Source: an uncultured Alphaproteobacteria bacterium
GTDB lineage: Bacteria; Pseudomonadota; Alphaproteobacteria; CAAHEQ01; UBA3637
Direction of reading: 5' to 3'
Length of the DNA stretch: 64,000 nucleotides
Assembly: GCA_944393195.1 (NCBI GenBank)
Contig: CALXZG010000004.1
Location: forward strand, 5,028-69,027
Shown: positions 1 to 64,000 of the stretch, one piece after another
Position numbering within the stretch: the stretch's first letter is position 1
Layout: each line of letters opens with the position of its first letter
Translations under genes and position numbers: made by a program
Notes under the pieces: model-generated
What the model saw: only the letters and a program-made list of their open reading frames with translations
The model's database searches: none
What the model was told of the DNA's origin: nothing

Positions 1-8
1 CACCGGCT

Positions 9-1250
9 ATGCGGAATAATCCGCCGCCGATGTGGGTGGCCCCGATTGAACGGGCGGAAATGACGGATGGAAAGTCGGATGTACAAGACGAAACGGCGGA
101 CCGGGTGTTGGCCGGTCGACCGACAGATATTTTAAATGCCGGTATCGGAGCGGAAGAGGCTTTGCCGGAAGCGTTTGTTCCGGTTGCGGCGGATGAAAAA
201 ACGGAGCCGAAAAAAAATTGTTTGTGGATTGTGTTGATATACGTATTGGCAATTGGCGGTTTTTGTTGGGCTGCGTGGTCGTATCGGGATATTTTAATGC
301 CGTCTTTTTACGGATTTGCGCCGGCTAAAACAGAAGTTGTCAAGTCGGCCGTTCAATCGGATGCGTCTGTCAAAACGGTTGGGGCACAATCAACCGGTGG
401 GGCGGCTTCATCGATTCAGTCCGCAAAGCAGTCGGAGCGTCAGGGGGGGGGCTTGACCGCCAAAACAAAACCGACGGAAAAGGCTTCGGGGCATCGTGTT
501 CCAACGAAAAAAAATGAGGTAGCTAATGCAGTTCCTCCCGTGGCAGATGTGAAAGAGACAAAAACGGCCGAGGATTCGCGGGCCGACGGTCGAATTCGGG
601 TGGTCGGCCTTACCCCGGCGCATCAGATTGAATCGAAAGGGACGGTGATTGACACAACGAAAAAGGCGGTTTTACCGGCCGTTAAAACCGATGTGACGAC
701 AGAAAAGTCGGCGGCTTTATCGACGAATGAGAAAAAAACGGCGGATCAAGCGGTTTCGGAACCGAAAAAGAATGATCCGTCAAATGATGTTGTCGCAGGG
801 GCGGATGCCGGGAATACAACCGTCGTGAAACAGAGGGTAACCGATTCGGATGTTGATGAAATCCGGAAAACGGATAGTGGAAACGATGTGGGGGAACTGG
901 TCGCCGATATGACGTCGGTGGCAGAGCAGCCTTTGTTGGATATTGTGGCAGAGCCGATTCCGGCCGCTTTGGAGAATGAATTGGTGATAGAGAATGTTCG
1001 GTTTCATATTGCGCCGAATGAACAGGGCGTTTCCCAGATGTTGATTGAAGGCTCTGTTTTGAATCGGGCGGCCGCTTTACGATCGGTTCCTGTACTCACC
1101 GCGACGGTATGGGATGAAAACAGTCAGATTTTGGAGCGGAAAAAGGTTCATGTGGCGCAAGAGCATCTGAACCCGTCGGAATCGGTTTCTTTTTACACGA
1201 GTTTAGTGCCGGCACCGGTCGGGGCGCATCATGTGGATGTGACTTTTTAG
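9..1250 (+). CDS. Membrane-anchored protein with DUF3426-like C-terminal module; probably 5'-truncated by the window edge
   Basis: Frame is open to the window start. One TM segment (CLWIVLIYVLAIGGFCWAAW), then a long K/T/A/V-rich low-complexity linker and a beta-rich C-terminal ~100 aa that resembles DUF3426 of MJ0042-type zinc-ribbon proteins (from memory). Confidence 0.5.
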   Translation: MRNNPPPMWVAPIERAEMTDGKSDVQDETADRVLAGRPTDILNAGIGAEEALPEAFVPVAADEKTEPKKNCLWIVLIYVLAIGGFCWAAWSYRDILMPSFYGFAPAKTEVVKSAVQSDASVKTVGAQSTGGAASSIQSAKQSERQGGGLTAKTKPTEKASGHRVPTKKNEVANAVPPVADVKETKTAEDSRADGRIRVVGLTPAHQIESKGTVIDTTKKAVLPAVKTDVTTEKSAALSTNEKKTADQAVSEPKKNDPSNDVVAGADAGNTTVVKQRVTDSDVDEIRKTDSGNDVGELVADMTSVAEQPLLDIVAEPIPAALENELVIENVRFHIAPNEQGVSQMLIEGSVLNRAAALRSVPVLTATVWDENSQILERKKVHVAQEHLNPSESVSFYTSLVPAPVGAHHVDVTF

Positions 1251-1259
1251 GGGGAATCG

Positions 1260-1979
1260 GTGAGGCGCTTTATCGTTTTTGTCGGGATGATGTTGGTATG
1301 TCGGGGGACGTTTGCGGCGTGCCCCCGGGCGGAGGAGATCGTGCGGCAAGAAGGATTGGCGGCGGCGATGCCTTTGTATGAACAGTGTGCTTTGCGGGAA
1401 AATGATGATGAAACGCAATACTATTTGGGACAGGTATATGAGGTCGGGCGGGATGGCATTGTTCCGAATGTACAGCGGGCGTTATTGTTTTATCATTTAA
1501 GTGCCGAGGCCGGTAATGCCGAAGCGCAGGTATCTTTGGCACAATTGTTGACGACCTTGGATAACAATGATGCTTTGCGTCCCGAAATAGCGATTTATCA
1601 GGAAAAAATCGGGAGCATGTTGCAAAAAGGCGGACAATCATCGTTTCGGGGAGAATTGTTGCATCCGTATGCTTTATTAATGTTGGCGGCGGAAAAGCCG
1701 GATGCAAAATGGTTTTATGACAGCTCGGTAGTGCGGTCGGCGCGGGCGGCGCAAGCATTCAAGCAGTATCAGATTACGCCGGATAAAAAGGAGGCGGCGG
1801 TACAGGCGGCAACAGCATGGAAACAACGAAAGATGTTGGAACGGGCCCGGGCGGTTTTATCGGTTGAAGAATATCGGCAGTTTTACGAAAAGCTTTATCC
1901 CGAACAGGGACGAAGCGATGATTTCACACGGGCGCGTTTATTACAGAAATTAAAAGAAAGAATAACGGAAAGCAAATGA
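1260..1979 (+). CDS. Sel1-like repeat (TPR-class) protein with N-terminal signal sequence
   Basis: GTG start. Hydrophobic N-terminus (FIVFVGMMLVCRGTFAAC). Sel1-type repeat text YYLGQVYEVGRDG..A..FYHLSAEAGNAEAQVSLAQLL. Confidence 0.6.
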   Translation: MRRFIVFVGMMLVCRGTFAACPRAEEIVRQEGLAAAMPLYEQCALRENDDETQYYLGQVYEVGRDGIVPNVQRALLFYHLSAEAGNAEAQVSLAQLLTTLDNNDALRPEIAIYQEKIGSMLQKGGQSSFRGELLHPYALLMLAAEKPDAKWFYDSSVVRSARAAQAFKQYQITPDKKEAAVQAATAWKQRKMLERARAVLSVEEYRQFYEKLYPEQGRSDDFTRARLLQKLKERITESK

Positions 1980-3292
1980 AAAAGGTATATATTAAAACGT
2001 TCGGATGTCAAATGAACATGTATGATTCGGCGCGGATGGGGGATGCGTTGGGTGTTTTGGGATATGTCAAAACCGAAGTGCCGGCCGAGGCCGATATTTT
2101 ATTGTTGAATACGTGTCATATTCGGGAAAAGGCTTCCGAAAAGTTGTTTTCCGAAGTCGGGCGGATGAATGAAGTAAAGCAGGCTCGGCGGGCACAGGGA
2201 TTGGATACGTTGTTAATTGTTGCCGGATGTGTGGTGCAGGCCGGCGGGGAAGAGTTGTTACGGCGGGCGCATGCAGTTGATATTGCCGTGGGGCCGCAGA
2301 ATTATCATCGGTTACCGGAGTTGGTGACGCAATTTAACCGGAAAAAAGGGCGGGTAGTTGTTGCGGACTTTCCGGCCGAATCCAAGTTTGACTTTTTGCC
2401 GGAGACGCGGGCGCGGGGGGCTTCGTGCTTTTTGGCGGTACAGGAAGGGTGTGATCATTTTTGTTCGTATTGTGTTGTTCCGTATACGCGCGGGTGTGAA
2501 TATTCCCGGCCGGCGGATGAAATTTTGGCGGAAGCGCGGCAATTGGTGGCGACGGGTGCCAAAGAAATTATGTTGTTGGGACAAAACGTTAACGGTTGGC
2601 ACGGGGAAGGCGCACGTGATTTAGGGGATATTATTCGGATGATGGCGGAAATTGACGGATTGGAACGAATCCGGTATACGACGTCCTACCCCTCCGAAAT
2701 GACGGATAACATTATTACGGCGCATCGGGATGTGCCACAGTTAATGCCGTATATTCATTTACCGATTCAATCGGGTAGCGATACGGTCTTAAAGGCGATG
2801 AATCGGCAATATACGGCGGATCAATATTGTGAGATCGTGGATCGTTTCCGTGCCGTTCGCCCGGATATCGCCATATCGTCGGATTTTATTGTCGGCTTTC
2901 CGGGGGAAACGGAGTCGGATTTTGAACAGACAATGGCTCTTGTCCAACGGGTCGGATATGCCAGTTCTTTTTCTTTCAAGTTTAGTGCGCGGCCGGGAAC
3001 GCCCGCCAGTTTGATGAAGCATCAGGTTGCGGAAGCGGTAAAAACAGAACGTTTAATGCGGCTACAAGAATTATTGTTGGCGCAACAAAAAGCATTCAAT
3101 CTCGGTACAATCGGCAAAACACTTGATGTTTTAATGGTCGAGCGAGGAAAAGAAAAAGGACAGATTTCCGGTTATACGCCTTATTTGCAAAACACACACG
3201 TTGTGGCGGATAAGGCTTTGTTGGGACAGATCGTTCGTGTCAATATCACCGGTGCTACCGCCACATCTCTGACCGGTCGAATAGTAGACTAG
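1976..3292 (+). CDS. miaB: tRNA-2-methylthio-N6-dimethylallyladenosine synthase (radical SAM methylthiotransferase)
   Basis: N-terminus MKKVYIKTFGCQMNMYDS. Radical SAM motif CDHFCSYCVVPYTRG. TRAM-like C-terminus. ATGA overlap with the upstream gene. Confidence 0.9.
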   Translation: MKKVYIKTFGCQMNMYDSARMGDALGVLGYVKTEVPAEADILLLNTCHIREKASEKLFSEVGRMNEVKQARRAQGLDTLLIVAGCVVQAGGEELLRRAHAVDIAVGPQNYHRLPELVTQFNRKKGRVVVADFPAESKFDFLPETRARGASCFLAVQEGCDHFCSYCVVPYTRGCEYSRPADEILAEARQLVATGAKEIMLLGQNVNGWHGEGARDLGDIIRMMAEIDGLERIRYTTSYPSEMTDNIITAHRDVPQLMPYIHLPIQSGSDTVLKAMNRQYTADQYCEIVDRFRAVRPDIAISSDFIVGFPGETESDFEQTMALVQRVGYASSFSFKFSARPGTPASLMKHQVAEAVKTERLMRLQELLLAQQKAFNLGTIGKTLDVLMVERGKEKGQISGYTPYLQNTHVVADKALLGQIVRVNITGATATSLTGRIVD

Positions 3293-3337
3293 CCTTTTGA
3301 TTTTGGGGAAATTACCCGACGGATTCAAACCGATGGT

Positions 3338-4813
3338 TTACGGTTTGGGTGGTGGCGGCGGTGGAATTTTGCCGGCCCGATGACGGGCAAAATCCGGATG
3401 CAAGCTTTCGGCGTATGAGAAGAATTGTTCCAATTCAAAGTTTTTGAGTTGCTTACTGCTGATCACATTTCGGCCGAACGGATTAACCGTTTTATTGTTT
3501 TTCCAGACTTCAAAGTGGACGTGCGGACCGGTTGAACGACCGGTACTACCCACATAGCCGATGACTTCGCCGCGTTTGACTTGGGAGCCGACTTTTAAAT
3601 CTTGACGATATCCGTTCATATGACCGTATGCCGATTGATACCCGTCGGCATGGCGGATACGGATATATTTGCCGTAGGCGCCTTTCCGCCCCAGTTGGGT
3701 AATGGTCCCGTCGGCGGCGGCCTGAATCGGTGTATTCATCGGTGCGGCCAAATCGACACCATGATGGAAAATTTCGTACATTAAAATCGGATGCCGGCGT
3801 TTGCCGTATGGAGAAGAAAGACGGGAGCGTCCTTTCAAAGGGCGCTTCAATAAGCTTTTTTCCCCGCTTCGGCCGCGGGCATCATAAAACATGGGGGTGC
3901 CGGTGGCATCCGTATAAGCATACCGATTGTATTCTTTATCCCCGACTTTCAGGCCGATAAACAACAGTTGTTTTCGACCGATTTCCAAACCGCCGGGGGT
4001 TGTTTTCGTTTCAAATATGACATCGAATGTATCACCGGGTTTTAGGTCGCTGTAAAAATCAACCTCACCATCCAAGGCGGCGGTAACCTGAGCGATAACC
4101 GATCCCGGAATACCGGCTTTGGCGGCCGATCCGGAAAAGGTATGTTCGATAGAACCTTGTTTCCGAATCGTTTGTGTTTCAATGCGTCCGGCCGCGGAAA
4201 AAGGTGTCCAGCCACCGTCTTTTTCCCGTAAAACGGCGATGTTTTCCCCTTCTTTGACTTGAATGGACAGACCGGCCAATGTGCCGTCTTTTTCCCAAAA
4301 CAGGATAAAGCCCATGCCGGGGCGGAGGCTTTTCAGGTCAATCATGATTTCCAGCGCGTCGGCAATCGCCATGCGATCCGTCACGTTTACTTTTTCGTCG
4401 GATAACAAACCCAGCAGGCTATCGCCCTTTTCGAGGGTTTGCAATGTCATGTCGATTTCGCCCAGTTGTGCCCGTCGTTCGATTTCATCCAATGATGCCA
4501 AGGTGCGCGATTCGACCGGAGCGTCGCCTAAATCGGTGTGAACCTTTTCGACGGCATCGGGATTTAAGGTTTGTTCTACCGGTGTTGTGCCGCCTGTTTC
4601 CGATGTTGTCGACGGAAGAATAAAGAAGGGAAATGTGGCCGCACATAACATAAACATTAAAAACAGAGATAAATCTATTTTTTTACGATGTTTGGCAACA
4701 CCGACTTTTTTATACGCTTTATACCTTAGAACGCGTGAGCGTTGGAGAGCTTTATACATTTTGGGTTTTATTGTCATGCTGGGTATTGTCGCCGATTTGG
4801 TGACAGAAGTCAA
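3338..4813 (-). CDS. M23 family metallopeptidase (membrane-anchored murein endopeptidase-like)
   Basis: HHGVDLAAP...DG, GHMNGY and GSTGRSTGPHVHFEV motifs. N-terminal TM segment. C-terminal poly-Pro tail. Confidence 0.85.
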   Translation of the reverse strand: MTSVTKSATIPSMTIKPKMYKALQRSRVLRYKAYKKVGVAKHRKKIDLSLFLMFMLCAATFPFFILPSTTSETGGTTPVEQTLNPDAVEKVHTDLGDAPVESRTLASLDEIERRAQLGEIDMTLQTLEKGDSLLGLLSDEKVNVTDRMAIADALEIMIDLKSLRPGMGFILFWEKDGTLAGLSIQVKEGENIAVLREKDGGWTPFSAAGRIETQTIRKQGSIEHTFSGSAAKAGIPGSVIAQVTAALDGEVDFYSDLKPGDTFDVIFETKTTPGGLEIGRKQLLFIGLKVGDKEYNRYAYTDATGTPMFYDARGRSGEKSLLKRPLKGRSRLSSPYGKRRHPILMYEIFHHGVDLAAPMNTPIQAAADGTITQLGRKGAYGKYIRIRHADGYQSAYGHMNGYRQDLKVGSQVKRGEVIGYVGSTGRSTGPHVHFEVWKNNKTVNPFGRNVISSKQLKNFELEQFFSYAESLHPDFARHRAGKIPPPPPPKP

Positions 4814-5772
4814 GATAAAAGATGTTTGGCTATTTTAACGGCGTTCAGGGCGGCACCGGTACGGATGCTGTCCGACACGACCCAGAAGTGCAGGACATGC
4901 GGGGATGCGGCGTCTGTTGTTGGGTGTTCGATAAAGATACGGTCTTCGGTTTCAACGTCTTGTGTCGTAATGGTGATATAGTCCATTTCGCCGGCCAAAA
5001 CGTGGCAACAGGGATGTTTATCAAACAGACGTCGCAATCGTTTAGGGGAGCAGGGGCGGCGGGTTGTCAGGGTAACGGCATAACATTCGCCGAGGAGAAT
5101 GGGTGTCAGGCACCCGGCAATAAAGGTTGGAAAAGACAGCAATTGTTCCATTTGTTTCATGCTACGGCGGGGGAGACAGGGATCGGCTTCCGGAATTAGG
5201 TTGAAAGCTTGAATTTTGCGAAAAGGGCCGAGAGGCGGTTCCTGACGCGTATAGAGGCAGCGCGTTTGATCAATCAGGGCCTGTGCCGATTCGAGGCCGA
5301 ATTCGGAAGCGCTGAGCAAAGCGGTAACGGTAGCGTAATCAATATGAAAGGAGCGGTGAATCGGGGAAAGAATTTGCGCCAACGTGACGGTCATACCGGT
5401 CGGATTTGCAATTTGGCGGTTGGGGGCTTGTTCGGCTTGACGTATGTTCAGCGAGGGAATAATAACCGGAGCATGGGTTAATAAACCGGCGCAGTCAATA
5501 ATCCAACAACCGTGGTGGGCGGCCTCTTCTTTATATTCGGCCAAAATGGATGAAACGCATAGAAAGACCAGCTCTACATCGGCAAAGTTAAAATCATCCA
5601 AGGCTTCAACGGTCAGAAAGCCGTCGCAATACGGAATCATGGTGCCGGCGTTTTGGTGGGCATCCAAAGCATAGACGCGCGCGGCTGGAAAATCACGATC
5701 GGACAGGCAGGCCAAAACGGCTTGGCCGATATGGGTTAACGCGCCGATAACGGCAACGGATTGTTTGGGCAT
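4810..5772 (-). CDS. USG-1 family protein (aspartate-semialdehyde dehydrogenase paralog)
   Basis: Rossmann-like N-terminus VAVIGALTHIGQAV. The C-terminus HFWVVSDSIRTGAALNAVKIAKHL matches the E. coli USG-1 C-terminal text as I remember it. The Asd NPNCS catalytic motif reads ANPTGMT here. Confidence 0.6.
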   Translation of the reverse strand: MPKQSVAVIGALTHIGQAVLACLSDRDFPAARVYALDAHQNAGTMIPYCDGFLTVEALDDFNFADVELVFLCVSSILAEYKEEAAHHGCWIIDCAGLLTHAPVIIPSLNIRQAEQAPNRQIANPTGMTVTLAQILSPIHRSFHIDYATVTALLSASEFGLESAQALIDQTRCLYTRQEPPLGPFRKIQAFNLIPEADPCLPRRSMKQMEQLLSFPTFIAGCLTPILLGECYAVTLTTRRPCSPKRLRRLFDKHPCCHVLAGEMDYITITTQDVETEDRIFIEHPTTDAASPHVLHFWVVSDSIRTGAALNAVKIAKHLLS

Positions 5773-5936
5773 ACCGCCTTCCTCCTTTAATCAATTATTG
5801 GTTATATAGGATGGAAAAGAGTTTTGATTCAACGGCTTCTTTGGTCGATATTTCTTTGTAACAATTTGAAATAATCATTGATTTGCTTTTTATGTCGGGG
5901 GTCGGTATGATGACCCCATAACAAAACCAAGGGGGT

Positions 5937-6887
5937 TTGATGAACGCGGAAATTAAAATGATGACATCTTATAAATATTGTGAGAAAACCTTACAGAATG
6001 CTATTCCCTGTTCCGGTATCGGGTTGCATGGCGGGAAAAAAGTCAATATGACGTTGCATCCGGCTCCGATCGGAACGGGTGTTGTCTTTCGGCGCGTTGA
6101 TGTGACCGATCGGGATAACCTGATCCCTGCGACGTATGACCGTGTCGTGGATACGCGGATGTGTTCTTGTGTCGGGAATGAGGCCGGTGTTACGGTTTCG
6201 ACGATTGAGCATTTAATGGGGGCTTTGCACGGGTTCGGGATTACGAATGTCATCATTGATGTCGACAGTCCGGAAGTGCCGGTATTGGACGGTTCGGCCA
6301 TGGGCTATGTGACGTTGATTGAATGTGCCGGTATTTTAGAGCAGGATGCGCCGCTTAAAGCCATTAAGATTTTAAAGGATGTCAGTTTCGCAGACGGAAA
6401 AGGGGCCGAAGTTTGCTTATATCCGGCGGACGAGGGGTTGAGCCTGGACTTTATGATTGATTTTAAGCAATCACGGGCGATCGGGCGGCAGGAATATTCG
6501 ATTCGGTTAACGCCGCGGACATTTAAGGATGCGATCGCGTATGCCCGGACTTTTGGTTTTGCCCAGGAAGTTGAGATGATGCGTTCTATGGGATTGGCCA
6601 AGGGCGGATCATTGGATAATGCGATTGTGGTTGACGGGGATCAGGTTGTTAATCCGGAAGGATTGCGCAGCGATAATGAATTTGTGGTTCACAAAACGTT
6701 GGATGCCGTCGGTGATTTGTATCAATTGGGTATGCCGATTATCGGACATTTTTCGGGTGTCAAGTCCGGACATATGCATACAAACACGTTGTTGCGCCAA
6801 TTAATGGCGGACGAAAGCGCGTATGAAATTGTTACGTTGGATGCGTATGAAGCATCTTTGTTAACGGCATCACGTCGGTCGGCTTAG
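5937..6887 (+). CDS. lpxC: UDP-3-O-acyl-N-acetylglucosamine deacetylase
   Basis: LQNAIPCSGIGLHGGKKVNMTLHPAPIGTGVVFRRVD and HMHTN motifs. The start could be one of the downstream in-frame ATGs. Confidence 0.9.
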   Translation: MMNAEIKMMTSYKYCEKTLQNAIPCSGIGLHGGKKVNMTLHPAPIGTGVVFRRVDVTDRDNLIPATYDRVVDTRMCSCVGNEAGVTVSTIEHLMGALHGFGITNVIIDVDSPEVPVLDGSAMGYVTLIECAGILEQDAPLKAIKILKDVSFADGKGAEVCLYPADEGLSLDFMIDFKQSRAIGRQEYSIRLTPRTFKDAIAYARTFGFAQEVEMMRSMGLAKGGSLDNAIVVDGDQVVNPEGLRSDNEFVVHKTLDAVGDLYQLGMPIIGHFSGVKSGHMHTNTLLRQLMADESAYEIVTLDAYEASLLTASRRSA

Positions 6888-6948
6888 ACGTCGGATATCA
6901 TGGTGACGAATCTTCGGTTTTAGGAACCGTATCGGGTTTCATCGGGAA

Positions 6949-6978
6949 AAGAGGGAGCGCAGCTTCCTCTTTTTTTTT
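6949..6978 (+). terminator. Intrinsic terminator after lpxC
   Basis: Stem gagggag/cttcctc (one G-U pair), 5-nt loop, followed by a run of 9 T. Confidence 0.7.
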
Positions 6979-7070
6979 AAAGAAAAAAGATTTTCTTTTT
7001 AAAAGAATGTTTGACTTGCGGGATAAAGAATGTTATTTTGACAGAAAAGATGGCCATGAAAGGGTATAAC

Positions 7071-7568
7071 ATGAAACAGATATTTGTTGTTGTTATCGGA
7101 TTGATGTTGTTGGGGGGATGTGCTTCGTCTGTGACGGAAAACCGGGAAAGTCGGTCGACGGTATACGAGGGGCAGACAACGTGGGATTTGTATGAAAATT
7201 TCGGTGTGCCGAGTCGGGCATTACAAACCGGACCGAACGAGTTTCAGTTTTATTATCATAAAGAGGCCATTACGCGTGATTGGACGCGGATGTATTATGA
7301 TTATTGCGATACGGTTTTTGTGGTGGTGGATGATCGTGTCGTGGATTGGGATCAAACGGGTAATCAATGTTATATCAATGTAGCCGAAGGTGTTCGGGAT
7401 ACAAGCGGCCGTTTGACCGAGGAAGAGGACAAGGGTTACTATGATGAAACGGCGGTCGAGGATGGTTATGATGCGGATGAATCAATGTCCGAAAATGATT
7501 ATTATGTGAATGAAAGACGTAATCGGCAGCCGACTGTTTCGGAGTATGATACACCGACGTTGTTTTAA
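7071..7568 (+). CDS. Small lipoprotein, unknown function (paralog of 7666..8034)
   Basis: Signal peptide with lipobox MKQIFVVVIGLMLLGGCASS. Shares the C-terminal block VFVVVDDRVVDWDQTGNQC with its neighbour. Acidic D/E/Y-rich tail. Confidence 0.6.
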   Translation: MKQIFVVVIGLMLLGGCASSVTENRESRSTVYEGQTTWDLYENFGVPSRALQTGPNEFQFYYHKEAITRDWTRMYYDYCDTVFVVVDDRVVDWDQTGNQCYINVAEGVRDTSGRLTEEEDKGYYDETAVEDGYDADESMSENDYYVNERRNRQPTVSEYDTPTLF

Positions 7569-7589
7569 CCGGTAAACAATCTGTATTTC

Positions 7590-7615
7590 AGGCGGGGAGA
7601 CCCGCCTTTTGTTTA
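7590..7615 (+). terminator. Intrinsic terminator
   Basis: ggcggg-gaga-cccgcc hairpin followed by ttttgttt. Confidence 0.65.
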
Positions 7616-7665
7616 TCTTGTGATTTTAGGGAAATCCCTTATATGAAAAACAGGGAGGGGTTTTC

Positions 7666-8034
7666 ATGTTGAAACGGGTTGCATTGGTTGTGAGTTTGTC
7701 TGTATTATTCGGATGTATGTCATCGGAGGCGATTTACCGGCGAAATATGCAGGCATGGGTCGGACGGACACCGGAACAGCTTGTCACCGAATGGGGAACA
7801 CCGACGCAGGTTATGACAGACGGAGACAAACAATTCTTTATTTATCGGACGGAAAAACAAGCTCCTTTGCCGAACCAGATGGTTTATGACACGACGGCTA
7901 ATCCGCCGATTTTGTTGCCCATCAATGAAACAACCACATATCAAGAAACATTCTTCTGTGAAACCACATTCGTTGTGCAAAATGACCGCATTACGGATTG
8001 GCTTTCCGAAGGCAATGCCTGTCGGGCTGACTAA
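7666..8034 (+). CDS. Small lipoprotein, unknown function (paralog of 7071..7568)
   Basis: Lipobox LSVLFGCMSS. C-terminal block TFVVQNDRITDWLSEGNAC parallels the upstream gene. Confidence 0.6.
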   Translation: MLKRVALVVSLSVLFGCMSSEAIYRRNMQAWVGRTPEQLVTEWGTPTQVMTDGDKQFFIYRTEKQAPLPNQMVYDTTANPPILLPINETTTYQETFFCETTFVVQNDRITDWLSEGNACRAD

Positions 8035-8065
8035 ACGGTTCCTTTCTTTTTGTCATCACAGGTAG

Positions 8066-8099
8066 CGTCGTCGTTCCGTTCGGGGCGACGATGTCTTTT
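8066..8099 (+). terminator. Probable intrinsic terminator
   Basis: 8-bp stem cgtcgtcg/cgacgatg (one G-U pair) followed by tctttt. Confidence 0.45.
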
Positions 8100-8171
8100 A
8101 AGGTTGGGTATCTTTTGAGGATACTATAAAATTTACTTGCTTTTTCATTAAAATATCGGCACAATGACGGC

Positions 8172-9257
8172 ATGAAAAAAGCGTACTTTTTAAAACGATT
8201 GGCTTTGATACCGGTGACGTTGTTCGGTATTATGGCCTTAAATTTTATATTTGTTCAGGCTGCACCGGGCGGGCCGGTTGAACAAATGATGATGAAGCTG
8301 GACGGTCAATCGGTCAGTGCAACGGCACGCATCAGTGGCGGTAGCGGTGATATGGCGCGGGGTGGGGATCCCTCCTCTTATCGCGGTATGCAGGGGTTAC
8401 GGGAAGAATTTCGGCAAGAATTGGCCGTTCGATTCGGGTTTGACAAGCCGATGTGGGAACGGTTCGTGATGATGATGAAAAACTATTTGACATTTGATTT
8501 CGGCAAAAGTTTTTATCAGGATAAAACCGTGATGGCTTTGATTGTCGAAAAAATGCCGGTATCGATTTCTTTGGGCGTTTTCAGCACATTGGTTATTTAT
8601 TTGATTGCTATTCCGCTGGGGATACGTAAGGCGGTACACCGCGGTTCGCGGTTTGATACGATCAGCAGTTGGGCTTTGACGGTCAGTTATGCGGCACCGG
8701 CTTTTTTGTTGGCTATTTTTTTGTTGATTGTATTTGCGGGCGGGCGGTATCTGCAATGGTTCCCGTTGCGGGGATTGGTGTCGGATAATTGGAATGATTT
8801 ATCGTGGCCGATGCGGATTGCGGATTATGTGTGGCATTTAATTTTGCCGATAACGGCTATGGCGGCCGGTGGGATAGCCAGTCTGGCCTTTTTGACCAAA
8901 AACGCTTTTTTGGATGAATTGGGAAAAGCGTATTGTCGGACGGCTAAGGCCAAAGGGGTTGGTACGCGGGGAATTTTATACGGGCATGTTTTTCGAAATG
9001 CGATGTTGATTGTTATTGCGGGATTTCCGTCGTTATTGGTGGGTATGTTGTTTGGCGGTTCGGTTTTGATTGAGGTTATTTTTTCGTTGGACGGATTAGG
9101 CTTGTTAGGGTTTGAGGCCGTTCAAAATCGGGACTATCCCGTTATTTTCGGAACATTGTATTTATTCGGATTAATCGGATTGGTTTTAAATTTGTTGAAC
9201 GATTTGGTTTATACTTTGGTTGATCCGCGTATTCATTTCGGAGCGCGTCGGGCATGA
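8172..9257 (+). CDS. yejB: Microcin C / peptide ABC transporter permease YejB-like
   Basis: Collinear similarity to E. coli YejB as remembered (FIFVQAAPGGPVEQ, RFGFDKP, IPLGIRKAV, FRNAMLIVIAGFP, LVDPRIHF). Confidence 0.8.
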   Translation: MKKAYFLKRLALIPVTLFGIMALNFIFVQAAPGGPVEQMMMKLDGQSVSATARISGGSGDMARGGDPSSYRGMQGLREEFRQELAVRFGFDKPMWERFVMMMKNYLTFDFGKSFYQDKTVMALIVEKMPVSISLGVFSTLVIYLIAIPLGIRKAVHRGSRFDTISSWALTVSYAAPAFLLAIFLLIVFAGGRYLQWFPLRGLVSDNWNDLSWPMRIADYVWHLILPITAMAAGGIASLAFLTKNAFLDELGKAYCRTAKAKGVGTRGILYGHVFRNAMLIVIAGFPSLLVGMLFGGSVLIEVIFSLDGLGLLGFEAVQNRDYPVIFGTLYLFGLIGLVLNLLNDLVYTLVDPRIHFGARRA

Positions 9258-10276
9258 CAGGATTGGCAAAACGGCGGTGGCAACAATTTCGGGCAAATCG
9301 ACTGGCGTATCGTTCATTGCTTGTTTTTATCGGCATGCTATTGGTTTCTGTATTGGCGCCGATCTTGGCGAATGATAAGCCGTTAATTGTTCGGTATCAG
9401 GATACTGTTTATTTTCCGGTTGTTGAGGTTGTTTGGGATAATCAATTGGGCGGTTCTTTACCAACGGAAGCGGATTATCATGATCCGGATACGCGGCGAC
9501 AAATACGGCAAAACGGATGGATGATTATGCCGCCGATACCGTGGTCATACGATACGATTGATTTTGAAGCGACGGGTGTTTTTCCGGGAGCTCCTGACCG
9601 GCGGCATTGGTTGGGGACGGATGATCAGGGACGGGATATTCTGGCACGATTATTGTACGGGTTACGGTTAAGTTTGGTGTTCGGCCTGATTTTAACGGTT
9701 TGTTCGGCCGGTATCGGTATTTTTGTCGGGGCCGTTCAGGGGTATTTCGGCGGTAAAACGGATTTGTTTTTAGGTCGGTTGTTGGAAATGTGGGGATCGT
9801 TGCCGCAGTTGTTTATTTTAATTATTGTATCCAGTTTAATTGTCCCGGGATTTGGAACGTTATTGGGCGTTTTGTTGTTTTTCAGTTGGACAACATTGGT
9901 TCCAGTTGTGCGGGCGGAGTTTTTAAGAACGCGTCATTTGGAGTATGTTCAGGCGGCGCGGGTATTGGGGGTATCCGATCGCGTCATTATGTTTCGACAT
10001 ATTTTACCGAATGCATTGGTGGCGACAATTGCCTATTTGCCGTTTATGATGTCGGGGGCGGTTGTGGCTTTGTCCGCTTTGGATTTTTTAGGATTGGGTT
10101 TGCCGCCGGGCACACCGAGCCTGGGGGATATGATTCGGCAGGGCAAGGAAAATTTACAGGCACCGTGGATCGGTGTGACGATTTTTGTCACGTTGACGGC
10201 GGTTTTATCGGCTTTGTTGTTTATCGGGGAAGGGGTACGGGATGCGTTTGATCCGCATCGGGAGGTGCGCTCATGA
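9254..10276 (+). CDS. yejE: ABC transporter permease YejE-like
   Basis: ATGA overlap with yejB. HWLGTDDQGRDILARLLYG motif typical of DppC/YejE-type permeases. Multiple TM segments. Confidence 0.8.
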   Translation: MTGLAKRRWQQFRANRLAYRSLLVFIGMLLVSVLAPILANDKPLIVRYQDTVYFPVVEVVWDNQLGGSLPTEADYHDPDTRRQIRQNGWMIMPPIPWSYDTIDFEATGVFPGAPDRRHWLGTDDQGRDILARLLYGLRLSLVFGLILTVCSAGIGIFVGAVQGYFGGKTDLFLGRLLEMWGSLPQLFILIIVSSLIVPGFGTLLGVLLFFSWTTLVPVVRAEFLRTRHLEYVQAARVLGVSDRVIMFRHILPNALVATIAYLPFMMSGAVVALSALDFLGLGLPPGTPSLGDMIRQGKENLQAPWIGVTIFVTLTAVLSALLFIGEGVRDAFDPHREVRS

Positions 10277-11775
10277 ATTTATTAGCATTACAAAAGGTGT
10301 CCGTCCGATTGTCCCGGTTTCGACCGGTGCGGGGTATTTCCGTTGCCGTTAAAAAAGGGGAGTTTGTCGGCTTGGTCGGTGCCAGCGGATCGGGTAAGTC
10401 GACAGCGGCTATGGCGATTTTACGATTACAGGATCAAGCGCGATACAGCGGTCGGATTTTATTTCGGGGACGGGATTTGTTGGCTTTGTCGGAAAAGGAA
10501 ATGCAACGTATTCGCGGGCGGCGGATTGCCATGATTTTTCAAGAACCGATGACAAGTTTAAATCCTTTGCATACCGTCGGGCGGCAGATCGGAGAAGTTT
10601 TGCGGTTGCATATCGGAAAAGTGTCGCGCCAACGGATTATGCAATTGTTACAATTGGTCGAATTATCCGATGGTGATCGGATATATCGGTCGTATCCGCA
10701 TGAACTATCGGGCGGACAGCGGCAACGGGTTATGATTGCAATGGCTTTGGCCGGTAAGCCGGATTTGTTAATCGCGGATGAACCGACAACGGCCTTGGAT
10801 GTGACGGTACAGGCTCAGATTTTGAGGTTGTTAAAAAAGTTACAAAAGAAAATGGGGTTGAGTATTTTATTCATTACGCACGATTTATCCATTATTCGCC
10901 GGTTGGCCGATCGGGTATATGTGATGAAGTACGGTAAAATTGCGGCAACGCGCATTCCGCCACCGCCTCCGATTCAACGACGACAAACCTCTGCGGGTGG
11001 AGCGACGGTGTTATCCGTTCGTGAATTGACGGTTCAATATGGGCAAATGACGGCGGCACGGGCGGTTTCTTTTGCGTTAAAAGCCGGTCGGACAACGGCG
11101 ATTGTCGGAGAAAGCGGTTCCGGAAAATCAACCGTGGCCCGCGCGTTGGTTCGGTTGGTACCGGCGATGGGAGAGGTGATATTAAACGGTCGGGATTTTT
11201 GGGCTTTGCGGGGGCGGGAGCTTGTTTCCGCCAGAGCCGGTATGCAAATGGTGTTTCAAGATGCCGGAGCTTCGTTAAATCCGCGTTTATCCGTTGGTCA
11301 GTTGATTGCCGAAGGGTGGTCTTTATTACATCGCGGTTCGGCCGAAAGAGCGGTGGCAGAGGCTTTGCAGGCCGTTGGTCTTGATCCGGAAATAATGGGA
11401 CGCTATCCGCATGAATTATCGGGCGGACAACGGACGCGAGTTGCTTTGGCACGGGCTTTAATCATGCGGCCGTCGGTGTTGATTTTGGATGAAGTGACTT
11501 CGTCATTGGATATTCGGACGCAACAGCAGATAATGGATTTATTGAATCGGTTGCAGGCGGAGTTGGGGTTGGCGTATCTTTTTATTTCACATGATATGCG
11601 GGCGGTACGCGCCATGGCCGATGATGTTTTGGTCATGCGGCGGGGCGATGTTGTGGAAGCCGGTTCGGCCGATCAGGTGTTTCAATGTCCGCGTCATACG
11701 TATACACGTCAATTGTTGGCGGACAGTTTTTGGGATGACGGGGCGGAGACGTCTTCCTATAATTCACGACCGTGA
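10273..11775 (+). CDS. yejF: ABC transporter ATP-binding protein with duplicated ATPase domains (YejF-like)
   Basis: Two Walker A motifs (GASGSGKST, GESGSGKST), two LSGGQR signatures and two Walker B motifs. Overlaps the yejE stop. Confidence 0.85.
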   Translation: MNLLALQKVSVRLSRFRPVRGISVAVKKGEFVGLVGASGSGKSTAAMAILRLQDQARYSGRILFRGRDLLALSEKEMQRIRGRRIAMIFQEPMTSLNPLHTVGRQIGEVLRLHIGKVSRQRIMQLLQLVELSDGDRIYRSYPHELSGGQRQRVMIAMALAGKPDLLIADEPTTALDVTVQAQILRLLKKLQKKMGLSILFITHDLSIIRRLADRVYVMKYGKIAATRIPPPPPIQRRQTSAGGATVLSVRELTVQYGQMTAARAVSFALKAGRTTAIVGESGSGKSTVARALVRLVPAMGEVILNGRDFWALRGRELVSARAGMQMVFQDAGASLNPRLSVGQLIAEGWSLLHRGSAERAVAEALQAVGLDPEIMGRYPHELSGGQRTRVALARALIMRPSVLILDEVTSSLDIRTQQQIMDLLNRLQAELGLAYLFISHDMRAVRAMADDVLVMRRGDVVEAGSADQVFQCPRHTYTRQLLADSFWDDGAETSSYNSRP

Positions 11776-12422
11776 CGGCGCAACCAGATTTCGGCATCGG
11801 CCCGTCGGTCGGTCAGGCGGGCCACAACGCGCCAGAAACGGTCGCTATGGTTCATTTCCTGTAAATGGGCGACTTCGTGTGCAATAATATAATCCAATAC
11901 AAACAGCGGGGCGAATCCCAACCGCCAACAAAAATTCAGGTTGCCTTTGGCGGAACAACTGCCCCAACGGGAGGTTGTGTCTTTCAGATGAATATCCCGA
12001 AACGAAACGCCGATTTCAGCGGCTAAATCGCGGGCTTTTGTTGTGATATAGGCACGGGTTTGGCGTTTGACGAAATCCGTTATGCGGCGCGTCAGGAAAT
12101 CGACTTCACCGGAGACAAAAAGGGTATTATCCCGAATGAAAACACCGCGGCGCAAGGTAGGATCGTGTCGAATGGTCAGGTCTTGGCCCAAGATACGGAT
12201 GGTATCGCCGTTTTGCCATCGGGTGGGGGAGGGCAGACGGTTTAATTGATCGGCAATCCATTCCTGATGTTCGTCCAAAAAAGATTGGGCCTGTCGTCGG
12301 GTACAAAACAAAGGAAGAGAGAGAACAACCCTGCCTTTGCGGTCAACACGCAACCGCAGATATCGCGATAAACGATTCCGGCGAACAAGGATGTTTTTTG
12401 CTTGACAGGATAATGGTTTCAT
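11757..12422 (-). CDS. M48/DUF45 family metal-dependent hydrolase (YgjP-like)
   Basis: HEVAHLQEMNHSDRFW zinc-binding motif near the C-terminus. Its 3' end overlaps the yejF 3' end by 19 nt (convergent). Confidence 0.75.
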   Translation of the reverse strand: MKPLSCQAKNILVRRNRLSRYLRLRVDRKGRVVLSLPLFCTRRQAQSFLDEHQEWIADQLNRLPSPTRWQNGDTIRILGQDLTIRHDPTLRRGVFIRDNTLFVSGEVDFLTRRITDFVKRQTRAYITTKARDLAAEIGVSFRDIHLKDTTSRWGSCSAKGNLNFCWRLGFAPLFVLDYIIAHEVAHLQEMNHSDRFWRVVARLTDRRADAEIWLRRHGREL

Positions 12423-12458
12423 CCTTATACTTATACCATAAAGCGAAAGGAGAACGCA

Positions 12459-12767
12459 ATGGAATTTATCGGACGTTTAGTAAAATTGGTTATTCGATTG
12501 GCTATTTATGCCGTGGTGTTTGCTGCGTTTGCGTGGTTATTGTTGGATATCGGACCGGCCGAAACATGGCAGCGGTCGGTTGAAAACCTCGGCAATATCG
12601 GTGCGCGGATCAGCGGTGCCGCCAGTACGACGGTAAAAACGGCCGGAGATATGAAAGATGTGGCCGGGTATCATCTGCGGGAGGCGGCCGATCGGATTGA
12701 GGGGAAAGATCCGTATGAGGATTTTGCCCGTAGTTTGGATGCCCGTATTCAACAGGATCTACAATAA
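12459..12767 (+). CDS. Small membrane-anchored hypothetical protein
   Basis: RBS aaaggagaa upstream. N-terminal TM (LAIYAVVFAAFAWLLLDI). No recognisable family. Confidence 0.4.
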   Translation: MEFIGRLVKLVIRLAIYAVVFAAFAWLLLDIGPAETWQRSVENLGNIGARISGAASTTVKTAGDMKDVAGYHLREAADRIEGKDPYEDFARSLDARIQQDLQ

Positions 12768-12840
12768 TACATTGACTTTCGGCAGTGTTGCGCTTGCCGG
12801 CGGAGAGGCCTATATCTGAAAAAAAAGAAAGGAAAAGGAT

Positions 12841-13359
12841 ATGGGAGAAACTTCGGCCGGCGGGCGTTATTTATATATCATGCGCCATGGTGCCGCAGAA
12901 ACGGACAGCGGTGTTTTGAATGATTTTAATCGACCCTTGTCCCATCGGGGTGTTCAAGAAACCATTCGTTTGATTGAGTTGATGCAACAAAAAAAGTTGC
13001 GGGTACCGGATTGTGTGTTATGTTCGACGGCTTTACGGGCTAGACAAACGGTTGAGCTTGTCCGCCGATTATTTCCCGAGGCGCCGATTTTGTATCGGGA
13101 TGCGTTATATTTGGCCCCTGTTTTTCGGTTATTAAACACGTTAAATGAGCTGGACAGCATTTTTGAAACGGTTATGATTGTCGGTCATCATCCGGGATTA
13201 GAACAGACGATTGCTTATTTGGCAGAACCGCGGGAATCACCCGTTTTAAAACCGTCGGATTGTGTTGTTATGCACCTGCCGTATGCGGGCGGGTGGCATT
13301 CATTATCGCCGGGAACGGGAGAATTGCGCCTTTTTTTAAATCAGGCAGGGTTAAAATAG
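12841..13359 (+). CDS. sixA: Histidine phosphatase superfamily protein (SixA-like phosphohistidine phosphatase)
   Basis: LYIMRHGAAE (RHG motif), CSTALRARQT and VGHHPGL motifs. Size ~170 aa. Confidence 0.7.
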   Translation: MGETSAGGRYLYIMRHGAAETDSGVLNDFNRPLSHRGVQETIRLIELMQQKKLRVPDCVLCSTALRARQTVELVRRLFPEAPILYRDALYLAPVFRLLNTLNELDSIFETVMIVGHHPGLEQTIAYLAEPRESPVLKPSDCVVMHLPYAGGWHSLSPGTGELRLFLNQAGLK

Positions 13360-13391
13360 TCGTTAAAGCCTCTTGAAAGTCCGGCGCGCCT

Positions 13392-15262
13392 GTGGTACAA
13401 AAAAGGCAGAAAGGCGGTCACATGAAACAGGAAACAGGCGTATCGACTAAACGAAAGCGGAAGTTGGATGTGGTGGTGGAAAGTGTTGAGCCTTTGAACG
13501 AGGCGCAACAAGATAAGCTTTATCAGAAATTAAAGCAGGCTTTTCCCTATCATGCCGTTCAGATGAAGTTGGCATTAAATCCGGATTTATTGGGGGGAAT
13601 TTCCGTTAAAATGGGATCCATGTTGTTGGATGGCTCTATTCGGGGACAGTTGCGGCAATTTCAACGTGAAATCGAATCGTATCGGGCTCCGGTATCGAAT
13701 ATACAGGGATTGACCGATCTGTTTACCGAAAAAATTGCTTCTTTTCAAGGGCGACCGGTTTTAACCGAAGTCGGGGAAGTTGTTTCTGTATCGGATGGAG
13801 TGGCCAAGGTGACAGGCCTGCAATCTTTGGCGGCCGGTGAACAGGTTGTGTTTGCTTCGGGGGCAGTGGGAATGGCTTTGAACCTGAACCCGGAGGATGC
13901 GGATGTGGCGGTTTTTGAAAAGGCCGATACGATTCGGGAGGGTGATCATGCGTATCGAACGGGGCGTGCGAACACGGTTCCGGTCGGCGTGTCTTTGGTT
14001 GGGCGTGTTATCAATCCGTTGGGACAGCCGTTGGATGATAAGGCCCCTTTGGATCAATTGGAACAACGTCCCGTCAACGTGCCGGCACCCGGGATTGTTG
14101 ATCGTGAAAGTGTGCGACGGCCGGTTCAGACGGGAATTAAGGCGATTGATGCTCTGGTACCGATCGGATGCGGTCAGCGTGAATTAATCATCGGGGATCG
14201 CCAGACGGGAAAGACAACATTAATTATCGATACGATTATCAGTCAACGTTCCCATAATGAAAAGAGCATCGGTTTAAAAGATAAAATTTTTTGTGTTTAT
14301 GTGGCAATAGGGCAAAAGCAATCGACGGTTCGGGAGGTTATGCGAACGCTGCAAAAATATGGAGCAATGGATTACACGGTTATTGTGTCGGCAACGGCTT
14401 CGGACAGTGCCGTGATGCAATATTTGGCCCCGTATGCGGGATGTGCGGTCGGGGAATATTTTCGGGATAACGGAATGCATGCGATTGTCTTTTATGATGA
14501 TTTAAGTAAGCATGCGGTGGCCTATCGGGAAATGTCTTTGTTATTGAAACGACCGTCGGGACGAGAGGCTTTTCCGGGGGATGTTTTTTATTTACATTCA
14601 CGGTTATTGGAGCGGGCGGCCCAGATGAGTACGGAAAAAGGGGGCGGATCATTGACGGCAATTCCGGTTGTGGAAACGCAGGAGGGGGATGTGTCGGCCT
14701 ATATTCCGACGAATGTTATTTCGATTACAGACGGGCAGATTTTTTTGGAAAGTACGTTATTCCATCAAGGTGTCCGGCCGGCCGTCAATGTCGGGTTGTC
14801 GGTCAGTCGTGTCGGTTCAGCGGCTCAGGCACCGGCCATGAAAAAAGTATCGGCATCGTTAAAGTTGGAGTTGGCGCAATATCGTGAGGTGTTGACGTTT
14901 GCGCAGTTATCATCCGATTTGGATACGGCTACACAGGCGTTATTGGCGCGGGGTGCGCGGTTAACGGAAGTCATGAAGCAAAAGCCGTATCGGCCGTTGA
15001 CAATGGCGCAGGAGGTTGTATCTTTATTTGTCGGAACGCATGGCTTTTTGGATGATATTGAGGTTCCCGAGATTACCGTCTTTCTGCAAGGGCTTTTGGA
15101 TCGGTTACGGTTACAGGGGGCGGATATATTGGCCGATATAGAAAAAAGCGGTGCGTTAACGGATGAAACGGCGAATCGGTTGACGGCTTTTGTTCAAAAA
15201 TACGGTGAATCGTATCGGGCACAGGCGGAAATGGCGGCGGATGATCAGGCGGGACAGGCGGC

Positions 15263-15266
<4 letters not shown>
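13392..15266 (+). CDS. atpA: F1 ATP synthase alpha subunit with an N-terminal fusion of a delta (OSCP) C-terminal segment
   Basis: Residues ~25-95 (LDVVVESVEPLNEAQQ...LNPDLLGGISVKMGSMLLDGSIRGQLRQF) parallel the C-terminal ~70 aa of bacterial delta. From ~aa 100 onward it is canonical alpha (VSVSDGVAKVTGL, Walker A GDRQTGKTT). An alternative ATG start lies at 13422. Confidence 0.85.
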
Positions 15267-18211
<2,945 letters not shown>

Positions 18212-18334
18212 CGGGTTATGGTTGTTCGTCTGATTGATGTAAATGGGTTGGTCGGCGGCGGTATAGTACATCATGGGGCGACGACCGGCAGCAAAGAGGA
18301 CGGGGGTATGCCGTCGATCGTCGGGCGTCAATAA

Positions 18335-18535
18335 TCAGGCGTTGGCGGGTTTCGCATTACCGACATTTAACGCCAGGATATCAATTCCTTTTTTGATGGT
18401 GGATAAGACGGTGTCGTCTTTTTTCGTCGGGGTCAGAGCGCTGAGAGCACTGGCACCGCTGATAATCGATGAAATGGCAATTAAGATATCGTTCCAGGAT
18501 GAGATGATAAAATCCAGCATGGTGTTTCCTTTCAT
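18335..18535 (-). CDS. Small phage membrane protein (holin/lysis accessory candidate)
   Basis: 66 aa with one TM (ILIAISSIISGASALSAL) followed by TPTKKDD, a pattern I associate with small phage membrane proteins. Overlaps the upstream gene stop. Confidence 0.45.
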   Translation of the reverse strand: MKGNTMLDFIISSWNDILIAISSIISGASALSALTPTKKDDTVLSTIKKGIDILALNVGNAKPANA

Positions 18536-18837
18536 TTTAAAATTAAGTTAAAAAAAGCGGCACTGAGAGCCGTTACGGTTGTCAGGGCAATCATCCCCGC
18601 AACGGCTTTAATCGGTGCCAATTCCGACCGCGGCATATATTCTTTGGCCAGACGATCGTGAATGGTTTGACAGGTGCTTTTATGTTGGACACTTCCCATG
18701 AAATTTAATAATTCTTCATGCACGTCGGCAATTTGTTTTTTGCTTTGGGAAATATCCTTTTTAATTTCGGTCAATTGTTTTTGCAGGGTTTCAACCTGTC
18801 CCATCAATTTACCGATTTCCATGACAAGTGTCGGCAT
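18532..18837 (-). CDS. Phage lysis-module protein, coiled-coil with C-terminal TM (holin/spanin-like candidate)
   Basis: 101 aa. N-terminal coiled-coil text and a C-terminal TM (AVAGMIALTTVTALSAAFFNLIL). Sits directly downstream of the endolysin. Confidence 0.4.
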   Translation of the reverse strand: MPTLVMEIGKLMGQVETLQKQLTEIKKDISQSKKQIADVHEELLNFMGSVQHKSTCQTIHDRLAKEYMPRSELAPIKAVAGMIALTTVTALSAAFFNLILK

Positions 18838-18847
18838 GAGTCCTCCT

Positions 18848-19258
18848 TTATAAACAGGTATAAAATAAACGATTCCCGATTTGTGCGCAGGGAATCAAGG
18901 CCGAGGCCCAGCGCGGATTCGTATCCAAAGAATGATAGTGTGTTGCGCCTTTGACCGTATCCGGCAGCAAGCCTTTAACAGCGCGGGTGGCGACGCGGCG
19001 GCAAATGGCAAAAACGGCATCGGAGGACAAATCAGCCGTCATTAATTGTCGGGTCGCTTCGGCCGTTTTCCAACACGAAAACTGAAACGGTTTTCGGCAG
19101 ACTTCCGATATGGTGGTACCCAGCCCGGCGGTTTGTCCGCTTCGGGTATATCGGATACGGTTCATAATGACGGAGGCGACGGCTTCAATACCGGGTAAGC
19201 CTTCATCATGAGCCTCTCCGTACAAGGTGCGGGCTAAAATATTTGTTTCGTAATCCAT
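18848..19258 (-). CDS. Cell wall hydrolase, SleB/Hydrolase_2-type (phage endolysin)
   Basis: ARTLYGEAHDEGLPGIEAVASVIMNR motif characteristic of the SleB-like hydrolase family. Confidence 0.75.
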   Translation of the reverse strand: MDYETNILARTLYGEAHDEGLPGIEAVASVIMNRIRYTRSGQTAGLGTTISEVCRKPFQFSCWKTAEATRQLMTADLSSDAVFAICRRVATRAVKGLLPDTVKGATHYHSLDTNPRWASALIPCAQIGNRLFYTCL

Positions 19259-19259
19259 G

Positions 19260-20672
19260 TTAGAATCTCCATTCCAAATGTTGTTTAACGGGGTGGGTGG
19301 CCATTCGTTTTAAGCGAACGGGTTCGCACAATAAACAGCCGGCTAAGGCATCCAGACCGTCATCATGTGTATTGCCGGCGATGGTAAAATCCGTCATTTC
19401 CTGTAATAACGGTGTTTGTTTCAGGGCGGATCGGATAAACAGGCTGCCGTTCATCAGGGGTGCGTCGAGGGCGGATAGAATCCGGCGAGCTTTGTTTTGG
19501 CGGGCGGTTTCTTCAATGACGGCACAGGCTGTGCGGGTTCGGGCCAGTTCCTGACGCAACAGGGCGGGCAGAAATTTACCGATTCCGTTGGTTTCCAAAT
19601 GAATGGCCGGAACGAAGCAGTCGGTAATCAACTCCCGAACGCGGGCGCATTGCCAGGCTGTTGCTTCCTGTCCCGACGGAACGGTTAGGTAATCCAGTCG
19701 GTGTAGGTAAATATTGCCTTCGTCATCAAAAAAGGTACAGGCAACAACGCTTTTGTCCCCGTCGGGTGATCCGAAAGCCGGATCCCACCAACAAGATACG
19801 CCGCGCATTTGTTTGTCGTTCAGGGTCAGAATGCCTTGTCCGTTGGCCTCCCGATAGGACAGATCGCCGCTGTAATAGCGCAGGCGATTGATATCCAATC
19901 GCGTGTCGCCAAGGGAAACGGGTTCCAGCATCATTTGACTGCGGAATTTATTCGGACCGGAGCGTTGGCGGAGCGCTTGGATACGGTTCAGGTTGAATCG
20001 TTCCGGCCAATTGGATTGCCCGTCGGGTGTCAGCAGCGGAAGGCGCAAGGTTGGCCAGTCGGCTAAAAATCCGTCCGGAGCGGATTGATAAATCGTATCC
20101 GCCGCATGGGGTGTTCCGATATACAGTATCAGGCCGCCCGGTGTCAGAATATAATCCAGTTCGGATAATTTTTGGCGCAGATCCCGCCGTTTTTTGGGGG
20201 TGTCGCATGTTTTGGGAACTTCGACATCATCGCACAGGATAATATCGGCACGGCAGCCGGTCATATTGGCGGTCAAACCGCGCGCCAAAACGGACGGATC
20301 GCGCATACCGCCGGTTCGTCGGACGGTAAAGCGGTCAGAGGCCCATTCTTCGGGCGTGTCCGGTTTCAGGCGTTGTGTCAACGGGTGGCGTTCAATAATT
20401 TGTTTAATGTGGTGAACCATTTTTTTAGCCAGCATGTGGTCGGCCGATAAGATCAAAATCCGAGTATCGGGATGTGTATACAAAAGCCATGCCCCGAACA
20501 AGCCGACCAGTGTGGATTTGCCCGAGTTCCGGAATGCCATCAATAAACCGCGCCGATGATCGGGGTGATCGTGAATGGCCTGTAAAAAACGGGCTATTCG
20601 AATATGATGGCGGGGTAGGGAGAGGCCTTGAATCTGATCCCAAATCCAAATAAATTCAATCAAAGAAAGCAT
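19260..20672 (-). CDS. terL: Phage terminase large subunit
   Basis: Walker A-like FRNSGKSTLV, Walker B ILCDDVE, and a C-terminal RNaseH-like nuclease text (WWDPAFGSPDGDKS, HLETNGIG, DDGLDAL). Confidence 0.8.
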   Translation of the reverse strand: MLSLIEFIWIWDQIQGLSLPRHHIRIARFLQAIHDHPDHRRGLLMAFRNSGKSTLVGLFGAWLLYTHPDTRILILSADHMLAKKMVHHIKQIIERHPLTQRLKPDTPEEWASDRFTVRRTGGMRDPSVLARGLTANMTGCRADIILCDDVEVPKTCDTPKKRRDLRQKLSELDYILTPGGLILYIGTPHAADTIYQSAPDGFLADWPTLRLPLLTPDGQSNWPERFNLNRIQALRQRSGPNKFRSQMMLEPVSLGDTRLDINRLRYYSGDLSYREANGQGILTLNDKQMRGVSCWWDPAFGSPDGDKSVVACTFFDDEGNIYLHRLDYLTVPSGQEATAWQCARVRELITDCFVPAIHLETNGIGKFLPALLRQELARTRTACAVIEETARQNKARRILSALDAPLMNGSLFIRSALKQTPLLQEMTDFTIAGNTHDDGLDALAGCLLCEPVRLKRMATHPVKQHLEWRF

Positions 20673-20964
20673 TGTCGGTCCATTCCTCGGTCGGTAATTG
20701 TTTCAGGGCATCACGGGCTTTGCTCAGCCAATCGATAGCGGTATCGTTTGTTTTATCTTTGGATAAGCGGGGTGTTGTTTGTATCAGCTTGACCAACAAA
20801 GCAATATGCAGTAAGGCCGATTTACAGGCATTATGCCAAGCCGTAAAGCCTTTGGCATCGGTCGGGATGTCGCCCTGTTCAAATGTTTGATAAGAAGACA
20901 GGGCGCGTTGTAAGTCCCGAACCAAATGTTCAGATAAGTCCGGAAAAGTGGGATTATCTGACAT
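20656..20964 (-). CDS. Small phage protein in terminase-small-subunit position
   Basis: 102 aa. Overlaps the terL start by 17 nt. Same position as gp18 in T7-like genomes. No motif recognised. Confidence 0.3.
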   Translation of the reverse strand: MSDNPTFPDLSEHLVRDLQRALSSYQTFEQGDIPTDAKGFTAWHNACKSALLHIALLVKLIQTTPRLSKDKTNDTAIDWLSKARDALKQLPTEEWTDNAFFD

Positions 20965-20973
20965 GGGTATCTC

Positions 20974-21450
20974 CTATTTGATCATGGTTCGGCCGGCTTG
21001 TGTTCCCAAAGAGGTCAATGTATCGAACGCATTGGCGGTTTGTTTGTTGCGTAATTCCTGCATTTTGAGCAGGTTCAGGGTGTTATTTTTGTTAATGCCG
21101 TTCAATAACGATTCCAAAGAAATATTGGCTTGTTCCACCAAATATTTATCTTCGATATCGTGTTCGCGTTGCATATTGTCCAAGACCGCCTGAGCGGAAC
21201 CGGATTGACTGCTCATACCGCCGGCACCAAGCCGTGCTTTATAGGCCGATTGTTGTTGTGCCAACAGGTTACGGTTTTTGCGTTGTTGTTGTTCCAATGC
21301 CAATTTTGTTTGGGCAACGTTCAAATCGTATTCTTTTTGGGCGGCGGCTTTGGCGGCTTTGGCCTGTTTTTTTTGATTGTCGATTGATTTTTTGGTATAA
21401 AAGGCCGAACTGACAAGTGAGACGGCTGCGATGATTGGGGCTGCTTCCAT
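20974..21450 (-). CDS. Phage Q/A/K-rich coiled-coil protein with N-terminal hydrophobic segment (internal virion protein candidate)
   Basis: N-terminal MEAAPIIAAVSLVSSAF then a long Q/K/A-rich helix. Sits after the gp12-like gene, where T7 encodes gp13/gp14. Confidence 0.3.
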   Translation of the reverse strand: MEAAPIIAAVSLVSSAFYTKKSIDNQKKQAKAAKAAAQKEYDLNVAQTKLALEQQQRKNRNLLAQQQSAYKARLGAGGMSSQSGSAQAVLDNMQREHDIEDKYLVEQANISLESLLNGINKNNTLNLLKMQELRNKQTANAFDTLTSLGTQAGRTMIK

Positions 21451-21451
21451 A

Positions 21452-23371
21452 TTATCCTCCTATTTGTATATCACTGGTGACACTGACAAGTTTAAATGGT
21501 TTGGGGGTATCCCCTTGAATACGCCACAAGGGTTGAACCGGTGATCTGTTCCAACCGAGTGAGCGTACGACAATATCCGTTGTTTTGGTTTCGGGAATGC
21601 TGTCCAGTTTGTATGAGGCCAGCGGGCGGGTCATTTCTTGGTGTAAGCCGGTGCCGGTATCGATTTCCAACGATGCGGTATCGACGACACGGAAAGAGGC
21701 TTTGACAAGGCGTGCCGACGAAACGGGAGCTGCCCCGTTGCTGGCTCCGACAAGAGGCGGCAGCGGGATGACGATGTGTGTGTAGGCCAACCCGACTTCA
21801 ACCGTTGTTGCCGGATAATCCAGTGTGATTTGTCCGTTCGTCACGATTTTATCCGGTACGGTAATGTTATCCGCCGTTATTTTAACGGTGCGGCCTTCCA
21901 ACATATCCAAGCCCGAAAAGACCGTTTGCGGCGTATCGGTCGTTAAACGGACGGCACAATCGGTGTGATAGTCTTCATTCAACTGTTCCAGAAAGAACGT
22001 GTCGTCGCGGCGAATCAAAAAGTATGTTTTTGTACCGCTGACGGCAACGGATGTGAACAGGCCGTCGGTATACATACGCGTCCAACTTTGCAGGTCTTCG
22101 GAACGAAAACTTGTCAAAACGCTGATGGTGCCGTCGGCCATGATGATATACGCTTTACGATTTTGTTTGTCGTAGGCTTGATCAATCGGTGTGTTGATCA
22201 GATGACCGGCCAACAGAGATAGGTCGGTTGCCTGATACGCTTGTTCGATATCGGCAAATAAAAATTCGCGGATTTCGTGACCGTTGGCGGCCGGAAAAAT
22301 AGTGGCTCCGTCGATACCGACAGGCGGGACAAAGCGGGTATCCGTTGAACCGACCTGCGTTTGTCTTTTTAACTGAATATTGCTTGGCGTCAGGGGATCG
22401 CCGGAAACCATCCACTCGGCACTTGTCGTAAAAACCTGTAAGTGGCGGCCGGCAAACAGAGCGCAAATCGCGTTGGATTGGTCCGACAGGATGTTAAAAT
22501 CAATCCCTTCGGCATCGTATCCCGATCCTAATTCAAAATTGGAAAGGTCTCCGCTTTGACTGAACCACAGGCGATTCGGGAGTGATGCGCTCCCGCCGAA
22601 AACCAGACGGGATTGATAAAACGCGACGCAGGTCGGCCAACCGTAATCGTCGTCAAAGGCGGGTTCTCCCCAACTGCGTGTCGGTTCCAATTTTGTGCTG
22701 TCATCGCCGTCGGTAATCAATTGTTTTAAGACGGTTCCCGTGGCTTCTTTGGCACTGTTAATTGTTTCGATTTCAACGTATCCGTCCCCGATTTTAAATT
22801 GCCGCCCGATATGTTTTTCCTTAAAAACGTCGGATGAGGCGGTTAAGGTTACGGATCCGCCGAGACCGGAAGAGGCGATTGTTGTTTCATCGCTGCTGAA
22901 TTTATGGTACGGTTGTCGAATACATTTATCTTCGGTCAGGAAAACAAATGCGGACAGGGACCATCCGTCACTCGTTTTTACCAATTTTTGCGGGGCAACA
23001 TTGGGGTGTGTCAAATACAGGGCGTCGGTTCCTTGTGCCCACCGAACGGCGTTGATTTGGTCAGAGGACCAAGGGGATTTCAACGTTGTGATAAGGGTTG
23101 CATCCTGATAAATCAACAATTTTTTATCTTGTAAAATAACAAGGTAGGCATCCGATGAACTTTGTTCGTAGGCGATTAAACGACCTCCGTCGGGAATGGT
23201 TGTCAGGTATTTCAAACCGGGGCGGCGATAAATGCCGCCGGTGGGTTGAATAAATACGTTTTGAAGTGCCAAGGCGCCGTTGTTATAGGACACCAAATCG
23301 ACACGGCCGAGTAAATCATGTGACAATTCACCGGCCGTAAAATTTGTTTTGGTTGTAAACAGGTTTGTCAT
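21452..23371 (-). CDS. Large phage tail protein (tail tubular protein B/nozzle-like by position)
   Basis: 639 aa, beta-rich. ATGA overlap with the upstream gp11-like gene. Position equivalent to T7 gp12. Confidence 0.5.
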   Translation of the reverse strand: MTNLFTTKTNFTAGELSHDLLGRVDLVSYNNGALALQNVFIQPTGGIYRRPGLKYLTTIPDGGRLIAYEQSSSDAYLVILQDKKLLIYQDATLITTLKSPWSSDQINAVRWAQGTDALYLTHPNVAPQKLVKTSDGWSLSAFVFLTEDKCIRQPYHKFSSDETTIASSGLGGSVTLTASSDVFKEKHIGRQFKIGDGYVEIETINSAKEATGTVLKQLITDGDDSTKLEPTRSWGEPAFDDDYGWPTCVAFYQSRLVFGGSASLPNRLWFSQSGDLSNFELGSGYDAEGIDFNILSDQSNAICALFAGRHLQVFTTSAEWMVSGDPLTPSNIQLKRQTQVGSTDTRFVPPVGIDGATIFPAANGHEIREFLFADIEQAYQATDLSLLAGHLINTPIDQAYDKQNRKAYIIMADGTISVLTSFRSEDLQSWTRMYTDGLFTSVAVSGTKTYFLIRRDDTFFLEQLNEDYHTDCAVRLTTDTPQTVFSGLDMLEGRTVKITADNITVPDKIVTNGQITLDYPATTVEVGLAYTHIVIPLPPLVGASNGAAPVSSARLVKASFRVVDTASLEIDTGTGLHQEMTRPLASYKLDSIPETKTTDIVVRSLGWNRSPVQPLWRIQGDTPKPFKLVSVTSDIQIGG

Positions 23372-23937
23372 GAACGTACCTCAATCAAAGAGAAATCTTG
23401 AAATGCCCGGGGGATAATTTGTTGACTGTCGATTAAGCGTGCTGTTTTCAGGTCTTCTTCGGCTATTTTGCGCAAATAATCGGTTCGGGTTGTACTTTCC
23501 GTCAACGGTAGGCAGAATTCGGCGGCCAGACGGCTGATAAGGGCTTGCGTAAAAAAGGGCGGAAAGGTGGATTCATCCGGTCGGGCAATATATGTCAGGA
23601 TGACATTTTCCTGATTACAATGCAGTTGGTTTTGAAATAGGCGGTAGATAAGGCCGCTGCTCCTGACCGATGAACCGGCGGATAAAATACGGACACAGTC
23701 TTTGGGAAGAGCGTACGCGTATTGATATTCGGTGGCCGGTGTGGTTGCCAATCGGGCCAATGATACCTGTGATAATGCAAAACGCCAGGGGTATGAGGCC
23801 AACAATGCGTTAAGTGTCGGATCGTACAGTTGTTCCGCGATGTGGGCTTCGGTGGTTTCTTCCTCAAATGAAGAAATGCTGTCAGCCCCTAATTTGACTA
23901 AGGCCCGAGAACAAAGGCCGGTAGCTGTAAAAGTCAT
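23368..23937 (-). CDS. Tail tubular protein A / head-tail adaptor (T7 gp11-like)
   Basis: 189 aa. The N-terminal pattern ALVKLGADSISSFEE...LNALLASYPWRFAL parallels T7 gp11 ILASIGEPPVSTLEG...IQSRGWTFN (from memory). Correct size and position. Confidence 0.55.
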   Translation of the reverse strand: MTFTATGLCSRALVKLGADSISSFEEETTEAHIAEQLYDPTLNALLASYPWRFALSQVSLARLATTPATEYQYAYALPKDCVRILSAGSSVRSSGLIYRLFQNQLHCNQENVILTYIARPDESTFPPFFTQALISRLAAEFCLPLTESTTRTDYLRKIAEEDLKTARLIDSQQIIPRAFQDFSLIEVRS

Positions 23938-23954
23938 GTCAAATACTCCTGTTT

Positions 23955-23990
23955 AAAAAAGAAAAGAAGAGGGACGGCGAACCGTCCCCC
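23955..23990 (-). terminator. Intrinsic terminator immediately downstream of the capsid gene
   Basis: gggacgg-cgaa-ccgtccc hairpin. On the minus strand it is followed by a T-rich run (tcttcttttctttttt). Confidence 0.6.
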
Positions 23991-24013
23991 GCTAAACGCA
24001 TGATCGTCGGATA

Positions 24014-24859
24014 TTAAGCCGTCATTGCCGTGTCCAAACATTCCATTTTGACGACACCTTTATCATCGATTAAGCAAGCGCCCTGACTCATCATATTACT
24101 GACAAAGTGGGCGGCGTAATCTCCGTGCCATGAAATATCCGTTTTGATGTCTTGACCACAGGCATGGCCGACGGCTGTTTTGTGATAGATAAAGCATGTG
24201 TGTGTGGTATCCGTTTTCGGTAAGCCCGTGTGCATGATCCACACAATGCCCATCCATTTCCGGCTTTCGGAACCGGTCAACATCGGGTATGTTTCACCGA
24301 CATAATTGGCGGACGAAAATTCTTCAATGGACAACAATTGATTCCATTGCGCCGGGGAAACAAGGGCGTAGCGTTCCCCGTCATCCGGTACATCGTTGTT
24401 GTTTAACAGAGTAAAGGCTTCTAAAATACGGGATTTTGTTAACGGTTCCGTCGATTCTCCGACCGTTTGCGTGGCCGTTTTTAACGCGTCGATAATCAAT
24501 TCATCCGTTTTGCGACCGAGTGCGTAAGCCCCGGCGGCGGCCAAAGCTTTCCGTTCATCGTGGCCGGTCTTCAATTCATCCAACGAATCGACCCATTCAC
24601 CGGCGTAGTAATCGGTCAGCGAGCATTCGACCGGCACGTGCGTGACACTGGACGGTGTGATTTGTTGATTCCGCGTTTTAGTTTGTGCGGACATGGCACC
24701 GATGACTTGGAATGTCGTGGAGGCACCTTTAACGTTGTTTTTCGAGCGAACCGTATTTTTTAATTTAGACCCTTGTTGTTGATAGGCGGTATGGACATCC
24801 GCTTCAAAATGTTTCATAAAAGAAGCGCTAATCGTTGTATTTTCTGTTTCTGTAGACAT
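24014..24859 (-). CDS. Major capsid protein candidate
   Basis: 281 aa. Sits after the scaffold-like gene and is preceded by a strong RBS (aaaggaat). Followed by a terminator, as with T7 gene 10. No family motif recalled with certainty. Confidence 0.55.
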   Translation of the reverse strand: MSTETENTTISASFMKHFEADVHTAYQQQGSKLKNTVRSKNNVKGASTTFQVIGAMSAQTKTRNQQITPSSVTHVPVECSLTDYYAGEWVDSLDELKTGHDERKALAAAGAYALGRKTDELIIDALKTATQTVGESTEPLTKSRILEAFTLLNNNDVPDDGERYALVSPAQWNQLLSIEEFSSANYVGETYPMLTGSESRKWMGIVWIMHTGLPKTDTTHTCFIYHKTAVGHACGQDIKTDISWHGDYAAHFVSNMMSQGACLIDDKGVVKMECLDTAMTA

Positions 24860-25004
24860 GTATATTCCTTTCTGTCAATATGGTGATTAAGAAAAAGGGG
24901 TGGACGGTTCCAGAAATTTTCTGCCGTTATACCCCCGTTGGGAATCGATAGATTCCCAGGTGGTATCGGGTAGGCCCAAAGGGTTATCTGCCGATGGAAA
25001 GAGT

Positions 25005-25739
25005 TTAACCGTAGAGGCGTTTAAAGCCGTTTTCGATACGTTTCGTCAGTTCGGGATCCTGATATTTCCAATATTTCGGATCTTGCATAAGGCGCCGTAA
25101 AACTTCCTCGCTGTCGGGCGGGGTGGCTTCCCGACGGGAAGGCAAAACATCGGCTTCGCGGCGACCGTTCATCATACGGTATAAGGCCATAATCCCGTCT
25201 TTATGGGAGGCAAGCAGGTCGAAAACGGATTTGTCCAGATTCTTTTCTCCCCAAGCCGATATTTGACGGGCAATGGTATTGAACTGTTCCGGTCCGCCGA
25301 ATTCCTGTTCCAATGCTTGTAAATCCCGTTCGGCCTGATAATCCATGGAAAGGGATTGCAATATCGGAATGATTTTTTCGGCAGCCAGATCATAAATGCC
25401 TTGAACCTGTTCGTTGGTACAACCCAGATCGAACAACCGTTGGTTAACATCCGCATCAATTTTCATCAGGTTGTTGGGCAGGGTAATTTGGTATTCTGCC
25501 GGAGAAGCCGGGCGATCGGCTATCGGTTGAACGGATGGGCGGGTACTCATTTTCTTTTCCAGGGCCAGATACGACTTAACCAAGTCAGCCCAGTTGACAT
25601 CACCCGTTTCAGGATTGATGAATTTATCAGGAACCATATCCAAGACAGCGGCGAGATTTTGGGCAGCAGAAGTTTCATTGTCAGCCTCCGGTTGATAAGC
25701 GTTTTCGTTTTTTTGAGTCATTTGATTTTTGGGATTCAT
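25005..25739 (-). CDS. Scaffolding protein candidate
   Basis: Start set at ATG 25739 (RBS aaaggaaat upstream). Acidic, helical, 244 aa, between portal and capsid. The longer ORF to 26015 overlaps two upstream genes and is rejected. Confidence 0.5.
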   Translation of the reverse strand: MNPKNQMTQKNENAYQPEADNETSAAQNLAAVLDMVPDKFINPETGDVNWADLVKSYLALEKKMSTRPSVQPIADRPASPAEYQITLPNNLMKIDADVNQRLFDLGCTNEQVQGIYDLAAEKIIPILQSLSMDYQAERDLQALEQEFGGPEQFNTIARQISAWGEKNLDKSVFDLLASHKDGIMALYRMMNGRREADVLPSRREATPPDSEEVLRRLMQDPKYWKYQDPELTKRIENGFKRLYG

Positions 25740-25741
25740 GA

Positions 25742-25939
25742 TTATTTCCTTTCTTGTTGACCTTGTTGAATCAGGTTGAGTATTTGGTTGACCAAAGCAC
25801 GTTGGCCTTCCAAAAAGCGTAGTTCGGCATCGGTTGCGTCCGGCATCAGAACGCGTTCCATTGTTCGGTGTTTCAGCCAGGCGATAACCTCCGCTCCTTC
25901 GGGGCGGCCGAACAATCGGGCAAAGGCGGCGGGAATCAT
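25742..25939 (-). CDS. Small phage protein, unknown function
   Basis: 65 aa. ATGA overlap with the portal stop, and its own stop lies 2 nt before the scaffold start. Confidence 0.4.
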   Translation of the reverse strand: MIPAAFARLFGRPEGAEVIAWLKHRTMERVLMPDATDAELRFLEGQRALVNQILNLIQQGQQERK

Positions 25940-27426
25940 CGGCCGACTCCTTGCAAGGCGGGCAATATCGATGTGTTGAGCGGAACAGCCTCACGGATGA
26001 TATTTTCCGGTACATTGAGTTTACACCCCAGCCATTTTACAAAGCCGCCGATGTCGACATGTTGCAGGCCGGCTTCCCCCAATTTTATGATGGATGACAG
26101 CCACAAGAGGGCGTTGTTGGCGTCAATTTGCGCCTGCTTTTCCGCCCGTGTGGATTTATAGCTGACTTTTAATAATCGGCCATCTACAAAAATTTCGGGA
26201 ATTTCACCACGCTTACGCAGTAAATTGACGGCTCTTTCAATCAGAGGCATTAAAAGCTCTGTTTGCAGGCGGCCGTACGTCGCCCCCAAAATTCGCATCA
26301 TTTCATCCGATCTTTCCAGAACTTCGGTCGCCGTCATGTTGGGGGATTTAATTTCGCCCAGACGATCGCCCAACAAGGCATGTTGAATGCGTTTGCGCAA
26401 ATCTTCGATCATCAGTTGCGAAACATCAAACTTGCCGGGGGCTTCCAATGGCGTTAAGCCTTTGGATCCCATGGCTTTCGGAATGATGGCGCCCGGGGTT
26501 AGGTGAATGTTTGCCGGATTCAAAACCCCGTCATCTTCCGCCAACCAAATACCGGTAACGGCAATGGAGGCATTTTTCAGAATCAGCTCGACAACTTTAT
26601 TGGCGGTTTTAATGTCGGGCAATGCTTTCATGACGGGGGAACGGCCATAGACCTCCCCGGGTGCTTTGAGCCAGCGGAACGAAATAAACGGTGAGGTTTC
26701 GAAAAAAGCCTCTTTTAACACGCTATCCGTGCCGTTTAGGGAATCATGCTGGCTATCGGGATGCAGAAATGCCGTGTAGGTATAGCCACCTTTCGGGGCG
26801 GGAGTGACGGCTTCAATAACGGTGACGGTTTTGTCCTGTGTCGGTTTGTCTTTTTCCGGTATGGTCGCTTGCGGGAAACGGGCGCGCAAGGTATCGGTAT
26901 CCATTTGCGATTCACGGAACGTTGTATCTAAACGACCGGAAGGACCTTCCGCCAAATATACTTCGGATAACGGAATCGCCGTAAAGCGAAAGGCCGACGG
27001 GGCGCCGAGAGGGGCCTCTTCAAACAACAAACAGGCTGTTCCGGCCGTGATTAAATCCAAATAACATTGATGTACTTCCAAAGCGAAGTTGGATCGGTCA
27101 AAGTTAGTTTGCAGTGCTTCGGAAATGGTGTTGAGCGTCGGTGCGATTTGGTCGCTTTCTTCGGCAGATAAATCACTCCCGGCCGTTAATTGAAACCACC
27201 GCATCCAAGGCGGTGTCATTTCCGATAAAATCAGAGCAGCTAATTGATCGACGCTGTCCGGTGCTGTACCGTCGAACAAATGGTCAATCGGTGAATGCGT
27301 CGGGTTAAACATACTTTCCCGATGCGGCAACGCGTATTCATAGCATTCCTGCCATGGTGTTTCCCAGCCGCTACGTGCCGATTTGGCTTTTTGAAAGCGG
27401 TGGTACAGAGTTTGAATATCCGTCAT
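25936..27426 (-). CDS. Portal (head-to-tail connector) protein, T7 gp8-like
   Basis: 496 aa. The N-terminal text LYHRFQKAKSARSGWETPWQECYEYALPHRE resembles the podovirus head-tail connector family as I remember it. First gene of the structural block. Confidence 0.65.
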   Translation of the reverse strand: MTDIQTLYHRFQKAKSARSGWETPWQECYEYALPHRESMFNPTHSPIDHLFDGTAPDSVDQLAALILSEMTPPWMRWFQLTAGSDLSAEESDQIAPTLNTISEALQTNFDRSNFALEVHQCYLDLITAGTACLLFEEAPLGAPSAFRFTAIPLSEVYLAEGPSGRLDTTFRESQMDTDTLRARFPQATIPEKDKPTQDKTVTVIEAVTPAPKGGYTYTAFLHPDSQHDSLNGTDSVLKEAFFETSPFISFRWLKAPGEVYGRSPVMKALPDIKTANKVVELILKNASIAVTGIWLAEDDGVLNPANIHLTPGAIIPKAMGSKGLTPLEAPGKFDVSQLMIEDLRKRIQHALLGDRLGEIKSPNMTATEVLERSDEMMRILGATYGRLQTELLMPLIERAVNLLRKRGEIPEIFVDGRLLKVSYKSTRAEKQAQIDANNALLWLSSIIKLGEAGLQHVDIGGFVKWLGCKLNVPENIIREAVPLNTSILPALQGVGR

Positions 27427-27462
27427 GGAGTCTCCTTTAATAAAAATAAACCGAAGGCTAAC

Positions 27463-27495
27463 AACAAAAAAACAGGCCCCGTTGCAGGAGCCTGT
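27463..27495 (-). terminator. Intrinsic terminator between the two early-position genes and the portal gene
   Basis: 9-bp stem (acaggcccc/ggagcctgt, one mismatch) with a 6-nt loop. The minus-strand RNA would end in tttttttgttgtt. Confidence 0.5.
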
Positions 27496-27558
27496 CTGAC
27501 AGAAGATACACTTCCGGTTGTTAACTGAAAATCAATATAGCATACTTTTTTTGAAATG

Positions 27559-27978
27559 TCAAGGATTATTTTCCTTTTTTAGGTTTAAAAATCGAAAAAG
27601 TTGATAAGGAGTCCAAATTCCGGCCCGATTAATGCCTAAAAAACGTTTGACGGTTTCGACGCATGTATAGGGACGGAATTGGGTGTTTGTCAAAGGCGGT
27701 TGCGTGGGTGTCGTTCGGACAAGGCGATAGCCTTTTTGACGTAAAATATCCAAAACGGGTGCGTTTTTCATCATAATTAAATCCGTGAAATGAATCAGCG
27801 GATCAATCAAAAGCCATTCATGTCCATTGCCGATAATTAAGGCACAATGATAGAATCCTTTTTTTAAAAAACGCATCCACCAACGGGTTCGGGTACCGCC
27901 GAAGGCAACGTAAGCAAACGGATAGCGATAGCCGTGTGAAAGTGTTTCCTTCATTCGTTTTTCCTTTGTGTTTTTCAA
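27559..27978 (-). CDS. Hypothetical protein of the phage-like element
   Basis: 139 aa with a conserved-looking core (FYHCALIIGNGHEWLLIDP ... YTCVETVKRFLGI). No family recognised. Confidence 0.35.
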   Translation of the reverse strand: MKNTKEKRMKETLSHGYRYPFAYVAFGGTRTRWWMRFLKKGFYHCALIIGNGHEWLLIDPLIHFTDLIMMKNAPVLDILRQKGYRLVRTTPTQPPLTNTQFRPYTCVETVKRFLGINRAGIWTPYQLFRFLNLKKENNP

Positions 27979-27982
27979 ATGA

Positions 27983-28342
27983 TTAAATTAATCTGACAAT
28001 TCCTTTTTGCCGAAGAATTATGTCCAGAAACCCCATGGCTTCATGCCATAATTCGCAGATGCGGCGGCTGGCGCCGAAATGCGGATGAGGTGGGGCTTGT
28101 TCCGCCCCGTATCGTTGTAAAATACGCATATGATCAGGGTTAATTTTTCCTTTGTTTAATAATTTTTTGACAGCGATAATGATATCTGACGATTCGCAGG
28201 GGCGGGCAATATTCGAATCGCCGCCACGGGCGCGCAAATGGCCCAATTGTTCACATAAACAATACCAGAACCAAGCTTCCTCAGATGATTCAAAAGGCGT
28301 TGTTTCGCGGTTGTCCGTTTGCGTTTGGTATTTATTCCTCAT
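27983..28342 (-). CDS. Hypothetical regulator-position protein of the phage-like element
   Basis: 119 aa. Strong RBS aaaggaggagg. First gene, divergent from the repressor. INPDHMRILQRYG is vaguely sigma-region-4/HTH-like. Confidence 0.3.
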   Translation of the reverse strand: MRNKYQTQTDNRETTPFESSEEAWFWYCLCEQLGHLRARGGDSNIARPCESSDIIIAVKKLLNKGKINPDHMRILQRYGAEQAPPHPHFGASRRICELWHEAMGFLDIILRQKGIVRLI

Positions 28343-28433
28343 AACCTCCTCCTTTCGTCTATAAAATGAAGAACAAAGTAAGAACTAATCTAAAATAAAG
28401 CGTCTGTCAACTAAAAATATGAAAAAAAACCTA

Positions 28434-28462
28434 TTGACAGGATAAAAAGGATATGGTATAGA
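28434..28462 (+). promoter_or_regulatory. Sigma70-type promoter for the repressor gene
   Basis: TTGACA (28434-28439), 17-nt spacer, TATAGA (28457-28462). A reverse-strand TTGACA lies at 28404-28409, giving a divergent layout. Confidence 0.55.
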
Positions 28463-28549
28463 GATGTACAACTAAAAGGCGCATATCTATGTATGTTAGG
28501 CGGCATTCTTTTTTGTTGCGGCGGAATGTTTGAAAAGAAAGGAAAAACA

Positions 28550-29185
28550 ATGCAATTAACATATTCTGAAATTTGGACGGGGATAGAGAAGCTGGCGGAA
28601 AGTAAGGGGTTGTCGTTATCGGCTTTGGCGGTAAAAGCGGGTTTGGATCCTACCAGCTTTAACAAATCCAAACGAATCGGGGCCGACGGGCGAAAGCGGT
28701 GGCCGTCAACAGAAAGTATGAATAAAGTTTTGCAGGCAACGAACACAACTATTTTCGAATTTATGGAGTTGGCCGGTGAACCGTATCGTCCCAAAGCACA
28801 AGTTATTCCGTTGTTGGGTTTGGCTCAGGCCGGTCGGGACGGCTATTTTGACAGCGATGGGTATCCGTTGGGGACCGAAGCGTGGGACGGTATTGAATTT
28901 CCTTTTTCTTTAAATATGCCTGTGTATGCTTTGGAGGTGTCGGGAAACAGTATGGAACCGGCCTATCGGGACGGGGATAAATTGGTCGTTTCTCCGGATT
29001 CGGAAATTCGCAAAGGGGATCGGGTGGTTGTTAAGTTATGTTCCGGGGAAGTTATGGTGAAAGAGTTGCAATATCAATCTGCCCGACAATTGGAGTTAAA
29101 ATCGTTAAATCCGTTACATGCGGATATTTCGTTACAACGGTCGGAAGTGGTTTGGATGGCGCGTGTGATTTGGGTCAGTCAATAG
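28550..29185 (+). CDS. CI/LexA-type repressor: N-terminal HTH plus C-terminal S24 peptidase domain
   Basis: Start at ATG 28550 (RBS aaaggaaaaa). HTH-like LSLSALAVKAGLDPTSFNKSKR. S24 motifs VSGNSMEPAYRDGDKLVV and VVKL. Confidence 0.8.
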   Translation: MQLTYSEIWTGIEKLAESKGLSLSALAVKAGLDPTSFNKSKRIGADGRKRWPSTESMNKVLQATNTTIFEFMELAGEPYRPKAQVIPLLGLAQAGRDGYFDSDGYPLGTEAWDGIEFPFSLNMPVYALEVSGNSMEPAYRDGDKLVVSPDSEIRKGDRVVVKLCSGEVMVKELQYQSARQLELKSLNPLHADISLQRSEVVWMARVIWVSQ

Positions 29186-29201
29186 TTGGGGTTGAAAGCA
29201 G

Positions 29202-30320
29202 ATGAAAAAACGCATATGGTTCGGTGTGGGGGCAATATTCGTCCTTGTATTGATTGTTGGTTTAGGCTTTGTTTTTATGCGACGGCCGATGATATCGGTT
29301 GTCATGGCGACATATAATCGGGCGGATACTTTTTTGCCGCGGGCGATTGAATCAATCCTATCCCAGACGTATGATGATTTTGAATTTATCATTATTAATG
29401 ACGGGTCAACGGATGGGACCGCCGATGTTTTGGCCGATTATGCCGCCCGGGATGACCGTATCAAGATAATCACAAATTCCCCGAATCAGGGATTAATTGC
29501 CAGTTTGAACAAAGGGTTGGCTGCGGCTCGGGGAAAATATATTGCCCGAATGGATGACGATGATGAATCCTATCCGAATCGTTTTGAACGGCAAGTTGCC
29601 TATTTGGAGGCGCATCCCGACATCACGGTGGCGGGAGCGTGGGTTAGTCCGCCGGGACGTTCGCGGCCGTATTCTTTTCAACGTGAAACGGATCCCGAAC
29701 GGGTCAAAATTCAATTATATTTGGGAATAGCGCCGGTTTGTCATCCGGTATTGATGATGCGGCGTGATTTTTTACGGCAGCATGATATTTGGTATCGGGA
29801 TGATTATCCGGCCGCCGAAGATCGGCCGTTTTACGGGGATATTTTAAATGCCGGCGGTGCCATTGCCAATATTCCGGAGGTTTTATTGTATTATCGATTG
29901 CATGGAAGTAATAATCGTCAATATTATTCCAATCAGACGAAAAATGTCCGGCGTTTTCATGCCGCGTTTATCAATCGCTTTTTCCCCTTTTCCATTGACG
30001 ATACTTTTCGTAAGTGCGATTTATTGCCGCGTATGATTGAAGCAAATAAAGTCAAAGGCATTGTCGATCAGCAAAAACTATCGGATATGTACTTTGAATT
30101 ATGCGGGTTGCCGGCGGAACGACAGATACAATTGAGCCATCCTTTTTGGCAGGATATCGTTGCGGTGAATAACGGGCGGGTTCGTCGGTCGGCTCAGAAA
30201 GGGGAGTTTGGTCATATCATTCGGGAAACGGAAGATGTGCTGACAATTAAATGGGATAATTGGGGGAATGAAACATTTGTTCGGAATGGTGACGGCGTGT
30301 ATGTATTGCAGGGGGAATAG
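29202..30320 (+). CDS. Family 2 glycosyltransferase with N-terminal TM and extra C-terminal domain
   Basis: ISVVMATYNRADTF...IIINDGSTDGT...ARMDDDDES (GT2 DxD region). Confidence 0.8.
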   Translation: MKKRIWFGVGAIFVLVLIVGLGFVFMRRPMISVVMATYNRADTFLPRAIESILSQTYDDFEFIIINDGSTDGTADVLADYAARDDRIKIITNSPNQGLIASLNKGLAAARGKYIARMDDDDESYPNRFERQVAYLEAHPDITVAGAWVSPPGRSRPYSFQRETDPERVKIQLYLGIAPVCHPVLMMRRDFLRQHDIWYRDDYPAAEDRPFYGDILNAGGAIANIPEVLLYYRLHGSNNRQYYSNQTKNVRRFHAAFINRFFPFSIDDTFRKCDLLPRMIEANKVKGIVDQQKLSDMYFELCGLPAERQIQLSHPFWQDIVAVNNGRVRRSAQKGEFGHIIRETEDVLTIKWDNWGNETFVRNGDGVYVLQGE

Positions 30321-31802
30321 ATGAAAAAAGAAGTAAAATCGGCATGGGGAACGGCCGTTTTAATGGTGTTAAGCGGCGGGATAAGTAGTCTTGCTTTTGC
30401 ACCTGTTTATTTTTGGGGAGTATTGCCAATCACGTTATCGTGGCTGTTGGGACGATTGAATCGGGAGATTTCTTTCGGAAAGGCTTTTAAAATCGGCGGA
30501 TTGTTCGGATTCGGATTGGGTATCTGCTCCCTGTATTGGATTTCATACGCTTTGATGATTGACGAGGGGCGTTTTATGGCGTTGATTTTGCCGGCCTTAA
30601 TCGGTATCGGCCTTTTATTCGGTCTTTTTTGGGGATTATCCGGCGGCTTGGCCGTTCTTTTCCCGATCGGATACCGCCGATGGTTGGCTTTTGCCGCTTG
30701 GGTTACATTGCTTGAATGGGTGCGTAGTTGGTTTTTAAGCGGATTCCCTTGGAATTTAATGGGATCGGTTTGGGAAAATGAACTCGGTGTTTTACAATCG
30801 GCTTCCGTTTGGGGGGTGTATGGCTTATCGTTTATCACGATACTTGTTTTTTCGGCACCGGCTTTGGGAATCAAAAAACGAATCGTATGGGGTGGGGCTA
30901 TCGGTTTGGCCTGTATTGCGGCCATGGGGTATTGGCGGTTATATGATACGCCGCGGGAAGATGTGTTCGGGGTTCGGTTGCGAATCGTTCAGCCGAATAT
31001 CCCCCAGACGTTGAAATGGCAGCCGAAAGCGGCGGACGATTCACTGACAAAACTCATCCGGTTGTCGCGTACGGATAATGCCAAGATTACACACGTGATT
31101 TGGCCGGAAACGGCGGTTCCTTTCTTGGTGAATTGGCATGATGATGAGCGGTTACGTTTGATGAGTGCCGTGCGACAGGGCGGAACGTTGATTACAGGGG
31201 GGATGCGTGCCGTTAATCCCGACGAGCGGACAGTCGCAAACAGTTTGTTTGTTTTAAATGACTTGGCGGAAATTCAATATTTTTATGACAAGTCGCATTT
31301 AGTACCGTTTGGGGAGTATGTACCGTTGCGTGGAATATTGCCGCTGGATAAAATTGTGCCGATACAATCTGATTTTGTGGCGGGACAAGGGGTGCGGACG
31401 ATTCGAATCCCCAAAGCGCCGCCGGCCGGTCCGTTGATTTGTTATGAAGTTATCTTTTCGGGACAGGTTGCGAATAAAAAGCGGCGACCGGAATGGTTAA
31501 TTAATGTGACGAATGACGGGTGGTATGGGATGTCCGCCGGTCCGTATCAGCATTTGGGTATGGCGCGTATGCGGGCGGTGGAAGAAGGATTACCGGTTGT
31601 TCGTGCGGCTAATACAGGAATAAGTGCGGTCTTTGACGGTTGTGGGCGGACGATCGGAACGGTGGCTTTGGGAACGGAAGGTGTTTTGGACACGGCTTTG
31701 CCCCGTGCTTTGGCACCGACCACGTATGCTCGTTTCGGAGCCGGTATTCCGGTGGGCATCAGTTTGTTAATTTTGCTTTTTTCTGTGCGTTGGCGAAAAT
31801 AG
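30321..31802 (+). CDS. lnt: Apolipoprotein N-acyltransferase
   Basis: Polytopic N-terminal half. CN-hydrolase half with VQPNIPQ, VIWPE and LICYE motifs. Starts right after the GT2 stop. Confidence 0.85.
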
Positions 31803-31805
31803 TCC

Positions 31806-31834
31806 TTGACAAACGGATTTTTATTCTATATAGT
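31806..31834 (+). promoter_or_regulatory. Sigma70-type promoter for rpmJ
   Basis: TTGACA, 17-nt spacer, TATAGT, ~35 nt upstream of the rpmJ ATG. Confidence 0.6.
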
Positions 31835-31867
31835 ACAAACTCGGTTTTATATAGAAAGGGTAGCGTC

Positions 31868-31993
31868 ATGAAAGTTCGTTGTTCATTAAAGTCCGCCAAA
31901 ACGCGCGATAAAGACTGCAAAGTCGTTCGCCGGAAAGGTCGTGTTTATGTCATTAACAAGAAAAAGCCCAAAATGAAGGCTCGTCAAGGTTAA
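31868..31993 (+). CDS. rpmJ: 50S ribosomal protein L36
   Basis: [41 protein letters not shown], 41 aa. Matches the alphaproteobacterial/mitochondrial L36 pattern (..[18 protein letters not shown]). Confidence 0.9.
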
Positions 31994-32012
31994 TGGTTTT
32001 TAATCATCAATA

Positions 32013-32040
32013 TTAAACCCGTCCGATTGGGCGGGTTTAA
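32013..32040 (+). terminator. Hairpin terminator after rpmJ
   Basis: ttaaacccg / cgggtttaa 9-bp stem. The T-run is weak. Confidence 0.5.
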
Positions 32041-32378
32041 TTATATGTGTTACGGTTTATACTGCTTTGAAAACGGTATAGACCGTATTTTTTATTGTTT
32101 TCAAACGGATATTTTTTTAGTGTTACAAGAAAAAAACACCCATGTGATAGGGTGTATCAAAATAATGATGATTTATGAGTATGTTAGGAAATGAGTGTAA
32201 CAATTTAATGTTCATTAAAATGTTATAGATGTTGTGTATCACAAAAGTGAAAACAAAGCAAGAAGAAAATATCGATATTATAAAGAGTTCTCGTTCATTT
32301 TGAAAAAAGTCAGGTAAGGCGCAAAAAGTGTAACAAAAAAAGGAACATTTTTTTGTTATAGTTGAAAAGGAGTATTAA

Positions 32379-33644
32379 ATGATTGAAATGAATAAAGAAA
32401 CCGGTCGGAGTATGGTTGAAATGATTGGTGTTTTGGCCGTGGCCGGCGTATTGTCAATCGGTGGGGTGGCCGGGTATCGGTATGCGATGGACAAGATGAA
32501 TGCGAATGACATTATCAACGAAGTGAAAAAGAGAGCCGTGACGGCAAGTCAACAACGGATCTTGGGTCATGATATTAATTTATCGGAATATGGGGACAAC
32601 GGGCGGATAAAGGGAATTCACGCCGTTACAGTGACAAACGATTATGCGGGGGATAAAGGGTTCTTTGCGTTAACGGTATCGGCAGTCCCGCAACGAGTGT
32701 GTGATGACATCCTGAAACAGGATTGGAATATGCCGGTAGAAACCGCCGTCGGTGGTGTTGTGGTCGATGACGATACAACGTGCGCCGAAGGGGATAATGA
32801 AATGTTATTTGCGTTTGCGAATACATTGGATAATTCCCACTTACCGGGAGAAGGGGGAGGAGAGAACGGAGATGATAACGAACCCGAACTTGAACCGTGT
32901 GCAGAGGGTGAATATCGATTGTCGACAGGGGAGTGTATTACAGATCCGCATACAGAGTGTGCAGATGGAGAGTTTTATAATGGACTCACGGATTCTTGTA
33001 CAACTTGTCCGACAGAGGGAAGTCCTGTCGAAAATAATCCATCATATATAGAGGATACGTGTGAAAAATGCGTAGGGTCGCGGTATGGTGGAGATTATCC
33101 CCGCTATTGTGTCTATTGTCCAACGGGTGTTGTATGTGGCGATCAATGTTGTGGTGAAGGACAAATGTGTCAACGTAGTGGTTCTTATCCGTATACATAT
33201 ACCTGTGTATCCACATTAGGGGAAGGAGAATGTATGACGAATGATGATTGCACAGGGGATAATCAATATTGCCAGAATGATCATGGTTGTGAAGTGACGG
33301 TTGGGACGTGTGAAACAATTAGTAGCACGACCGTGACAATTAACGGAACCGAATACACAGCATCGACGGAGTATATGTCGTATCATGCGGCAGAGAACTT
33401 CTGTGATGCGCTTGGGAAAAAATTAGCACCGGTGACAGACGGATGTACGGCGGAAGAATTAGCTGCGGCTCAGGCAAATGGTTATTATGGCAGTTGTTCG
33501 GGATGGACGCAGACGACAAACAAGTGGTATTGGACAGCAACCAAATTAAGCGGGTGTAGTTCGTATTACATAACTAGTGACAGTTCAGACGAGGTCGGGT
33601 CTTACCCTTGGGGTAGCGTCGTCAGCTACGCCCTTTGTCGCTAA
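32379..33644 (+). CDS. Prepilin-type N-terminal domain protein with Cys-rich repeats and C-type-lectin-like C-terminus
   Basis: N-terminus KETG/RSMVEMIGVLAVAGVLSIGGVAGY (Gly, Glu at +5, hydrophobic helix). About 40 Cys in CxxxC/CC patterns. C-terminal YHAAENFCDALGKKLAPV...WYWTA...YALCR. Confidence 0.6.
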   Translation: MIEMNKETGRSMVEMIGVLAVAGVLSIGGVAGYRYAMDKMNANDIINEVKKRAVTASQQRILGHDINLSEYGDNGRIKGIHAVTVTNDYAGDKGFFALTVSAVPQRVCDDILKQDWNMPVETAVGGVVVDDDTTCAEGDNEMLFAFANTLDNSHLPGEGGGENGDDNEPELEPCAEGEYRLSTGECITDPHTECADGEFYNGLTDSCTTCPTEGSPVENNPSYIEDTCEKCVGSRYGGDYPRYCVYCPTGVVCGDQCCGEGQMCQRSGSYPYTYTCVSTLGEGECMTNDDCTGDNQYCQNDHGCEVTVGTCETISSTTVTINGTEYTASTEYMSYHAAENFCDALGKKLAPVTDGCTAEELAAAQANGYYGSCSGWTQTTNKWYWTATKLSGCSSYYITSDSSDEVGSYPWGSVVSYALCR

Positions 33645-33680
33645 GGTTCCCGCTTTTTGTGTGATAGGACAAGCGAAACG

Positions 33681-33710
33681 GGGTGAAGAGGTGTCTTCGC
33701 CCTGTTTTTT
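33681..33710 (+). terminator. Intrinsic terminator
   Basis: gggtgaaga-ggtg-tcttcgccc hairpin followed by tgtttttt. Confidence 0.65.
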
Positions 33711-33885
33711 ATAAGAGTGAGGTCGTCACGAGATCCTCGCTTACGCAAGAATGACAGACCGCTTATGGGGTGACGAAATACTTAAAACGGGATGGGTGGG
33801 TAAAGCGATTCGTGGGGCAAGTTTAGGGATACTGTATAAATCGCAAAATCCCCGCCGAAGCGGCGGGGATTTCATGTTGTATTCA

Positions 33886-34221
33886 TTATTTGATGATTTT
33901 GACGATGTCTACGTCAACTTCCGTCGAAAACCAATCTTTATTAATTTCACCGAGGATTTGAATGGTATCTTGCGGTGTGACGTCGACACCGGCCCAATCT
34001 TCGGGGTCTATTTCAACCGTGATTTCACCGGTTTTGTCGGCGAACAGGTATTTGTCTTTAGATACTTGTTTTTGGATGTTACCTTCCAGGATAACCATGG
34101 CATCATCCCGCATTTTTAATGCTTCCGCGACTGTGGAAACGGTATTATTATTGCCGATGAAGGCTGCGGAGACTGCCCCGCCCATCATGACGGCAACGGC
34201 TGTTAATACGATTTTTTTCAT
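33886..34221 (-). CDS. YgiW/BOF family periplasmic OB-fold protein
   Basis: Start at ATG 34221 (MKKIVLTAVAVMMGGAVSA signal). VILEGNIQKQVSKDKYLFADKTGEITVEID...ILGEI...VDVDIV is the typical YgiW pattern. Confidence 0.75.
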   Translation of the reverse strand: MKKIVLTAVAVMMGGAVSAAFIGNNNTVSTVAEALKMRDDAMVILEGNIQKQVSKDKYLFADKTGEITVEIDPEDWAGVDVTPQDTIQILGEINKDWFSTEVDVDIVKIIK

Positions 34222-34283
34222 ATTTGTACTCCTTTCATTTATTGCTTTTTCAGAATAGTGGTGTTTTTGGCAAAAGGCAAGCA

Positions 34284-34637
34284 TTATTTTAACAGGGTGT
34301 CGGCCCATTCTTTTTCCCGAAAACCGATCAAGACGTGATCGGCGGTTATCAGCAACGGTCGTTTAATCAATATACCGTTTGCAGTTAATAAGTCCAATTG
34401 TTCGGATTCCGGCATGGCGGGCAGTTTTGATGATAGATTCAAACGGCGATACAGCAAACCGGATGTGTTGAAAAAACTTTTTAACGGTTTGTGTGACAGG
34501 GATAGCCATGATTTCAGTTCGGCTTTGGTCGGTGTTTCCGTCACAATATGGCGTTCGGTAAACGATAGGTTGTGTTTTTCAAGCCATGCTTTGGCTTTTT
34601 GGCACGTTGAACATTTCGGATAGCAGATAAATAACAT
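34284..34637 (-). CDS. ArsC/Spx/YffB family redox protein
   Basis: Start at ATG 34637 after RBS ggaggtaac. YPKCSTCQKAKAWLEKHNLSF...LIKRPLL pattern. Confidence 0.7.
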   Translation of the reverse strand: MLFICYPKCSTCQKAKAWLEKHNLSFTERHIVTETPTKAELKSWLSLSHKPLKSFFNTSGLLYRRLNLSSKLPAMPESEQLDLLTANGILIKRPLLITADHVLIGFREKEWADTLLK

Positions 34638-34677
34638 TGGGTTACCTCCTTTTTTTGGTATTTTACTCAAAAAGGGC

Positions 34678-34706
34678 TTGACAGTCAATTCATATCCTTC
34701 TATGAT
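34678..34706 (+). promoter_or_regulatory. Sigma70-type promoter for the fur/perR-rbr operon
   Basis: TTGACA, 17-nt spacer, TATGAT. Confidence 0.6.
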
Positions 34707-34707
34707 A

Positions 34708-34717
34708 TTATCGATAA
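34708..34717 (+). promoter_or_regulatory. Palindrome TTATCGATAA overlapping the transcription start region (candidate Fur/PerR box)
   Basis: Perfect 10-nt palindrome directly after the -10 element, in AT-rich context (attatcgataacaattactaataa). Confidence 0.35.
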
Positions 34718-34738
34718 CAATTACTAATAAGGAGGAAT

Positions 34739-35125
34739 ATGCAACGACAAACGATACAGCGACAGATTGTCTTGACAGCGGTTCAAACACTATGTCATGC
34801 AACGGCTGATGAAATTTATCAGTATATTGTCGCATCTCATCCCAGAGTTAGTAAAGCAACCGTTTATCGGAACTTGGGTGTTTTAGCGGATGATGGCCAA
34901 ATCGGTCATATTAAAGCGACAACGGGTGCCGATTATTACGATTGCACAACAACACCGCATTATCACCTGCAATGCGATCGGTGCGGGAAAGTGTTTGATG
35001 TCCCTTTCCTATACTTGGGGGAATTGAATCACATTCCGACGGATCCGGGATTTGTCATCACGGGGCACACGGTTTTATTTCGGGGGATATGCGCAACTTG
35101 TAATACAGAAAAGAAAGGAACGTAA
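34739..35125 (+). CDS. Fur family transcriptional regulator (PerR-like)
   Basis: [11 protein letters not shown]...[10 protein letters not shown] winged helix. [15 protein letters not shown] and GICATC metal-site cysteines. Confidence 0.8.
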
Positions 35126-35126
35126 T

Positions 35127-35666
35127 ATGGAATTCAAAGGATCTAAAACAGAACAAAATTTAAAGACAGCTTATGCCGGGGAATCGGAAGCTCGCAACAA
35201 ATACACATACTATGCGTCTCAGGCTAAAAAAGACGGGTATGTGCAAATTGCTAAAATTTTTGAAGAAACGGCCGCTAATGAAAAAGAACATGCCGAAATT
35301 TGGTTTAAGTTATTGCATGACGGCAAAGTGCCCGATACGATGACGAACCTGGCCGATGCCGCCGCCGGTGAAAACTATGAATGGACAGATATGTATGCCG
35401 GCTTTGCCAAAACAGCACATGAAGAAGGCTTTGAAAAAATCGCCCTTTTGTTTGAAATGGTGGCTAAAATCGAAAAGGAACACGAAGAACGCTATCGCAA
35501 GTTATTGAATAACATTAAGGAAGGGATTGTGTTTTCTCGTGAAGGGGATACAATTTGGCAATGTTCAAACTGCGGTCATATCGTTATCGGCAAAAAAGCG
35601 CCGGAAATGTGCCCGGTTTGTTCACATGCAAAGGCTTACTTCCAAATCAAGGCCGAAAATTATTAA
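35127..35666 (+). CDS. rbr: Rubrerythrin
   Basis: [32 protein letters not shown], and a C-terminal rubredoxin-like WQCSNCGH...CPVCSH. Confidence 0.9.
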
Positions 35667-35703
35667 GTTATTTAAAACCGTCTTTCGGTATTTGAATGAC
35701 TTG

Positions 35704-35731
35704 AAAATCCCTCCGAACAGGAGGGATTTTT
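35704..35731 (+). terminator. Intrinsic terminator after rbr
   Basis: atccctcc-gaaca-ggagggat hairpin with flanking A and T runs. Confidence 0.7.
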
Positions 35732-35793
35732 GGTACTTGTCTTTTCATCGGAAACATCCCATATAAAACCTGTATTTTTACAAGGGAGGATGT

Positions 35794-36285
35794 ATGAAAA
35801 ATATTTGGCTTTTAATTGTCAGCTTAATTTTAATTATGTGCGGAATCTATGTCCTGTTTAGTCCGGCAACGGCTTTGGTTGCTTCGGCGTTAATTGCCGG
35901 TGCGGCTTTTATCGCCATGGGGGCGGGATATTTGATGGCTTTTCGATACACGCGGTCCTATATGCATGTTACGTTAGGTGTTTTGGATATTGTGGTCGGA
36001 TTGATTTTGTTGGTTAACCTGGGCGTTACGGCGGCCAGTATGCCGATTATCTTTGCTTTTTGGTGTTTGTTTGTCGGTATTACCCAAGTGGTGGCCGCGT
36101 TGGAATTGCGTGAAGTCGGCGAACCGATTGAAAAGTGGTTGTTGGCTTCCGGTATCATCGGGATTATTTTTTCGTTACTCATTTTCTTTAATCCTGTTTT
36201 CGGAGTGTTGACGATTTCTTTCCTGATGGGAGCCTATTTGATTTTATATGGTGCTTTTGAATTAAATCGATATTTAAGACAATAG
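35794..36285 (+). CDS. HdeD/DUF308 family membrane protein
   Basis: Six short TM segments with the repeated pattern typical of DUF308 (GIYVLFSP..., GIIGIIFSLLIFFNP...). Confidence 0.6.
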   Translation: MKNIWLLIVSLILIMCGIYVLFSPATALVASALIAGAAFIAMGAGYLMAFRYTRSYMHVTLGVLDIVVGLILLVNLGVTAASMPIIFAFWCLFVGITQVVAALELREVGEPIEKWLLASGIIGIIFSLLIFFNPVFGVLTISFLMGAYLILYGAFELNRYLRQ

Positions 36286-36300
36286 AAAACAGTGTCAATT

Positions 36301-36326
36301 AACCCCGGTTTCGGCCGGGGTTTTTG
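36301..36326 (+). terminator. Intrinsic terminator
   Basis: aaccccgg-tttcgg-ccggggtt hairpin followed by tttttg. Confidence 0.7.
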
Positions 36327-36416
36327 TTATGGCGTAAATATCCGCCCTATCTTGATAAAAAAGCTTGTATTCCGGATCGGTTTCGGGTTATGATAAAAGA
36401 AATGAAAGGATAACGG

Positions 36417-38402
36417 ATGACATATATTACGGGGCAGGATGTATCGACAGAGCATATTTTACGATTGGCCGACCAATTGGCGTTGACTCCTTGGCCGTCG
36501 GCAGAGCAGCCTCAGTTATCCGGGATGACACACAAAACACCGTTGCCGGATGATTTGGTGGTTGTGACAAGTCATTTGACGGAAAGTAATATTCAGGCGT
36601 TATTACAAAAATCGGTCAGTTATATTATTGATGCGGCGGCGTTAGATGAATCGATTCAAAATTTCCTTGGGTATGCGCGGGAACATTCATTGGATCACGC
36701 CATAGGGGTTTTGTTGACTTGTCCGGTTATTTATGCCTGTGATGTGGCTAAAATTTTTACGGAAGCTTTGGATCATTATTTAAACTTTTCCCGAAATCGG
36801 TATGAAGGGATTCATTTGGCGTTACACGAATCGATGGTTAACGGGTTGATTCACGGTAATTTACAATTATCCAGTAATCTGCGCCAATCGGCACGTGATT
36901 TTATCGAATATGCTCGGTTATTGGATGAACGTTTGAATGATCCGGCGTATGCCCAAAAATCAATGGGGGTGTGGGCGACATGGGATATGGAAAAGTTGGA
37001 AATTAAAATTCGGGATGAAGGTGCCGGATATAGTGCAATGCCGATTATGAGCGCACAACCGACACTGCGTTCTAAATCGGGACGGGGGCTTCGGATTATT
37101 GCGGGAACGGCGGATTCATGTACGATTGATGATTTCGGTCGGGAAATCACGTTGTCTTTCTTACGGGGAGAACGGGAAATGTATCCCGTATCGGGGGATG
37201 CCGGGGATGAATTAGTGTCGGAACAACGGCTACATGCACCGGATTTATCGCAATGTCGGGTTTTGGTTATTGAAGATAATAAGAGTAATCAGGCGGTATT
37301 GAGTCGGCTTTTGAATGTGATTGGCATTGTGAACATTGAAATGGCGGCGGATGGGATTGAAGGGTTGCAAAAAGTACCGACCTATCGGCCGGACTTAATT
37401 ATTTTGGATTTAACTATGCCGCGGATGAATGGGTATGAGGTTTTATATCATTTAAAATCGGCCCCGGAAACGCGATCGATTCCTGTTTTGGTGCAAACGG
37501 TTTCCGATACGCGGGAAACACGGGAAAAGACGTTTAGTTCCGGTGCGACGGATTTTATTTCCAAGCCGTTGAATCCGTTGGAATTTTTTGCCCGGGTCAA
37601 GGTACATTTGGAAAATACGTTATTGGTTCGTCATTTGGAAGGAGAGTTGTCCCGTATTGAAACAGAGTTGCATGCAGCCCAACGTATGCAAGTTGGTATG
37701 TTACCGGATTCCGATCATGTGGATGAAGTGCGAACCATGTTTCATGTGGATATTGCGCAGTATTTTTCGCCGTCATCGGCTTTGGGCGGTGATTTTTGGC
37801 AGATGTTTCCGATCCGCGGTAAACTATTGGGATTTTACATGTGCGATTTTTCCGGACACGGGGTAGCGGCGGCTTTGAATACGTTTCGATTGCATGCCAT
37901 TATTGCGCAGACGGATAAGAAAAAAATCGTCAGTCCGGCCGCTTTTTTGAAAAATATCAATACGCAGTTATATGATTTATTGCCTCGGGGACAGTTTGCG
38001 ACGTTTTTCTTCGGTATTTATGATCGGGAGGCCGGGGTGTTGACGTATGCCAGTGCCGGATCTCCGCCACCCATGATTAAATCCGGCCGCAAAGTCAGTT
38101 TTTTGGATACGGCGGGAATGCCGCTCGGGATTATGAAAAATCCGGGATATAGCGATAAAGTTTTATCCGTTCGGTCTGGGGATATGCTCTTTTTATTCAG
38201 TGATGCATTAACGGAAAGTCCGAATAAAGCCGGAGAACGGTTGGGAAATGCGGGGTTGAAAAAATTGATTATGCCGCATTTAAAGAAAGAAAATGCCTAT
38301 GTGTCGTTAATGGATATTATGCATGATTTCTTCACGTTTGCGCCGCCCCCGCCGCCGGATGATGTGACGGCTGTTTTAATGCGATTTGATCCGGAGTCAT
38401 GA
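36417..38402 (+). CDS. Multidomain signalling protein: HATPase-like (anti-sigma kinase type) + receiver + PP2C/SpoIIE phosphatase
   Basis: HESMVNGLIHGN, IRDEGAGY and GRGLRII (ATPase boxes). RVLVIEDN...DLIILDLTMPRMNG...K (receiver). GGDFWQMFP...CDFSGHGVAAAL...DDVT (PP2C). Confidence 0.75.
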   Translation: MTYITGQDVSTEHILRLADQLALTPWPSAEQPQLSGMTHKTPLPDDLVVVTSHLTESNIQALLQKSVSYIIDAAALDESIQNFLGYAREHSLDHAIGVLLTCPVIYACDVAKIFTEALDHYLNFSRNRYEGIHLALHESMVNGLIHGNLQLSSNLRQSARDFIEYARLLDERLNDPAYAQKSMGVWATWDMEKLEIKIRDEGAGYSAMPIMSAQPTLRSKSGRGLRIIAGTADSCTIDDFGREITLSFLRGEREMYPVSGDAGDELVSEQRLHAPDLSQCRVLVIEDNKSNQAVLSRLLNVIGIVNIEMAADGIEGLQKVPTYRPDLIILDLTMPRMNGYEVLYHLKSAPETRSIPVLVQTVSDTRETREKTFSSGATDFISKPLNPLEFFARVKVHLENTLLVRHLEGELSRIETELHAAQRMQVGMLPDSDHVDEVRTMFHVDIAQYFSPSSALGGDFWQMFPIRGKLLGFYMCDFSGHGVAAALNTFRLHAIIAQTDKKKIVSPAAFLKNINTQLYDLLPRGQFATFFFGIYDREAGVLTYASAGSPPPMIKSGRKVSFLDTAGMPLGIMKNPGYSDKVLSVRSGDMLFLFSDALTESPNKAGERLGNAGLKKLIMPHLKKENAYVSLMDIMHDFFTFAPPPPPDDVTAVLMRFDPES

Positions 38403-39115
38403 TGATACGTTTGTTTGTTGACCTGTCCTTAGCGGAAAATCAATCCATTCCGTTGGATGAGAAGCAAGGCCATTACCTAATGCATGTGATGCGGTGTCGA
38501 CCGGAGGATCGGATTTTGGTGTTTAACGGTCGGGATGGGGAATGGGAAGCCCTTATTCAAGCGGTTAGTAAAAAAAGTTGGGCGGTTGTTCCCGTTCGAC
38601 AGGTGCGGAAGCAGGTGTCGGATAAGCCGGTTATTTTGTGTCCGGCCCTGATCAAAAAAGAAAACTTTGACTTTGTTTTACAAAAGGCAACCGAATTGGG
38701 GGTTACGGATATTCGGCCGATTGTGACGCAGCGGACGGTTGTGCGGCAATTAAACAAGGCAAGAGCCGAAGCAACGGTGCGTGAAGCGGCCGAACAATGT
38801 GAACGTTTAACGGTTCCGACGATTGCCGATCCGGTTATGTTGCCTCAGGCGTTGGCGGATTTACCAACCGATGTCAGGGTTGTTTATTTATCCGAGCGCG
38901 GGGTTACGACGGCACCCGTTCCAAAGGATGATATTGTTGCTTTTGTGATCGGGCCCGAGGGTGGTTTCACTCCGGATGAGATTGATTTGTTGGCGCGTCG
39001 AAAAGGGAGCCTTTCCTGTCATTTGGGAACGACGATTTTGCGGGCCGAAACGGCGGCAATTGCCATATTAAGTTGTTATGCCTTTCATATTTTTGATCGG
39101 TCGGATGAAAAATAG
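38399..39115 (+). CDS. rsmE: 16S rRNA (uracil1498-N3)-methyltransferase
   Basis: MIRLFV N-terminus, VIGPEGGFTPDEI and LGTTILRAETAAI motifs. ATGA overlap with the upstream gene. Confidence 0.8.
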   Translation: MMIRLFVDLSLAENQSIPLDEKQGHYLMHVMRCRPEDRILVFNGRDGEWEALIQAVSKKSWAVVPVRQVRKQVSDKPVILCPALIKKENFDFVLQKATELGVTDIRPIVTQRTVVRQLNKARAEATVREAAEQCERLTVPTIADPVMLPQALADLPTDVRVVYLSERGVTTAPVPKDDIVAFVIGPEGGFTPDEIDLLARRKGSLSCHLGTTILRAETAAIAILSCYAFHIFDRSDEK

Positions 39116-39151
39116 CACGTATCGGGGCAGCGTATTTAGGATGTATATTAT

Positions 39152-40591
39152 TTGAGATATTGTATGGTAAAAAGGACAAAACTTGTCGTTCTGATCATCG
39201 GTTGTATTTTATTGTGTCCCTTGTTTATTTGGGGCGGGAATGTGTGTCGGCATCGCCTTGTCTTTGCGCATGTGATTGAGCCGGTCGTTGTGACGGTTAA
39301 CGGGTACCGTTTAATGCCCGATTTTTCACCGGAGCATAATATATATGAAGCCATGACATTGAATACGATGTATGAAAATATCATGCAAGTAAATGGGTTA
39401 AAGAAGGCATTTCGGGTGACTTCTTTCATGAGTAATGATTTATTACCTTTTTCCATTAACGGAAAAACGTATTATTTGCGAATCAGGCCGCGTCGTTTGC
39501 CCCGTATTGATGTGCAATCGAACGGTGCAACGGATGGTCATATCTTAACAACTTTTGCCGGAATCAGTAAAAAAGCACAAGGGTTCGCCGTTATGATGAA
39601 TACACGGGGTGATGTGTTGTTTTACTATACGAATCCCAATCCCCGGTTGAACGTTTCGGATTTTAAAAGGTATATTCTGCCAAACGGGAAGATACGGTAT
39701 ACCATGATGGTCCAAACGACCAGTTGTTGTTCGGCGTATTGGTATGGTGAATTGCTTGTGATGGATGGAAAATTCAGAAAGATACGCTCCCTTCGTCAAC
39801 AAAAGGATATCAAAGGGACCGGATTGATCGACAATCATGATTCGCTGTTATTATCGGATTATCACTATATATTGCCGCGGAATCAACATGAAGTCATGGT
39901 TGTTGACGGGGAAGAAAAGCATGTGGCGGCTTCAATCATGCAGGAAATTAAGAACGGGCAAGTGATTTTTGAATGGCAGAGTCAGAATTATCCGGAATTA
40001 TTGGATGAGGCGCTTCGTGCCTGTCAATATGAGGAGCATGCCCAGGATTATCTGCATCTGAACAGTATTATCATTGATCCGCGGGACAACCATTTCATTG
40101 TATCGTTTCGGTCAACATCCAGCGTGATGAAAATTCATCGTAAAACCGGTCAGATTTTATGGCGTTTGGGTGGTAAAAAGGATGATTTCGGATTAACACC
40201 GGAGCAGCTTTTCGTCTTTCAACATACGGCTACGATTACGGATGACGGATATGTGATGATTTTTGATAATCATGCCCGGGACTTGGATCCCCGATGCGCC
40301 GGAGGGTTTCCGTATCAGCCGGCAGAAACATCGCGTATTTTGAAGTTTAAGTTGGATGAAAAGAATAAAAGGCTTGCGGGTTTTCAATCTTTCCCTTTAC
40401 CATGGCATGCGGCGTATATGGGGAGTGTATTCGAAACGGAATATAACACATATATTGTCGGGTATGGTAGTAATGCACAAATGGGTGCGGCCGAAATTGA
40501 CCGTGATGGTAAAATACTTTGGGAAATGCGACAACCGGTCGGATTTTATAACTATCGCGTTTATAAATACAAACCGGTTTTATCCCGTTAA
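39152..40591 (+). CDS. Arylsulfotransferase (ASST) family beta-propeller protein
   Basis: N-terminal TM/signal. NHDS..., YLHLNSIIIDPRDNHFIVSFRSTSSVMKIHRKTGQILWRLGG and FQHTATITDDGYVMIFDN are typical of the ASST family as I remember it. Confidence 0.6.
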   Translation: MRYCMVKRTKLVVLIIGCILLCPLFIWGGNVCRHRLVFAHVIEPVVVTVNGYRLMPDFSPEHNIYEAMTLNTMYENIMQVNGLKKAFRVTSFMSNDLLPFSINGKTYYLRIRPRRLPRIDVQSNGATDGHILTTFAGISKKAQGFAVMMNTRGDVLFYYTNPNPRLNVSDFKRYILPNGKIRYTMMVQTTSCCSAYWYGELLVMDGKFRKIRSLRQQKDIKGTGLIDNHDSLLLSDYHYILPRNQHEVMVVDGEEKHVAASIMQEIKNGQVIFEWQSQNYPELLDEALRACQYEEHAQDYLHLNSIIIDPRDNHFIVSFRSTSSVMKIHRKTGQILWRLGGKKDDFGLTPEQLFVFQHTATITDDGYVMIFDNHARDLDPRCAGGFPYQPAETSRILKFKLDEKNKRLAGFQSFPLPWHAAYMGSVFETEYNTYIVGYGSNAQMGAAEIDRDGKILWEMRQPVGFYNYRVYKYKPVLSR

Positions 40592-40606
40592 AAAACGCCT
40601 TTTATG

Positions 40607-41383
40607 TTACCGAAACAGGATCTGTTTTATTTTTGCGTAAACAGCCGTGTTTTCCTGTTCTCCTTTAAACAAGTCGGCGTGTTGACCATAGGCATACACG
40701 GGAACGTCTTGCCCCGTATGTTTGTGTGTCGTATATGCGCACGCTTCCGTCAGGCCGCCTGTTTCGTGATCGGCTAAAACAATCAAAGTGGTGTCGGGAT
40801 GTTTGACAACAAAATGGGCGGCTTTCATCACGGCATAGTCAAAATCATATAATTCCGTTTTCATGTCTTCAAACAGATTTTTATGGGAATTTGTGTCAAT
40901 TTTTGCCCCTTCGAATAAAACAAAAAAGCCTTTTTTATCCGGTTGTTGAGATAATTGAGTCAGTTTTGCGTCTACTTCATCCGAAATCAGATCGGCGGGA
41001 ACGACAATATCCATGTGTTGAGTGGCTCTTGCTTTATCAGCCTCAATTGTTTTTTGATCATTTCTATCGGTTGTGTGGGCATAAAAAGCGGATGGAGTGG
41101 CGCCGGTAGCGTGATCGGTCGAATAAATGCCGACGGCATATTCTTTTTGAACGGCTTCTTCGGCTATTGTCAGGCAATTTTCACCGTTAGGTAATTTCCC
41201 CAAAAAGGAGTTGTTTGTTTTTTGACCACAGGCGTAGGCCGTTGCCGCAGCGGCAGAGTCGGTTATTTTTTGATTAGCCGAGGATGTGTGGATTGTTCCT
41301 TTAACCGGTAATGAGGTTAAATACAACGGTTTTTCTTGGGCCGCGCATTTGAGGTGGTTAAATCCCATCCCGTCCCCCACCAA
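40607..41383 (-). CDS. Alkaline phosphatase family protein lacking any N-terminal signal region (possibly a remnant)
   Basis: GDGMG, TDSAAAATAYACGQKT (Ser nucleophile), DHATGATPSAF, EGAKIDTNSH, ADHETGG and HTGQDVPVYAYG motifs. The ORF begins with a GTG directly at the GDGMG motif. Confidence 0.6.
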   Translation of the reverse strand: MVGDGMGFNHLKCAAQEKPLYLTSLPVKGTIHTSSANQKITDSAAAATAYACGQKTNNSFLGKLPNGENCLTIAEEAVQKEYAVGIYSTDHATGATPSAFYAHTTDRNDQKTIEADKARATQHMDIVVPADLISDEVDAKLTQLSQQPDKKGFFVLFEGAKIDTNSHKNLFEDMKTELYDFDYAVMKAAHFVVKHPDTTLIVLADHETGGLTEACAYTTHKHTGQDVPVYAYGQHADLFKGEQENTAVYAKIKQILFR

Positions 41384-41721
41384 TTCGGGGATCCGATAAA
41401 CACCGTGTCATATTGCTTCATATCGGCCACTTTCGTTGTCAATTCAGGACGAAATTTTTCATTAATTTCTTTTTTCGCCTGAACTGTCATCGCCTGATAC
41501 TCGGCAGGATACGTATGATTGGTTTGAATTTCAAACAAATCGCCGCCGATTTTGGCCTGAATGGCTTCTGCAACCCGTTTTGTATTACCGGAATAAGAAT
41601 AATAAGCTATTAAAATACGAGACATGTTATTTTCCTCCTTTGTCTGTGTCCATGCTTTTTGAGGTGCCCCCGCCAATAAAGACAGGGTTAGAGCGCCCAA
41701 CACAAGTGCTTTTTTAATCAT
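41317..41721 (-). pseudogene. Exported flavodoxin (Flavodoxin_4-like), apparently 3'-truncated at the junction with the phosphatase gene
   Basis: Signal peptide, then RILIAYYSYSGNTKRVAEAI...FIGSPNWWGT. The family normally continues ~60 aa. Here the frame runs into the out-of-frame phosphatase start and stops after 23 unrelated codons. Confidence 0.5.
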
Positions 41722-41879
41722 GCATTTTCTCCTTTTTCATAAAATACATACCCACTATAATGATTAGAGGTAACTCTAAGTCAAGACATTTTTTTCTTTT
41801 TTTTATTAAAATAATCGCCTTGAATTCTTTTGAATGATATGAGATACTTTATATTATTTTCAGTTCGGAAGGAGTATTT

Positions 41880-42437
41880 ATGCAATCAAGATATAACCGT
41901 CACGGATTAAGATACATCTCTCAAGAGGAAATAGACGCGTTGCGCCGATTGGTTTTGTCGCGCACTTTCGGCGAATCGGACACCGATAATAAGTCTTTCA
42001 AAAGTCATCAAGATATCGCAAAAGAAATAAAACTTTTAGATGAAACATACAAAGATTTTCTTCAATTTCCCGATTCTCCGGTTTATTTGAATTACCAAAA
42101 AAAAAGAAAAAAAATGGTAAACGATTATTATGACAAAAAATATCAAGCCGATATAAAAGATCTGGCATTGGCCTTGTCAGGAACAATGTTACTTTTAATC
42201 CCGGCTACGTCGTTTTCCAAAATGCCGATTATTGCCTCTCTTTGTTGTATGGCGGCCGTTCTTTATTTTAGAGGGATGACACGGCGCGTAAGCAAACTGT
42301 TTCACCCCGTTAAAATTTCATCAAAGGATTGGTATAAAACCGATTCCCCTGCCCTTTGCGAGCCCACTCGGTTCAATTTTGAAAGAAAATCAGCCTCTCG
42401 CTCTTGTGTTTTTCCCAATGAAAAAGTAAAATCATAA
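41880..42437 (+). CDS. Hypothetical two-TM protein in AT-rich islet
   Basis: RBS aaggag. Contains an A9-G-A8 tract (42097-42114) encoding KKKRKK. No family recognised. Confidence 0.4.
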   Translation: MQSRYNRHGLRYISQEEIDALRRLVLSRTFGESDTDNKSFKSHQDIAKEIKLLDETYKDFLQFPDSPVYLNYQKKRKKMVNDYYDKKYQADIKDLALALSGTMLLLIPATSFSKMPIIASLCCMAAVLYFRGMTRRVSKLFHPVKISSKDWYKTDSPALCEPTRFNFERKSASRSCVFPNEKVKS

Positions 42438-42476
42438 CACGAAACAATCAAGTATTATACTTTTCTTATTTTGCAT

Positions 42477-43418
42477 TCATTTGGATGAATAGTGCCACCC
42501 ATCCACCGGAGGGATGTTTAATAACATGTCACGTGTCCAATCGTTACGATCTTTACCAACTTGGTAACGATGTGATTGTTCTGCCATTTGGGTAATGTTT
42601 TTATTTCTTAACCCTTCATGAAAAAAATGCCATTTTTCAGCATTAAATTTCCCACCCATGTTGTATTGCATATCCAGTAAAGCCATTTGTAATGTTCTTG
42701 GATATGTTTCAAACTCGGGAAGTTTTCTTTCTAATTCTTTTAGATCCCATTCCAAATGTTCCATTGTTTTATCGATAATGAAATGATCTGAGAGAGTTAA
42801 CTTTTGTTCGGATTTATCCCAATAATATCCAGCATCATAGTTTTTTCCAAATAGACCACTTTGTTGTAAAGCATTTAAATGCTGATATTCGGCCACCTTT
42901 TGTTCAAAGGTTGCTTCCTTTCCTTGGAATTGCCAAGGCAAAGATGTAAATGTTTTTTCATCGGGGATATAAAGTCCTATTCCTGTTGTAATATTTCCTT
43001 CTGTATCTAAATAGGCATAGCTTTTTGTATGTTCATGATTTTTCAAATGAGGCCAGTATTCTTTTATCAACTCATTATATTTTACACACCTATTTTTAGA
43101 TGGATTATTTTCTTTGTTCTTATCGTTAGCATTCTCTTGATTTTTTTCTTCAGCCTCTTTTTCAGTATGATTTTATCCGCATCTACGGTCATAAGCCGAT
43201 ACAGGATATCCCTCACGGGTATGAGCGGGAACATGCACTATTTGTTGACAATGGCCTGATGTATCATGCTTTCCGGCATGCGTTGTTTCCCCCATTATTT
43301 GAGCATTAGAAGAGTCCTGAGAATTAAGATAAAGTTGTAATAAACTGTTTGATGATGTTTCAATTCCTTGTGAAGAATTTGATTGAGATACATTTGTTTC
43401 TGATTGGTTATCTGACAT
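42477..43418 (-). pseudogene. T4-lysozyme-like (GH24) protein gene interrupted by a single in-frame TAA (43173-43175)
   Basis: ORFs 43173..43418 and 42477..43070 are in the same frame, and the 34 codons between them are open. The downstream part carries E-x8-D-x5-T with YLDTEGNITTGIG (T4L: YKDTEGYYTIGIG) and LLDMQYNMG. Confidence 0.6.
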
Positions 43419-43662
43419 TTTAACTCCTATTAAAAACAACCCACAAGGAGCTTTCCTTATGGGCAACAAAAAACAGGGTATAATTCACCCTGTTAATTAG
43501 TTTAATAATATAGCATAAATCTATTCAAAAGTCAAGAATTATTTTCCCAAACAAAAAAAGACTAATTGGATTTAAATTATCAAAAAATCCTTAAACAGTC
43601 AGCTTTTACCCCCTCCCCGTTAAGGCACAAAAAAGGGGATAGAAACATCCTCTTTTGATAAA

Positions 43663-43738
<76 letters not shown>

Positions 43739-43968
43739 GAACGGGTTATCTTATACATCAAATCATATCAAAAGGCAAGTATTTTCTTTAAAAAAGTAAA
43801 AAATTCAGAAATGCGTGGCTTTTATCCATTATTGGGAACCTTGTGAAGAGGATTGATTTCCTGAAAAAAATGATATACGTTATTTAAACGGAATCAGAAA
43901 AAAAGAGGGTCAAAGAAATTCTTTTTAATAAAATTAAGATATACGTTGATGTATGAAAGGAAATACAG

Positions 43969-44610
43969 ATGAAAGTTTTACTTGTGAACGGATCGCCGCA
44001 CAAAAACGGTTGTACATACACGGCTTTGCGTGAAATAGCGGAGCAGTTGCAAAAAGAAGGAATTGAATCTGAAATTTATTTTATCGGAACGGAAGCCATT
44101 CGCCCGTGTATGGGGTGTGGTGCTTGTCAAAAGTTGGGGCGGTGCGTGATTGATGACGCGGTTAATGCTTTTGTTGATAAAGCGGCCGATTTTGACGGGT
44201 ATGTTTTAGGATGTCCCGTTCACTATGCGTCGGCGTCAGGGGCTATTGTTTCCTTTATGGATCGAGTTTTTTATTCGGCGGCGATGGCCGGGCGGCGTAT
44301 TTTTCGGCATAAACCGGCGGCAGCTGTTGTCAGTGCGCGGCGAGCCGGAACAACGGCAACGTTGGATCAATTAAACAAATACTTTCAAATTAGTGAAATG
44401 CCGATTATTTCCGGTCGGTATTGGAACATGATTCATGGTCGGACGGCCGAAGATGTGGCTATGGATAAGGAAGGTCTGCAAAATATGCGGATTCTGGCGA
44501 AAAATATGGCTTATTTTTTGAAATGTCAACGGGCGGCGGCCGAAGCCGGGATTTTGCCTCCGGATTGGGAAAAACCGGAATTGACTAATTTTATTCGAAA
44601 GGGGGTATAA
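43969..44610 (+). CDS. NAD(P)H-dependent FMN reductase / iron-sulfur flavoprotein-like protein
   Basis: MKVLLVNGSPHKNGCT N-terminus and a Cys cluster CMGCGACQKLGRC. Confidence 0.7.
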   Translation: MKVLLVNGSPHKNGCTYTALREIAEQLQKEGIESEIYFIGTEAIRPCMGCGACQKLGRCVIDDAVNAFVDKAADFDGYVLGCPVHYASASGAIVSFMDRVFYSAAMAGRRIFRHKPAAAVVSARRAGTTATLDQLNKYFQISEMPIISGRYWNMIHGRTAEDVAMDKEGLQNMRILAKNMAYFLKCQRAAAEAGILPPDWEKPELTNFIRKGV

Positions 44611-44616
44611 ACAACA

Positions 44617-45516
44617 ATGTCTTATGATAACGGTGTTCGGGTGGACGGTTCTTCTCTTGTTTATTTTTCGAAAGAGATTTCGCCGGCTGCTTTAATTCGG
44701 TTATATCAAAAAATTAATCAAACGATTTCGGGACGGGTTGCCATTAAATGGCATTCGGGAGAACCGCATGGACCGAATATTATTCCGCGAGATATGGTGC
44801 AGGCTTTGCAACAAAGTATTCCGGGCAGTGTTCTTGTCGAAACGAATACGTTGTATGCCGGAGAGCGTCAAACAACAGAGCAACATCGTCGTACGTTGAA
44901 AATTAATGGTTGGGATTTTTGTCCGGTAGATATTATGGATGAAGACGGTGCCGTTATGATTCCGGTAAAAGGCGGGCGTCATTTTACGGAAATGTCAGTT
45001 GGCAAGCATATGTTGAATTATGATTCGATGGTTGTATTGACGCATTTTAAAGGGCATGCGATGGGTGGTTTCGGAGGATCCATGAAAAATATTGCCATCG
45101 GATGTGCGGACGGTCAGATCGGTAAAAAAATGGTTCATGAAGCACCGGATGCTTATGATTACAGCAAATGGCGCAGTGGTGCTCGGTTTATGGAAAATAT
45201 GGCCGAATCGGCCAAAGCAACCATAGATTATTTCGGGGATAAAATTGTTTATTTGAATGTCTTGCGGAATATGTCTGTGGATTGCGATTGTGCCGGCGTT
45301 GATGCGGCACCGGTAAAAGCGCGGGATATCGGTATTTTGGCGTCAACCGATATCTTGGCTATTGATCAGGCCTCCATTGATTTGGTATATCAATTACCGC
45401 CCGATGAGTTGCATGATTTAAAGGAACGGATTGAATCGCGGGAAGGGTTGCATCAATTAACGTATATGGCGGAGTTGCATATGGGGAACCGGCGATATCA
45501 ATTAATAGAGGTTTAA
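44617..45516 (+). CDS. DUF362 domain protein
   Basis: THFKGHAMGGFGGSMKNIAIGC and VDCDCAG patterns typical of DUF362 as I remember it. Confidence 0.55.
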   Translation: MSYDNGVRVDGSSLVYFSKEISPAALIRLYQKINQTISGRVAIKWHSGEPHGPNIIPRDMVQALQQSIPGSVLVETNTLYAGERQTTEQHRRTLKINGWDFCPVDIMDEDGAVMIPVKGGRHFTEMSVGKHMLNYDSMVVLTHFKGHAMGGFGGSMKNIAIGCADGQIGKKMVHEAPDAYDYSKWRSGARFMENMAESAKATIDYFGDKIVYLNVLRNMSVDCDCAGVDAAPVKARDIGILASTDILAIDQASIDLVYQLPPDELHDLKERIESREGLHQLTYMAELHMGNRRYQLIEV

Positions 45517-45623
45517 CGGTAGGTATATTCGGTGAAAAAGAAGCGTTTCATGCGCTTCTTTTTTTTAATATCAGGTTGAATATAATAGTATTATTTGTTT
45601 CCTATATTATTTTTCGGATAAAT

Positions 45624-45652
45624 TTGACAAATTTTGTAAAGCGTGGTATACT
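45624..45652 (+). promoter_or_regulatory. Sigma70-type promoter with extended -10
   Basis: TTGACA, 17-nt spacer ending in TGg, then TATACT. Confidence 0.6.
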
Positions 45653-45698
45653 CATATTGTTTAGGGAGAATTAGTAATAAAAAAGGAGGGTACTTGCT

Positions 45699-46226
45699 AT
45701 GAATGTAACAGAAAAGCAAGAGGTTCATTCGACGCAGGAAAAAGAGGTAAGACGGCGGCATCCGAAACGGTCTGTTTCCCGTTGTTTAAGAAAATGGTTG
45801 TATTATAAACCGAAAACATTTTTGGGCGTGACGGTTGCCAGTGCGGTATTAACGGCAGTGGTGACGGCTTATGTACAGATGTTTTTTGATTTTAACCTGC
45901 CGTTTTCCAAGCATTTAAAACGTCAGGATCGGACGGAGTTAACGGAAAAAGGGCATCGGCCGAATAAGGAAAATAAAAATCAGAATCAGAATCAGAATCA
46001 AAATCAGAGTGTTGATTTGGAAAAACTGACGGAATTTTTACAAATTCTGGGGAATATGGTTGCCGGTAATGTACAAACGGAAAATATGTTGCAATTAAAT
46101 TGTCCGACGTGTTCGGAAAGTGTTAAGATAACACAGCCGGTTTATAAAGGTGTCACCGTTACGTGTAATGCCTGTCAAACGCAATTGTTTACACAGGCGC
46201 GGATGAAAGAATTAGTGTATGAATAA
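45699..46226 (+). CDS. Hypothetical membrane protein with NQ repeat and C-terminal zinc-ribbon
   Basis: One TM (FLGVTVASAVLTAVVTAYV), an (NQ)5 tract, and CPTCSES...CNACQTQ. Confidence 0.45.
   Translation: MNVTEKQEVHSTQEKEVRRRHPKRSVSRCLRKWLYYKPKTFLGVTVASAVLTAVVTAYVQMFFDFNLPFSKHLKRQDRTELTEKGHRPNKENKNQNQNQNQNQSVDLEKLTEFLQILGNMVAGNVQTENMLQLNCPTCSESVKITQPVYKGVTVTCNACQTQLFTQARMKELVYE
45978..46007 (+). repeat. Hexanucleotide microsatellite (AATCAG)x5, one unit AATCAA
   Basis: Direct reading of aatcagaatcagaatcagaatcaaaatcag. In-frame, encodes NQNQNQNQNQ. Confidence 0.9.
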
Positions 46227-46267
46227 ATCGGGGGAGGGGAATCTCCGTTCAAATAAAAATTCTCATT

Positions 46268-46299
46268 AAAAAAACGTCCTTTTTCCAGGACGTTTTTTT
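46268..46299. terminator. Bidirectional intrinsic terminator
   Basis: aaaacgtcct-ttttcc-aggacgtttt hairpin flanked by A and T runs. Lies between the 45699 gene and tRNA-Thr. Confidence 0.75.
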
Positions 46300-46300
46300 A

Positions 46301-46376
46301 TGGTGCCGACAGAGAGACTCGAACTCCCGACCCACTGATTACAAATCAGTAGCTCTACCAACTGAGCTATGTCGGC
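46301..46376 (-). tRNA. tRNA-Thr (anticodon TGT), CCA encoded
   Basis: Reverse complement GCCGACA-TA-GCTC-AGTTGGTA-GAGC-T-ACTGA-TTTGTAA-TCAGT-GGGTC-GGGAG-TTCGAGT-CTCTC-TGTCGGC-A-CCA. Confidence 0.9.
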
Positions 46377-46521
46377 CGAACGGAAACAGTATACGGGAAC
46401 TTATGATAAAAATCAAGTGTTTTTTTTCAAAATGGACAGATATCTGTTAACAGGTTGTAATATGAGGCTTGATTTTCGGTATAAAAAGGCATAAAATAGT
46501 GTCAATTGAAAGGAATATCGT

Positions 46522-47118
46522 ATGCTTCTTTTGGCTTTTGATACAACGGCGAACAGTGTGTCCGTTGCATTATATGACGGAACGGAAATTGTGGCGCACA
46601 AATATGCCGAGATGACACGTGGTCAAGGGGAGGCTTTAATGCCGATGATTGCCGACACAATGGCGACGGCCGGTCGAACAATGGCGGCGTTAACACATAT
46701 TGCCGTGGCGGTTGGTCCCGGTTCTTTTACCGGGGTTCGGGTCTGTTTGGCGGCGGCTCGCGGATTAGGGTTGGCGTTAGGGATTCCGGTGCTGGGGGTA
46801 ACGACGTTTGAGGTGGCGGCGTTAGATTTACCGCGTCCCTTGACGGTTATTTTAGACACCAAACGCGGGGATTTTTATACACAATTTTTTCCGGAAAACG
46901 GGGAAGTGGTCGAGCCACAAATTCAAACCTTGGATGTCGTCAGCAATCTGTCCGGTTGTATAACGGGGGATGGCGTTATGTTATTTTCGGGAAAAGGAAC
47001 GGTTGTTCGGCATGAAATGGCTCCGGCCGAAGCGGTCGCGCGGATTGCGGCTTCCCGTTTGGATCATCCGTTGCCGCCCGAACCGGTTTATTTACGGGAT
47101 GCCGATGTTAGTTGTTAG
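46522..47118 (+). CDS. tsaB: tRNA threonylcarbamoyladenosine biosynthesis protein TsaB
   Basis: MLLLAFDTTANSVSVALYDG..., AVAVGPGSFTGVRV. Confidence 0.8.
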   Translation: MLLLAFDTTANSVSVALYDGTEIVAHKYAEMTRGQGEALMPMIADTMATAGRTMAALTHIAVAVGPGSFTGVRVCLAAARGLGLALGIPVLGVTTFEVAALDLPRPLTVILDTKRGDFYTQFFPENGEVVEPQIQTLDVVSNLSGCITGDGVMLFSGKGTVVRHEMAPAEAVARIAASRLDHPLPPEPVYLRDADVSC

Positions 47119-47536
47119 CGGGATGACGGCCTATGCCGATGTTTTCGCGCGGATGCATGAACAATGTTTTGATAAACCGTGGCGGGTAAAGGATTTTACG
47201 GATTTACTGGTATTGCCGACAACGGTGGGGTGGGTGAATGCCCGTGGCTTTTTGTTGTGTACCCGTGTCGGGGATGAAATGGAAATTTTAACCATCGGTG
47301 TTTTACCGGCTTTTCGGCGGTGCGGGGAAGGGGCAACCTTATTGCGCCAGATGGTATTATATGCGGTGGAGCAGGGGGTGCAACGCATTTTTTTAGAGGT
47401 TGCCGATGATAATGTCGGTGCGCGGGCTTTGTATGAAAAGGCGGGTTTTTGTGTGACAGGATGTCGCAAGGGATACTACGAAACACCGCACGGACGTTGT
47501 GATGCGATCTGTATGACAAAAGAAACGGCACCTTAA
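47105..47536 (+). CDS. rimI: Ribosomal-protein-alanine N-acetyltransferase (GNAT)
   Basis: EILTIGVLPAFRRCGEGATLL...IFLEVADDNVGARALYEKAGF. Follows tsaB as in many bacteria. Start ambiguous (47099, 47105 or 47123). Confidence 0.75.
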   Translation: MLVVSGMTAYADVFARMHEQCFDKPWRVKDFTDLLVLPTTVGWVNARGFLLCTRVGDEMEILTIGVLPAFRRCGEGATLLRQMVLYAVEQGVQRIFLEVADDNVGARALYEKAGFCVTGCRKGYYETPHGRCDAICMTKETAP

Positions 47537-47550
47537 ATCGGTGCCGTTAT
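47525..47550 (+). terminator. Hairpin between convergent rimI and the 47567 gene
   Basis: acggcacc-ttaaatc-ggtgccgt stem-loop overlapping the rimI stop. Confidence 0.45.
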
Positions 47551-47566
47551 TATCGTGGTTCTTTTT

Positions 47567-48154
47567 TTATTTAAGTGCCGGTACTTTGATTTGGGCAAAG
47601 TAACCCGGAGCGATTCGCGTTTTAGCGTATTGTGAATTTTCAATCGTCAATAAATATTTTTGCCGCCCTGTCAATTTAACAGCTTCATCAAAAAAGTCTT
47701 CGGCCAATCTATCGTTGCGGGAAGCATTGACGATATAGAGAATACAAGAAGCCGTTCTGTCGGCCATACCGCACCGGGGAATGTTTTGTTTGATTTCCGG
47801 ATTGCGAACAATACCTTGTAATCCGCTGTTTTGAGCCGGAGAAGCACTGCCGCCGAACATCATGGCACCCAATAAGATCCCAAACAATAAAACGCCGCCC
47901 AGAATACCGGCAACAACCTTTGTTTGAAGCAGTTGCGGCGATAAGTTTAAATCCGTAATCAACCCGGTTGTTACAGATGCGGTTGATTCTGTCGATGAAT
48001 TCGGTGTATCGGTTGTTGTATTTGAAACCGGTAATTCAACGGTTGCCGCCGGTTGCGGAAACGGTGTTGCCGGTTGTGGTGAAACACCTGCTATCGGTTG
48101 AACCGGTGTCGGTGCTTTGGGAAGCGGAGGAGCCTGAAATTTTTGTTCGGTCAT
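47567..48154 (-). CDS. Bitopic membrane protein with proline-rich N-terminal region, unknown function
   Basis: APPLPKAPTPVQPIAGVSPQPATPFPQPAAT, then TM VVAGILGGVLLFGILLGAMMF, then a ~90 aa C-terminal domain. Start abuts the upstream stop (48154/48156). Confidence 0.45.
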   Translation of the reverse strand: MTEQKFQAPPLPKAPTPVQPIAGVSPQPATPFPQPAATVELPVSNTTTDTPNSSTESTASVTTGLITDLNLSPQLLQTKVVAGILGGVLLFGILLGAMMFGGSASPAQNSGLQGIVRNPEIKQNIPRCGMADRTASCILYIVNASRNDRLAEDFFDEAVKLTGRQKYLLTIENSQYAKTRIAPGYFAQIKVPALK

Positions 48155-48155
48155 G

Positions 48156-49337
48156 TTATTGTTCCTTTATTAAACGAATCAATCTTAACTTTAAGGTCAC
48201 TAATAATTCGCTGCCGTCGGGTGTTGTCGGATTCAAAGACGGAATCCCCAGAATGACTAATTCATTATCTAATGCGCCAATCGTATTAAATGTTGATATT
48301 TCACCAGCGCGTGTGTCTAACGTCACATCTGTTTCAACGGTATCTGTTGACCGAATTCGAGCGTTCAACAAAACAGACAGCGAACTGCTTTCATGCGGGA
48401 AAGCACACCGACCGACATCAAAACGCATTTTCCACCCGTTGGGAACAATGGCGACACCTTGACTGATCGGTGTAACGGTAAAATCATGCCCCAACGTTGA
48501 CAATAACCCTTGTGTTTTGGTATGATGTCCCGTGATTAGTGCTTTTCCCATTAAGCCGTTCGTCGCGCTGTAAATTTTTCCGGCACCGAATGTGTCGACA
48601 GTCTTTTGCCAGTTAGCGTCCGATGTTTTGGGTGTCAGGCGATAAACCTGCGTATCGGCCAACAACAGATAGGAATCGTTAACGATATAGTCAATTAAAG
48701 ATTCAACCGTCGCTTTGTCGTTTTGGGTTAACGTTAATAAAATCGTATTCTTTTTCCAATCCGGCGTCATTTCCTTTAACCCGGCACCGCGTAAGGCATC
48801 CAACATTGCCAACATCACCATGCGATTGTCGGGTAATTGTAATTCAAACCGTCCTTTTCGTGCCAGATATAATTCTTTGCGTTCGGCATCATATTTATAG
48901 AATGTATCACCGGCCCGCGTCAATTCGCCGATGACCGCCGACAATTCACCGTAGACATCTTTTGCATCTAATTCCGGATAGGCACCGTCTTCGGTATAAA
49001 CCGTAATATCGGCCTCATCCAATAATTTTTGTAATGCTTCGTCTACGGGCATGGCGTCAAAAGAAAAACCGTTTACTTCGAAACGAGGCAGCTTATCCGT
49101 TTCATCAAAAAAAGTCAGCCGAAAATCGCTTGGCTTTAAGGCAATCGTTGTGGAAATTTCCTGATCCCCGAAATTGTTGACGGAACAGCGGATTGGTGTT
49201 TCCATATTTAAAAAGCGGGCGCTTGGTGTCGTATCAAAACGGGGCGGAACGGGTGTATCGATAACAGGCATCGCCCGAATACCAATCGGTAAAGCCAACA
49301 GACCCAACATACATGTACAGAAAAATCCGATTTTCAT
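48156..49337 (-). CDS. Exported protein with secretin-N0-like module (outer-membrane component candidate)
   Basis: Signal peptide MKIGFFCTCMLGLLALPIGIRA. FSFDAMPVDEALQKLLDEADITVY resembles a secretin/STN N0 domain. The C-terminal ..NELVILGIPSL...ELLVTLKLRLI resembles the end of secretin domains. Confidence 0.35.
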   Translation of the reverse strand: MKIGFFCTCMLGLLALPIGIRAMPVIDTPVPPRFDTTPSARFLNMETPIRCSVNNFGDQEISTTIALKPSDFRLTFFDETDKLPRFEVNGFSFDAMPVDEALQKLLDEADITVYTEDGAYPELDAKDVYGELSAVIGELTRAGDTFYKYDAERKELYLARKGRFELQLPDNRMVMLAMLDALRGAGLKEMTPDWKKNTILLTLTQNDKATVESLIDYIVNDSYLLLADTQVYRLTPKTSDANWQKTVDTFGAGKIYSATNGLMGKALITGHHTKTQGLLSTLGHDFTVTPISQGVAIVPNGWKMRFDVGRCAFPHESSSLSVLLNARIRSTDTVETDVTLDTRAGEISTFNTIGALDNELVILGIPSLNPTTPDGSELLVTLKLRLIRLIKEQ

Positions 49338-49355
49338 ATTTATCCTTTCCCGATA

Positions 49356-50540
49356 CTAGCCGGCGCTTGGTTTCGTTTTATTGCCCAAAGAAAACGACAG
49401 CTTTCTTTTTACACCATTTTGGGGCGTTTGTGAAGATGTTTTTTCTTCTTTTTCTTTAATAACGTTTTGCGGAATAGATTGGCGTGTTTCCGACAGGACG
49501 ACATTTTCAATTTTGCGATACTCTTCTTTAATCGGTTTTTCGTCCAGTTCCGCATACGGATCCATCAATGGTTCAAAACCGTCCGGGGCCGGTCCTAAAT
49601 ACTCGGGCGTACCGGAGGTGTCTAACTGTCCCAATGTTTTTTGAATATCCTGACGATTCAGGTCATCACGCAGTAAATCCGTTTCTTCCGATGTTCCGTT
49701 TTGTTCGGCGATTTCTAAATCACGCTCCAATGAAATTTGCATATTTTGCAGACGCTTAACACCATCTTCATAGGAGGCCGCGATGGCACCCAACTGATCC
49801 GTGTCGGCCAATAATTCCTGAATATCCCGTTTGGTTTGTCGCATCAGATCAACCAAAAAACCGTAATGCGGATAGGCGAAAATTTCAATGTTGCCCAACT
49901 CAATACACCGCGCCGTTATCCAAGCCTGTACATTTTGTGTCAATTCCATTTGGCGAAATACTTTTTCAACAGCCCAAATCGGCTCCGGTTTTGGTTGTTC
50001 GACTTCTGTTTCGACTTTTGGGGACGGTTCAGTCACCACCTCTTGTTGTTCTGATTGCGTTATCTCGTCGGTAGGTGTTTCCGATTGAGAATTCGTCGTT
50101 GTTTGGGATATTGTTTCCGCGGGTGTTCCCGTTGTCCCGGTTGCTTCCGGTGTATCGGTTGCTTCCGGTGTATCGGTTGAGGTTATCGGCAGAGCCGCTT
50201 TTTCCCGTAATTGGGTGACGGCAGCTTCCCCGGCTTCCCCGAAAAAAGCCAGCCAATGAGATAAAACCGGAATTCGTTCGGCGATGAATGATGTATCCAA
50301 GGGGGTAGTTTGTGTCAAATATCCCTGAATTTCATTCCAGGCCGTGACCCCGGCGTAATATTGAAAGGCATGGTTTAATTTTTCCTGTTCCTCCGGCGTT
50401 AAATCCGATAACGCATCGTAAATTCGTTGAGCCCAGTCGGCCCCCAAAACCTCTGTCGCAACAGTCGTAAACTGTTCCAGTGATGCGGCGTCCCCGGTAT
50501 AAGCACGCAATGTTTCTTTCAATTTTTGAATATCAGGCAT
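49356..50540 (-). CDS. Acidic hypothetical protein with TDTPEA repeat
   Basis: 394 aa, no signal peptide. 18-nt tandem repeat at 50139-50174. No family recognised. Confidence 0.4.
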   Translation of the reverse strand: MPDIQKLKETLRAYTGDAASLEQFTTVATEVLGADWAQRIYDALSDLTPEEQEKLNHAFQYYAGVTAWNEIQGYLTQTTPLDTSFIAERIPVLSHWLAFFGEAGEAAVTQLREKAALPITSTDTPEATDTPEATGTTGTPAETISQTTTNSQSETPTDEITQSEQQEVVTEPSPKVETEVEQPKPEPIWAVEKVFRQMELTQNVQAWITARCIELGNIEIFAYPHYGFLVDLMRQTKRDIQELLADTDQLGAIAASYEDGVKRLQNMQISLERDLEIAEQNGTSEETDLLRDDLNRQDIQKTLGQLDTSGTPEYLGPAPDGFEPLMDPYAELDEKPIKEEYRKIENVVLSETRQSIPQNVIKEKEEKTSSQTPQNGVKRKLSFSLGNKTKPSAG

Positions 50541-51399
50541 TACTACCTCCTTCGGTGGTATCTTGTGATACGGGCGGAATAATCGGCGGTTTCGGGGGTA
50601 ATGGAGCCGTGGCGGAAGGCGCTTGCGGTGTCATTTGTTGTTGTGCGGTTTCAATAACATCCGAATAGTGTCGTCCCTCTTTTTCCCGTTTTTTTAAATA
50701 ATCCATCAGGCGGTTTGTTTGTCGCGCGGCCAATACCCGCGTGTTTTCGGAAGCCTTTTGAAAGGCCTGAACCAACACATCCGTTTGTGCTTTGACAATT
50801 TTTTCAACAGTTTGATTGAGGAGTTGCGTTTGTTCCAAACGATTCTTTTCACTGTTTTCGGCAGTCGGTTGTGTATTATGTATTTGTTGCAATAAAACGG
50901 ATTGCATTTTTTCCAAAGCCTGTTGCAAAAAAGCGGTTTGGCGTTCGGCTTCAGCCTGTTGCATTTGCTTCATGGCTTTCATTAATGCATTGATATGATG
51001 TGATGAATCCGTCGTATCGGGTATTCCCGTCGGTAAGGTTAACGGACCCATAAAATCCTCCTCCGGTGAGGGGAGATAACTTTCGGCACCGGAAAATGAT
51101 GTCTTTTCGTCTGACGTTTCCGATTTGCCGGCAGTTGTCGTTTGTTTCTTTAAAAAATCAAGATATTGCCGAACAACCGGTCCGCCGATAATGCTGTTAA
51201 GCATTGTTTGCACATCCGGCGGCGCATCCAACAACATTTGATTATACTGTGCGCCAAAATCCGGACCAAATACGGATAAGTGATGATACAAGTTGACCAA
51301 CCGTTGTGCCTGTTCCACAAGAGAATTTTCCTGCGGTCCTTTTTTGCGCATAAAAGTTCCCATAGGATTGTTTAATTCTTGTTCCTGTGTATCGGCCAT
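50533..51399 (-). CDS. Q-rich coiled-coil hypothetical protein with proline-rich C-terminus
   Basis: 288 aa. Overlaps the downstream gene start by 8 nt. No family recognised. Confidence 0.4.
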   Translation of the reverse strand: MADTQEQELNNPMGTFMRKKGPQENSLVEQAQRLVNLYHHLSVFGPDFGAQYNQMLLDAPPDVQTMLNSIIGGPVVRQYLDFLKKQTTTAGKSETSDEKTSFSGAESYLPSPEEDFMGPLTLPTGIPDTTDSSHHINALMKAMKQMQQAEAERQTAFLQQALEKMQSVLLQQIHNTQPTAENSEKNRLEQTQLLNQTVEKIVKAQTDVLVQAFQKASENTRVLAARQTNRLMDYLKKREKEGRHYSDVIETAQQQMTPQAPSATAPLPPKPPIIPPVSQDTTEGGSNA

Positions 51400-51413
51400 G
51401 GGTTGAATCCTTT

Positions 51414-52403
51414 CTAAGGAATTGCAATGAAAACGATGCGTTGCATTTTGGGCAGCAAATCAAACGGAATAGGTGTCGATCCCGGAGCGTCGGCCGATGT
51501 ATACGACCATGTTCCGTCGGCAGATAAGCTGACAGAAACTAATTTAATGCGATCCCCCTCTATCGGCAAGACGGCAATGTCTCCGTCGTGCAGATTTTGC
51601 CCGGGTGCAACAATGAGAACGGAACGTTGTGGCAATAAATTTCCCAATGTTGTGGTCAACAGGCGAATGCCGTAGACCCCGGTTGTTTTGGCCAGTGTGG
51701 ACGGACATAAAATGGAACCAGATGATTTTTCTTTATCTAAAATAATGGTTCCGTCTTCCTGCGGTAAACCGTAAATGGGAACGTTTACCTCTTGGGAGTT
51801 GGCCGTTTTTATCATAAAACGGCTGACCGGCAGGTCGTTATAACCGCCCTTACTGTTTTCAATTCCCGATTTATTGTCACTTTGTTTCAGTTCATCTAAC
51901 GCGCCGGACATATCCAACTCATAGATTTTCAATTGTAAATCCGATCCGGAATAACCGAGCGCATGGGCAATTTTTTCCAAAACGTGTTCTTCAACTTCAC
52001 GTTGCCCCATTTCAATGCGGTGATAAACAGCCAATGTTAAACCGGCCCCCTTTGACACCTGCATTAATGTCAATTTTTTCTGACCGCGTAAATACCGCAG
52101 GCCGGCCCCCAATGTTTTTAAGCCGCTGCCGGAATTGATTTTACTGCGACGTTCCTGTTCTATTTTCCACGCTTTTATGACCTCCGGTTGAGAGGATTCT
52201 TCCGTCACGAAAATAGCTTCCGGCGGACAGTTTAACAAAGTGGAAATAGCCTCCAATTGTTTTTCATCAATACGTCGATATCCGCGTTCAATTTTACTGA
52301 TGGCAGATAAACTGACACCCAGATGATCGGCGACCTTTTTCATAGAAATACCGCGGACACGGCGGAACATGCGAATTTGATTGGGGAAAATGATTTCTTC
52401 CAT
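51414..52403 (-). CDS. Transcriptional regulator with two XRE-type HTH domains and an S24-like C-terminal domain lacking the GxSM serine motif
   Basis: Start at ATG 52403 (RBS aaggag, 7-nt spacer). HTH1 ISMKKVADHLGVSLSAISKIERGYR. HTH2 LTLMQVSKGAGLTLAVYHRIEMGQR. C-terminal LGNLLPQRSVLIVAPGQNLHDGDIAVL...IKLV. Confidence 0.65.
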   Translation of the reverse strand: MEEIIFPNQIRMFRRVRGISMKKVADHLGVSLSAISKIERGYRRIDEKQLEAISTLLNCPPEAIFVTEESSQPEVIKAWKIEQERRSKINSGSGLKTLGAGLRYLRGQKKLTLMQVSKGAGLTLAVYHRIEMGQREVEEHVLEKIAHALGYSGSDLQLKIYELDMSGALDELKQSDNKSGIENSKGGYNDLPVSRFMIKTANSQEVNVPIYGLPQEDGTIILDKEKSSGSILCPSTLAKTTGVYGIRLLTTTLGNLLPQRSVLIVAPGQNLHDGDIAVLPIEGDRIKLVSVSLSADGTWSYTSADAPGSTPIPFDLLPKMQRIVFIAIP

Positions 52404-52497
52404 GTGGGCTCTCCTTATTGTTTTTTTCACTATACACTAAAAATTTTTTTTGGGAAATAGACAAAATGCAAAAAAATACTTTTTTTTGTAAAAAGAT

Positions 52498-52525
52498 GAA
52501 AAAAAGCCTCCGTTAAGGAGGCTGT
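52498..52525 (-). terminator. Intrinsic terminator ending the membrane-protein operon
   Basis: agcctcc-gttaa-ggaggct hairpin. On the minus strand it is followed by ttttttt. Confidence 0.75.
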
Positions 52526-52560
52526 TTAGACCATAATTAGCTTTTTCGCCGGTATTTCCG

Positions 52561-53508
52561 TCATTTTTTTGGGGGATCGGTCTGTGCCGATGCCGGATGG
52601 ATTCTGTTTTTGAGTTTTTGTGCGGTTTTTCTTGCCGTTCGCAGGCTGTGACTGGCGGCTTTGCCTGTGGCAATAGCCGTATATTTAGCGGATTTTCCGG
52701 CTGCTTTTATCCCATATTCCGCCGTTTTGGCCGCCGCAGTAACGGCAGCTCCGGCTACGATCAGCGGAATACCGATAATCGCACCGATCACTGTTCCGGA
52801 CAGAGCCGAACCGGCCTTCATCAATCCTTTCCCGGCGGCACTACCGGCCGCGCCGACGGCTGTTCCGGCGACCTGAGCTCCTTTATCCATGGCGTTACCG
52901 GCTGATTTTGCCCCTTGGTCGACAACCTTGCCGGCGGTTTCGGACGTTTTTTCTGTTGTTTTTTCCGCAGCCTGACCGAATTTATCAAGTGGTGTGGCTT
53001 TGGAATCACCACCACTTTTATTCAGAAAGCTGTCTGTTTTGAATTTAATGGCCTCTCTGCCTTTGTTGGCCGTTCCCAGAATATTTTTACCAAAAGAATA
53101 CGCGTCTGATATGACACCGACAATTGCCGAACCGACCAAACTGGGAAGGTCTCCGGCCAAACCGCTGATCGCTTCAATAACAACGTTGGCCGAATTGATC
53201 AGGTGTATACCGAGGAAAGCCGTAAATAACAAAATCAGAACAACATATAACGCACTGCCGTCTTTTCCGCCCAAAAAGGCAGCGTATAATGTTTCGTAAT
53301 ATTCGTTCGGAACTGTTGTATCAACAACGACTTCTTGGTATTTACCACCAATACCGCTTCCCATGAATCCATCACCGGAATGCGTTGATCCCGAGATATA
53401 AGCGTTTTCCATATCGTAACTAGCTTGTCCCGTAGCGGGGGTCAGAACAATACCGCCGATCAGGCAGATCAAACCGATAATTGTTAACAGGGTTGATTTC
53501 CGAATCAT
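52561..53508 (-). CDS. Membrane protein with G/A/K-rich amphipathic repeats, unknown function
   Basis: Start at ATG 53508 (ATGA overlap with the upstream stop). N-terminal TM, central TM, then a long AGKxAxxAG-type low-complexity region with another TM. Confidence 0.5.
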   Translation of the reverse strand: MIRKSTLLTIIGLICLIGGIVLTPATGQASYDMENAYISGSTHSGDGFMGSGIGGKYQEVVVDTTVPNEYYETLYAAFLGGKDGSALYVVLILLFTAFLGIHLINSANVVIEAISGLAGDLPSLVGSAIVGVISDAYSFGKNILGTANKGREAIKFKTDSFLNKSGGDSKATPLDKFGQAAEKTTEKTSETAGKVVDQGAKSAGNAMDKGAQVAGTAVGAAGSAAGKGLMKAGSALSGTVIGAIIGIPLIVAGAAVTAAAKTAEYGIKAAGKSAKYTAIATGKAASHSLRTARKTAQKLKNRIHPASAQTDPPKK

Positions 53509-55037
53509 TTTGTACCCCCTTCGGTTTCCCCGATCATAGCGGGAACAAGCACGCTTTCGGCATCCCCCGGTAAGAAAGAGGTAAACATTAACAAAACCAA
53601 GGCTATCCCGATGGACAGGGCAATCATGCTGAGAATTGCATGAACAAAGAAATTCCATCCTGTTTTTGCATATTGACGTGAAATCGGAAAAGCGTATGCC
53701 GTGATCAGCAGTGGCATCAGGACAAAAACGAAACCCAGACGGATAAAAATATCCATCAACCTGAATGCTGCCCAAAAAGCCAATAATGTAAAGACAACGA
53801 CAATGATAATACCCAAAATATACATTGGCAACGGGTAGGGAATTTTATCTGTTTTTCCGCCTGTTGCTTTACTGGCTAATTCGGATATGACCGTTTTATT
53901 TTTGAAAGAATAACGGATGAGCAGTTGACCGGAGGCAATAAAGGGGAGGGTTTGTTTGTAAATGCGGCATGTTGTACACAGTAAGCCCGCCCGATCGGCT
54001 TCATCCAACAGGCGAACGGTTGATTTTTTTATATTGCGTTCTGTATTGGCGGCATCGTTACAATTGCTGCCGGAATCGGTACAACAACTGCATCCCAGTA
54101 CATCCGCTTTATTAAAATTTTCGGAGAAAGCAGGGGACGAGGTTAGTTGTATTGCCGTTATTTGTTGTGTGATGGTGGTACCGATACCGATCAGGGGGGA
54201 TAGGGTAATCCGGTAAAATTCAACCAAGGGTGCCTGTAAAATAACGGCAACGCATAGGACGACAAACAAACGTGTTGCAATATCAGTCATAAAGTCACTT
54301 TGTCCGCCGGTTCCTAGTTTACCGATAAACGTCAGAACATAAAAGGCTAACCAAAATAATGTCATCAATCCCAACAAAATCAGAGCCGTTGTTTTCATAA
54401 AATCTTCAACGGAAAAGACTGTTTTTTCAACGGCCTCCAACATCATATCCACAATCCCGCACGGCCAACAACGTCCTCGTTCTTCTTCTAACAGCATCGG
54501 AACGGTTTTTAGTTCTTTTGCCGTTTGCCGTTTTTGCCATTCGGTCCCTTTTTCTTTCAATTCATGGGCGCAGTCATAGTAGTTATGACGACCGGTTCCA
54601 AAAAGTGTCGCCCCCCATCCGACATCATTGGCCCCTAATTGATCGTACATATCTATATATTCATATGCTTCATCCAACATTTCAGGCGGGTTTTTCCCTT
54701 CCGGATCAAAGGATTCGTTTGATTTACAAATATCGGGCCCGGTTTTATCCAATTTTGCCACATATTCATCCGCCAGTTGATCGGTTACATTGTCATCTCT
54801 GAAAAACCCACTGGCTGTTGCCGTGTGTGGCAGGCTCAATAGCGCAATGAACCAAATGAATAGTCCCGTTTTACGACCATGATATAAATAGATTCCCAAA
54901 AAGAGCAAAATACCCAGGATGCCGATACCGCACAGAGATAGTATCATGCTTTCATTTTGCTCTGCCGGAAGAAACGCCAAGATTCCGATTAAGGCGAGCA
55001 ATCCAACAGTTTCCATGATATGTCGTATCGTATGCAT
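53505..55037 (-). CDS. Polytopic membrane protein, CWPC-motif paralog family (VirB6/TrbL-like candidate), 510 aa
   Basis: RGRCWPCGIVDMM..., a Cys-rich loop, and RLMDIFIRLGFVFVLMPLLITAYAFPISRQYAKTGWNFF, shared with 55053 and 56338. Confidence 0.5.
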   Translation of the reverse strand: MHTIRHIMETVGLLALIGILAFLPAEQNESMILSLCGIGILGILLFLGIYLYHGRKTGLFIWFIALLSLPHTATASGFFRDDNVTDQLADEYVAKLDKTGPDICKSNESFDPEGKNPPEMLDEAYEYIDMYDQLGANDVGWGATLFGTGRHNYYDCAHELKEKGTEWQKRQTAKELKTVPMLLEEERGRCWPCGIVDMMLEAVEKTVFSVEDFMKTTALILLGLMTLFWLAFYVLTFIGKLGTGGQSDFMTDIATRLFVVLCVAVILQAPLVEFYRITLSPLIGIGTTITQQITAIQLTSSPAFSENFNKADVLGCSCCTDSGSNCNDAANTERNIKKSTVRLLDEADRAGLLCTTCRIYKQTLPFIASGQLLIRYSFKNKTVISELASKATGGKTDKIPYPLPMYILGIIIVVVFTLLAFWAAFRLMDIFIRLGFVFVLMPLLITAYAFPISRQYAKTGWNFFVHAILSMIALSIGIALVLLMFTSFLPGDAESVLVPAMIGETEGGTK

Positions 55038-55052
55038 GTTTCTCTCCCGTCG

Positions 55053-56294
55053 TTACCCTTTTGCTATGGACGCAATATCGCTTTTTATTTTTTGTAAATT
55101 TTCCTTAAATTGTTTGGGGTCATGGGCCGTGACAGCCAATTTTAGCGCATTTTTCCCTAAATTTTGAAGACCTTTGACAACTTGAGTCATGGCACCGGCG
55201 CTACCGTCACCGCCAAAACGACTTGCCATTTTCGGAATATGATTGGCCAGTGCATTCATCGCCAACAAAAGGACGAAAAAAGCTAGGGCATTTGTTTTGA
55301 AATTGTGAATACCGCTGACCATAGACGGATCTGCCGTTTGGCGGGCAACGCTCAGGGCCGCCGGATATGACCGTTCGGTATACACCAAAATCAGATAAAC
55401 CATCAGGGAGATAAAAATACTGCCGAATAAGAGGGTAACCATAGCACCGAACAAGATGTCCCAACCTTTTCGAATCATGCTTTTGGTTGGTGGGAATACC
55501 CACGCAACAAATAGAAACGGAGACAAGATAATAATAACGCCGAGCCGGATAAACGAATCAATAAACAATAGTGGAAATCTGAGTAACAGATTAAAGAAAA
55601 TTAAAATGACCAAAAGACCGAACAGAATGCCCAATAACCCGGGTTCACGCAGAATTGTCATTCCCAAAGCGACACCGGAGCGTAAAGCAACCGTTATTCG
55701 GTAAATAATATCCAAGATATAGATTTTTGTGTCCCCAAAAATTTGTATGCTTGCCCCCGTACCGGAAACTGTTTCTGTAATATCCGATGGGGTCAGCAGG
55801 CGTTGTGCAACGTCGGTGTCGCTTGTTAAAACCTGTCGGATAATTTCGGCAAATGTCAACAGAACGGGTTGTACAATCAGGTGCGCAATAAAGGCAATAT
55901 AATCCCCCGGATTAAGCAACAATGCGGCCACCAGTATGGCTTTAAACAAAACAATCATAACGGATTGGACGAATCGTTTGACATTTGGTTCTTTGACGGA
56001 TACGACGAACGTGCCGACCTTAAACAACAACCAAAATAATAATCCGAAACCCAGAATGATAATGGCATGGTGTGTCATGTCGTAGGTCAGAGCAATAATA
56101 CCTTTGTCCAAGGCGGAGAACGCCGCATCGTATAAAATGCATGGCCAACAATTTTCGATGTTGGTCGTCCATTCATCGGCATTATACGGAACCTCTTGTT
56201 TACCACAGGCACACAGCAACAGGCAACACATCACTACGAACATAATGTATCGCAGATGGATCCGGTCTTTGATCTGTGTTGCCGTTAACGACAT
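55053..56294 (-). CDS. Polytopic membrane protein, CWPC-motif paralog family (VirB6/TrbL-like candidate), 413 aa
   Basis: NIENCWPCILYDAAF... and LFIDSFIRLGVIIILSPFLFVAWVFPPTKSMIRKGWDILF. Multiple TM segments. Confidence 0.5.
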   Translation of the reverse strand: MSLTATQIKDRIHLRYIMFVVMCCLLLCACGKQEVPYNADEWTTNIENCWPCILYDAAFSALDKGIIALTYDMTHHAIIILGFGLLFWLLFKVGTFVVSVKEPNVKRFVQSVMIVLFKAILVAALLLNPGDYIAFIAHLIVQPVLLTFAEIIRQVLTSDTDVAQRLLTPSDITETVSGTGASIQIFGDTKIYILDIIYRITVALRSGVALGMTILREPGLLGILFGLLVILIFFNLLLRFPLLFIDSFIRLGVIIILSPFLFVAWVFPPTKSMIRKGWDILFGAMVTLLFGSIFISLMVYLILVYTERSYPAALSVARQTADPSMVSGIHNFKTNALAFFVLLLAMNALANHIPKMASRFGGDGSAGAMTQVVKGLQNLGKNALKLAVTAHDPKQFKENLQKIKSDIASIAKG

Positions 56295-56337
56295 GTTTTT
56301 CTCCTTTTATCCTGACTATTTCCCCAAATATCGTCGG

Positions 56338-57942
56338 TTATCCCTTGGCACCTCCATCAGAACCCCCGGACGAAGATTGAGAAGACGAATCCGTATCGGA
56401 AGATCCAGAAGAATTAGTGTTGCCCCCTGTTTGAACGGGTTGTTCGCCACCGCCTTTGCTATCCGTATGTTGATCGTTTGAAATCGGTGGATTTTTCCCG
56501 CCTTGGGTTTCGTTGTTAGACGGAGGGGGTGGTGTCGGTTCTGGCTTCGGCCCGTTGTTATTATTGTTCTCGTTTGAACCACCGCCAAAGGTTCCCCGCG
56601 GTGCGGGCCCCGGTCCGCCGCCCCCTGAACCGCCACCGCCTTTGTTATCCGTATGTTGATCGTTTGAAATCGGTGGATTTTTCCCGCCTTGGGTTTCGTT
56701 GTTAGACGGCGGGGGTGGTGTCGGTTCTGGCTTCGGCCCGTTGTTATTATTGTTCTCGTTTGAACCACCGCCAAAGGTTCCCCGCGGTGCGGGCCCCGGT
56801 CCGCCGCCCCCTGAACCGCCACCGGTGTTGTTATCAGAGCCGCCTCCGCCGTTACCACCCTGACCGCCACCGGTGTTGTTATCAGAGCCGCCTCCGCCGT
56901 TACCACCCTGACCGCTACCCTTAGACCTATTACGAATAGCGCCGGCCCCGGCACCGATTAATCCGGCGGTTGCCTTGGTCGCATTTCTGGTCAAATTAAT
57001 GGTTTGCGATACATTTTGTGTCATTTGCTTATCCAGTCCGTGTGACGGTGCACCGATAAAGGCGTTAGCCAACGCTTCCGCAGTGCCAAGGAGCTTGAAA
57101 CTCAGAAGCCCGAACGCCAAAGTGATAAAGAATGTCCGGCTGAAACTCATCATATTGGCGGCTTGTTGCGTTTGACCGTTAAGCATGGCTTGGAAAATAT
57201 CTTTTCGTATGTTGTCCGGTTGAATTGCTTCGTTCATTAAAAGCAAAATAAGTGCGACAATGATGCTGAGCGATAAGAAAAAGAACAAGGTACTGACAAA
57301 CATATCCCATGCTTTTTTGGTATAGCCTGCGGTTACCGGAAATACCCATAAGACAATCCACAACGGCATTAAAGCGAAAATAAAGCCCAGTCGGATAAAT
57401 GCATCCAACAGTTTTAGCGGAAACATGACATAAATCAGGAAGAATACCAGGAAAATAAGGGCCCCGATAACAATCGTGACGATTCGATCCCACCAATCAT
57501 CGCATCCCATTTTGATCATCGTTGACCCCAGGGCCATTCCGACCCCTAACGAAGCCGATACATCCTGTAACCAGCAAATCGTTGTTTTTAAAATTTGGCT
57601 GTTACCACTGCCGAGAGCCGTATCAGATGCAAAATTGTCCGTAAAACTACATCCCTCATAGGAAACACCGGCCTCTTTGGCCGCCTGCATTAATTCTAAT
57701 CCACCGATATTGGGGGCGCTTGCCTTTTCCTCAGCCAAAGCAGTCCCGAACGGCATCATGAACAGGATCTCCTTTGTCCCTTTAATTATTGTGTTGTCAG
57801 CATTCCAAGCATTATTCCAAGCATTACTAGAGATCTCCTTTATCCCTTTAATTATTGTGTTGTCAGCCAAAGCAGTCCCGAACGGCATCATGAACAGGAG
57901 GGTTAAACAAATAAATAAAAATGTACGAATTTTATGCAACAT
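56338..57942 (-). CDS. Polytopic membrane protein of the same family with G/N/P/S-rich repetitive C-terminal tail (TrbL-like candidate), 534 aa
   Basis: LKLLDAFIRLGFIFALMPLWIVLWVFPVTAGYTKKAWDMF. The C-terminal ~200 aa are low-complexity with tandem repeats. Signal peptide is duplicated. Confidence 0.5.
   Translation of the reverse strand: MLHKIRTFLFICLTLLFMMPFGTALADNTIIKGIKEISSNAWNNAWNADNTIIKGTKEILFMMPFGTALAEEKASAPNIGGLELMQAAKEAGVSYEGCSFTDNFASDTALGSGNSQILKTTICWLQDVSASLGVGMALGSTMIKMGCDDWWDRIVTIVIGALIFLVFFLIYVMFPLKLLDAFIRLGFIFALMPLWIVLWVFPVTAGYTKKAWDMFVSTLFFFLSLSIIVALILLLMNEAIQPDNIRKDIFQAMLNGQTQQAANMMSFSRTFFITLAFGLLSFKLLGTAEALANAFIGAPSHGLDKQMTQNVSQTINLTRNATKATAGLIGAGAGAIRNRSKGSGQGGNGGGGSDNNTGGGQGGNGGGGSDNNTGGGSGGGGPGPAPRGTFGGGSNENNNNNGPKPEPTPPPPSNNETQGGKNPPISNDQHTDNKGGGGSGGGGPGPAPRGTFGGGSNENNNNNGPKPEPTPPPPSNNETQGGKNPPISNDQHTDSKGGGEQPVQTGGNTNSSGSSDTDSSSQSSSGGSDGGAKG
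56445..56816. repeat. Tandem direct repeat, 2 x 186 nt, near-identical, inside the 56338 gene
   Basis: cgccaccgcctttg[c/t]tatccgtatgttgatcg... recurs at 56445 and 56631. Encodes a 62-aa unit (..GGGSGGGGPGPAPRGTFGGGSNENNNNNGPKPEPTPPPPSNNETQGGKNPPISNDQHTD..). Confidence 0.9.
56821..56916. repeat. Tandem direct repeat, 2 x 48 nt
   Basis: accggtgttgttatcagagccgcctccgccgttaccaccctgaccgc[c/t] occurs twice. Encodes GGQGGNGGGGSDNNTG x2. Confidence 0.9.
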
Positions 57943-57956
57943 GGTTTCCTCCTAAA

Positions 57957-58586
57957 TCAACTGAAACTGAGAATTGTGGTGATGATTTTGCTGCTTAAAC
58001 TTAACGACAATTCCAAAAACGGTGTAATCAATAAACTGAAAATATTATCACCGGCCACCGTGGCGGAAGCGGTTGTAAAGGTTGTCAACAGGGCGGCGGC
58101 GATCATCCCGCGACCGAGCGGTTTGAATAAATCCTGCAAAAACTGCATCAGATTAACTTCTTGTAATTGTATCAACATTTTACCGACTTTAAATAGGATG
58201 ATAAACAAAAGCCCTAAACCCAACAAAATCATGAAAAGATTGCTTAATTCTTTGAAAATGGTTGTGGCTAATTTATTGATGGCGGTTAACAGGCTGGCAA
58301 AGGTGGAGCAAAACCAACATCCACCGTTATTCATATAATCGTTTAGTGTCGTGACAAACAAGGTTTGGTTAGCTTCATTTTTAGCATCCATGGCATCCAT
58401 GATTGCTTTTCCGCTTGTATAAAACCCCGGATCCGGTAACGGGTCTCCTTTCTGGATGGCTTGCTTTTGATGAATGGTTGTGCTTGTCAGGAGGCCGGGA
58501 TTTGCGTATGTTTTCGGCGATGACAGGATTAACAGGATGCCGAGACAAATAATGCTGAGTATTTTTTTCATCCTTTTTCCTTTCAT
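57957..58586 (-). CDS. Short (209 aa) CWFC-motif paralog: signal peptide plus N-terminal module only
   Basis: Signal MKKILSIICLGILLILSSPKTYA. NNGGCWFCSTFASLL...ILLGLGLLFIILFKVG. Confidence 0.55.
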   Translation of the reverse strand: MKGKRMKKILSIICLGILLILSSPKTYANPGLLTSTTIHQKQAIQKGDPLPDPGFYTSGKAIMDAMDAKNEANQTLFVTTLNDYMNNGGCWFCSTFASLLTAINKLATTIFKELSNLFMILLGLGLLFIILFKVGKMLIQLQEVNLMQFLQDLFKPLGRGMIAAALLTTFTTASATVAGDNIFSLLITPFLELSLSLSSKIITTILSFS

Positions 58587-59182
58587 GCGATTAGGGTTTT
58601 GACAACGTAGCTGCTGAGGTTGAGAGCCATTTCTAAAAACGGTGTGATCAACAAACTGAAAATATTATCGTCGGTAACCACGGCAGAAGTGGTTGTAAAA
58701 GTCGTCAGTAGAGCGACGGCGACAATCCCACGGCCGAGCGGTTTAAATAAATCCTGTAAAAACTGGGCGCCATTCACTTCCTGTAATTGAAATGCCATAC
58801 GACCAACCTTAAAAGCAATAACAAATAGCAGGCCGAATCCCAATAAAATCATGGCCAGATTGGCCAAAGCCTTAAACATGGTTGTTGCGATTGTATTAAT
58901 AGCGTTTAATAAAGCGGCAAACATGGGACAGAACCAACAACCACCGTTGTTCATATAACTTTTCAGTGTCGTGACAAACAAGGTTTGGTTAGCTTCATTT
59001 TTAGCATCCATGAGTGCTTTTCCGCTTGTATAAAACCCCGGATCCGGTAACGGGTCTCCTCTCTGGATGGCTTGCGTTTGATGAACGGTTGTGCTTGTCA
59101 GGAGGGCGGGATTTGCGTATGTTTTCGGCGATGACAGGAAAAGCAGAATACCAAAACAAACTATACCGAGTATCTTTGTCAT
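58583..59182 (-). CDS. Short (199 aa) CWFC-motif paralog: signal peptide plus N-terminal module only
   Basis: RBS aaaggagga. Signal MTKILGIVCFGILLFLSSPKTYA. NNGGCWFCPMFAALL...ILLGFGLLFVIAFKVG. Confidence 0.55.
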   Translation of the reverse strand: MTKILGIVCFGILLFLSSPKTYANPALLTSTTVHQTQAIQRGDPLPDPGFYTSGKALMDAKNEANQTLFVTTLKSYMNNGGCWFCPMFAALLNAINTIATTMFKALANLAMILLGFGLLFVIAFKVGRMAFQLQEVNGAQFLQDLFKPLGRGIVAVALLTTFTTTSAVVTDDNIFSLLITPFLEMALNLSSYVVKTLIA

Positions 59183-59359
59183 GTTTTCCTCCTTTTACGT
59201 CATTACCAAACGGGCCGCATAGCGACGCTTATTTTGTGTGTTAATACAGGTTCCTATGTATAGTATATCACATTTTCTGAATTTACCAGCATTTTTTTGT
59301 GGATTATTCAAAAAAAAGAGATATAATAATCATCAGGATGTTGTTTAAGCGGAGGAGAT

Positions 59360-59995
59360 ATGACAATCTCGGAGAAAATTTTTCAGATTTACCAACAATT
59401 TTATGATCAACGGTCGGTTTTGCAGGAGGCTCCTCCTTTGACCGTTAATCCGGCCGTTGTCGGAATGCGTGATTTTCCGGTTGAACAGGCGATGACCGAA
59501 TTAAACGCTTTGGTGTCTTATTTATTGGGACGTGCGGATGTTCGTAAGATTTCTTTCGGTGATGCGTTAAATATTGTGGACAGCGCTTATGCAGATCAAC
59601 CGTTTTGGCGGGATTTGTTGTTGGATTATTTCGATGTTGTTTTATCGCAACGGGAAGAAGCCTATATCCAAAAAGGAAAGGAGTTACAACAACAGTCCGA
59701 GAATGTCATTGATGAAATTGTTCGTTTCGAAGCCAAACGGGCGGCCGTCGTCCGCTTTTTTGCCGATAAAATACGAGAGGCTAAATTTCGTGTGGATGCA
59801 TCATTGTTGGTGTATAACTACATTAAAATGATGGGGCATGATGCGGCTAAGGCTAAGGCCGAAGTGGTGGCTAATCCCGCTTATTTCGCGCCGATTCAGG
59901 TTAAGGATGAAACCGGTCGGAAGGTGTTAACGCCGGCGCAGGCCAGGGAGGAAAACAAGCGTCTCGGGCAATTTTTAAAGAAGCTTTTTGTGTAA
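59360..59995 (+). CDS. Hypothetical protein (helical, no signal peptide)
   Basis: RBS ggaggag. 211 aa. No family recognised. Divergent from the membrane-protein array. Confidence 0.4.
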   Translation: MTISEKIFQIYQQFYDQRSVLQEAPPLTVNPAVVGMRDFPVEQAMTELNALVSYLLGRADVRKISFGDALNIVDSAYADQPFWRDLLLDYFDVVLSQREEAYIQKGKELQQQSENVIDEIVRFEAKRAAVVRFFADKIREAKFRVDASLLVYNYIKMMGHDAAKAKAEVVANPAYFAPIQVKDETGRKVLTPAQAREENKRLGQFLKKLFV

Positions 59996-59996
59996 A

Positions 59997-60025
59997 GTTG
60001 ACAAAAAAGCGGAAGACGTGTATAC
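59997..60025 (+). promoter_or_regulatory. Sigma70-type promoter
   Basis: TTGACA, 17-nt spacer, TATACT, ~35 nt upstream of the 60060 ATG. Confidence 0.55.
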
Positions 60026-60059
60026 TATTCGTAAAAGTATAATATTATAGGAGGTCACA

Positions 60060-61058
60060 ATGGCAAACGAAAATATGGATCCTAATAAACTTGACCAGGG
60101 GAAAGATCCGGTGGGTGATAATATTTCCCCCATGTCGGGTGCGCCAAGCGGTGGTGGAACAGGTGGGACCGAGGAACCTGAAAACCAAGCGGCTTTGGTG
60201 TCCGAAATCGAATCCAAAATGAATATGGTTGAGGCAACGACCGGGGTACGGCCGAACATTGTGCCGACGGAGTATTTTAAAGGGGAAAGAAAAGCCTTCG
60301 ATTTAATTAAGGAGTTGGATAAACAGCTGGAAAAAGCCTTGTCCGCGAAATCTCCGGAGGAGTGGGCGACATCGATGTTTTGGGCGGCGCTCAATTGTCC
60401 GTTTACGACGGCGAATGCTTGGTTGGAGCATCGAAAAGGGGAAAAAGAACGGTTGGATAAAGAATATAAGTCAAATGTTGCCGATTATGAACGCTCTATC
60501 GGTGTTTCGACGATCGATAAATTTATGGCCGGGTGGTCAGAAGTAATGAAAAATTTGCCGCCCGAGTATGGTCGTTATGTTGACAAAGACGGCCGTTTGG
60601 ATAAAAAGGCGATGCCAAAAGGGATGTGGGATGATTTGCGCAAGCAAGTATTTAAAAATCCGACTATTCGGGCTGCGGTTGAGCAAAAAGCCGGGCACTC
60701 TTTCGAAACGAACGAATGGGAAAAAATAACAAAGGGAATGTTTGCGTTCGTTGATGAAAAAGCGCCCCCCATTCTCCCGAATAAGCAGGAGGAGAAAAAG
60801 CCGAAAAAAGAAACAGGAGCGGAAGATTTTAAAAATTTATTTAAAAATTTAAAAGAGGCCGTTGCCGGATTAAATCAAACGGTTTCCGAACTGAAAAACA
60901 TCTTGAAGCGCGGAAAGGATCAGCACAACAATAATCAATCTCATGAAAAAGAGGGTGAACAGTTGCGGAATGATCGGCAGATTTTGAATGACCGGCGTAA
61001 TCGGAACCAGGGTCGAGGCGGACAGACCCAAACGCGGGGACCGGATCGCGGTCGCTAA
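60060..61058 (+). CDS. Hypothetical protein with basic R/N/Q-rich C-terminus
   Basis: RBS aggagg. 332 aa. Gly-rich N-terminus and RGG-like tail. No family recognised. Confidence 0.4.
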   Translation: MANENMDPNKLDQGKDPVGDNISPMSGAPSGGGTGGTEEPENQAALVSEIESKMNMVEATTGVRPNIVPTEYFKGERKAFDLIKELDKQLEKALSAKSPEEWATSMFWAALNCPFTTANAWLEHRKGEKERLDKEYKSNVADYERSIGVSTIDKFMAGWSEVMKNLPPEYGRYVDKDGRLDKKAMPKGMWDDLRKQVFKNPTIRAAVEQKAGHSFETNEWEKITKGMFAFVDEKAPPILPNKQEEKKPKKETGAEDFKNLFKNLKEAVAGLNQTVSELKNILKRGKDQHNNNQSHEKEGEQLRNDRQILNDRRNRNQGRGGQTQTRGPDRGR

Positions 61059-61160
61059 AATCCGTTTTTCGGGAATAAAAGTCGTGTTTTTAACACGGCT
61101 TTTATTTTTTTCTGGTAATTCCGGTTATTTTGGAGTATAAGCGGAACATAAGGAGTTATC

Positions 61161-62246
61161 ATGGCCAAAAATACAGAAAAATCAAGCTGGATACGTATCG
61201 TTTTAACGGGAATTATTTGGTCGTTTGTGTACCTGCAAGGAATGGCTTTACTATGTTATAATATTTTTCGGTTTAATCCGTTGATTTTATCCGAATGGGT
61301 AACATTGGCAAAGCGTTTTATGGCGGGACAATGGGTTATTAATACGGTCAAAGATACGGGATTGTTTGTTTGCCTTATTCTATTTGTTCCGTTGTGGGGA
61401 ATCGGGTGGTATGTTTTGACGCGTGTTCGGTGGGGGCGGTATTTGCCCTCGTTTAAAAGTCGGCGAACGGTTCAACGGCGGATTTTGGGGGATGTTCAGG
61501 CGAAAAAGCCTTTCGCGCCGATGAAGTTGCGGGTTCAATCGTCCGCTTTATTGAGTGTGAATCCGGCCGCAGCTTATTCACAACAGGTCGGTGGTGGGAC
61601 AAAAACAGATGTCGGCGGTGTTTCGCCCGCGCCGGTTTCTTCTTATCCCGATGAAGCGGATATTCAACAAATGTTGCCTTTGGTTCAATCTCCGTCGGTT
61701 GATTTTTTCCCGCATATTTCTTTAAACGGTCATTATGCCGCGTTTGCTTTGTCGACGGAAAATAAGGCGGCGGTTGTTACGTTGATCAACGATCCGGAGG
61801 GGCGGTGGTCGGTTGATACGGATTCTCCGGTAGAAAACAGCGATTGGTATAGTGAAACACGAATTTTACCGGCCCCTTTGTCCGATATTATCCAAATTGC
61901 AGAGCAGTTACGCCAATCGGATAGCGGGGCAACGGCCGTGCCGGTGGCTATCTTAATGTCAGGGACTATGTTAAATGCGGTCGAAGCCAAAACATACCTG
62001 GAAGAAAAAGGAATTGTTTTGACACGATTGGAAGCGGTTGATTCGGATGATATTCCGTTATTTTCCGATTTCATGACATTTTTCTTTGAGTCGGCGGCGG
62101 AAACAGAAGCAATATCCACGGAAGCGGGGGATGAGGCTTTACCGGCGGATGAGGTTATCTCGGACACGAAGGATGAAAACGGGGGCGTTGTTGATGTGGC
62201 GGATGACGAAGATGAAGGTGTCGCCGAACCGGAGGATAACGCATGA
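61161..62246 (+). CDS. Membrane protein (3 N-terminal TM segments) with cytoplasmic domain and acidic tail, unknown function
   Basis: RBS aaggag. TM segments in the first ~95 aa. ATGA overlap with pgpA implies co-transcription. Confidence 0.45.
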   Translation: MAKNTEKSSWIRIVLTGIIWSFVYLQGMALLCYNIFRFNPLILSEWVTLAKRFMAGQWVINTVKDTGLFVCLILFVPLWGIGWYVLTRVRWGRYLPSFKSRRTVQRRILGDVQAKKPFAPMKLRVQSSALLSVNPAAAYSQQVGGGTKTDVGGVSPAPVSSYPDEADIQQMLPLVQSPSVDFFPHISLNGHYAAFALSTENKAAVVTLINDPEGRWSVDTDSPVENSDWYSETRILPAPLSDIIQIAEQLRQSDSGATAVPVAILMSGTMLNAVEAKTYLEEKGIVLTRLEAVDSDDIPLFSDFMTFFFESAAETEAISTEAGDEALPADEVISDTKDENGGVVDVADDEDEGVAEPEDNA

Positions 62247-62737
62247 ACTTAATGCAATTAAAGCGTTCGACAAGGCAGGAAACCGCGGCGTGGTTATTGG
62301 CGACATGGTGGGGTAGCGGGTGTTTTCCAAAAGCCCCCGGAACGGTTGGATCTCTTTGTTCTATTCCATTGGTTTTATTGGCGGTTTGGTTCGGGTTGCC
62401 TGTTTTTTTCTGTGTGACGATAGGTTTGTTTTTCGCCGGTTGGTGGGCCGTGCGTATTGTATTACGCACGCAAAATCGTCAAGATCCCGGTTTTGTTGTC
62501 ATTGATGAAACGGTTGGGCAATCTGTCGCCTTTTTATTGGTTGCAGGCAGCCCGCTTTCGTGGTATACAATACTATGCGGCTTTGCTTTGTTCCGTTTTT
62601 TTGATATCGTTAAAATATGGCCGGCTTCTTTTTTTGACAGATCCGTTCATAATGCTTTCGGTGTCATGATGGATGATGTCATTGCAGGATTATATGCGGC
62701 CGTTGTTTTGTATGGGGTAACGATGTTTGTTTTTTAA
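62243..62737 (+). CDS. pgpA: Phosphatidylglycerophosphatase A
   Basis: FPKAPGTVGSL, FVVIDETVGQ, FRFFDIVKIWP and DDVIAGLYA motifs. Confidence 0.8.
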   Translation: MNLMQLKRSTRQETAAWLLATWWGSGCFPKAPGTVGSLCSIPLVLLAVWFGLPVFFCVTIGLFFAGWWAVRIVLRTQNRQDPGFVVIDETVGQSVAFLLVAGSPLSWYTILCGFALFRFFDIVKIWPASFFDRSVHNAFGVMMDDVIAGLYAAVVLYGVTMFVF

Positions 62738-62754
62738 CAGGAAAGGAAGAAAAA

Positions 62755-62976
62755 ATGGATAAAGAACATTTTAAACATGTTGTGGCATTATATGCCAAAG
62801 CCAAAGGGTATGAATTGTCGCCGTTTGCCGATCGGATTATTAATCGGTGTTTGACGGCGTGTGAAGGGCATTGTCCGTGTGATGTTTCACGGGGATTTTG
62901 TCCGTGTGGCGAACATGAACGTGAAATTGCCGAAATGGGGCATTGTCATTGTAACCTGTTTGTTCAAAAAAAATAA
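62755..62976 (+). CDS. Small Cys-rich protein resembling the ferredoxin-thioredoxin reductase catalytic subunit
   Basis: HCPC..CPC..HCHCNLF arrangement (CPC / CPC / CHC triads), 73 aa. Confidence 0.45.
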   Translation: MDKEHFKHVVALYAKAKGYELSPFADRIINRCLTACEGHCPCDVSRGFCPCGEHEREIAEMGHCHCNLFVQKK

Positions 62977-62989
62977 AAGATATAGTGAA

Positions 62990-63019
62990 AAAAGGGAGGC
63001 AGAAAGCCTCCCTTTTTTA
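62990..63019. terminator. Bidirectional intrinsic terminator between convergent genes
   Basis: gggaggc-agaaa-gcctccc hairpin flanked by aaaaa and tttttt. Confidence 0.75.
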
Positions 63020-63036
63020 TAATGTTCGTATCCCGA

Positions 63037-64000
63037 TTAAACAGGATCTTGGGCCAAGTCGGTAAAGCGACCGTATTCGCCGGAAAAATACAATTTGACC
63101 GTGCCGACGGGGCCGTGCCGTTGCTTGGCGATGATTGCTTCGGCTTGATTGGCAAGTTCAATTTTCTTTTGTTCCCATTCCGCCATGCGTAAGGCGAATT
63201 TTTCCGGTGTTTCGTTTAAATGGCGTTTGGGTTCTTCGTTTTGCAGGTAGTAAATTTCACGGAAAACGAACATAACGATATCGGCATCCTGTTCGATTGA
63301 ACCGGATTCCCGCAAATCGGACAGCATCGGGCGTTTATTGTCGCGTTGTTCGACCAAACGTGATAACTGTGATAAGACGATAACGGGGACATTTAATTCT
63401 TTGGCCATGATTTTAAGGGCCCGCGTCATTTCGGATAATTCCTGAACCCGATTTTCGGAACGGCCGGCGGATGTAATCAATTGTAAATAGTCGATGACAA
63501 TCAAGCCAAGGCCTTTTTCCTTATCCCGTTTCATACGGCGTGCCCGGTTTTTAATGGCGGTTACGGTAATCCCCGGCGTTTCGTCAATATAGAGCGGAAT
63601 GCGGGATAACAGGGAAACACCGGCGGCCAATTCATCAAATTGATCATTCGTTAATTTGCCTGTGCGCATTAAATGGCCGGGAACTTGGGCTTTGGCGGAT
63701 AAAATACGGGTTGCCAATTGTTCGGCCGACATTTCCAGCGAAAAGAAAGCAACCGATTTTTTTTCGGCCCCCGGCTTTTTATTTTCTTCTTCAAATTTTG
63801 CGGCTGCATTAAAGGCAATGGTTATTGCCAGAGCGGATTTACCCATGGCGGGTCGACCGGCCAAGATAATTAAATCGGAATCATGTAAGCCGCCGAGCAA
63901 TTTATCCAAATCCACCAAACCGGTCGTGGTTCCGGCAACACCTGTCGGGTTTTTCATGGCGTTTTCGGTTGAAATCAGAGATTCACGTAACGCGGCATTT
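63037..64000 (-). CDS. dnaB: Replicative DNA helicase DnaB (C-terminal part; gene continues beyond the window end)
   Basis: TGLVDLDKLLGGLHDSDLIILAGRPAMGKSA (Walker A), IVIDYLQL, SQLSR and QRHGP motifs. The frame stays open upstream of the listed ATG to position 64000. Confidence 0.9.
   Translation of the reverse strand, partial: NAALRESLISTENAMKNPTGVAGTTTGLVDLDKLLGGLHDSDLIILAGRPAMGKSALAITIAFNAAAKFEEENKKPGAEKKSVAFFSLEMSAEQLATRILSAKAQVPGHLMRTGKLTNDQFDELAAGVSLLSRIPLYIDETPGITVTAIKNRARRMKRDKEKGLGLIVIDYLQLITSAGRSENRVQELSEMTRALKIMAKELNVPVIVLSQLSRLVEQRDNKRPMLSDLRESGSIEQDADIVMFVFREIYYLQNEEPKRHLNETPEKFALRMAEWEQKKIELANQAEAIIAKQRHGPVGTVKLYFSGEYGRFTDLAQDPV

Follow-up and report, generated by a model that had tools for sequence, protein, structure and literature searches.

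What becomes of the stator of an ATP synthase when delta lacks the N-terminal domain by which it is normally held on the alpha N-termini, and the rest of delta is attached to alpha itself? This question is raised by a gene in a 64,000-nucleotide stretch of DNA from an uncultured alphaproteobacterium (the whole stretch is hereafter called the window). From the letters of this DNA, the gene preceding atpG, atpD and atpC was originally predicted to encode a 624-aa protein, in which only the C-terminal part of delta (OSCP) runs in frame into a canonical alpha. The reality of the protein, the whereabouts of the missing half of delta, and the number of peripheral stalks such an enzyme could hold are considered in this order.

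The open reading frame is present as described at 13392..15266 on the + strand, with 624 codons open from a GTG. Public gene calls contain an identical protein starting at ATG 13422 (614 aa), which is the likelier start than GTG 13392. Residue numbers below are those of the 624-aa frame unless the 614-aa numbering is mentioned. The gene is composed of the following parts.

13422..15266, + strand: delta(deltaN)-alpha fusion gene (atpH'-atpA), 614 aa, with the ATG start given by gene callers in three public assemblies
13449..13670, + strand: delta/OSCP C-terminal domain, predicted b-subunit binder, residues 20-93 of the 624-aa ORF (PF00213)
13671..13703, + strand: delta/alpha junction, ~10 residues, with neither a stop codon nor a conserved internal Met
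13704..15212, + strand: complete F1 alpha, with N-terminal helix, beta-barrel, nucleotide-binding domain and C-terminal helical domain
15213..15263, + strand: alpha tail, ~17 residues beyond the end of the alpha profile (residue 607), whose sequence is not conserved in the clade

The N-terminal part is recognized as delta by several profiles. The Pfam OSCP family PF00213 matches residues 20-93 (E 3.5e-17; 63.4 bits vs a cutoff of 22.3), and the match spans profile positions 98-171 of 172, which is the C-terminal domain only. The first 123 aa alone score 59.8 with TIGR01145 (delta) and pass the delta equivalog cutoff of 57.5. Furthermore, the module is aligned with Bacillus PS3 delta (6n2y_I, residues 110-176), and of the 182 positions of our own delta HMM, made from 19 full-length deltas, only 103-178 match the fusion. 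PF00213 profile positions 1-97, corresponding to the N-terminal helical bundle of delta, find no match in the fusion ORF, and no more than ~10-19 residues stand ahead of the C-domain. Thus, the N-terminal helical domain is absent, as had been predicted. On the other side of the junction, TIGR00962 (atpA) matches residues 105-607 as profile positions 5-500 of 503 with 714.5 bits (cutoff 484.45). Because the OSCP match ends at 93 and the atpA match begins at 105, the junction is only ~10 residues long: the last ~75 residues of delta lead through it, with no stop, into the fifth position of the canonical alpha profile. Peptide stretches spanning the junction include ...QREIESYRAPVSNIQGLTDLF... 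and …LRQFQREIESYRAPVSNIQGLTDLFTEK…. Alignment to OSCP and alpha HMMs, the check proposed with the original prediction, has therefore set the junction between residues 93 and 105 and confirmed a delta C-terminal module in frame with a canonical alpha.

The alpha part is also matched by PF02874, PF00006 and PF00306 (ATP-synt_ab_N, ATP-synt_ab and ATP-synt_ab_C). It harbors an invariant Walker A motif, GDRQTGKT, and is 56-58% identical to the alphas of mitochondria and Paracoccus, which are among its best PDB matches. The extra acidic/Ala-rich tail that had been noticed at the end of alpha is real, and is probably unimportant because it is short and unconserved. Two other identities of the gene are rejected. 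One is an N-ATPase, since TIGR03324 gives 539 bits vs a cutoff of 750.5 and the genes do not follow the N-ATPase operon order either; the other is a mycobacterial-type b-delta fusion, since the ORF has no ATP-synt_B domain and the partner of delta is alpha. In an AF2 model of the fusion, whose mean pLDDT of 71 is moderate only, the delta module (pLDDT 81-89) is arranged as strand-helix-three strands-helix, in agreement with the four-stranded sheet and two helices described for delta-C (PMC12002316), and the junction is a short non-helical stretch. Promoter and terminator scans gave no improvement over shuffled sequence.

An apparent fusion may arise trivially, when a stop or frameshift that separates a short atpH from atpA goes unnoticed, as an annotation or assembly artefact, or from a pseudogene. 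This explanation is virtually excluded here and is already refuted by conservation. Among the best 120 protein clusters at 90% identity (59-100% identity to the window protein), which come from NCBI, ENA, JGI and Logan assemblies, 118 have PF00213 and the three alpha domains in proteins of 561-638 aa. Likewise, a scan of GTDB representatives finds the delta C-domain and alpha in one ORF in 34 species-representative gut/rumen MAGs named “Alphaproteobacteria bacterium,” whose hosts are human, rabbit, roe deer, sheep and water buffalo. The same architecture in more than 100 independent assemblies excludes an assembly artefact, and the search for the fusion in related genomes suggested with the original prediction has thus been answered amply. 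Both parts are also under purifying selection. In nine pairs (Nei-Gojobori method), the delta module has a dN/dS of 0.02-0.12, the junction with the alpha N-helix 0-0.39, and alpha 0.01-0.04; the values for the delta module indicate that the appended part is itself constrained. The delta hallmark LLGG...D.S..G.L..F is invariant across aligned clade members. A single 1.6-kb contig (L036) does carry the two parts in different frames, a split that is probably an assembly error. Another candidate, L055, has an ORF of suggestive length and was rejected as a fusion; its delta is separate, in another frame. The fusion is therefore genuine and selectively maintained. In NCBI, these proteins are named simply “F0F1 ATP synthase subunit alpha.”

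A genuine fused ORF may still yield two products, if the polyprotein is cleaved or if alpha is started internally, so that a free delta C-domain and an ordinary alpha would restore the 1:3 stoichiometry. The short, non-helical junction of the model would be compatible with such processing, and nothing direct speaks for it. In 16 diverse members, the delta C-domain, the junction and the alpha N-terminus align gap-free with a strictly conserved junction length, and the junction lacks any conserved Met, start codon or ribosome-binding site; the stretch from residue 66 to residue 151 of the window protein (614-aa numbering) is free of internal Met. In addition, a free delta C-domain deprived of the N-domain would have no anchor on F1. 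We regard this possibility as highly improbable.

The surroundings of the gene are as follows.

12459..12767, + strand: conserved protein of 102 aa that spans the membrane once, by an N-terminal transmembrane helix, and has the motifs W.LLG..P.E and GKDPYE
12841..13359, + strand: histidine-phosphatase (sixA-like, His_Phos_1) gene (PF00300, E 5.4e-6)
15263..16333, + strand: atpG (gamma), 356 aa (PF00231), whose start overlaps the atpA stop
16345..17790, + strand: atpD (beta), 481 aa
17780..18211, + strand: atpC (epsilon), 143 aa as called (PF02823)

From the end of the sixA-like gene at 13359, the distance to the fusion is 32 nt if counted to the GTG and 62 nt if counted to the ATG, in line with the ~30 nt given originally; the sixA-like gene sits between the gene for the small membrane protein and the fusion, and is found in only some clade members. 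In 22 related loci, the gene for the 102-aa membrane protein precedes the fusion in the same orientation, in most of them as its immediate upstream neighbor, and it is not found upstream of atpH in the outgroups. Pfam gave no significant match for the protein, and a connection with the ATP synthase is no more than possible. Downstream, gamma has a clade-specific insertion of ~55 aa (residues 212-266, nt 15896-16060), which coincides with a break, at chain position 198, in the alignment to Paracoccus gamma 5dn6_G. Every fusion-clade locus encodes a gamma of 340-364 aa, vs 289-321 aa in alphaproteobacterial loci that lack the fusion. Spinach chloroplast gamma likewise ceases to align at this break, which is presumably where the regulatory insertion of chloroplast and cyanobacterial gamma begins. 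A second insertion of ~10 residues is found near residue 65 of the window gamma. Scans for motifs of the a and c subunits were negative in the 64-kb window and in the clade loci; a single “a” motif match in the window lies in gamma and is a false positive. Alphaproteobacteria usually have split operons, with F0 encoded separately from F1, and the absence of a and c from the 64 kb fits this organization.

If the fusion carries only half of delta, a normal delta might be encoded elsewhere, and the fused C-domain would be an accessory or regulatory appendage rather than a stator link. Our delta HMM matches no other ORF of ≥40 aa in the 64-kb window, and no gene with a delta N-terminal domain is found in the 10 kb flanking each side of the fusion in the 34 related genomes. 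Some members show weak delta-N-like matches at the C-terminus of alpha, which are noise (domain E-values ≥74). The claim that a separate atpH is lacking holds for these regions, and also for the operons of five Firmicutes with a fusion of the delta C-domain only: L047 (Ruminococcaceae YRB3002), L050, L057, L071 (Oscillospiraceae) and L079. In all five, the genes are contiguous in the order a-c-b-fusion-gamma-beta-epsilon without a delta gene, and in L047 Pfam confirms the genes for a, c and b. Thus, an F-type operon can dispense with a separate delta when the fusion is present. Room for a distant atpH is left by the inspected scope, that is, 64 kb of this genome and 10 kb each side of the fusions of its relatives. 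However, the fusion fills the exact atpH slot of the alphaproteobacterial atpHAGDC operon, a slot that is occupied by a full atpH in the nearest relatives lacking the fusion, and the analogous Firmicutes operons are complete without delta. In Acidaminococcus fermentans, the atp operon similarly has a fused, N-terminally truncated module as its sole delta sequence (PMC12229609), and an axial delta N-domain would conflict with the rationale for three b-binding modules. A normal delta elsewhere is accordingly judged improbable.

How did the fusion arise? In a neighbor-joining tree of alpha cores, a quick distance tree, the window and all 34 MAGs form one clade, which is sister to ordinary alphaproteobacterial alphas (L034, L052, L053, L041 and others). 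In these sister relatives, a full separate atpH is located directly upstream of atpA, and we take the gene upstream of atpH in L034, L052 and L053 to be priA-like from its sequence. The simplest history would be an in-place loss, in the ancestor of the gut/rumen alphaproteobacterial clade, of the 5′ half of atpH together with the atpH-atpA boundary, by which the b-binding delta C-domain would have become the N-terminus of every alpha. The Firmicutes fusions form a separate cluster in the tree. On this tree, the fusion has arisen at least twice, once in the gut/rumen alphaproteobacterial clade and once in the Firmicutes group, and two or more separate origins argue for a benefit over an accident. 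A further natural fusion is that of Acidaminococcus fermentans, an anaerobe of the Negativicutes. It shares the gene architecture and the predicted consequence with the present clade, and differs from it in phylum, in the size of the clade (more than 100 clusters and 34 species representatives here) and in the gamma insertion. The origin is likely independent of the Acidaminococcus fusions as well, because the alpha core groups with those of Alphaproteobacteria and mitochondria. The ruminant survey that is the source of the RGIG MAGs describes Alphaproteobacteria of the order RF32 whose genomes are reduced, at ~1.6 Mb (PMC8199421). It is our guess that the fusion clade belongs to RF32; the survey does not place these MAGs.

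The Firmicutes fusions are not built identically to those of the alphaproteobacterial clade. An acidic linker of ~40-55 residues joins the delta C-domain to alpha in L047, L050, L057 and L071, vs ~10 residues in the window clade, and L079 instead has an insertion within the delta module. The F0 genes are contiguous with F1 in the Firmicutes, whereas none is near the fusion in the alphaproteobacterial clade. Three of the Firmicutes are taken to be gut or rumen organisms: L047, L050 and L057/L071, the last judged from its family name alone.

The closest parallel to the window gene was constructed in the laboratory. The original prediction saw a stoichiometry puzzle in a delta module on every alpha; the question is a real one, but it has already been addressed with an engineered fusion that has one to three stalks (PMC12229609). 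Ueno et al. (Nat Commun 2025; PMC12229609; bioRxiv 10.1101/2024.08.27.609901) built a delta(deltaN)-alpha fusion in Bacillus PS3 on the rationale that the delta N-domain, sitting on the pseudo-three-fold axis of alpha3beta3, permits one stalk only. Residues 2-104 of delta were deleted, and residues 105-178 were joined to the alpha N-terminus through GSGG. The resulting enzyme has one, two or three b2 stalks, each bound in the canonical manner and with its own a-subunit; the extra stalks assembled without any other change, and the preparation is a mixture including single-stalk particles. Its H+/ATP ratio is 5.8, and it synthesizes ATP at a proton-motive force too low for the wild type (PMC12229609).

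The window protein closely resembles this design, with delta gone up to ~104 and the delta C-domain placed straight onto the alpha N-terminus. The top Foldseek match of the AF2 model is the engineered chain, PDB 9jc1_I, with 580 aligned columns vs ~480-520 for ordinary alpha chains, and no other PDB chain is collinear with the fusion protein over its whole length. It aligns with residues 18-581 overall and with zero gaps over residues 18-150 (614-aa numbering); therefore, the natural junction has the same length as the designed junction of delta C-terminus, GSGG and alpha. In junction length, the window clade is nearer to the engineered design than the Firmicutes versions are. Unlike the engineered PS3 gene, the window gene is natural and alphaproteobacterial, has ~50% identity to it, and presumably pairs with b/b′. 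Epsilon is of full length in the window, whereas the engineered construct lacks the epsilon C-terminal domain.

By analogy with the PS3 enzyme, the following mechanism can be proposed. The covalent link to alpha would take over the anchoring role of the missing delta N-domain, and each of the three alphas would offer a docking site for b/b′. With the symmetry-breaking axial domain gone and three docking sites available, more than one b/b′ stalk could bind, each with its own a-subunit. More stalks and a-subunits would move more protons per ATP, and the raised H+/ATP would allow ATP to be made at a low proton-motive force, or a modest membrane potential to be held at little cost in ATP, either of which would fit an energy-poor, anaerobic gut. 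Such a multi-stalk enzyme with a raised H+/ATP is the likeliest reading of the locus, to which we give a slightly better than even chance. Since the design is the same as that of the engineered multi-stalk enzyme, the natural enzyme may make ATP at low membrane voltage, and the habitat of the clade points to an anaerobic life at low proton-motive force.

The main rival keeps a single stalk: the tether merely replaces the non-covalent anchoring, one delta module binds b/b′ and the other two are idle. The supply of a and b, or the order of assembly, would then determine the number of stalks, and H+/ATP would be ordinary. Single-stalk particles are indeed included in the engineered preparation (PMC12229609), expression of a separate alphaproteobacterial F0 operon could limit a and b, and genome streamlining in gut Alphaproteobacteria (PMC8199421) could favor domain loss without a functional gain. 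On the other hand, the engineered extra stalks assembled spontaneously from a normal operon (PMC12229609), the fusion originated repeatedly in gut anaerobes, and the predicted b-binding motif is intact and constrained in all copies, though one gene cannot reveal how many of the copies are used. We consider the single-stalk enzyme rather unlikely. Returning to the multi-stalk reading, a fuller version is put forward tentatively, with a chance somewhat below one half of being right in all its parts. It would be a three-fold-symmetric enzyme with up to three b/b′ stalks and up to three a-subunits, in which H+/ATP is approximately doubled or tripled without enlargement of the c-ring. It would be independent of the Firmicutes fusions and probably of the Acidaminococcus ones, and would have co-evolved with the 55-residue gamma insertion and possibly with a small membrane subunit, while deltas with tandem C-domains (P0127, P0128, P0140 and P0130) would represent a second natural route.

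These deltas consist of a delta N-domain followed by two or three b-binding domains. They were found in a search of a representative library, which otherwise gave mostly truncated fragments and ordinary deltas; in this library, clustering at 50% probably merges full-length fusions with ordinary alphas. Other departures from the ordinary stator are known in nature. The F1Fo of Chloroflexus aurantiacus is a natural F-ATP synthase with two stalks and two a-subunits (PMC12002316). Its delta is a separate protein not fused to alpha, and a shortened N-domain dimerises to give the two stalks; a change in the delta N-domain thus enables more than one stalk there, while in the window clade this domain is missing from the fusion. 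The mycobacterial b-delta fusion (e.g., PDB 7jg5 chain d) is also a stator subunit fused with delta. In that case, a single copy of delta, still with its N-domain, is joined to b in a single-stalk enzyme, whereas the window delta is fused to alpha.

Natural delta(deltaN)-alpha fusions as such are already known. Ueno et al. cite three UniProt accessions noted in silico, D2RLW6, G4Q3K6 and A0A1I2C5T3, of which only the first is given an organism name, Acidaminococcus fermentans, and they grade a natural multi-stalk enzyme as “highly likely” and unverified (PMC12229609). Text searches of one literature library found no later paper on natural delta(deltaN)-alpha enzymes or on the alphaproteobacterial clade. 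New here are another phylum, an independent origin and a large clade.

The H+/ATP ratio sets the lowest membrane potential that permits ATP synthesis, and before 2025 it was believed to vary only through the size of the c-ring. The engineered fusion demonstrated that removal of the delta N-domain and tethering of the C-domain to alpha multiply stalks and a-subunits, and left open whether nature uses this. The same design is fixed across a large and abundant clade of gut Alphaproteobacteria, apparently with an origin independent of the Firmicutes fusions. Because databases label the fusion merely as an alpha subunit, the feature is hidden from metabolic reconstructions. The clade supplies many natural sequences for expression and imaging, and ties this architecture of ATP synthase to the energy-limited, anaerobic gut.

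In the fusion clade, i.e., the window and 34 related gut and rumen Alphaproteobacteria genomes carrying the delta-alpha fusion gene, the gamma subunit encoded next to the fusion is also unusual, being enlarged at two places:

15896-16060: gamma insertion specific to the clade, about 55 aa long (residues 212-266)
near 15445-15480: second gamma insertion of about 10 aa, after helix 1

Both insertions are found in every fusion-clade locus and in none of the alphaproteobacteria without the fusion. The longer one lies at the place that is occupied by the regulatory loop in chloroplast gamma.

The ATP synthase genes are flanked on both sides by further genes of note:

12459-12767, + strand: conserved 102-aa protein with a single transmembrane segment and a GKDPYE motif
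about 18270-28000, - strand: podovirus-like gene cluster, immediately 3′ of atpC
28493-29185, + strand: S24 peptidase/LexA-like gene accompanying this cluster

In 22 related loci, the gene for the 102-aa protein precedes that for the fusion, in most of them immediately adjoining it; the protein, for which no known family was found, could be an operon-linked accessory protein. The podovirus-like cluster encodes a Hydrolase_2 lysin, a terminase-like protein of 470 aa, Phage_capsid_2, a Phage_T7_Capsid scaffold, and a head-tail connector. Homologs of the lysin and of the terminase-like protein (57-85% identity for the latter) keep the same relative position in six loci of other genomes (L001, L002, L012, L016, L024, and L033), which suggests that the cluster is a prophage or GTA-like element inherited vertically rather than inserted recently. 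Elsewhere in the window, a gene block at 48-58 kb without Pfam match contains a 534-aa ORF (about 56340-57940, - strand) harboring a near-exact direct repeat, the Gly/Pro/Asn-rich segment GGGGSGGGGPGPAPRGTFGGGSNENNNNNGPKPEPTPPPPSNNETQGGKNPPISNDQHT.

Independent fusions of the delta C-domain to alpha are also present in Ruminococcaceae, Oscillospiraceae, and Clostridia genomes:

L047, L050, L057, and L071, around 9500-11900: delta C-domain-alpha fusion
L079, 2222-3991: delta C-domain-alpha fusion

All five lie in a complete operon of the order a-c-b-fusion-gamma-beta-epsilon, and four have a long acidic linker. A 790-aa database entry named “Toxocara canis mitochondrial alpha” (P0009) has about 280 residues duplicated internally; this duplication, which seems to have arisen as an error of the gene model or of the assembly, is unrelated to the fusion.

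There are also variations in separate delta subunits. In candidate-phyla-radiation bacteria (Saccharibacteria, Paceibacterota, and Parcubacteria; L043, L048, L049, L072, L073, and L078), the gene immediately 5′ of atpA encodes a delta of only 115-129 aa, whose match to the 182-position delta HMM begins at about position 60-74; therefore, its N-domain is shortened, recalling the shortened delta N-domain in the Chloroflexus enzyme with two peripheral stalks (PMC12002316). The representative-library search found delta proteins, encoded outside the window, that carry the usual N-terminal domain and, after it, a tandem array of two or three of the C-terminal domains that bind b, called from 2-3 separate Pfam OSCP matches (P0127, P0128, P0140, and P0173, of 349-412 aa, and P0130 and P0131). 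P0132 consists of two C-domains without the N-domain. Deltas with tandem C-domains may represent a second natural path to multi-stalk F-ATP synthases.

Follow-up and report, generated by a model that had tools for sequence, protein, structure and literature searches.

A candidate domesticated T7-like podophage module, possibly gene-transfer-agent-like, in gut and rumen Alphaproteobacteria

In an assembly from an uncultured alphaproteobacterium, a compact block of phage-type genes lies between host genes, which raises the question of whether this locus is a prophage, a satellite or a particle maintained by its host. A preliminary description, made from the sequence alone, had read the block as an intact T7-like morphogenesis, packaging and lysis cassette and as a possible domesticated or gene transfer agent (GTA)-like system. 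In the window, i.e., the whole 64-kb stretch of DNA analyzed, an ORF check showed 14 intact co-directional genes on the minus strand at 18335-28342 (~10 kb). Gene identities were assigned by HMM searches (Pfam, PHROG and NCBIfam) as follows:

27983-28342, minus strand: g1, 119 aa, the first of the early genes, restricted to this element family
27559-27954, minus strand: g2, 131 aa; the ATG at 27954 is the likelier start
25936-27426, minus strand: portal, T7 gp8-type, 496 aa (PF12236, E 1.7e-124; phrog_332)
25742-25939, minus strand: Bbp19-like small protein, 65 aa (PF25181, E 5.8e-14)
25005-25739, minus strand: scaffolding protein, T7 gp9-type, 244 aa (PF05396, E 8.7e-8, above the gathering score)
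24014-24859, minus strand: major capsid protein, 281 aa (PF19821, E 2.7e-72; phrog_3437)
23368-23937, minus strand: gp11-like tail tubular protein A (adaptor), 189 aa (phrog_394, E 4e-49)
21452-23371, minus strand: gp12-like tail tubular protein B (nozzle), 639 aa (phrog_376, E 1e-130)
20974-21450, minus strand: g9, small internal-virion-like protein, 158 aa, hydrophobic N-terminus and Q-rich coiled coil
20656-20964, minus strand: g10, protein in small-terminase (TerS) position, 102 aa (phrog_31793, function unknown, E 4e-15)
19260-20672, minus strand: large terminase (TerL), T7 gp19-type, 470 aa (phrog_38)
18848-19258, minus strand: endolysin, SleB/Hydrolase_2 type, 136 aa (PF07486, E 4.9e-16; phrog_938 endolysin)
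18335-18837, minus strand: g13 and g14, two small membrane proteins (hydropathy maxima 1.93 and 1.89)

The reading as an intact cassette was upheld by both the ORF check and the HMM annotation; the latter, a check named in the preliminary description, confirmed the identities of portal, Bbp19, scaffold, capsid, adaptor, nozzle, TerL and endolysin, with TerL matching the NCBIfam termin_lrg_T7 equivalog (385 bits vs. a cutoff of 150, E 6e-115). The ORF coordinates, the ATGA stop/start overlaps at 23368-23371 and 25936-25939 and the 17-nt overlap between g10 and TerL at 20656-20672 all held on re-check. The claim that genes are separated by 1-10 nt gaps or overlaps throughout held only in part; 10 junctions are tight (-17 to +10 nt) and three are wider, at 132 nt (g2/portal), 145 nt (scaffold/capsid) and 76 nt (capsid/gp11), with conserved or terminator-like regulatory elements in the 132-nt and 76-nt junctions. 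The preliminary description had overlooked a divergent S24/CI-like repressor (28550-29185), a conserved control region and the promoter architecture; with the repressor and the 207-bp control region the module extends over about 18335-29185.

Several of the smaller genes could be assigned only with less certainty. Homologues of the nozzle match PF25675 (Phage_nozzle), and the nozzle itself is about 30% identical to tail tubular protein B of pelagiphages and Yersinia phages. For g9, the window protein had no HMM match; its positional equivalents in two related loci (L015 and L017) showed weak matches to the internal-virion PHROGs 418 and 805, and its position is that of ~150-aa internal virion proteins in complete phages, so that by position g9 is likely a small internal virion protein equivalent to gp13/gp14. 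The g10 gene is kept immediately upstream of TerL in a wider family of related elements, and position alone makes it a possible small terminase. Both g13 (101 aa, coiled coil and C-terminal TM) and g14 (61-66 aa, single TM, phrog_9685) are kept in all loci, and PF11351 (GTA_holin_3TM) is found at their position in wider-family members; they probably represent holin or lysis accessory proteins.

The first two genes remain the least well understood. Searches of Pfam, PHROG and NCBIfam gave no match for g1, and no homologue was found among 50,697 phage records; its homologues comprise 467 representatives of 50%-identity clusters at E<=1e-10. The AF2 model of g1 is a four-helix structure (pLDDT 86) for which a fold search found nothing significant (best TM 0.44, the Q21 antiterminator), and comparison with BFVD gave probabilities of 0.8-0.94 to ~120-aa phage proteins. 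The g2 gene is kept in all loci with invariant His36 and Cys98, and 49 Vibrio podophages have a homologue that is flanked by TerL and portal; a fold search with its AF2 model (pLDDT 83) gave no significant match. We consider g2 a conserved accessory protein of the head module with unknown activity. We regard g1 as a candidate for a transcription factor or antiterminator; the antiterminator assignment is weak because neither g1 nor g2 has a significant structural match.

Upstream of g1, the following control features were identified from the sequence, together with a late control element and a further hairpin inside the cassette:

28550-29185, plus strand: S24/CI-like repressor, 211 aa, divergent from the cassette; ORF extendable to 28493
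28343-28549, no strand assigned: divergent control region between the repressor and g1
28434-28462, plus strand: repressor promoter, TTGACA (28434-28439), 17-nt spacer, TATAGA (28457-28462)
28410-28382, minus strand: early promoter, -35 at 28410-28405 and -10 (TAGTTC) at 28387-28382
28385-28371: SOS-type box GTTCTTACTTTGTTC (GTTC-N7-GTTC), overlapping the early-promoter -10 and +1
27460-27562, minus strand: late control element, promoter then intrinsic terminator, upstream of the portal gene
23969-23990, minus strand: terminator-like hairpin (9-bp stem, 7 GC pairs) and T-run directly after the capsid gene

The repressor matches Pfam Peptidase_S24 (E 6e-22) and phrog_4 transcriptional repressor (E 2e-28); assignment to the NCBIfam LexA equivalog was rejected (33 bits vs. 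a cutoff of 111). It is the most conserved partner of the cassette, being present and divergent at every locus that reaches that end (72-85% identity) and also in the wider family. In an alignment of 11 loci, the promoter blocks and the SOS-type box were invariant. The GTTC-N7-GTTC motif, which is the SOS box of Caulobacter (PMC9578287), occurs once in the whole 64 kb, and the motif or its reverse complement occupies the equivalent site in 11 of 17 distant loci. From its sequence the early promoter appears to be of the SOS type; SOS induction itself is also inferred. The late promoter (27562-27534) has a near-consensus extended -10 (TTGACA, 17-nt spacer, TGcTATATT) that scored 11/12 plus TG in a promoter scan, with an intrinsic terminator downstream of it (hairpin 27497-27470 and T-run). 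This promoter and about 25 nt of transcribed leader were invariant in 12 loci, across which the structure of the terminator hairpin was kept and its sequence was not; at a further locus (L016), a terminator-like hairpin likewise precedes the portal gene. Antitermination is suggested by this arrangement, in which an SOS-type early promoter precedes a near-consensus late promoter with a conserved terminator downstream. By analogy with T-phi of T7, the hairpin after the capsid gene may be a partial terminator that raises capsid stoichiometry.

The preliminary description had also claimed that fibre, ejection, replication and integration genes are missing. HMM searches recognized none of these in the cassette, and the 64-kb window as a whole, in which not every ORF was annotated, yielded no homologue of a fibre or ejection protein. 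In complete relatives three large internal proteins and a fibre follow gp12; these were detected neither here nor in about 96 related loci, and the gap between gp12 and TerL was <5.1 kb in 52 of 56 loci. Adsorption is not known for T7-like particles without a fibre, which counts against the GTA-like reading. Since the fibre gene is absent from the cassette, its flanks and the 64-kb window in the gut clade, any receptor-binding fibre is inferred to be encoded elsewhere.

All 14 genes and the repressor recur in colinear order in 12 further species-level MAGs of Alphaproteobacteria from gut and rumen (57-86% identity); with the window element this count covers 13 species and does not address presence or absence across the clade. 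Host genes, including the atp operon, GT2, lnt, LepA, MurJ, MacB/FtsX and a type IV pilus cluster, border the cassette on both sides at every locus of the 12 related species. Every gene had a dN/dS of 0.02-0.2 at saturated dS (>1), similar to atpA, atpD and atpG; the capsid gene evolves most slowly (73-91% identity between species, dN 0.03-0.11), and all cassette genes are intact across relatives except for an in-frame stop in gp12 of one MAG (L007). Neighbor-joining topologies for the cassette and lnt were identical in 6 taxa (r 0.80), distances for cassette and atp genes were close to 1:1, and RSCU correlated at 0.94 with same-strand vs. 0.41 with opposite-strand host genes. This co-divergence and strand-matched codon usage indicate long chromosomal residence. 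Related elements of 12-17 kb, a wider family that the preliminary description had overlooked, were found in the Rhodospirillales Azospirillum, Magnetospira, Magnetovibrio, Caenispirillum and Skermanella, running from the S24 gene to lysis genes at the opposite end; they retain variable fibre or tailspike genes and have no recognizable large ejection proteins.

The dN/dS and synteny analyses, both named beforehand as checks, thus showed purifying selection and colinearity. The location between atpC and housekeeping genes held in part, as host flanks are general while atpC adjacency is limited to the three closest relatives and chromosomal position varies across the clade. Two outcomes that would have refuted the preliminary description were not borne out. 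One, that the cassette is the edge of a larger prophage, was not seen in the 12 related species. The related possibility of an active temperate phage whose other genes lie elsewhere or were lost by misassembly is conceivable in that most sequences are MAG contigs; it is all but excluded by identical boundaries with host genes on both sides in many independent assemblies and by the wider family, which lies on chromosome-sized contigs (2.7-4.0 Mb) of cultured Azospirillum and Magnetospira where provirus predictions span only 12-18 kb. The other was sporadic presence with decayed copies. A decaying, functionless remnant that merely has not been deleted would fit the absence of most of a phage genome and the stop in the L007 copy, yet in 13 species all 14 ORFs have stayed intact and in the same order at dS>1 with dN/dS of 0.02-0.2, and non-coding regulatory elements are conserved as well, leaving almost no room for this explanation.

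A capsid-forming satellite similar to cf-PICIs, packaging itself and spreading horizontally with fibre, ejection and replication functions from a helper, was also considered. Like cf-PICIs, the cassette is a small, non-autonomous chromosomal element with its own capsid, portal and terminase. In favor of this reading, it also lacks fibre, ejection and replication genes, its CI-like repressor has counterparts in many satellites, and chromosomal neighbours differ among more distant relatives. However, integrases, att sites and replication modules are features of cf-PICIs, which by definition take helper tails, whereas the cassette encodes its own adaptor and nozzle, has no integrase, excisionase or replication gene, and is flanked by neither tRNA genes nor att-like direct repeats. 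It also co-diverges with host lnt and atp genes, shows the codon usage of the host strand, and its closest phages in the 50,697 records are <34% identical. A satellite is therefore very unlikely.

Comparison with phages points to an origin from a temperate T7-like podophage of the HTVC010P/YeP4 type, which forms part of our best explanation. HTVC010P-type pelagiphages, Yersinia phages YeP4-6 and Vibrio phages such as 1.138.O were the best matches (about 26-34% identity) and share the order portal, small protein, scaffold, capsid, adaptor, nozzle and ~150-aa protein; a divergent repressor is likewise present in YeP5, and the g2 homologue adjoins the portal gene in the Vibrio phages. These podophages differ in having 31-35 kb genomes with three large internal/ejection proteins, fibres and primase or replication genes, while in the cassette TerL is relocated to after the tail genes.

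Among GTAs, the RcGTA-like elements (Rhodogtaviriformidae, including CcGTA) are likewise alphaproteobacterial, vertically inherited, under purifying selection and without replication or integration genes. RcGTA-like GTAs have some unlinked structural genes and host regulation and deliver DNA to the periplasm, followed by competence-like uptake; antitermination control has reportedly been found in CcGTA and BaGTA. RcGTA is siphovirus-like, with HK97-type portal, protease and capsid, tape measure, long-tail genes and a headful TerL, whereas portal, scaffold, capsid, adaptor, nozzle and TerL of the cassette are T7-type and neither prohead protease nor tail tube is present. BaGTA (Bartogtaviriformidae) is also an alphaproteobacterial domesticated element, with short or absent tails reported, but requires about 29 genes plus an origin of run-off replication, to which nothing in the cassette is comparable; its TerL clade includes Sulfitobacter phage pCB2047-C, to which no cassette protein showed similarity.

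The closest analogue is FpGTA of Faecalibacterium prausnitzii, a podovirus-like GTA-like element published in 2026 (PMC12946183), which weakens the earlier remark that a podovirus-type GTA would be unusual. Both are ~10 kb operons with TerL, portal, scaffold, capsid, TerS-like and short-tail-type proteins, lack replication and integration genes and, in the case of FpGTA, are conserved across a genus of gut bacteria (PMC12946183). In FpGTA a second locus holds the genes for fibre, receptor binding and lysis, so that an unlinked fibre has a precedent (PMC12946183); the cassette contains its lysis genes, and its structural module is clearly T7-like (PF12236 portal, gp11/gp12, T7 TerL). FpGTA has a Firmicute host, and the likeness rests on no sequence comparison. 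Particles, proteomics and packaged host DNA of 8.4-8.9 kb support FpGTA (PMC12946183), whereas the present element rests on prediction only.

The element is thus very likely a domesticated, vertically inherited podophage module, in which the CI-like S24 repressor and the 14 genes form one unit under purifying selection. How it would work is inferred. At rest, the early promoter would be repressed by LexA at the GTTC-N7-GTTC box over the -10, by the S24 repressor, or by both, and DNA damage (RecA*) would lift repression, allowing production of g1 and g2. The strong late promoter directly after g2 would run into the intrinsic terminator until a cassette-encoded factor, for which g1 is the candidate, permits RNA polymerase to read through into the portal-to-lysis genes. 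Proheads would then form and be loaded by the T7-type terminase, most likely with host DNA since the element cannot replicate or excise. T7-type terminases normally cut specific concatemer junctions, and known GTA terminases are of the headful type; non-specific packaging is therefore only assumed. Adaptor and nozzle would seal the head; lysis of the producer cell would fall to the endolysin together with the two membrane proteins. Lacking recognizable large ejection proteins, such GTA-like particles may bring DNA no further than the periplasm, like those of RcGTA, and would rely on uptake functions of the host. Particles, packaged DNA and transfer all lack experimental evidence.

Purifying selection alone cannot separate a GTA from other uses of a particle. 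The particle could be kept for PBSX-like or tailocin-like killing, or for regulated altruistic lysis with DNA release triggered by DNA damage, with DNA-filled heads as a by-product or a DNA-export route. In favor of this are the SOS-type promoter coupled to a complete lysis module, the lack of a fibre in the gut clade and of recognizable ejection proteins in the whole family, which argues against efficient delivery, and the precedent of PBSX, which packages host DNA without transferring it (PMC12946183). Against it, portal, TerL, adaptor and nozzle are all under strong purifying selection, implying a need for a complete, tailed, DNA-containing particle rather than for lysis only, and the variable fibre or tailspike genes of the wider family are typical of receptor recognition; we regard a non-delivery function as unlikely. 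The domesticated or GTA-like reading of the preliminary description is supported, with GTA function itself remaining an inference, and taken as a whole, the domesticated module with a GTA-like role is judged more likely than not. No published description of this element was found in the literature searched; kept under selection in many species, it makes a strong and seemingly undescribed candidate for a GTA-like particle.

The 14 phage-derived genes at 18335-28342 on the minus strand very likely constitute a domesticated phage particle system of the T7 type, which is widespread and also found in cultivable Azospirillum; that particles are produced is inferred. All 14 ORFs are intact and co-directional, with ten gene junctions spanning -17 to +10 nt and three longer ones of 132, 145 and 76 nt. 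The ATGA overlaps at 23368-23371 and 25936-25939 and the 17-nt overlap at 20656-20672, reported in a preliminary description made by a model without database searches, were exact, and its guesses at the structural, packaging and lysis genes held in HMM searches of all 14 genes. It had omitted a divergent S24/CI-like repressor and the 207-bp control region between this repressor and g1, the cassette gene closest to it.

Genes identified in the cassette (all within 18335-28342) and the adjoining regulatory features
Portal, minus strand: PF12236 (T7 head-tail connector), E 1.7e-124
Bbp19-like protein, minus strand: PF25181
T7 scaffold, minus strand: PF05396
Capsid, minus strand: PF19821
gp11-like adaptor, minus strand: phrog_394
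gp12-like nozzle, minus strand: phrog_376, E 1e-130
TerL, minus strand: NCBIfam 'termin_lrg_T7' equivalog, 385 bits
Endolysin (SleB-type hydrolase), minus strand: PF07486
g13 and g14, minus strand: small proteins with one hydrophobic helix each
28343-28549: control region
28550-29185, plus strand: S24 repressor

The repressor, which starts at 28550 and is 211 aa long, matches Peptidase_S24 and the phrog_4 repressor; the possibility that it is a LexA equivalog was ruled out by an NCBIfam profile test. No informative HMM match was found for g9 (158 aa, after the nozzle gene) or g10 (102 aa, in the TerS position); g1, g2 and g9 had no Pfam, PHROG or NCBIfam match, PDB profile searches with them were also empty, and a Foldseek search with the g2 model (AF2, pLDDT 83) gave no significant match. 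Homologues of g2 are located between TerL and portal in 49 Vibrio podophages, so that g2 is part of the ancestral head module. A resemblance of g2 (His...Cys, 'TCVExVKRxLGI') to LRAT or permuted NlpC/P60 enzymes was not supported, as all cysteine-peptidase matches were non-significant. Rfam showed nothing relevant within 18000-29500.

The nearest phages, all less than 34% identical, are HTVC010P-type pelagiphages, Yersinia phages YeP4-6 and Acinetobacter, Alcaligenes and Vibrio podophages. Downstream of the nozzle gene, YeP5, HTVC203P and Vibrio phage 1.138.O carry one or two genes for ~150-aa proteins and then those for three large internal or ejection proteins (~7-8 kb in total); these phages also have replication genes, and a fibre is annotated in HTVC203P. 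By comparison, the nozzle gene of the window cassette is followed only by g9, g10 and TerL. This comparison of gene order with complete phages upheld the earlier reading of the cassette as the head, adaptor, nozzle, terminase and lysis portion of a T7-like phage. The only T7 equivalents present are gp8-12 and gp18-19, whereas the RNA polymerase, replication genes, core proteins gp14-16 and fibre gp17 of the Autographiviridae could not be recognised in the cassette, its flanks or the window.

When one genome per species was scanned, 12 further loci emerged, all from uncultured Alphaproteobacteria of the human gut and rumen, across which the nozzle protein is 57-86% identical. The 14 genes and the repressor are colinear in every locus as far as the contig reaches, and all cassette ORFs are intact except for one in-frame stop in the gp12-like gene of a sheep-rumen MAG. 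This stop, at codon 86 of the gene at 5716-7641 in locus L007, affects the sole disrupted cassette gene in 13 loci; it could be a mistake in the sequencing or a loss confined to this lineage. The cassette is bordered by host genes in all 13 loci, window included: the window and L001-L003 have the atp operon, six loci have lnt, L006-L010 have a type IV-pilus-like cluster (T2SSF, T2SSE, PilO, secretin), and others have LepA, MurJ or MacB/FtsX. In none of the 13 loci is the cassette merely the edge of a larger prophage, so that this case, named beforehand as refuting domestication, failed; neither a nearby tRNA gene nor bracketing att-like direct repeats were found around the cassette.

Synonymous sites were saturated in almost every comparison, dS exceeding 1 or being beyond computation; with dN at 0.03-0.4, dN/dS was 0.02-0.2 for each of the 14 genes, the same range as for atpA, atpG, atpD and lnt. 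For the six taxa with both, the neighbour-joining topologies of lnt and the concatenated cassette were identical (r 0.80), and atp and cassette distances were near 1:1 (0.126 vs 0.134, 0.203 vs 0.154 and 0.35 vs 0.35). The evidence for co-divergence rests on 4-6 taxa with host markers, without a clade-wide survey of presence and absence. Relative synonymous codon usage of the cassette correlated with that of host genes on the same strand (r 0.94) far better than with that of genes on the opposite strand (r 0.41). A naive comparison that ignored strand (r 0.58) had indicated foreign codon usage, a misleading result produced by the extreme strand bias of the genome, in which third positions are 0.365 G and 0.130 C in plus-strand genes and 0.18-0.21 G and 0.31 C in minus-strand genes of the same region. 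Because strand outweighs gene origin, naive codon-usage tests for foreign DNA fail here. Conservation, flanks, selection, co-divergence and codon usage together rule out recent acquisition and leave virtually no room for two rival explanations, namely that the cassette is a decaying, functionless remnant or a fragment of an active phage.

Beyond these close relatives, a search with the nozzle protein returned over 100 clusters (90% identity). All of these come from Alphaproteobacteria MAGs and are 55-99% identical to it; a second tier lies at 46-52% identity. A marine MAG of this second tier carries S24, g1, g2 and portal through nozzle, followed by genes for a 184-aa protein, a 441-aa fibre-like protein and a 115-aa protein, then a g10 homologue and TerL, with dapD and dapE flanking the S24 side. 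A Magnetovibrio contig, also second tier, carries adaptor, nozzle, a 143-aa protein, an 891-aa fibre (faint PF03906 match), TerL, Hydrolase_2 and PF11351 'GTA_holin_3TM', followed by methylmalonyl-CoA mutase and gcrA. A nozzle-alignment scan of IMG/VR identified 491 relatives, and the 80 loci fetched carry the same module. Many IMG/VR 'proviruses' of the family are only 12-18 kb long, with S24 at the start and the lysis genes at the end; the classing of these cassettes as proviruses there inflates prophage counts. By exact-sequence look-up, the family is present in numerous Azospirillum species, where most of the contigs carrying it are 2.7-3.1 Mb long; other hosts are Magnetospira QH-2, Magnetovibrio, Caenispirillum, Skermanella and marine Rhodospirillaceae. 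In the full-text literature searched, no description of the cassette was found. An Azospirillum comparative paper mentioned no more than a conserved 'phage-related lysozyme' in surroundings otherwise free of phage genes, and this lysozyme may possibly be the overlooked cassette.

Fibres of the wider family have an N-terminal adaptor domain in common (phrog_1640, tail fibre/spike PHROGs) and vary at the C-terminus; their genes may precede TerL, follow it or come behind the lysis genes. With family fibres as tblastn queries nothing was found in the window, and the large ejection proteins of the three complete phages had no tblastn homologue in the window or in ~96 related loci. Since tblastn is weak for fast-evolving fibre and ejection proteins, the length of the nozzle-to-TerL gap was used as well; it was <5.1 kb in 52 of 56 loci. 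Apparent loss of the ejectosome thus extends throughout the family, while only the gut clade and a small number of further loci have lost the fibre from the cassette. A separate observation concerns Azospirillum, where a host-type c-di-GMP gene is embedded within the phage-derived operon: in L072 (Azospirillum sp. OGB3; 4871-7216), a 781-aa HAMP-PAS-GGDEF-EAL protein and a 213-aa ORF are encoded between scaffold and capsid, and the same gap is found in L064, L075, L076 and L081.

The intergenic DNA between S24 and g1 is better conserved than much of the coding sequence and contains back-to-back promoters for the repressor (TTGACA, 17 nt, TATAGA) and for g1 (TTGACA, 17 nt, TAGTTC). The g1 -10 element and +1 are covered by GTTCTTACTTTGTTC at 28371-28385, which corresponds to GTTC-N7-GTTC, the form reported for the Caulobacter SOS box (PMC9578287). 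This is the sole copy in the 64-kb window, and 10 of 11 close loci preserve it without change; the box or its reverse complement is found at the equivalent spot, in otherwise unrelated sequence, in 11 of 17 distant loci, against a chance expectation that we calculated as ~0.008 per 250 bp. The criterion for an alphaproteobacterial LexA regulon, a GTTC-N7-GTTC operator overlapping a promoter, is thus met as judged from sequence alone; there are no binding data for LexA or S24. Two variants of this region were observed. In Azospirillum (L064, L072, L062 and L081) a GAAC-N4-GTTC palindrome (GTGAACATGTGTTCGC), closer to the Bacillus-type SOS box than to the Caulobacter-type direct repeat, takes the place of GTTC-N7-GTTC. 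In a human-gut MAG (L004), 1.7 kb of inserted DNA at 3392-5105, holding three ORFs (90, 95 and 275 aa, the last without Pfam or PHROG match), parts S24 from g1 and would split the shared control region.

A late promoter, of the near-consensus extended -10 type (score 11/12), lies in the gap between g2 and portal (27562-27460 with its terminator) and is invariant in 12 loci together with ~25 nt of leader. It is followed by an intrinsic terminator whose sequence varies among loci while the stem-loop and T-run are always kept. This layout, a strong late promoter and then a close intrinsic terminator, matches that of lambdoid Q-type late operons. The AF2 model of g1 is a four-helix structure (pLDDT 86) with top TM-scores of 0.37-0.44 to Q21 at E about 3; neither a significant PDB or Foldseek fold match nor a sequence-family match was found. 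On this weak evidence, g1 may be a candidate antitermination factor, a function that is inferred; antitermination has been reported for CcGTA and BaGTA. g1 is in any case a marker of the family, with 467 representatives of 50%-identity clusters at E<=1e-10 and no homologue among 50,697 phage records. A simple scan did not confirm the late promoter and terminator in Azospirillum, whose version of the cassette is GC-rich. Behind the capsid gene lies a terminator-like hairpin, an arrangement similar to that of T7. The last codons of g2 (KKENNP, stop) overlap an invariant AAAAAAGGAAAATAATCCTTGACA at 27557-27580, which extends from just upstream of the late promoter -35 through the -35 itself; as this DNA is still invariant in L004 and L005, where g2 stops earlier, the constraint appears to act on DNA (a promoter UP element or factor-binding site) and not on protein.

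The cassette meets the GTA criterion of a phage structural, packaging and lysis set without its own replication, integration or excision genes, as well as that of vertical inheritance and co-evolution with the host under purifying selection, the latter shown for the 4-6 taxa with host markers. It does not belong to the RcGTA-like elements (Rhodogtaviriformidae), which have an HK97-type head, a prohead protease and a siphovirus tail (tape measure, tail tube), whereas the cassette has a T7-type portal and TerL, a scaffold instead of a protease and a gp11/gp12 tail. Membership in the BaGTA-like group (Bartogtaviriformidae) was rejected by proxy: Sulfitobacter phage pCB2047-C falls in the BaGTA TerL clade, and the best tblastn E of the cassette against it was 0.03. 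The closest functional analogue is FpGTA of Faecalibacterium (Firmicutes), described as the first podovirus-like GTA-like element and carrying its fibre genes at a second locus, but no relationship to the cassette has been demonstrated. A helper-dependent satellite (PICI/cf-PICI) is highly improbable, as there is no integrase, att site or replication module and the cassette encodes its own adaptor and nozzle and does not use helper tails.

A GTA-like role is the most economical reading, even though packaging and delivery of DNA are inferred from the sequence only, because selection is equal on capsid, portal, terminase, adaptor and nozzle, because the element cannot replicate or excise and carries its own lysis genes, and because it is wired to a promoter predicted to be damage-inducible through the SOS response. 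RcGTA releases DNA into the periplasm, from where host machinery imports it, and a GTA-like particle may do without an ejectosome if its DNA were to enter the periplasm and be imported likewise. The weak points of the GTA-like reading are the lack of a fibre in the gut-clade cassette and the absence of experimental data; in addition, T7-type terminases normally have specific cutting requirements. Delivery of DNA is no more than a possibility in the gut clade, where the cassette has neither a fibre nor recognisable ejection proteins. The alternative that the cassette has a PBSX-like function or one in lysis and DNA release was considered unlikely.

Type IV pilus-like genes repeatedly adjoin the cassette. 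The window encodes, at 32379-33644 on the plus strand, a 421-aa protein whose N-terminus is prepilin-type (GRSMVEMIGVLAVAGVLSIGG) and whose C-terminal part is rich in Cys; its homologues are found ~3 kb or less from the cassette in four other loci; pilus-like genes were located at L006 3-1277, L012 247-1227 and L011 18019-19110. In L006-L010 the g14 end abuts the pilus genes (e.g., L009 14964-21862), so that the cassette sits inside a pilus locus. This adjacency could possibly represent a link to a receptor or to DNA uptake, or merely retained synteny. Two other observations concern the window. An ATP synthase alpha subunit fused to an N-terminal OSCP/delta domain (614-624 aa) is encoded at 13392-15266 on the plus strand, with Pfam OSCP and ATP-synt_ab matches in the called gene, and a ~620-670-aa form is also found in L001-L003. 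The stretch at ~41000-44000 has a GC content of 0.34-0.41 (~0.47 elsewhere), contains small unannotated ORFs and adjoins a tRNA-Lys gene; possibly, this is a small island of foreign DNA that has nothing to do with the cassette.

tRNA genes at and near the low-GC stretch
43663-43738: tRNA-Lys
46301-46376: tRNA-Thr

A bolder reading, which taken as a whole we judge slightly more likely to be wrong than right, is that of an ancient, independently domesticated T7-like 'podo-GTA' family common to Rhodospirillales (the whole genus Azospirillum, Magnetospira, Magnetovibrio, Caenispirillum and Skermanella) and uncultured gut and rumen Alphaproteobacteria. Under this reading, the SOS response would trigger a two-step circuit of repressor and then antiterminator, and DNA would be handed to the host uptake machinery, the ejectosome having been shed; in the gut clade, where the fibre gene is no longer in the cassette and the cassette lies beside or inside type IV pilus loci, this machinery could be a pilus. 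If true, this would be a new alphaproteobacterial GTA lineage beside RcGTA-like elements and BaGTA, and the first of T7 type.

GTAs are known from a handful of independent domestications, and their mechanism has been worked out almost entirely on the siphovirus-like RcGTA type. With a conserved T7-type cassette, a further independent origin would join them, one that has a T7 terminase, uses a nozzle in place of a tail tube and lacks an ejectosome; it would probe how general the rules of loss of specific packaging, periplasmic delivery and control by antitermination are. As the Azospirillum carriers are cultivable and genetically tractable, these predictions are directly testable. For the gut and rumen Alphaproteobacteria, the cassette would represent an unnoticed, SOS-triggered route of DNA release or exchange, e.g., after antibiotic exposure.

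Follow-up and report, generated by a model that had tools for sequence, protein, structure and literature searches.

What is encoded by five tightly coupled genes that directly follow an array of polytopic membrane proteins on the minus strand of an uncultured alphaproteobacterial contig, in the 64,000-nucleotide stretch of DNA analysed here (the window)? A first-pass annotation had proposed an envelope-spanning apparatus, an idea that fits the findings described below. With somewhat more confidence than doubt, we read the five genes as a conserved accessory module within an island for a divergent type IV secretion system (T4SS) of the P-type (VirB, rvh/Cag-like) in uncultured gut and rumen Alphaproteobacteria.

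Organization of the locus and its regulator

The ORF listing confirms exactly the coordinates of the five minus-strand genes, R, P2, P3, P4 and P5 in that order, and the spacings of 14, -8, 18 and 1 nt on which the first-pass annotation had based its claim of tight coupling. The product locations it predicted also hold, with two HTH domains in R, soluble P2 and P3, a signal-like segment in P4 and one transmembrane helix in P5. The terminator that it placed at the end of the array was found directly upstream of the cassette, as a terminator-like hairpin at 52505..52523 of the minus strand (AGCCTCC-TTAAC-GGAGGCT; 7-bp stem with 5 GC pairs, 5-nt loop, then TTTTTTT) that separates the last gene of the VirB6-like array operon from R. 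A second such hairpin (47524..47548, minus strand; 9-bp stem with 6 GC pairs, 7-nt loop, T-rich tail) begins 19 nt past the P5 stop codon and closes the cassette, which is an operon of its own, separately terminated, downstream of the membrane array.

The array operon (52561..59182, minus strand) encodes the Ala/Gly/Lys-rich membrane protein M1 (52561-53511; 316 aa), the VirB6/TrbL-like paralogues M2 (53505-55037), M3 (55053-56294) and M4 (56338-57942), and the short paralogues S1 and S2 (57957-59182). Of 42 M-family members, 14 match the Pfam TrbL/VirB6 family (best E 1e-6), the only family to recur; these polytopic proteins are VirB6/TrbL paralogues of a T4SS. The arrays ahead of R in related loci hold 2-5 VirB6-like copies.

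R belongs to the XRE family of regulators and has two HTH domains (HTH_3 matched twice in a domain search, E 4e-22) as well as a variable C-terminal domain. One homologue gives a weak Peptidase_S24 match. Residues 1-170 of R include 76 invariant columns in an alignment of 30 relatives. The ORF (51414-52430, minus strand; 338 aa) stands as first annotated, whereas the start codon is most likely ATG 52403 rather than GTG 52430 (51414..52403; 329 aa), because an AAGGAG Shine-Dalgarno sequence lies upstream of it and all relatives share the same N-terminus, MEEIIFPNQIR. Transcription of R is driven by a strongly conserved predicted promoter (52429..52468, minus strand), comprising a CATTTTGTCTATTTCC element (52468-52453), a -35-like TTCCCA (52456-52451) and a -10 TATAGT (52434-52429). 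Dozens of related loci have near-identical copies of both the CATTTTGTCTATTTCC element and GTGTATAGT upstream of R, and this region represents a candidate binding site for R, which would control the cassette, probably via autoregulation.

P4 is a divergent and shortened secretin

P4 (48156..49337, minus strand; 393 aa) carries a signal peptide, corresponding to its signal-like hydrophobic N-terminal segment, followed by an N0 domain (residues ~60-160), an N3-type ring domain and a secretin domain. The first-pass annotation saw it merely as secretin-N0-like; Foldseek, profile and hhalign comparisons instead identify a shortened but full secretin homologue. With the AF2 model of P4 (pLDDT 84, pTM 0.77) as query, the top 33 Foldseek matches in the PDB are all secretins (BfpB, PilQ, InvG, GspD and pIV; probability ~1), BfpB being the best (E 3e-9) and the TM-scores being low (0.15-0.30), while a BFVD structure search returns inovirus pIV. 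When the P4 family profile (A1) was run against 1.84 billion representative proteins, its tail matches had E values of 1e-16 to 1e-9; nine of the ten tested exceed the Pfam Secretin gathering score, and one match has a fused TcpQ domain. Alignment of A1 by hhalign with BfpB-like type IVb-pilus secretins (A3), whose nearest solved relative is BfpB, has a probability of 99.9% (E 3e-31) over 337 columns, spanning P4 residues 56-393 and taking in N0, N3 and the secretin domain in full to its last strand, with three deletions. P4 is a true but divergent, previously unrecognized secretin whose homology to type IVb-pilus secretins extends along the entire protein. The P4 secretin domain is about one third shorter than that of BfpB-like secretins (~112 versus ~170 aa), which explains why the Pfam Secretin model and NCBIfam give no match with P4. 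Because P4 fails the Pfam Secretin model and lacks the most conserved secretin segment, pore formation by it is uncertain.

The soluble proteins P2 and P3 and the inner-membrane protein P5

The view at first pass that the four proteins encoded after R include no known secretion component no longer holds for P4, and it stands for P2, P3 and P5, for which profile, structure and profile-profile searches found no known family. P2 (50533..51399, minus strand; 288 aa, pI 5.45) has a conserved helical N-domain (~18-100) followed by coiled-coil or low-complexity sequence, with no hydrophobic or transmembrane segment (maximum KD19 0.70) and no match in Pfam or NCBIfam. Within its family, which is present in 74-77 of 84 loci and ranges from 137 to 879 aa, conservation is confined to the N-domain. 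P3 (49356..50540, minus strand; 394 aa, pI 4.43), present in all 84 loci, likewise has no hydrophobic segment (maximum KD19 1.00) and consists of an N-domain (1-115), an acidic linker rich in Thr, Glu and Pro that contains an 18-nt tandem repeat, a C-domain (~190-300), an invariant G-x-APDGFE motif (G316, A318-E323; alignment A5) and a basic tail. No Pfam domain occurs among 153 P3 homologues, and profile search gave no PDB relative of P3. Both proteins are soluble and acidic; most of their sequence is disordered or coiled-coil, and the conserved domains and motifs are short.

Such features are also compatible with P2 and P3 being T4SS substrates, or substrate adaptors or chaperones, the envelope structure then being built from P4 and P5 only. 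We regard this as improbable. It would account for the acidic, largely low-complexity character of the two proteins, their spread of lengths (137-886 aa) and the exchange of domains between the two genes, as well as for the basic tail KRKLSFSLGNKTK at the end of P3 in the window's clade, which we take to resemble VirB/D4 C-terminal signals, and for the Ankyrin, Sel1 and EF-hand proteins near some related loci. However, many P3 clades lack the tail, and in essentially all loci P2 and P3 retain both their core domains and their place between R and P4, which is unusual for effectors, as these normally turn over quickly.

P5 (47567..48154, minus strand; 195 aa) is a bitopic inner-membrane protein with one transmembrane helix (79-100), a variable Pro/Gln-rich cytoplasmic segment (19 Pro among the 195 residues) and an FxAPPxP motif conserved at its N-terminus (alignment A2). 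Its periplasmic domain of ~85 aa is predicted to adopt a beta-alpha-alpha-beta arrangement (AF2 pLDDT above 90) and holds two invariant cysteines, C128 and C137. Fold and sequence searches with P5 gave no significant match, Foldseek returning weak LysM-like matches to the periplasmic domain (best E 1.3 to 5.7), and no likeness to TcpQ/BfpG or PilP/GspC was found. P5 was found in 81 of 84 loci, in each case immediately 3' of P4, and is a probable inner-membrane partner of this secretin.

Conservation and T4SS neighbourhood

A P4 relative occurs in 103 species-representative genomes, and the order R-P2-P3-P4-P5 is kept in 82 non-duplicate loci wherever the contig allows, so the cassette ORFs are not due to chance; the module is conserved in over 100 species of uncultured gut Alphaproteobacteria. 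This conservation bears on the idea that the cassette no longer functions and is decaying, left over from a type IVb pilus cluster or a filamentous prophage with a CI-like repressor and a pIV-like secretin. Its appeal lies in the nearest recognizable relatives of P4, which are pilus secretins of conjugative elements, in the matches to pIV, in the deletions within the P4 secretin domain and in the lack of any pilin, platform protein, pilus ATPase or prepilin peptidase near the cassette across related loci. Nevertheless, the ORFs are intact, R is nearly invariant, and in P4, across sequences as little as 37% identical, 31 columns are invariant and another 31 nearly so. A Zot-like ATPase and a replication gene are both absent, and searches of 2.9 million viral contigs and of a plasmid collection yielded no relatives, in line with a module that is not mobile. 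The one match in a phage collection is this same chromosomal island under a wrong label. The decaying-remnant reading is already disfavoured and appears very unlikely.

Of the related loci, 42 have 3 kb or more of flanking sequence on each side, and in 28 of these a VirB6 array adjoins the cassette, in two different arrangements, a co-occurrence in other genomes on which the envelope-apparatus proposal had been made to depend. Eleven of these 28 also carry VirB9 (CagX/VirB9), a giant VirB10 (a protein ending in a TrbI/VirB10 C-terminus) and VirB11 (best PDB match 2gza). In the window itself virB9, virB10 and virB11 are all missing, and no VirB4, VirB8 or VirD4 was seen in the available flanks of related loci; the lack of an ATPase noted at first pass does not extend to those related genomes where VirB11, with VirB9 and giant VirB10, adjoins the cassette. 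In four loci R is inverted: three (L066, L074 and L083) have virB10-virB11-P2-P3-P4-P5 on one strand with a virB11-P2 gap of ~90-110 nt, and the contig of L075 is cut before virB11. The inverted R lies beside the array, though the L066 contig is cut before it.

These neighbourhoods also bear on whether the cassette might be a self-contained, T4SS-independent secretin device, either an export or uptake channel for another substrate or a trans-envelope signalling unit, which shares the island through common history or shared regulation alone. This is a real but lesser possibility. In 14 of the 42 well-flanked loci, one third, neither VirB6 nor VirB9-11 genes are adjacent; the cassette owns its promoter, regulator and terminators; and the CATTTTGTCTATTTCC element occurs once in the window and is absent upstream of the VirB6 array. 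Secretins have also recently been shown to act in non-classical exports such as slime secretion (PMC12475490). On the other hand, VirB11 excepted, no energizing ATPase, platform protein or substrate gene is present in the 84 loci, adjacency to the VirB6 array survives the rearrangement that inverts R (L074, L075 and L083), and P2-P5 extend the virB10-virB11 string on the same strand in three loci.

A proposed T4SS accessory module

If the cassette is an accessory module of the T4SS island, P4 would form a multimeric ring, in the outer membrane or the periplasm, whose pore may be narrower or differently gated owing to the reduced gate region. P5 would act as the inner-membrane partner of P4, the periplasmic domain contacting the secretin base or the cell wall, while its cytoplasmic N-terminal FxAPPxP peptide may recruit P2 and/or P3, in the way that the N-terminal peptide of PilN recruits PilM in type IVa pili. 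P2-P5 would thereby build a trans-envelope assembly working with the T4SS, which might serve as an extra outer ring, as a conduit or in placing the giant surface VirB10 or the extensions of VirB6. To our knowledge, canonical T4SSs need no secretin, which tells against this reading. No literature description of a secretin module paired with a T4SS island was found.

Comparison with known systems

At the level of the island, the Rickettsiales rvh system likewise has tandem divergent VirB6/TrbL paralogues with long extensions (PMC2653234). In the Helicobacter Cag system, CagY parallels the giant repeat-bearing VirB10 of the island, which lies beside CagX/VirB9 and VirB11. We know of no secretin homologue or counterpart of P2, P3 or P5 in rvh or Cag, and no description of one was found in the literature.

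The sequence of a secretin gene followed by one for a bitopic protein, as in P4-P5, suggests a likeness to the PilQ-PilP-PilN/O-PilM and GspD-GspC-GspL/M connectors, and the cytoplasmic N-terminal peptide of P5 could recruit a soluble partner in the manner of PilN and PilM. However, P5 has no sequence or fold similarity to these connectors, its periplasmic domain being a small beta-alpha-alpha-beta unit, and P2 and P3 are neither actin-like nor GspL-like.

The closest match to P4 itself is found in the type IVb-pilus lipoprotein secretins (BfpB of EPEC, TcpC, and PilN of IncI plasmids and ICEs; PDB 9u5s). BfpB consists of N0, N3 and the secretin domain without N1/N2 domains or a C-terminal S domain (PMC12531336), and P4 shares both this order and these absences. 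Secretins of this type are often encoded alongside a T4SS on conjugative elements, as on a Rhodoferax plasmid typed MPF_T. In contrast to them, P4 has no lipobox or LG anchor (the consensus of related secretins being LxGC), and the three deletions in its secretin domain include the RPGDxILLGGI segment. Moreover, unlike in type IVb pilus clusters, no pilin, assembly ATPase, platform protein or prepilin peptidase lies near P4, and its downstream partner P5 is not of the N0-like TcpQ/BfpG type.

Secretin-type N0 domains have a precedent in T4SS outer-membrane complexes, among whose lipoproteins DotD has an N0-type domain. VirB7 has an N0-like domain as well (PMC12531336). Whereas VirB7 and DotD present single N0 domains on small lipoproteins, P4 combines N0, N3 and the remnant of a secretin domain and is homologous to complete secretins.

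Gene organization and putative regulation of the cassette

The cassette consists of five minus-strand genes encoding a regulator (R, 51414-52430), two soluble proteins (P2, 50533-51399, and P3, 49356-50540), a secretin homologue (P4, 48156-49337), and a bitopic membrane protein (P5, 47567-48154), and in related genomes it is a conserved unit usually found among T4SS genes. The first-pass annotation had described five tightly coupled genes downstream of a terminator that ends a membrane-protein array, and both points were borne out: the ORF listing gives intergenic spacings of 14, -8, 18, and 1 nt, and a terminator-like hairpin lies on the minus strand between the last array gene and R (52523-52505). 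A second minus-strand hairpin is located 3' of P5 (47548-47524). Given the two flanking hairpins and these spacings, R-P5 therefore look like a single transcription unit, co-transcription here being read from the gene layout. Neither the ORF listing nor the RNA-gene scan revealed RNA genes or credible plus-strand genes in the cassette interval.

A promoter-like pair, TTCCCA and TATAGT separated by a 16-nt spacer, is present just upstream of R (52456-52429). The R start is probably the ATG at 52403, because AAGGAG precedes it and the resulting N-terminus, MEEIIFPNQIR, is invariant in all relatives. Two elements upstream of R, CATTTTGTCTATTTCC, which is conserved in the window's clade, and TTGTACACAA, are candidate R-binding sites, and in a distant clade the palindrome ATTTGTACACAAAT occupies the R promoter region instead of CATTTTGTCTATTTCC. 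In this distant clade (loci L058-L083, e.g., L075 and L083), TTGTC and TTTTTTTGTAC come after a perfect palindrome, ATTTGT-AC-ACAAAT, in the region upstream of R. The HTH domains of R are almost invariant in both clades. R would control the cassette via these conserved promoter elements; an operator common to the cassette and the VirB6 array was rejected, as the conserved element is unique in the window.

R contains two HTH_3 (Cro/C1-type) domains (residues 10-62 and about 98-156, E 4e-22) and matches ClgR, SinR, C.BclI, and CylR2 in the PDB. It is the best-conserved protein of the cassette, with 76 invariant columns in its first 170 residues, and this invariance spans clades in which P4 identity is only about 35%. 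The C-terminal domain of R is variable. A weak precomputed Peptidase_S24 match exists in one R homologue, with none for the window R and none by PDB profile; the segment LGNLLP occupies the place of the LexA-type GDSM-x-P, and the Ser of the S24 Ser-Lys dyad appears to be missing.

P4 is a shortened secretin homologue

P4 had no match in Pfam, NCBIfam, or PDB sequence searches, and its 123 homologues are all found in uncultured Alphaproteobacteria. Its N-terminus is hydrophobic and signal-like, and an AlphaFold2 monomer model built from 49 homologue sequences (pLDDT 84, pTM 0.77) shows N0-like and beta-alpha-beta-beta-alpha elements. When this model was compared with the PDB using Foldseek, the top 33 places were all taken by secretins, with BfpB first (E 3e-9), followed by PilQ, InvG, GspD, pIV, and N0-N1 crystal structures, including 3ezj, 4e9j, and 3gr5 (E about 1e-3), while inovirus pIV proteins were retrieved from BFVD. 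The TM-scores of the Foldseek matches are low (0.15-0.30), which we attribute to matching a predicted monomer against single subunits of oligomeric structures, and independent sequence evidence was therefore sought. A P4-family profile searched against 1.84 billion representative proteins yielded 213 matches, of which the tail ones (450-850 aa, E 1e-16 to 1e-9) are genuine secretins: 9 of the 10 tested passed the PF00263 gathering score, and one has a fused TcpQ domain. An alignment of 42 tail matches displays the lipobox consensus LxGC, and its nearest solved relative is BfpB. By hhalign, the P4 family matched this 42-secretin alignment with a probability of 99.9% and an E-value of 3e-31 over 337 columns (P4 residues 56-393), a range extending from N0 to the last strand, with the final strand ELLVTLKLRLIRL placed opposite SELVxVLxPRV. 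P4 is thus almost certainly a true secretin homologue.

PF00263 itself is absent from P4 and from all 49 family members scanned, even at E-values up to 1; only STN and Secretin_N were detected, each in three of these 49 (E about 0.04). The secretin domain of P4 comprises about 112 residues, versus about 170 spanned by PF00263, and, relative to related secretins, has lost about 18, 21, and 13 columns in three separate deletions; it also lacks RPGDxILLGGI, the best-conserved segment of the secretin family. It is because of these deletions and this loss that curated models miss P4, and since Pfam and NCBIfam are blind to the subfamily, genome surveys of secretins undercount. The deletions sit in the central part of the domain, which we take to form the inner barrel and gate in solved secretins, and they offer a natural test case for the requirement for the gate region. 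No Cys is present in the signal region of the P4-family consensus, and there is no lipobox; the first invariant Cys is C51, in the conserved segment before N0, and it could form a disulfide tether with the invariant C311 of the secretin domain. The longest variants of P4, P2, and P3 contain no extra domains in a Pfam scan.

Conservation of the cassette and its T4SS neighbourhood

P4 relatives were sought in one genome per GTDB species, and 103 genomes were positive; the analysis covered 80 of their loci together with four found in metagenome assemblies, and ORFs were called and then labelled by iterative profile search and clustering. All analysed loci come from gut, rumen, or faecal Alphaproteobacteria MAGs; a few records are named Lactobacillales or Holdemanella, which we attribute to misbinning. 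R, P2, P3, P4, and P5 follow one another in this order as far as each contig extends: 63 loci are complete and the remainder are cut at contig ends.

The upstream membrane proteins belong to one family, organized in arrays of 2-5 copies. PF04610 (TrbL/VirB6) is matched by 14 of 42 family members (best E 1e-6), no other family recurs, and one member has a faint precomputed TrbL match; the three VirB6-like copies of the window show no TrbL match individually, and a profile of the array returned only low-complexity noise against solved structures. Many loci also contain, downstream and convergent, genes for VirB11, a giant VirB10-like protein, and CagX/VirB9. VirB11 of these loci falls in Pfam T2SSE, with Brucella VirB11 (2gza, E 3e-19) as its best PDB match, and the giant protein (1500-2455 aa) combines beta-flower and RHS repeats with a TrbI/VirB10 C-terminus (TrbI E 6e-30). 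In the giant-protein cluster (c6, 17 loci), VirB10 homologues reach 2455 aa, and the one in locus L003 (13076-20443) has 18 5-fold beta-flower matches and RHS and DUF3659 repeats before TrbI.

Neighbourhoods were counted in the 42 loci whose contigs extend at least 3 kb beyond the cassette in both directions: the VirB6 array alone is adjacent in 17, the array together with VirB9-11 in 11, and neither in 14. The first-pass annotation had expected the cassette to co-occur with the upstream array in other genomes, and an adjacent VirB6 array is indeed present in 28 of these 42 loci. Three loci (L066, L074, and L083) carry virB10-virB11-P2-P3-P4-P5 on the same strand, with a virB11-P2 gap of about 90-110 nt and R inverted; the VirB6 array then follows in L074 and L083, and L066 ends at R. 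L075 has the same P3-P4-P5, inverted R, and array, with the contig cut before virB11. Thus, the module stays beside T4SS genes through rearrangement. The window itself contains no virB9, virB10, or virB11, and no VirB4, VirB8, or VirD4 was seen in the 10-kb flanks of related loci; tsaB and rimI lie downstream of the cassette in the window, as in its closest relatives. In the 84 loci, no GspE/PilB/Zot-type ATPase, platform protein, or pilin was found within 10 kb, the sole T2SSE-family protein being VirB11. The first-pass interpretation is correct in part: an envelope apparatus fits these genes, as does co-occurrence with the array, but two of the supposedly unknown components turn out to be members of known superfamilies, namely secretin (P4) and VirB6.

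A phage or plasmid origin was rejected, as IMG/VR and PLSDB contain no relatives of the cassette; the module is not obviously mobile. The sole GenBank match filed as 'Bacteriophage sp.' is locus L086 (MT835708.1, 20.9 kb, 'UNVERIFIED: Bacteriophage sp.', human faeces), in which four VirB6-like genes precede R-P2-P3-P4-P5 and none of the ORFs with a match is phage-like; the record is a bacterial contig filed under a wrong name and represents the same chromosomal island. In some loci lacking adjacent T4SS genes, ankyrin, Sel1, and EF-hand proteins adjoin the cassette (L044 2881-4038, L011 2177-3577, and L042 3664-4656). Eukaryote-like domains of this kind are a typical trait of the effectors that host-associated bacteria secrete through T4SSs.

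The partner proteins P2, P3, and P5

Pfam and NCBIfam scans of all five cassette proteins detected HTH domains only, and PDB sequence and profile searches with P4, P5, and P3 returned nothing relevant. The product locations put forward in the first-pass annotation agree with the features observed: P2 and P3 (pI 5.45 and 4.43) have no hydrophobic segment, P4 has its signal-like N-terminus, and P5 has one TM helix (79-100) and 19 prolines. P3 has at least 153 homologues, none with a recognised domain, and is laid out as an N-domain, an acidic linker, and a C-domain, with an invariant G-x-APDGFE motif (G316, A318-E323). An 18-nt repeat (2.3 copies, 50138-50179) codes for TDTPEA repeats in the acidic linker. 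A basic tail of P3 was considered as a universal T4SS signal and rejected, since it is confined to some clades. Conservation of P2 is limited to a short N-terminal domain. P3 of the most distant clade consists of the C-domain alone (185-230 aa), and P2 is lengthened there to 537-879 aa, with a GFIDPY end motif resembling that of P3 elsewhere; this shows that domains have passed from one gene to the other and speaks for joint action of P2 and P3.

P5 has 33 homologues and begins with the motif M-T-E/D-x-x-F-x-A-P-P-x-P, followed by a variable Pro/Gln-rich stretch, the TM helix, and, at the C-terminus, a well-conserved domain (about 85 residues) in which two Cys are invariant. In its AF2 model, the periplasmic domain has a pLDDT above 90 and a beta-alpha-alpha-beta core. 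Foldseek found nothing significant for this model (best E 1.3), and several of its weak matches are LysM ectodomains, a predicted resemblance that we treat as a weak lead only. P2, P3, and P5 showed no match to named VirB/Dot/Tra components in Pfam, NCBIfam, or PDB profiles. Diverged type IVb-pilus proteins were considered and rejected for all three, as hhalign gave at most 2% against all 13 proteins of the Rhodoferax plasmid pilus cluster. A TcpQ/BfpG-like role of P5 as partner of the secretin was likewise rejected, with hhalign against the fused-TcpQ secretin giving 0.2% and Foldseek no BfpG or N0 match.

Other features of the window

In the upstream VirB6-like operon, the Gly/Asn/Pro-rich C-terminal tail of M4 contains a 186-nt tandem duplication (56445-56835; 97% identity, 2.1 copies), after which come repeats of 48 and 24 nt (56809-56919). 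S1 and S2 (57957-59182, minus strand) are tandem paralogues of about 200 aa with a signal-like N-terminus and a CW(F/P)C motif common to M2 and M3, features which suggest that the array is headed by two short or truncated family members. Divergent from the array, three plus-strand ORFs of no recognised family (59360-62246) encode U1 (211 aa), U2 (332 aa), and U3 (361 aa); at least 10 related loci have U1 in the corresponding place, and it may therefore be part of the island.

Elsewhere, a phage head-to-tail connector (portal) protein (PF12236, E 1.7e-124) is encoded at 25936-27426 on the minus strand, adjoined by large ORFs of no known family (19260-20672 and 21452-23371), and the stretch from about 19 to 28 kb is probably a prophage or prophage remnant. 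The segment 42000-44000 has a GC content of 34.8%, versus about 46% elsewhere, and lies beside tRNA-Lys (43663-43738); besides small ORFs of no assigned function it contains an ORF with weak similarity to lysozyme (42477-43070), and it may be a small foreign insertion. A plus-strand ORF at 13392-15266 joins the C-terminal half of ATP synthase delta (OSCP) in frame to a complete alpha subunit, which could mean that the two are fused, that atpH is split, or that the start is over-extended.

Proposed role of the cassette

A functional tie between the cassette and the T4SS is reasonably likely. At the outer membrane, P4 would form an oligomeric ring or pore. P5, whose gene always directly follows that of P4, would be its inner-membrane partner and might also bind the cell wall, and the conserved cytoplasmic peptide of P5 would recruit P2 and/or P3, the resulting assembly serving the T4SS. 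This specific P4-P5-P2/P3 chain is proposed tentatively, with the odds somewhat against it. Also less likely than not is a chimeric machine in which a type IVb-pilus secretin became a fixed structural part of a T4SS, P4 being the outer-membrane conduit or outer ring, tied by P5 to the inner membrane and by P2 and P3 to the cytoplasm. If true, this would be the first secretin-using T4SS, with three partner proteins of new families.

The hosts are abundant uncultured Alphaproteobacteria of the gut and rumen, and their rvh/Cag-like T4SS, with proteins bearing ankyrin, Sel1, and EF-hand domains nearby, is a hint that they interact with cells, be these eukaryotic or bacterial.

Comparison with known systems

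As outer-membrane channels, secretins are a hallmark of type II and type III secretion, of type IV pili, and of filamentous phage, and T4SSs, to our knowledge, manage without them, using VirB7, VirB9, and VirB10. Known secretin parts in T4SSs are limited to single N0-like domains, such as that of DotD. X. citri VirB7 provides another example of a single N0-like domain in a T4SS (PMC12531336). The literature searched describes neither a secretin in a T4SS locus nor the R-P5 gene set, a result that is suggestive only, the coverage being incomplete. In more than 100 species, the present data place a secretin lineage within T4SS islands, where it is fixed without any other pilus or T2SS component, pointing to either an undescribed envelope extension of the T4SS or a minimal secretin device with three small partners.

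The island comes closest to rvh, which has VirB6 paralogue arrays (PMC2653234), and to Cag, which has a giant VirB10; the giant VirB10 of the island is similar to CagY but differs in its repeats. Among secretins, the family nearest to P4 is that of the type IVb-pilus proteins BfpB, TcpC, and PilN, which have an N0-N3-secretin layout without N1, N2, and S domains (PMC12531336). P4 shares the N0-N3-secretin layout of these proteins, but unlike them it has no lipid anchor (lipobox and LG domain), no N0-like partner, and no pilus machinery nearby. Because anchor, partner, and machinery are all absent and the PF00263 model failed, P4 is assigned to a shortened subfamily of its own, new within the secretin superfamily and outside the type IVb group. 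Compared with these systems, the novelty of the cassette is its combination of parts and its shortened secretin.
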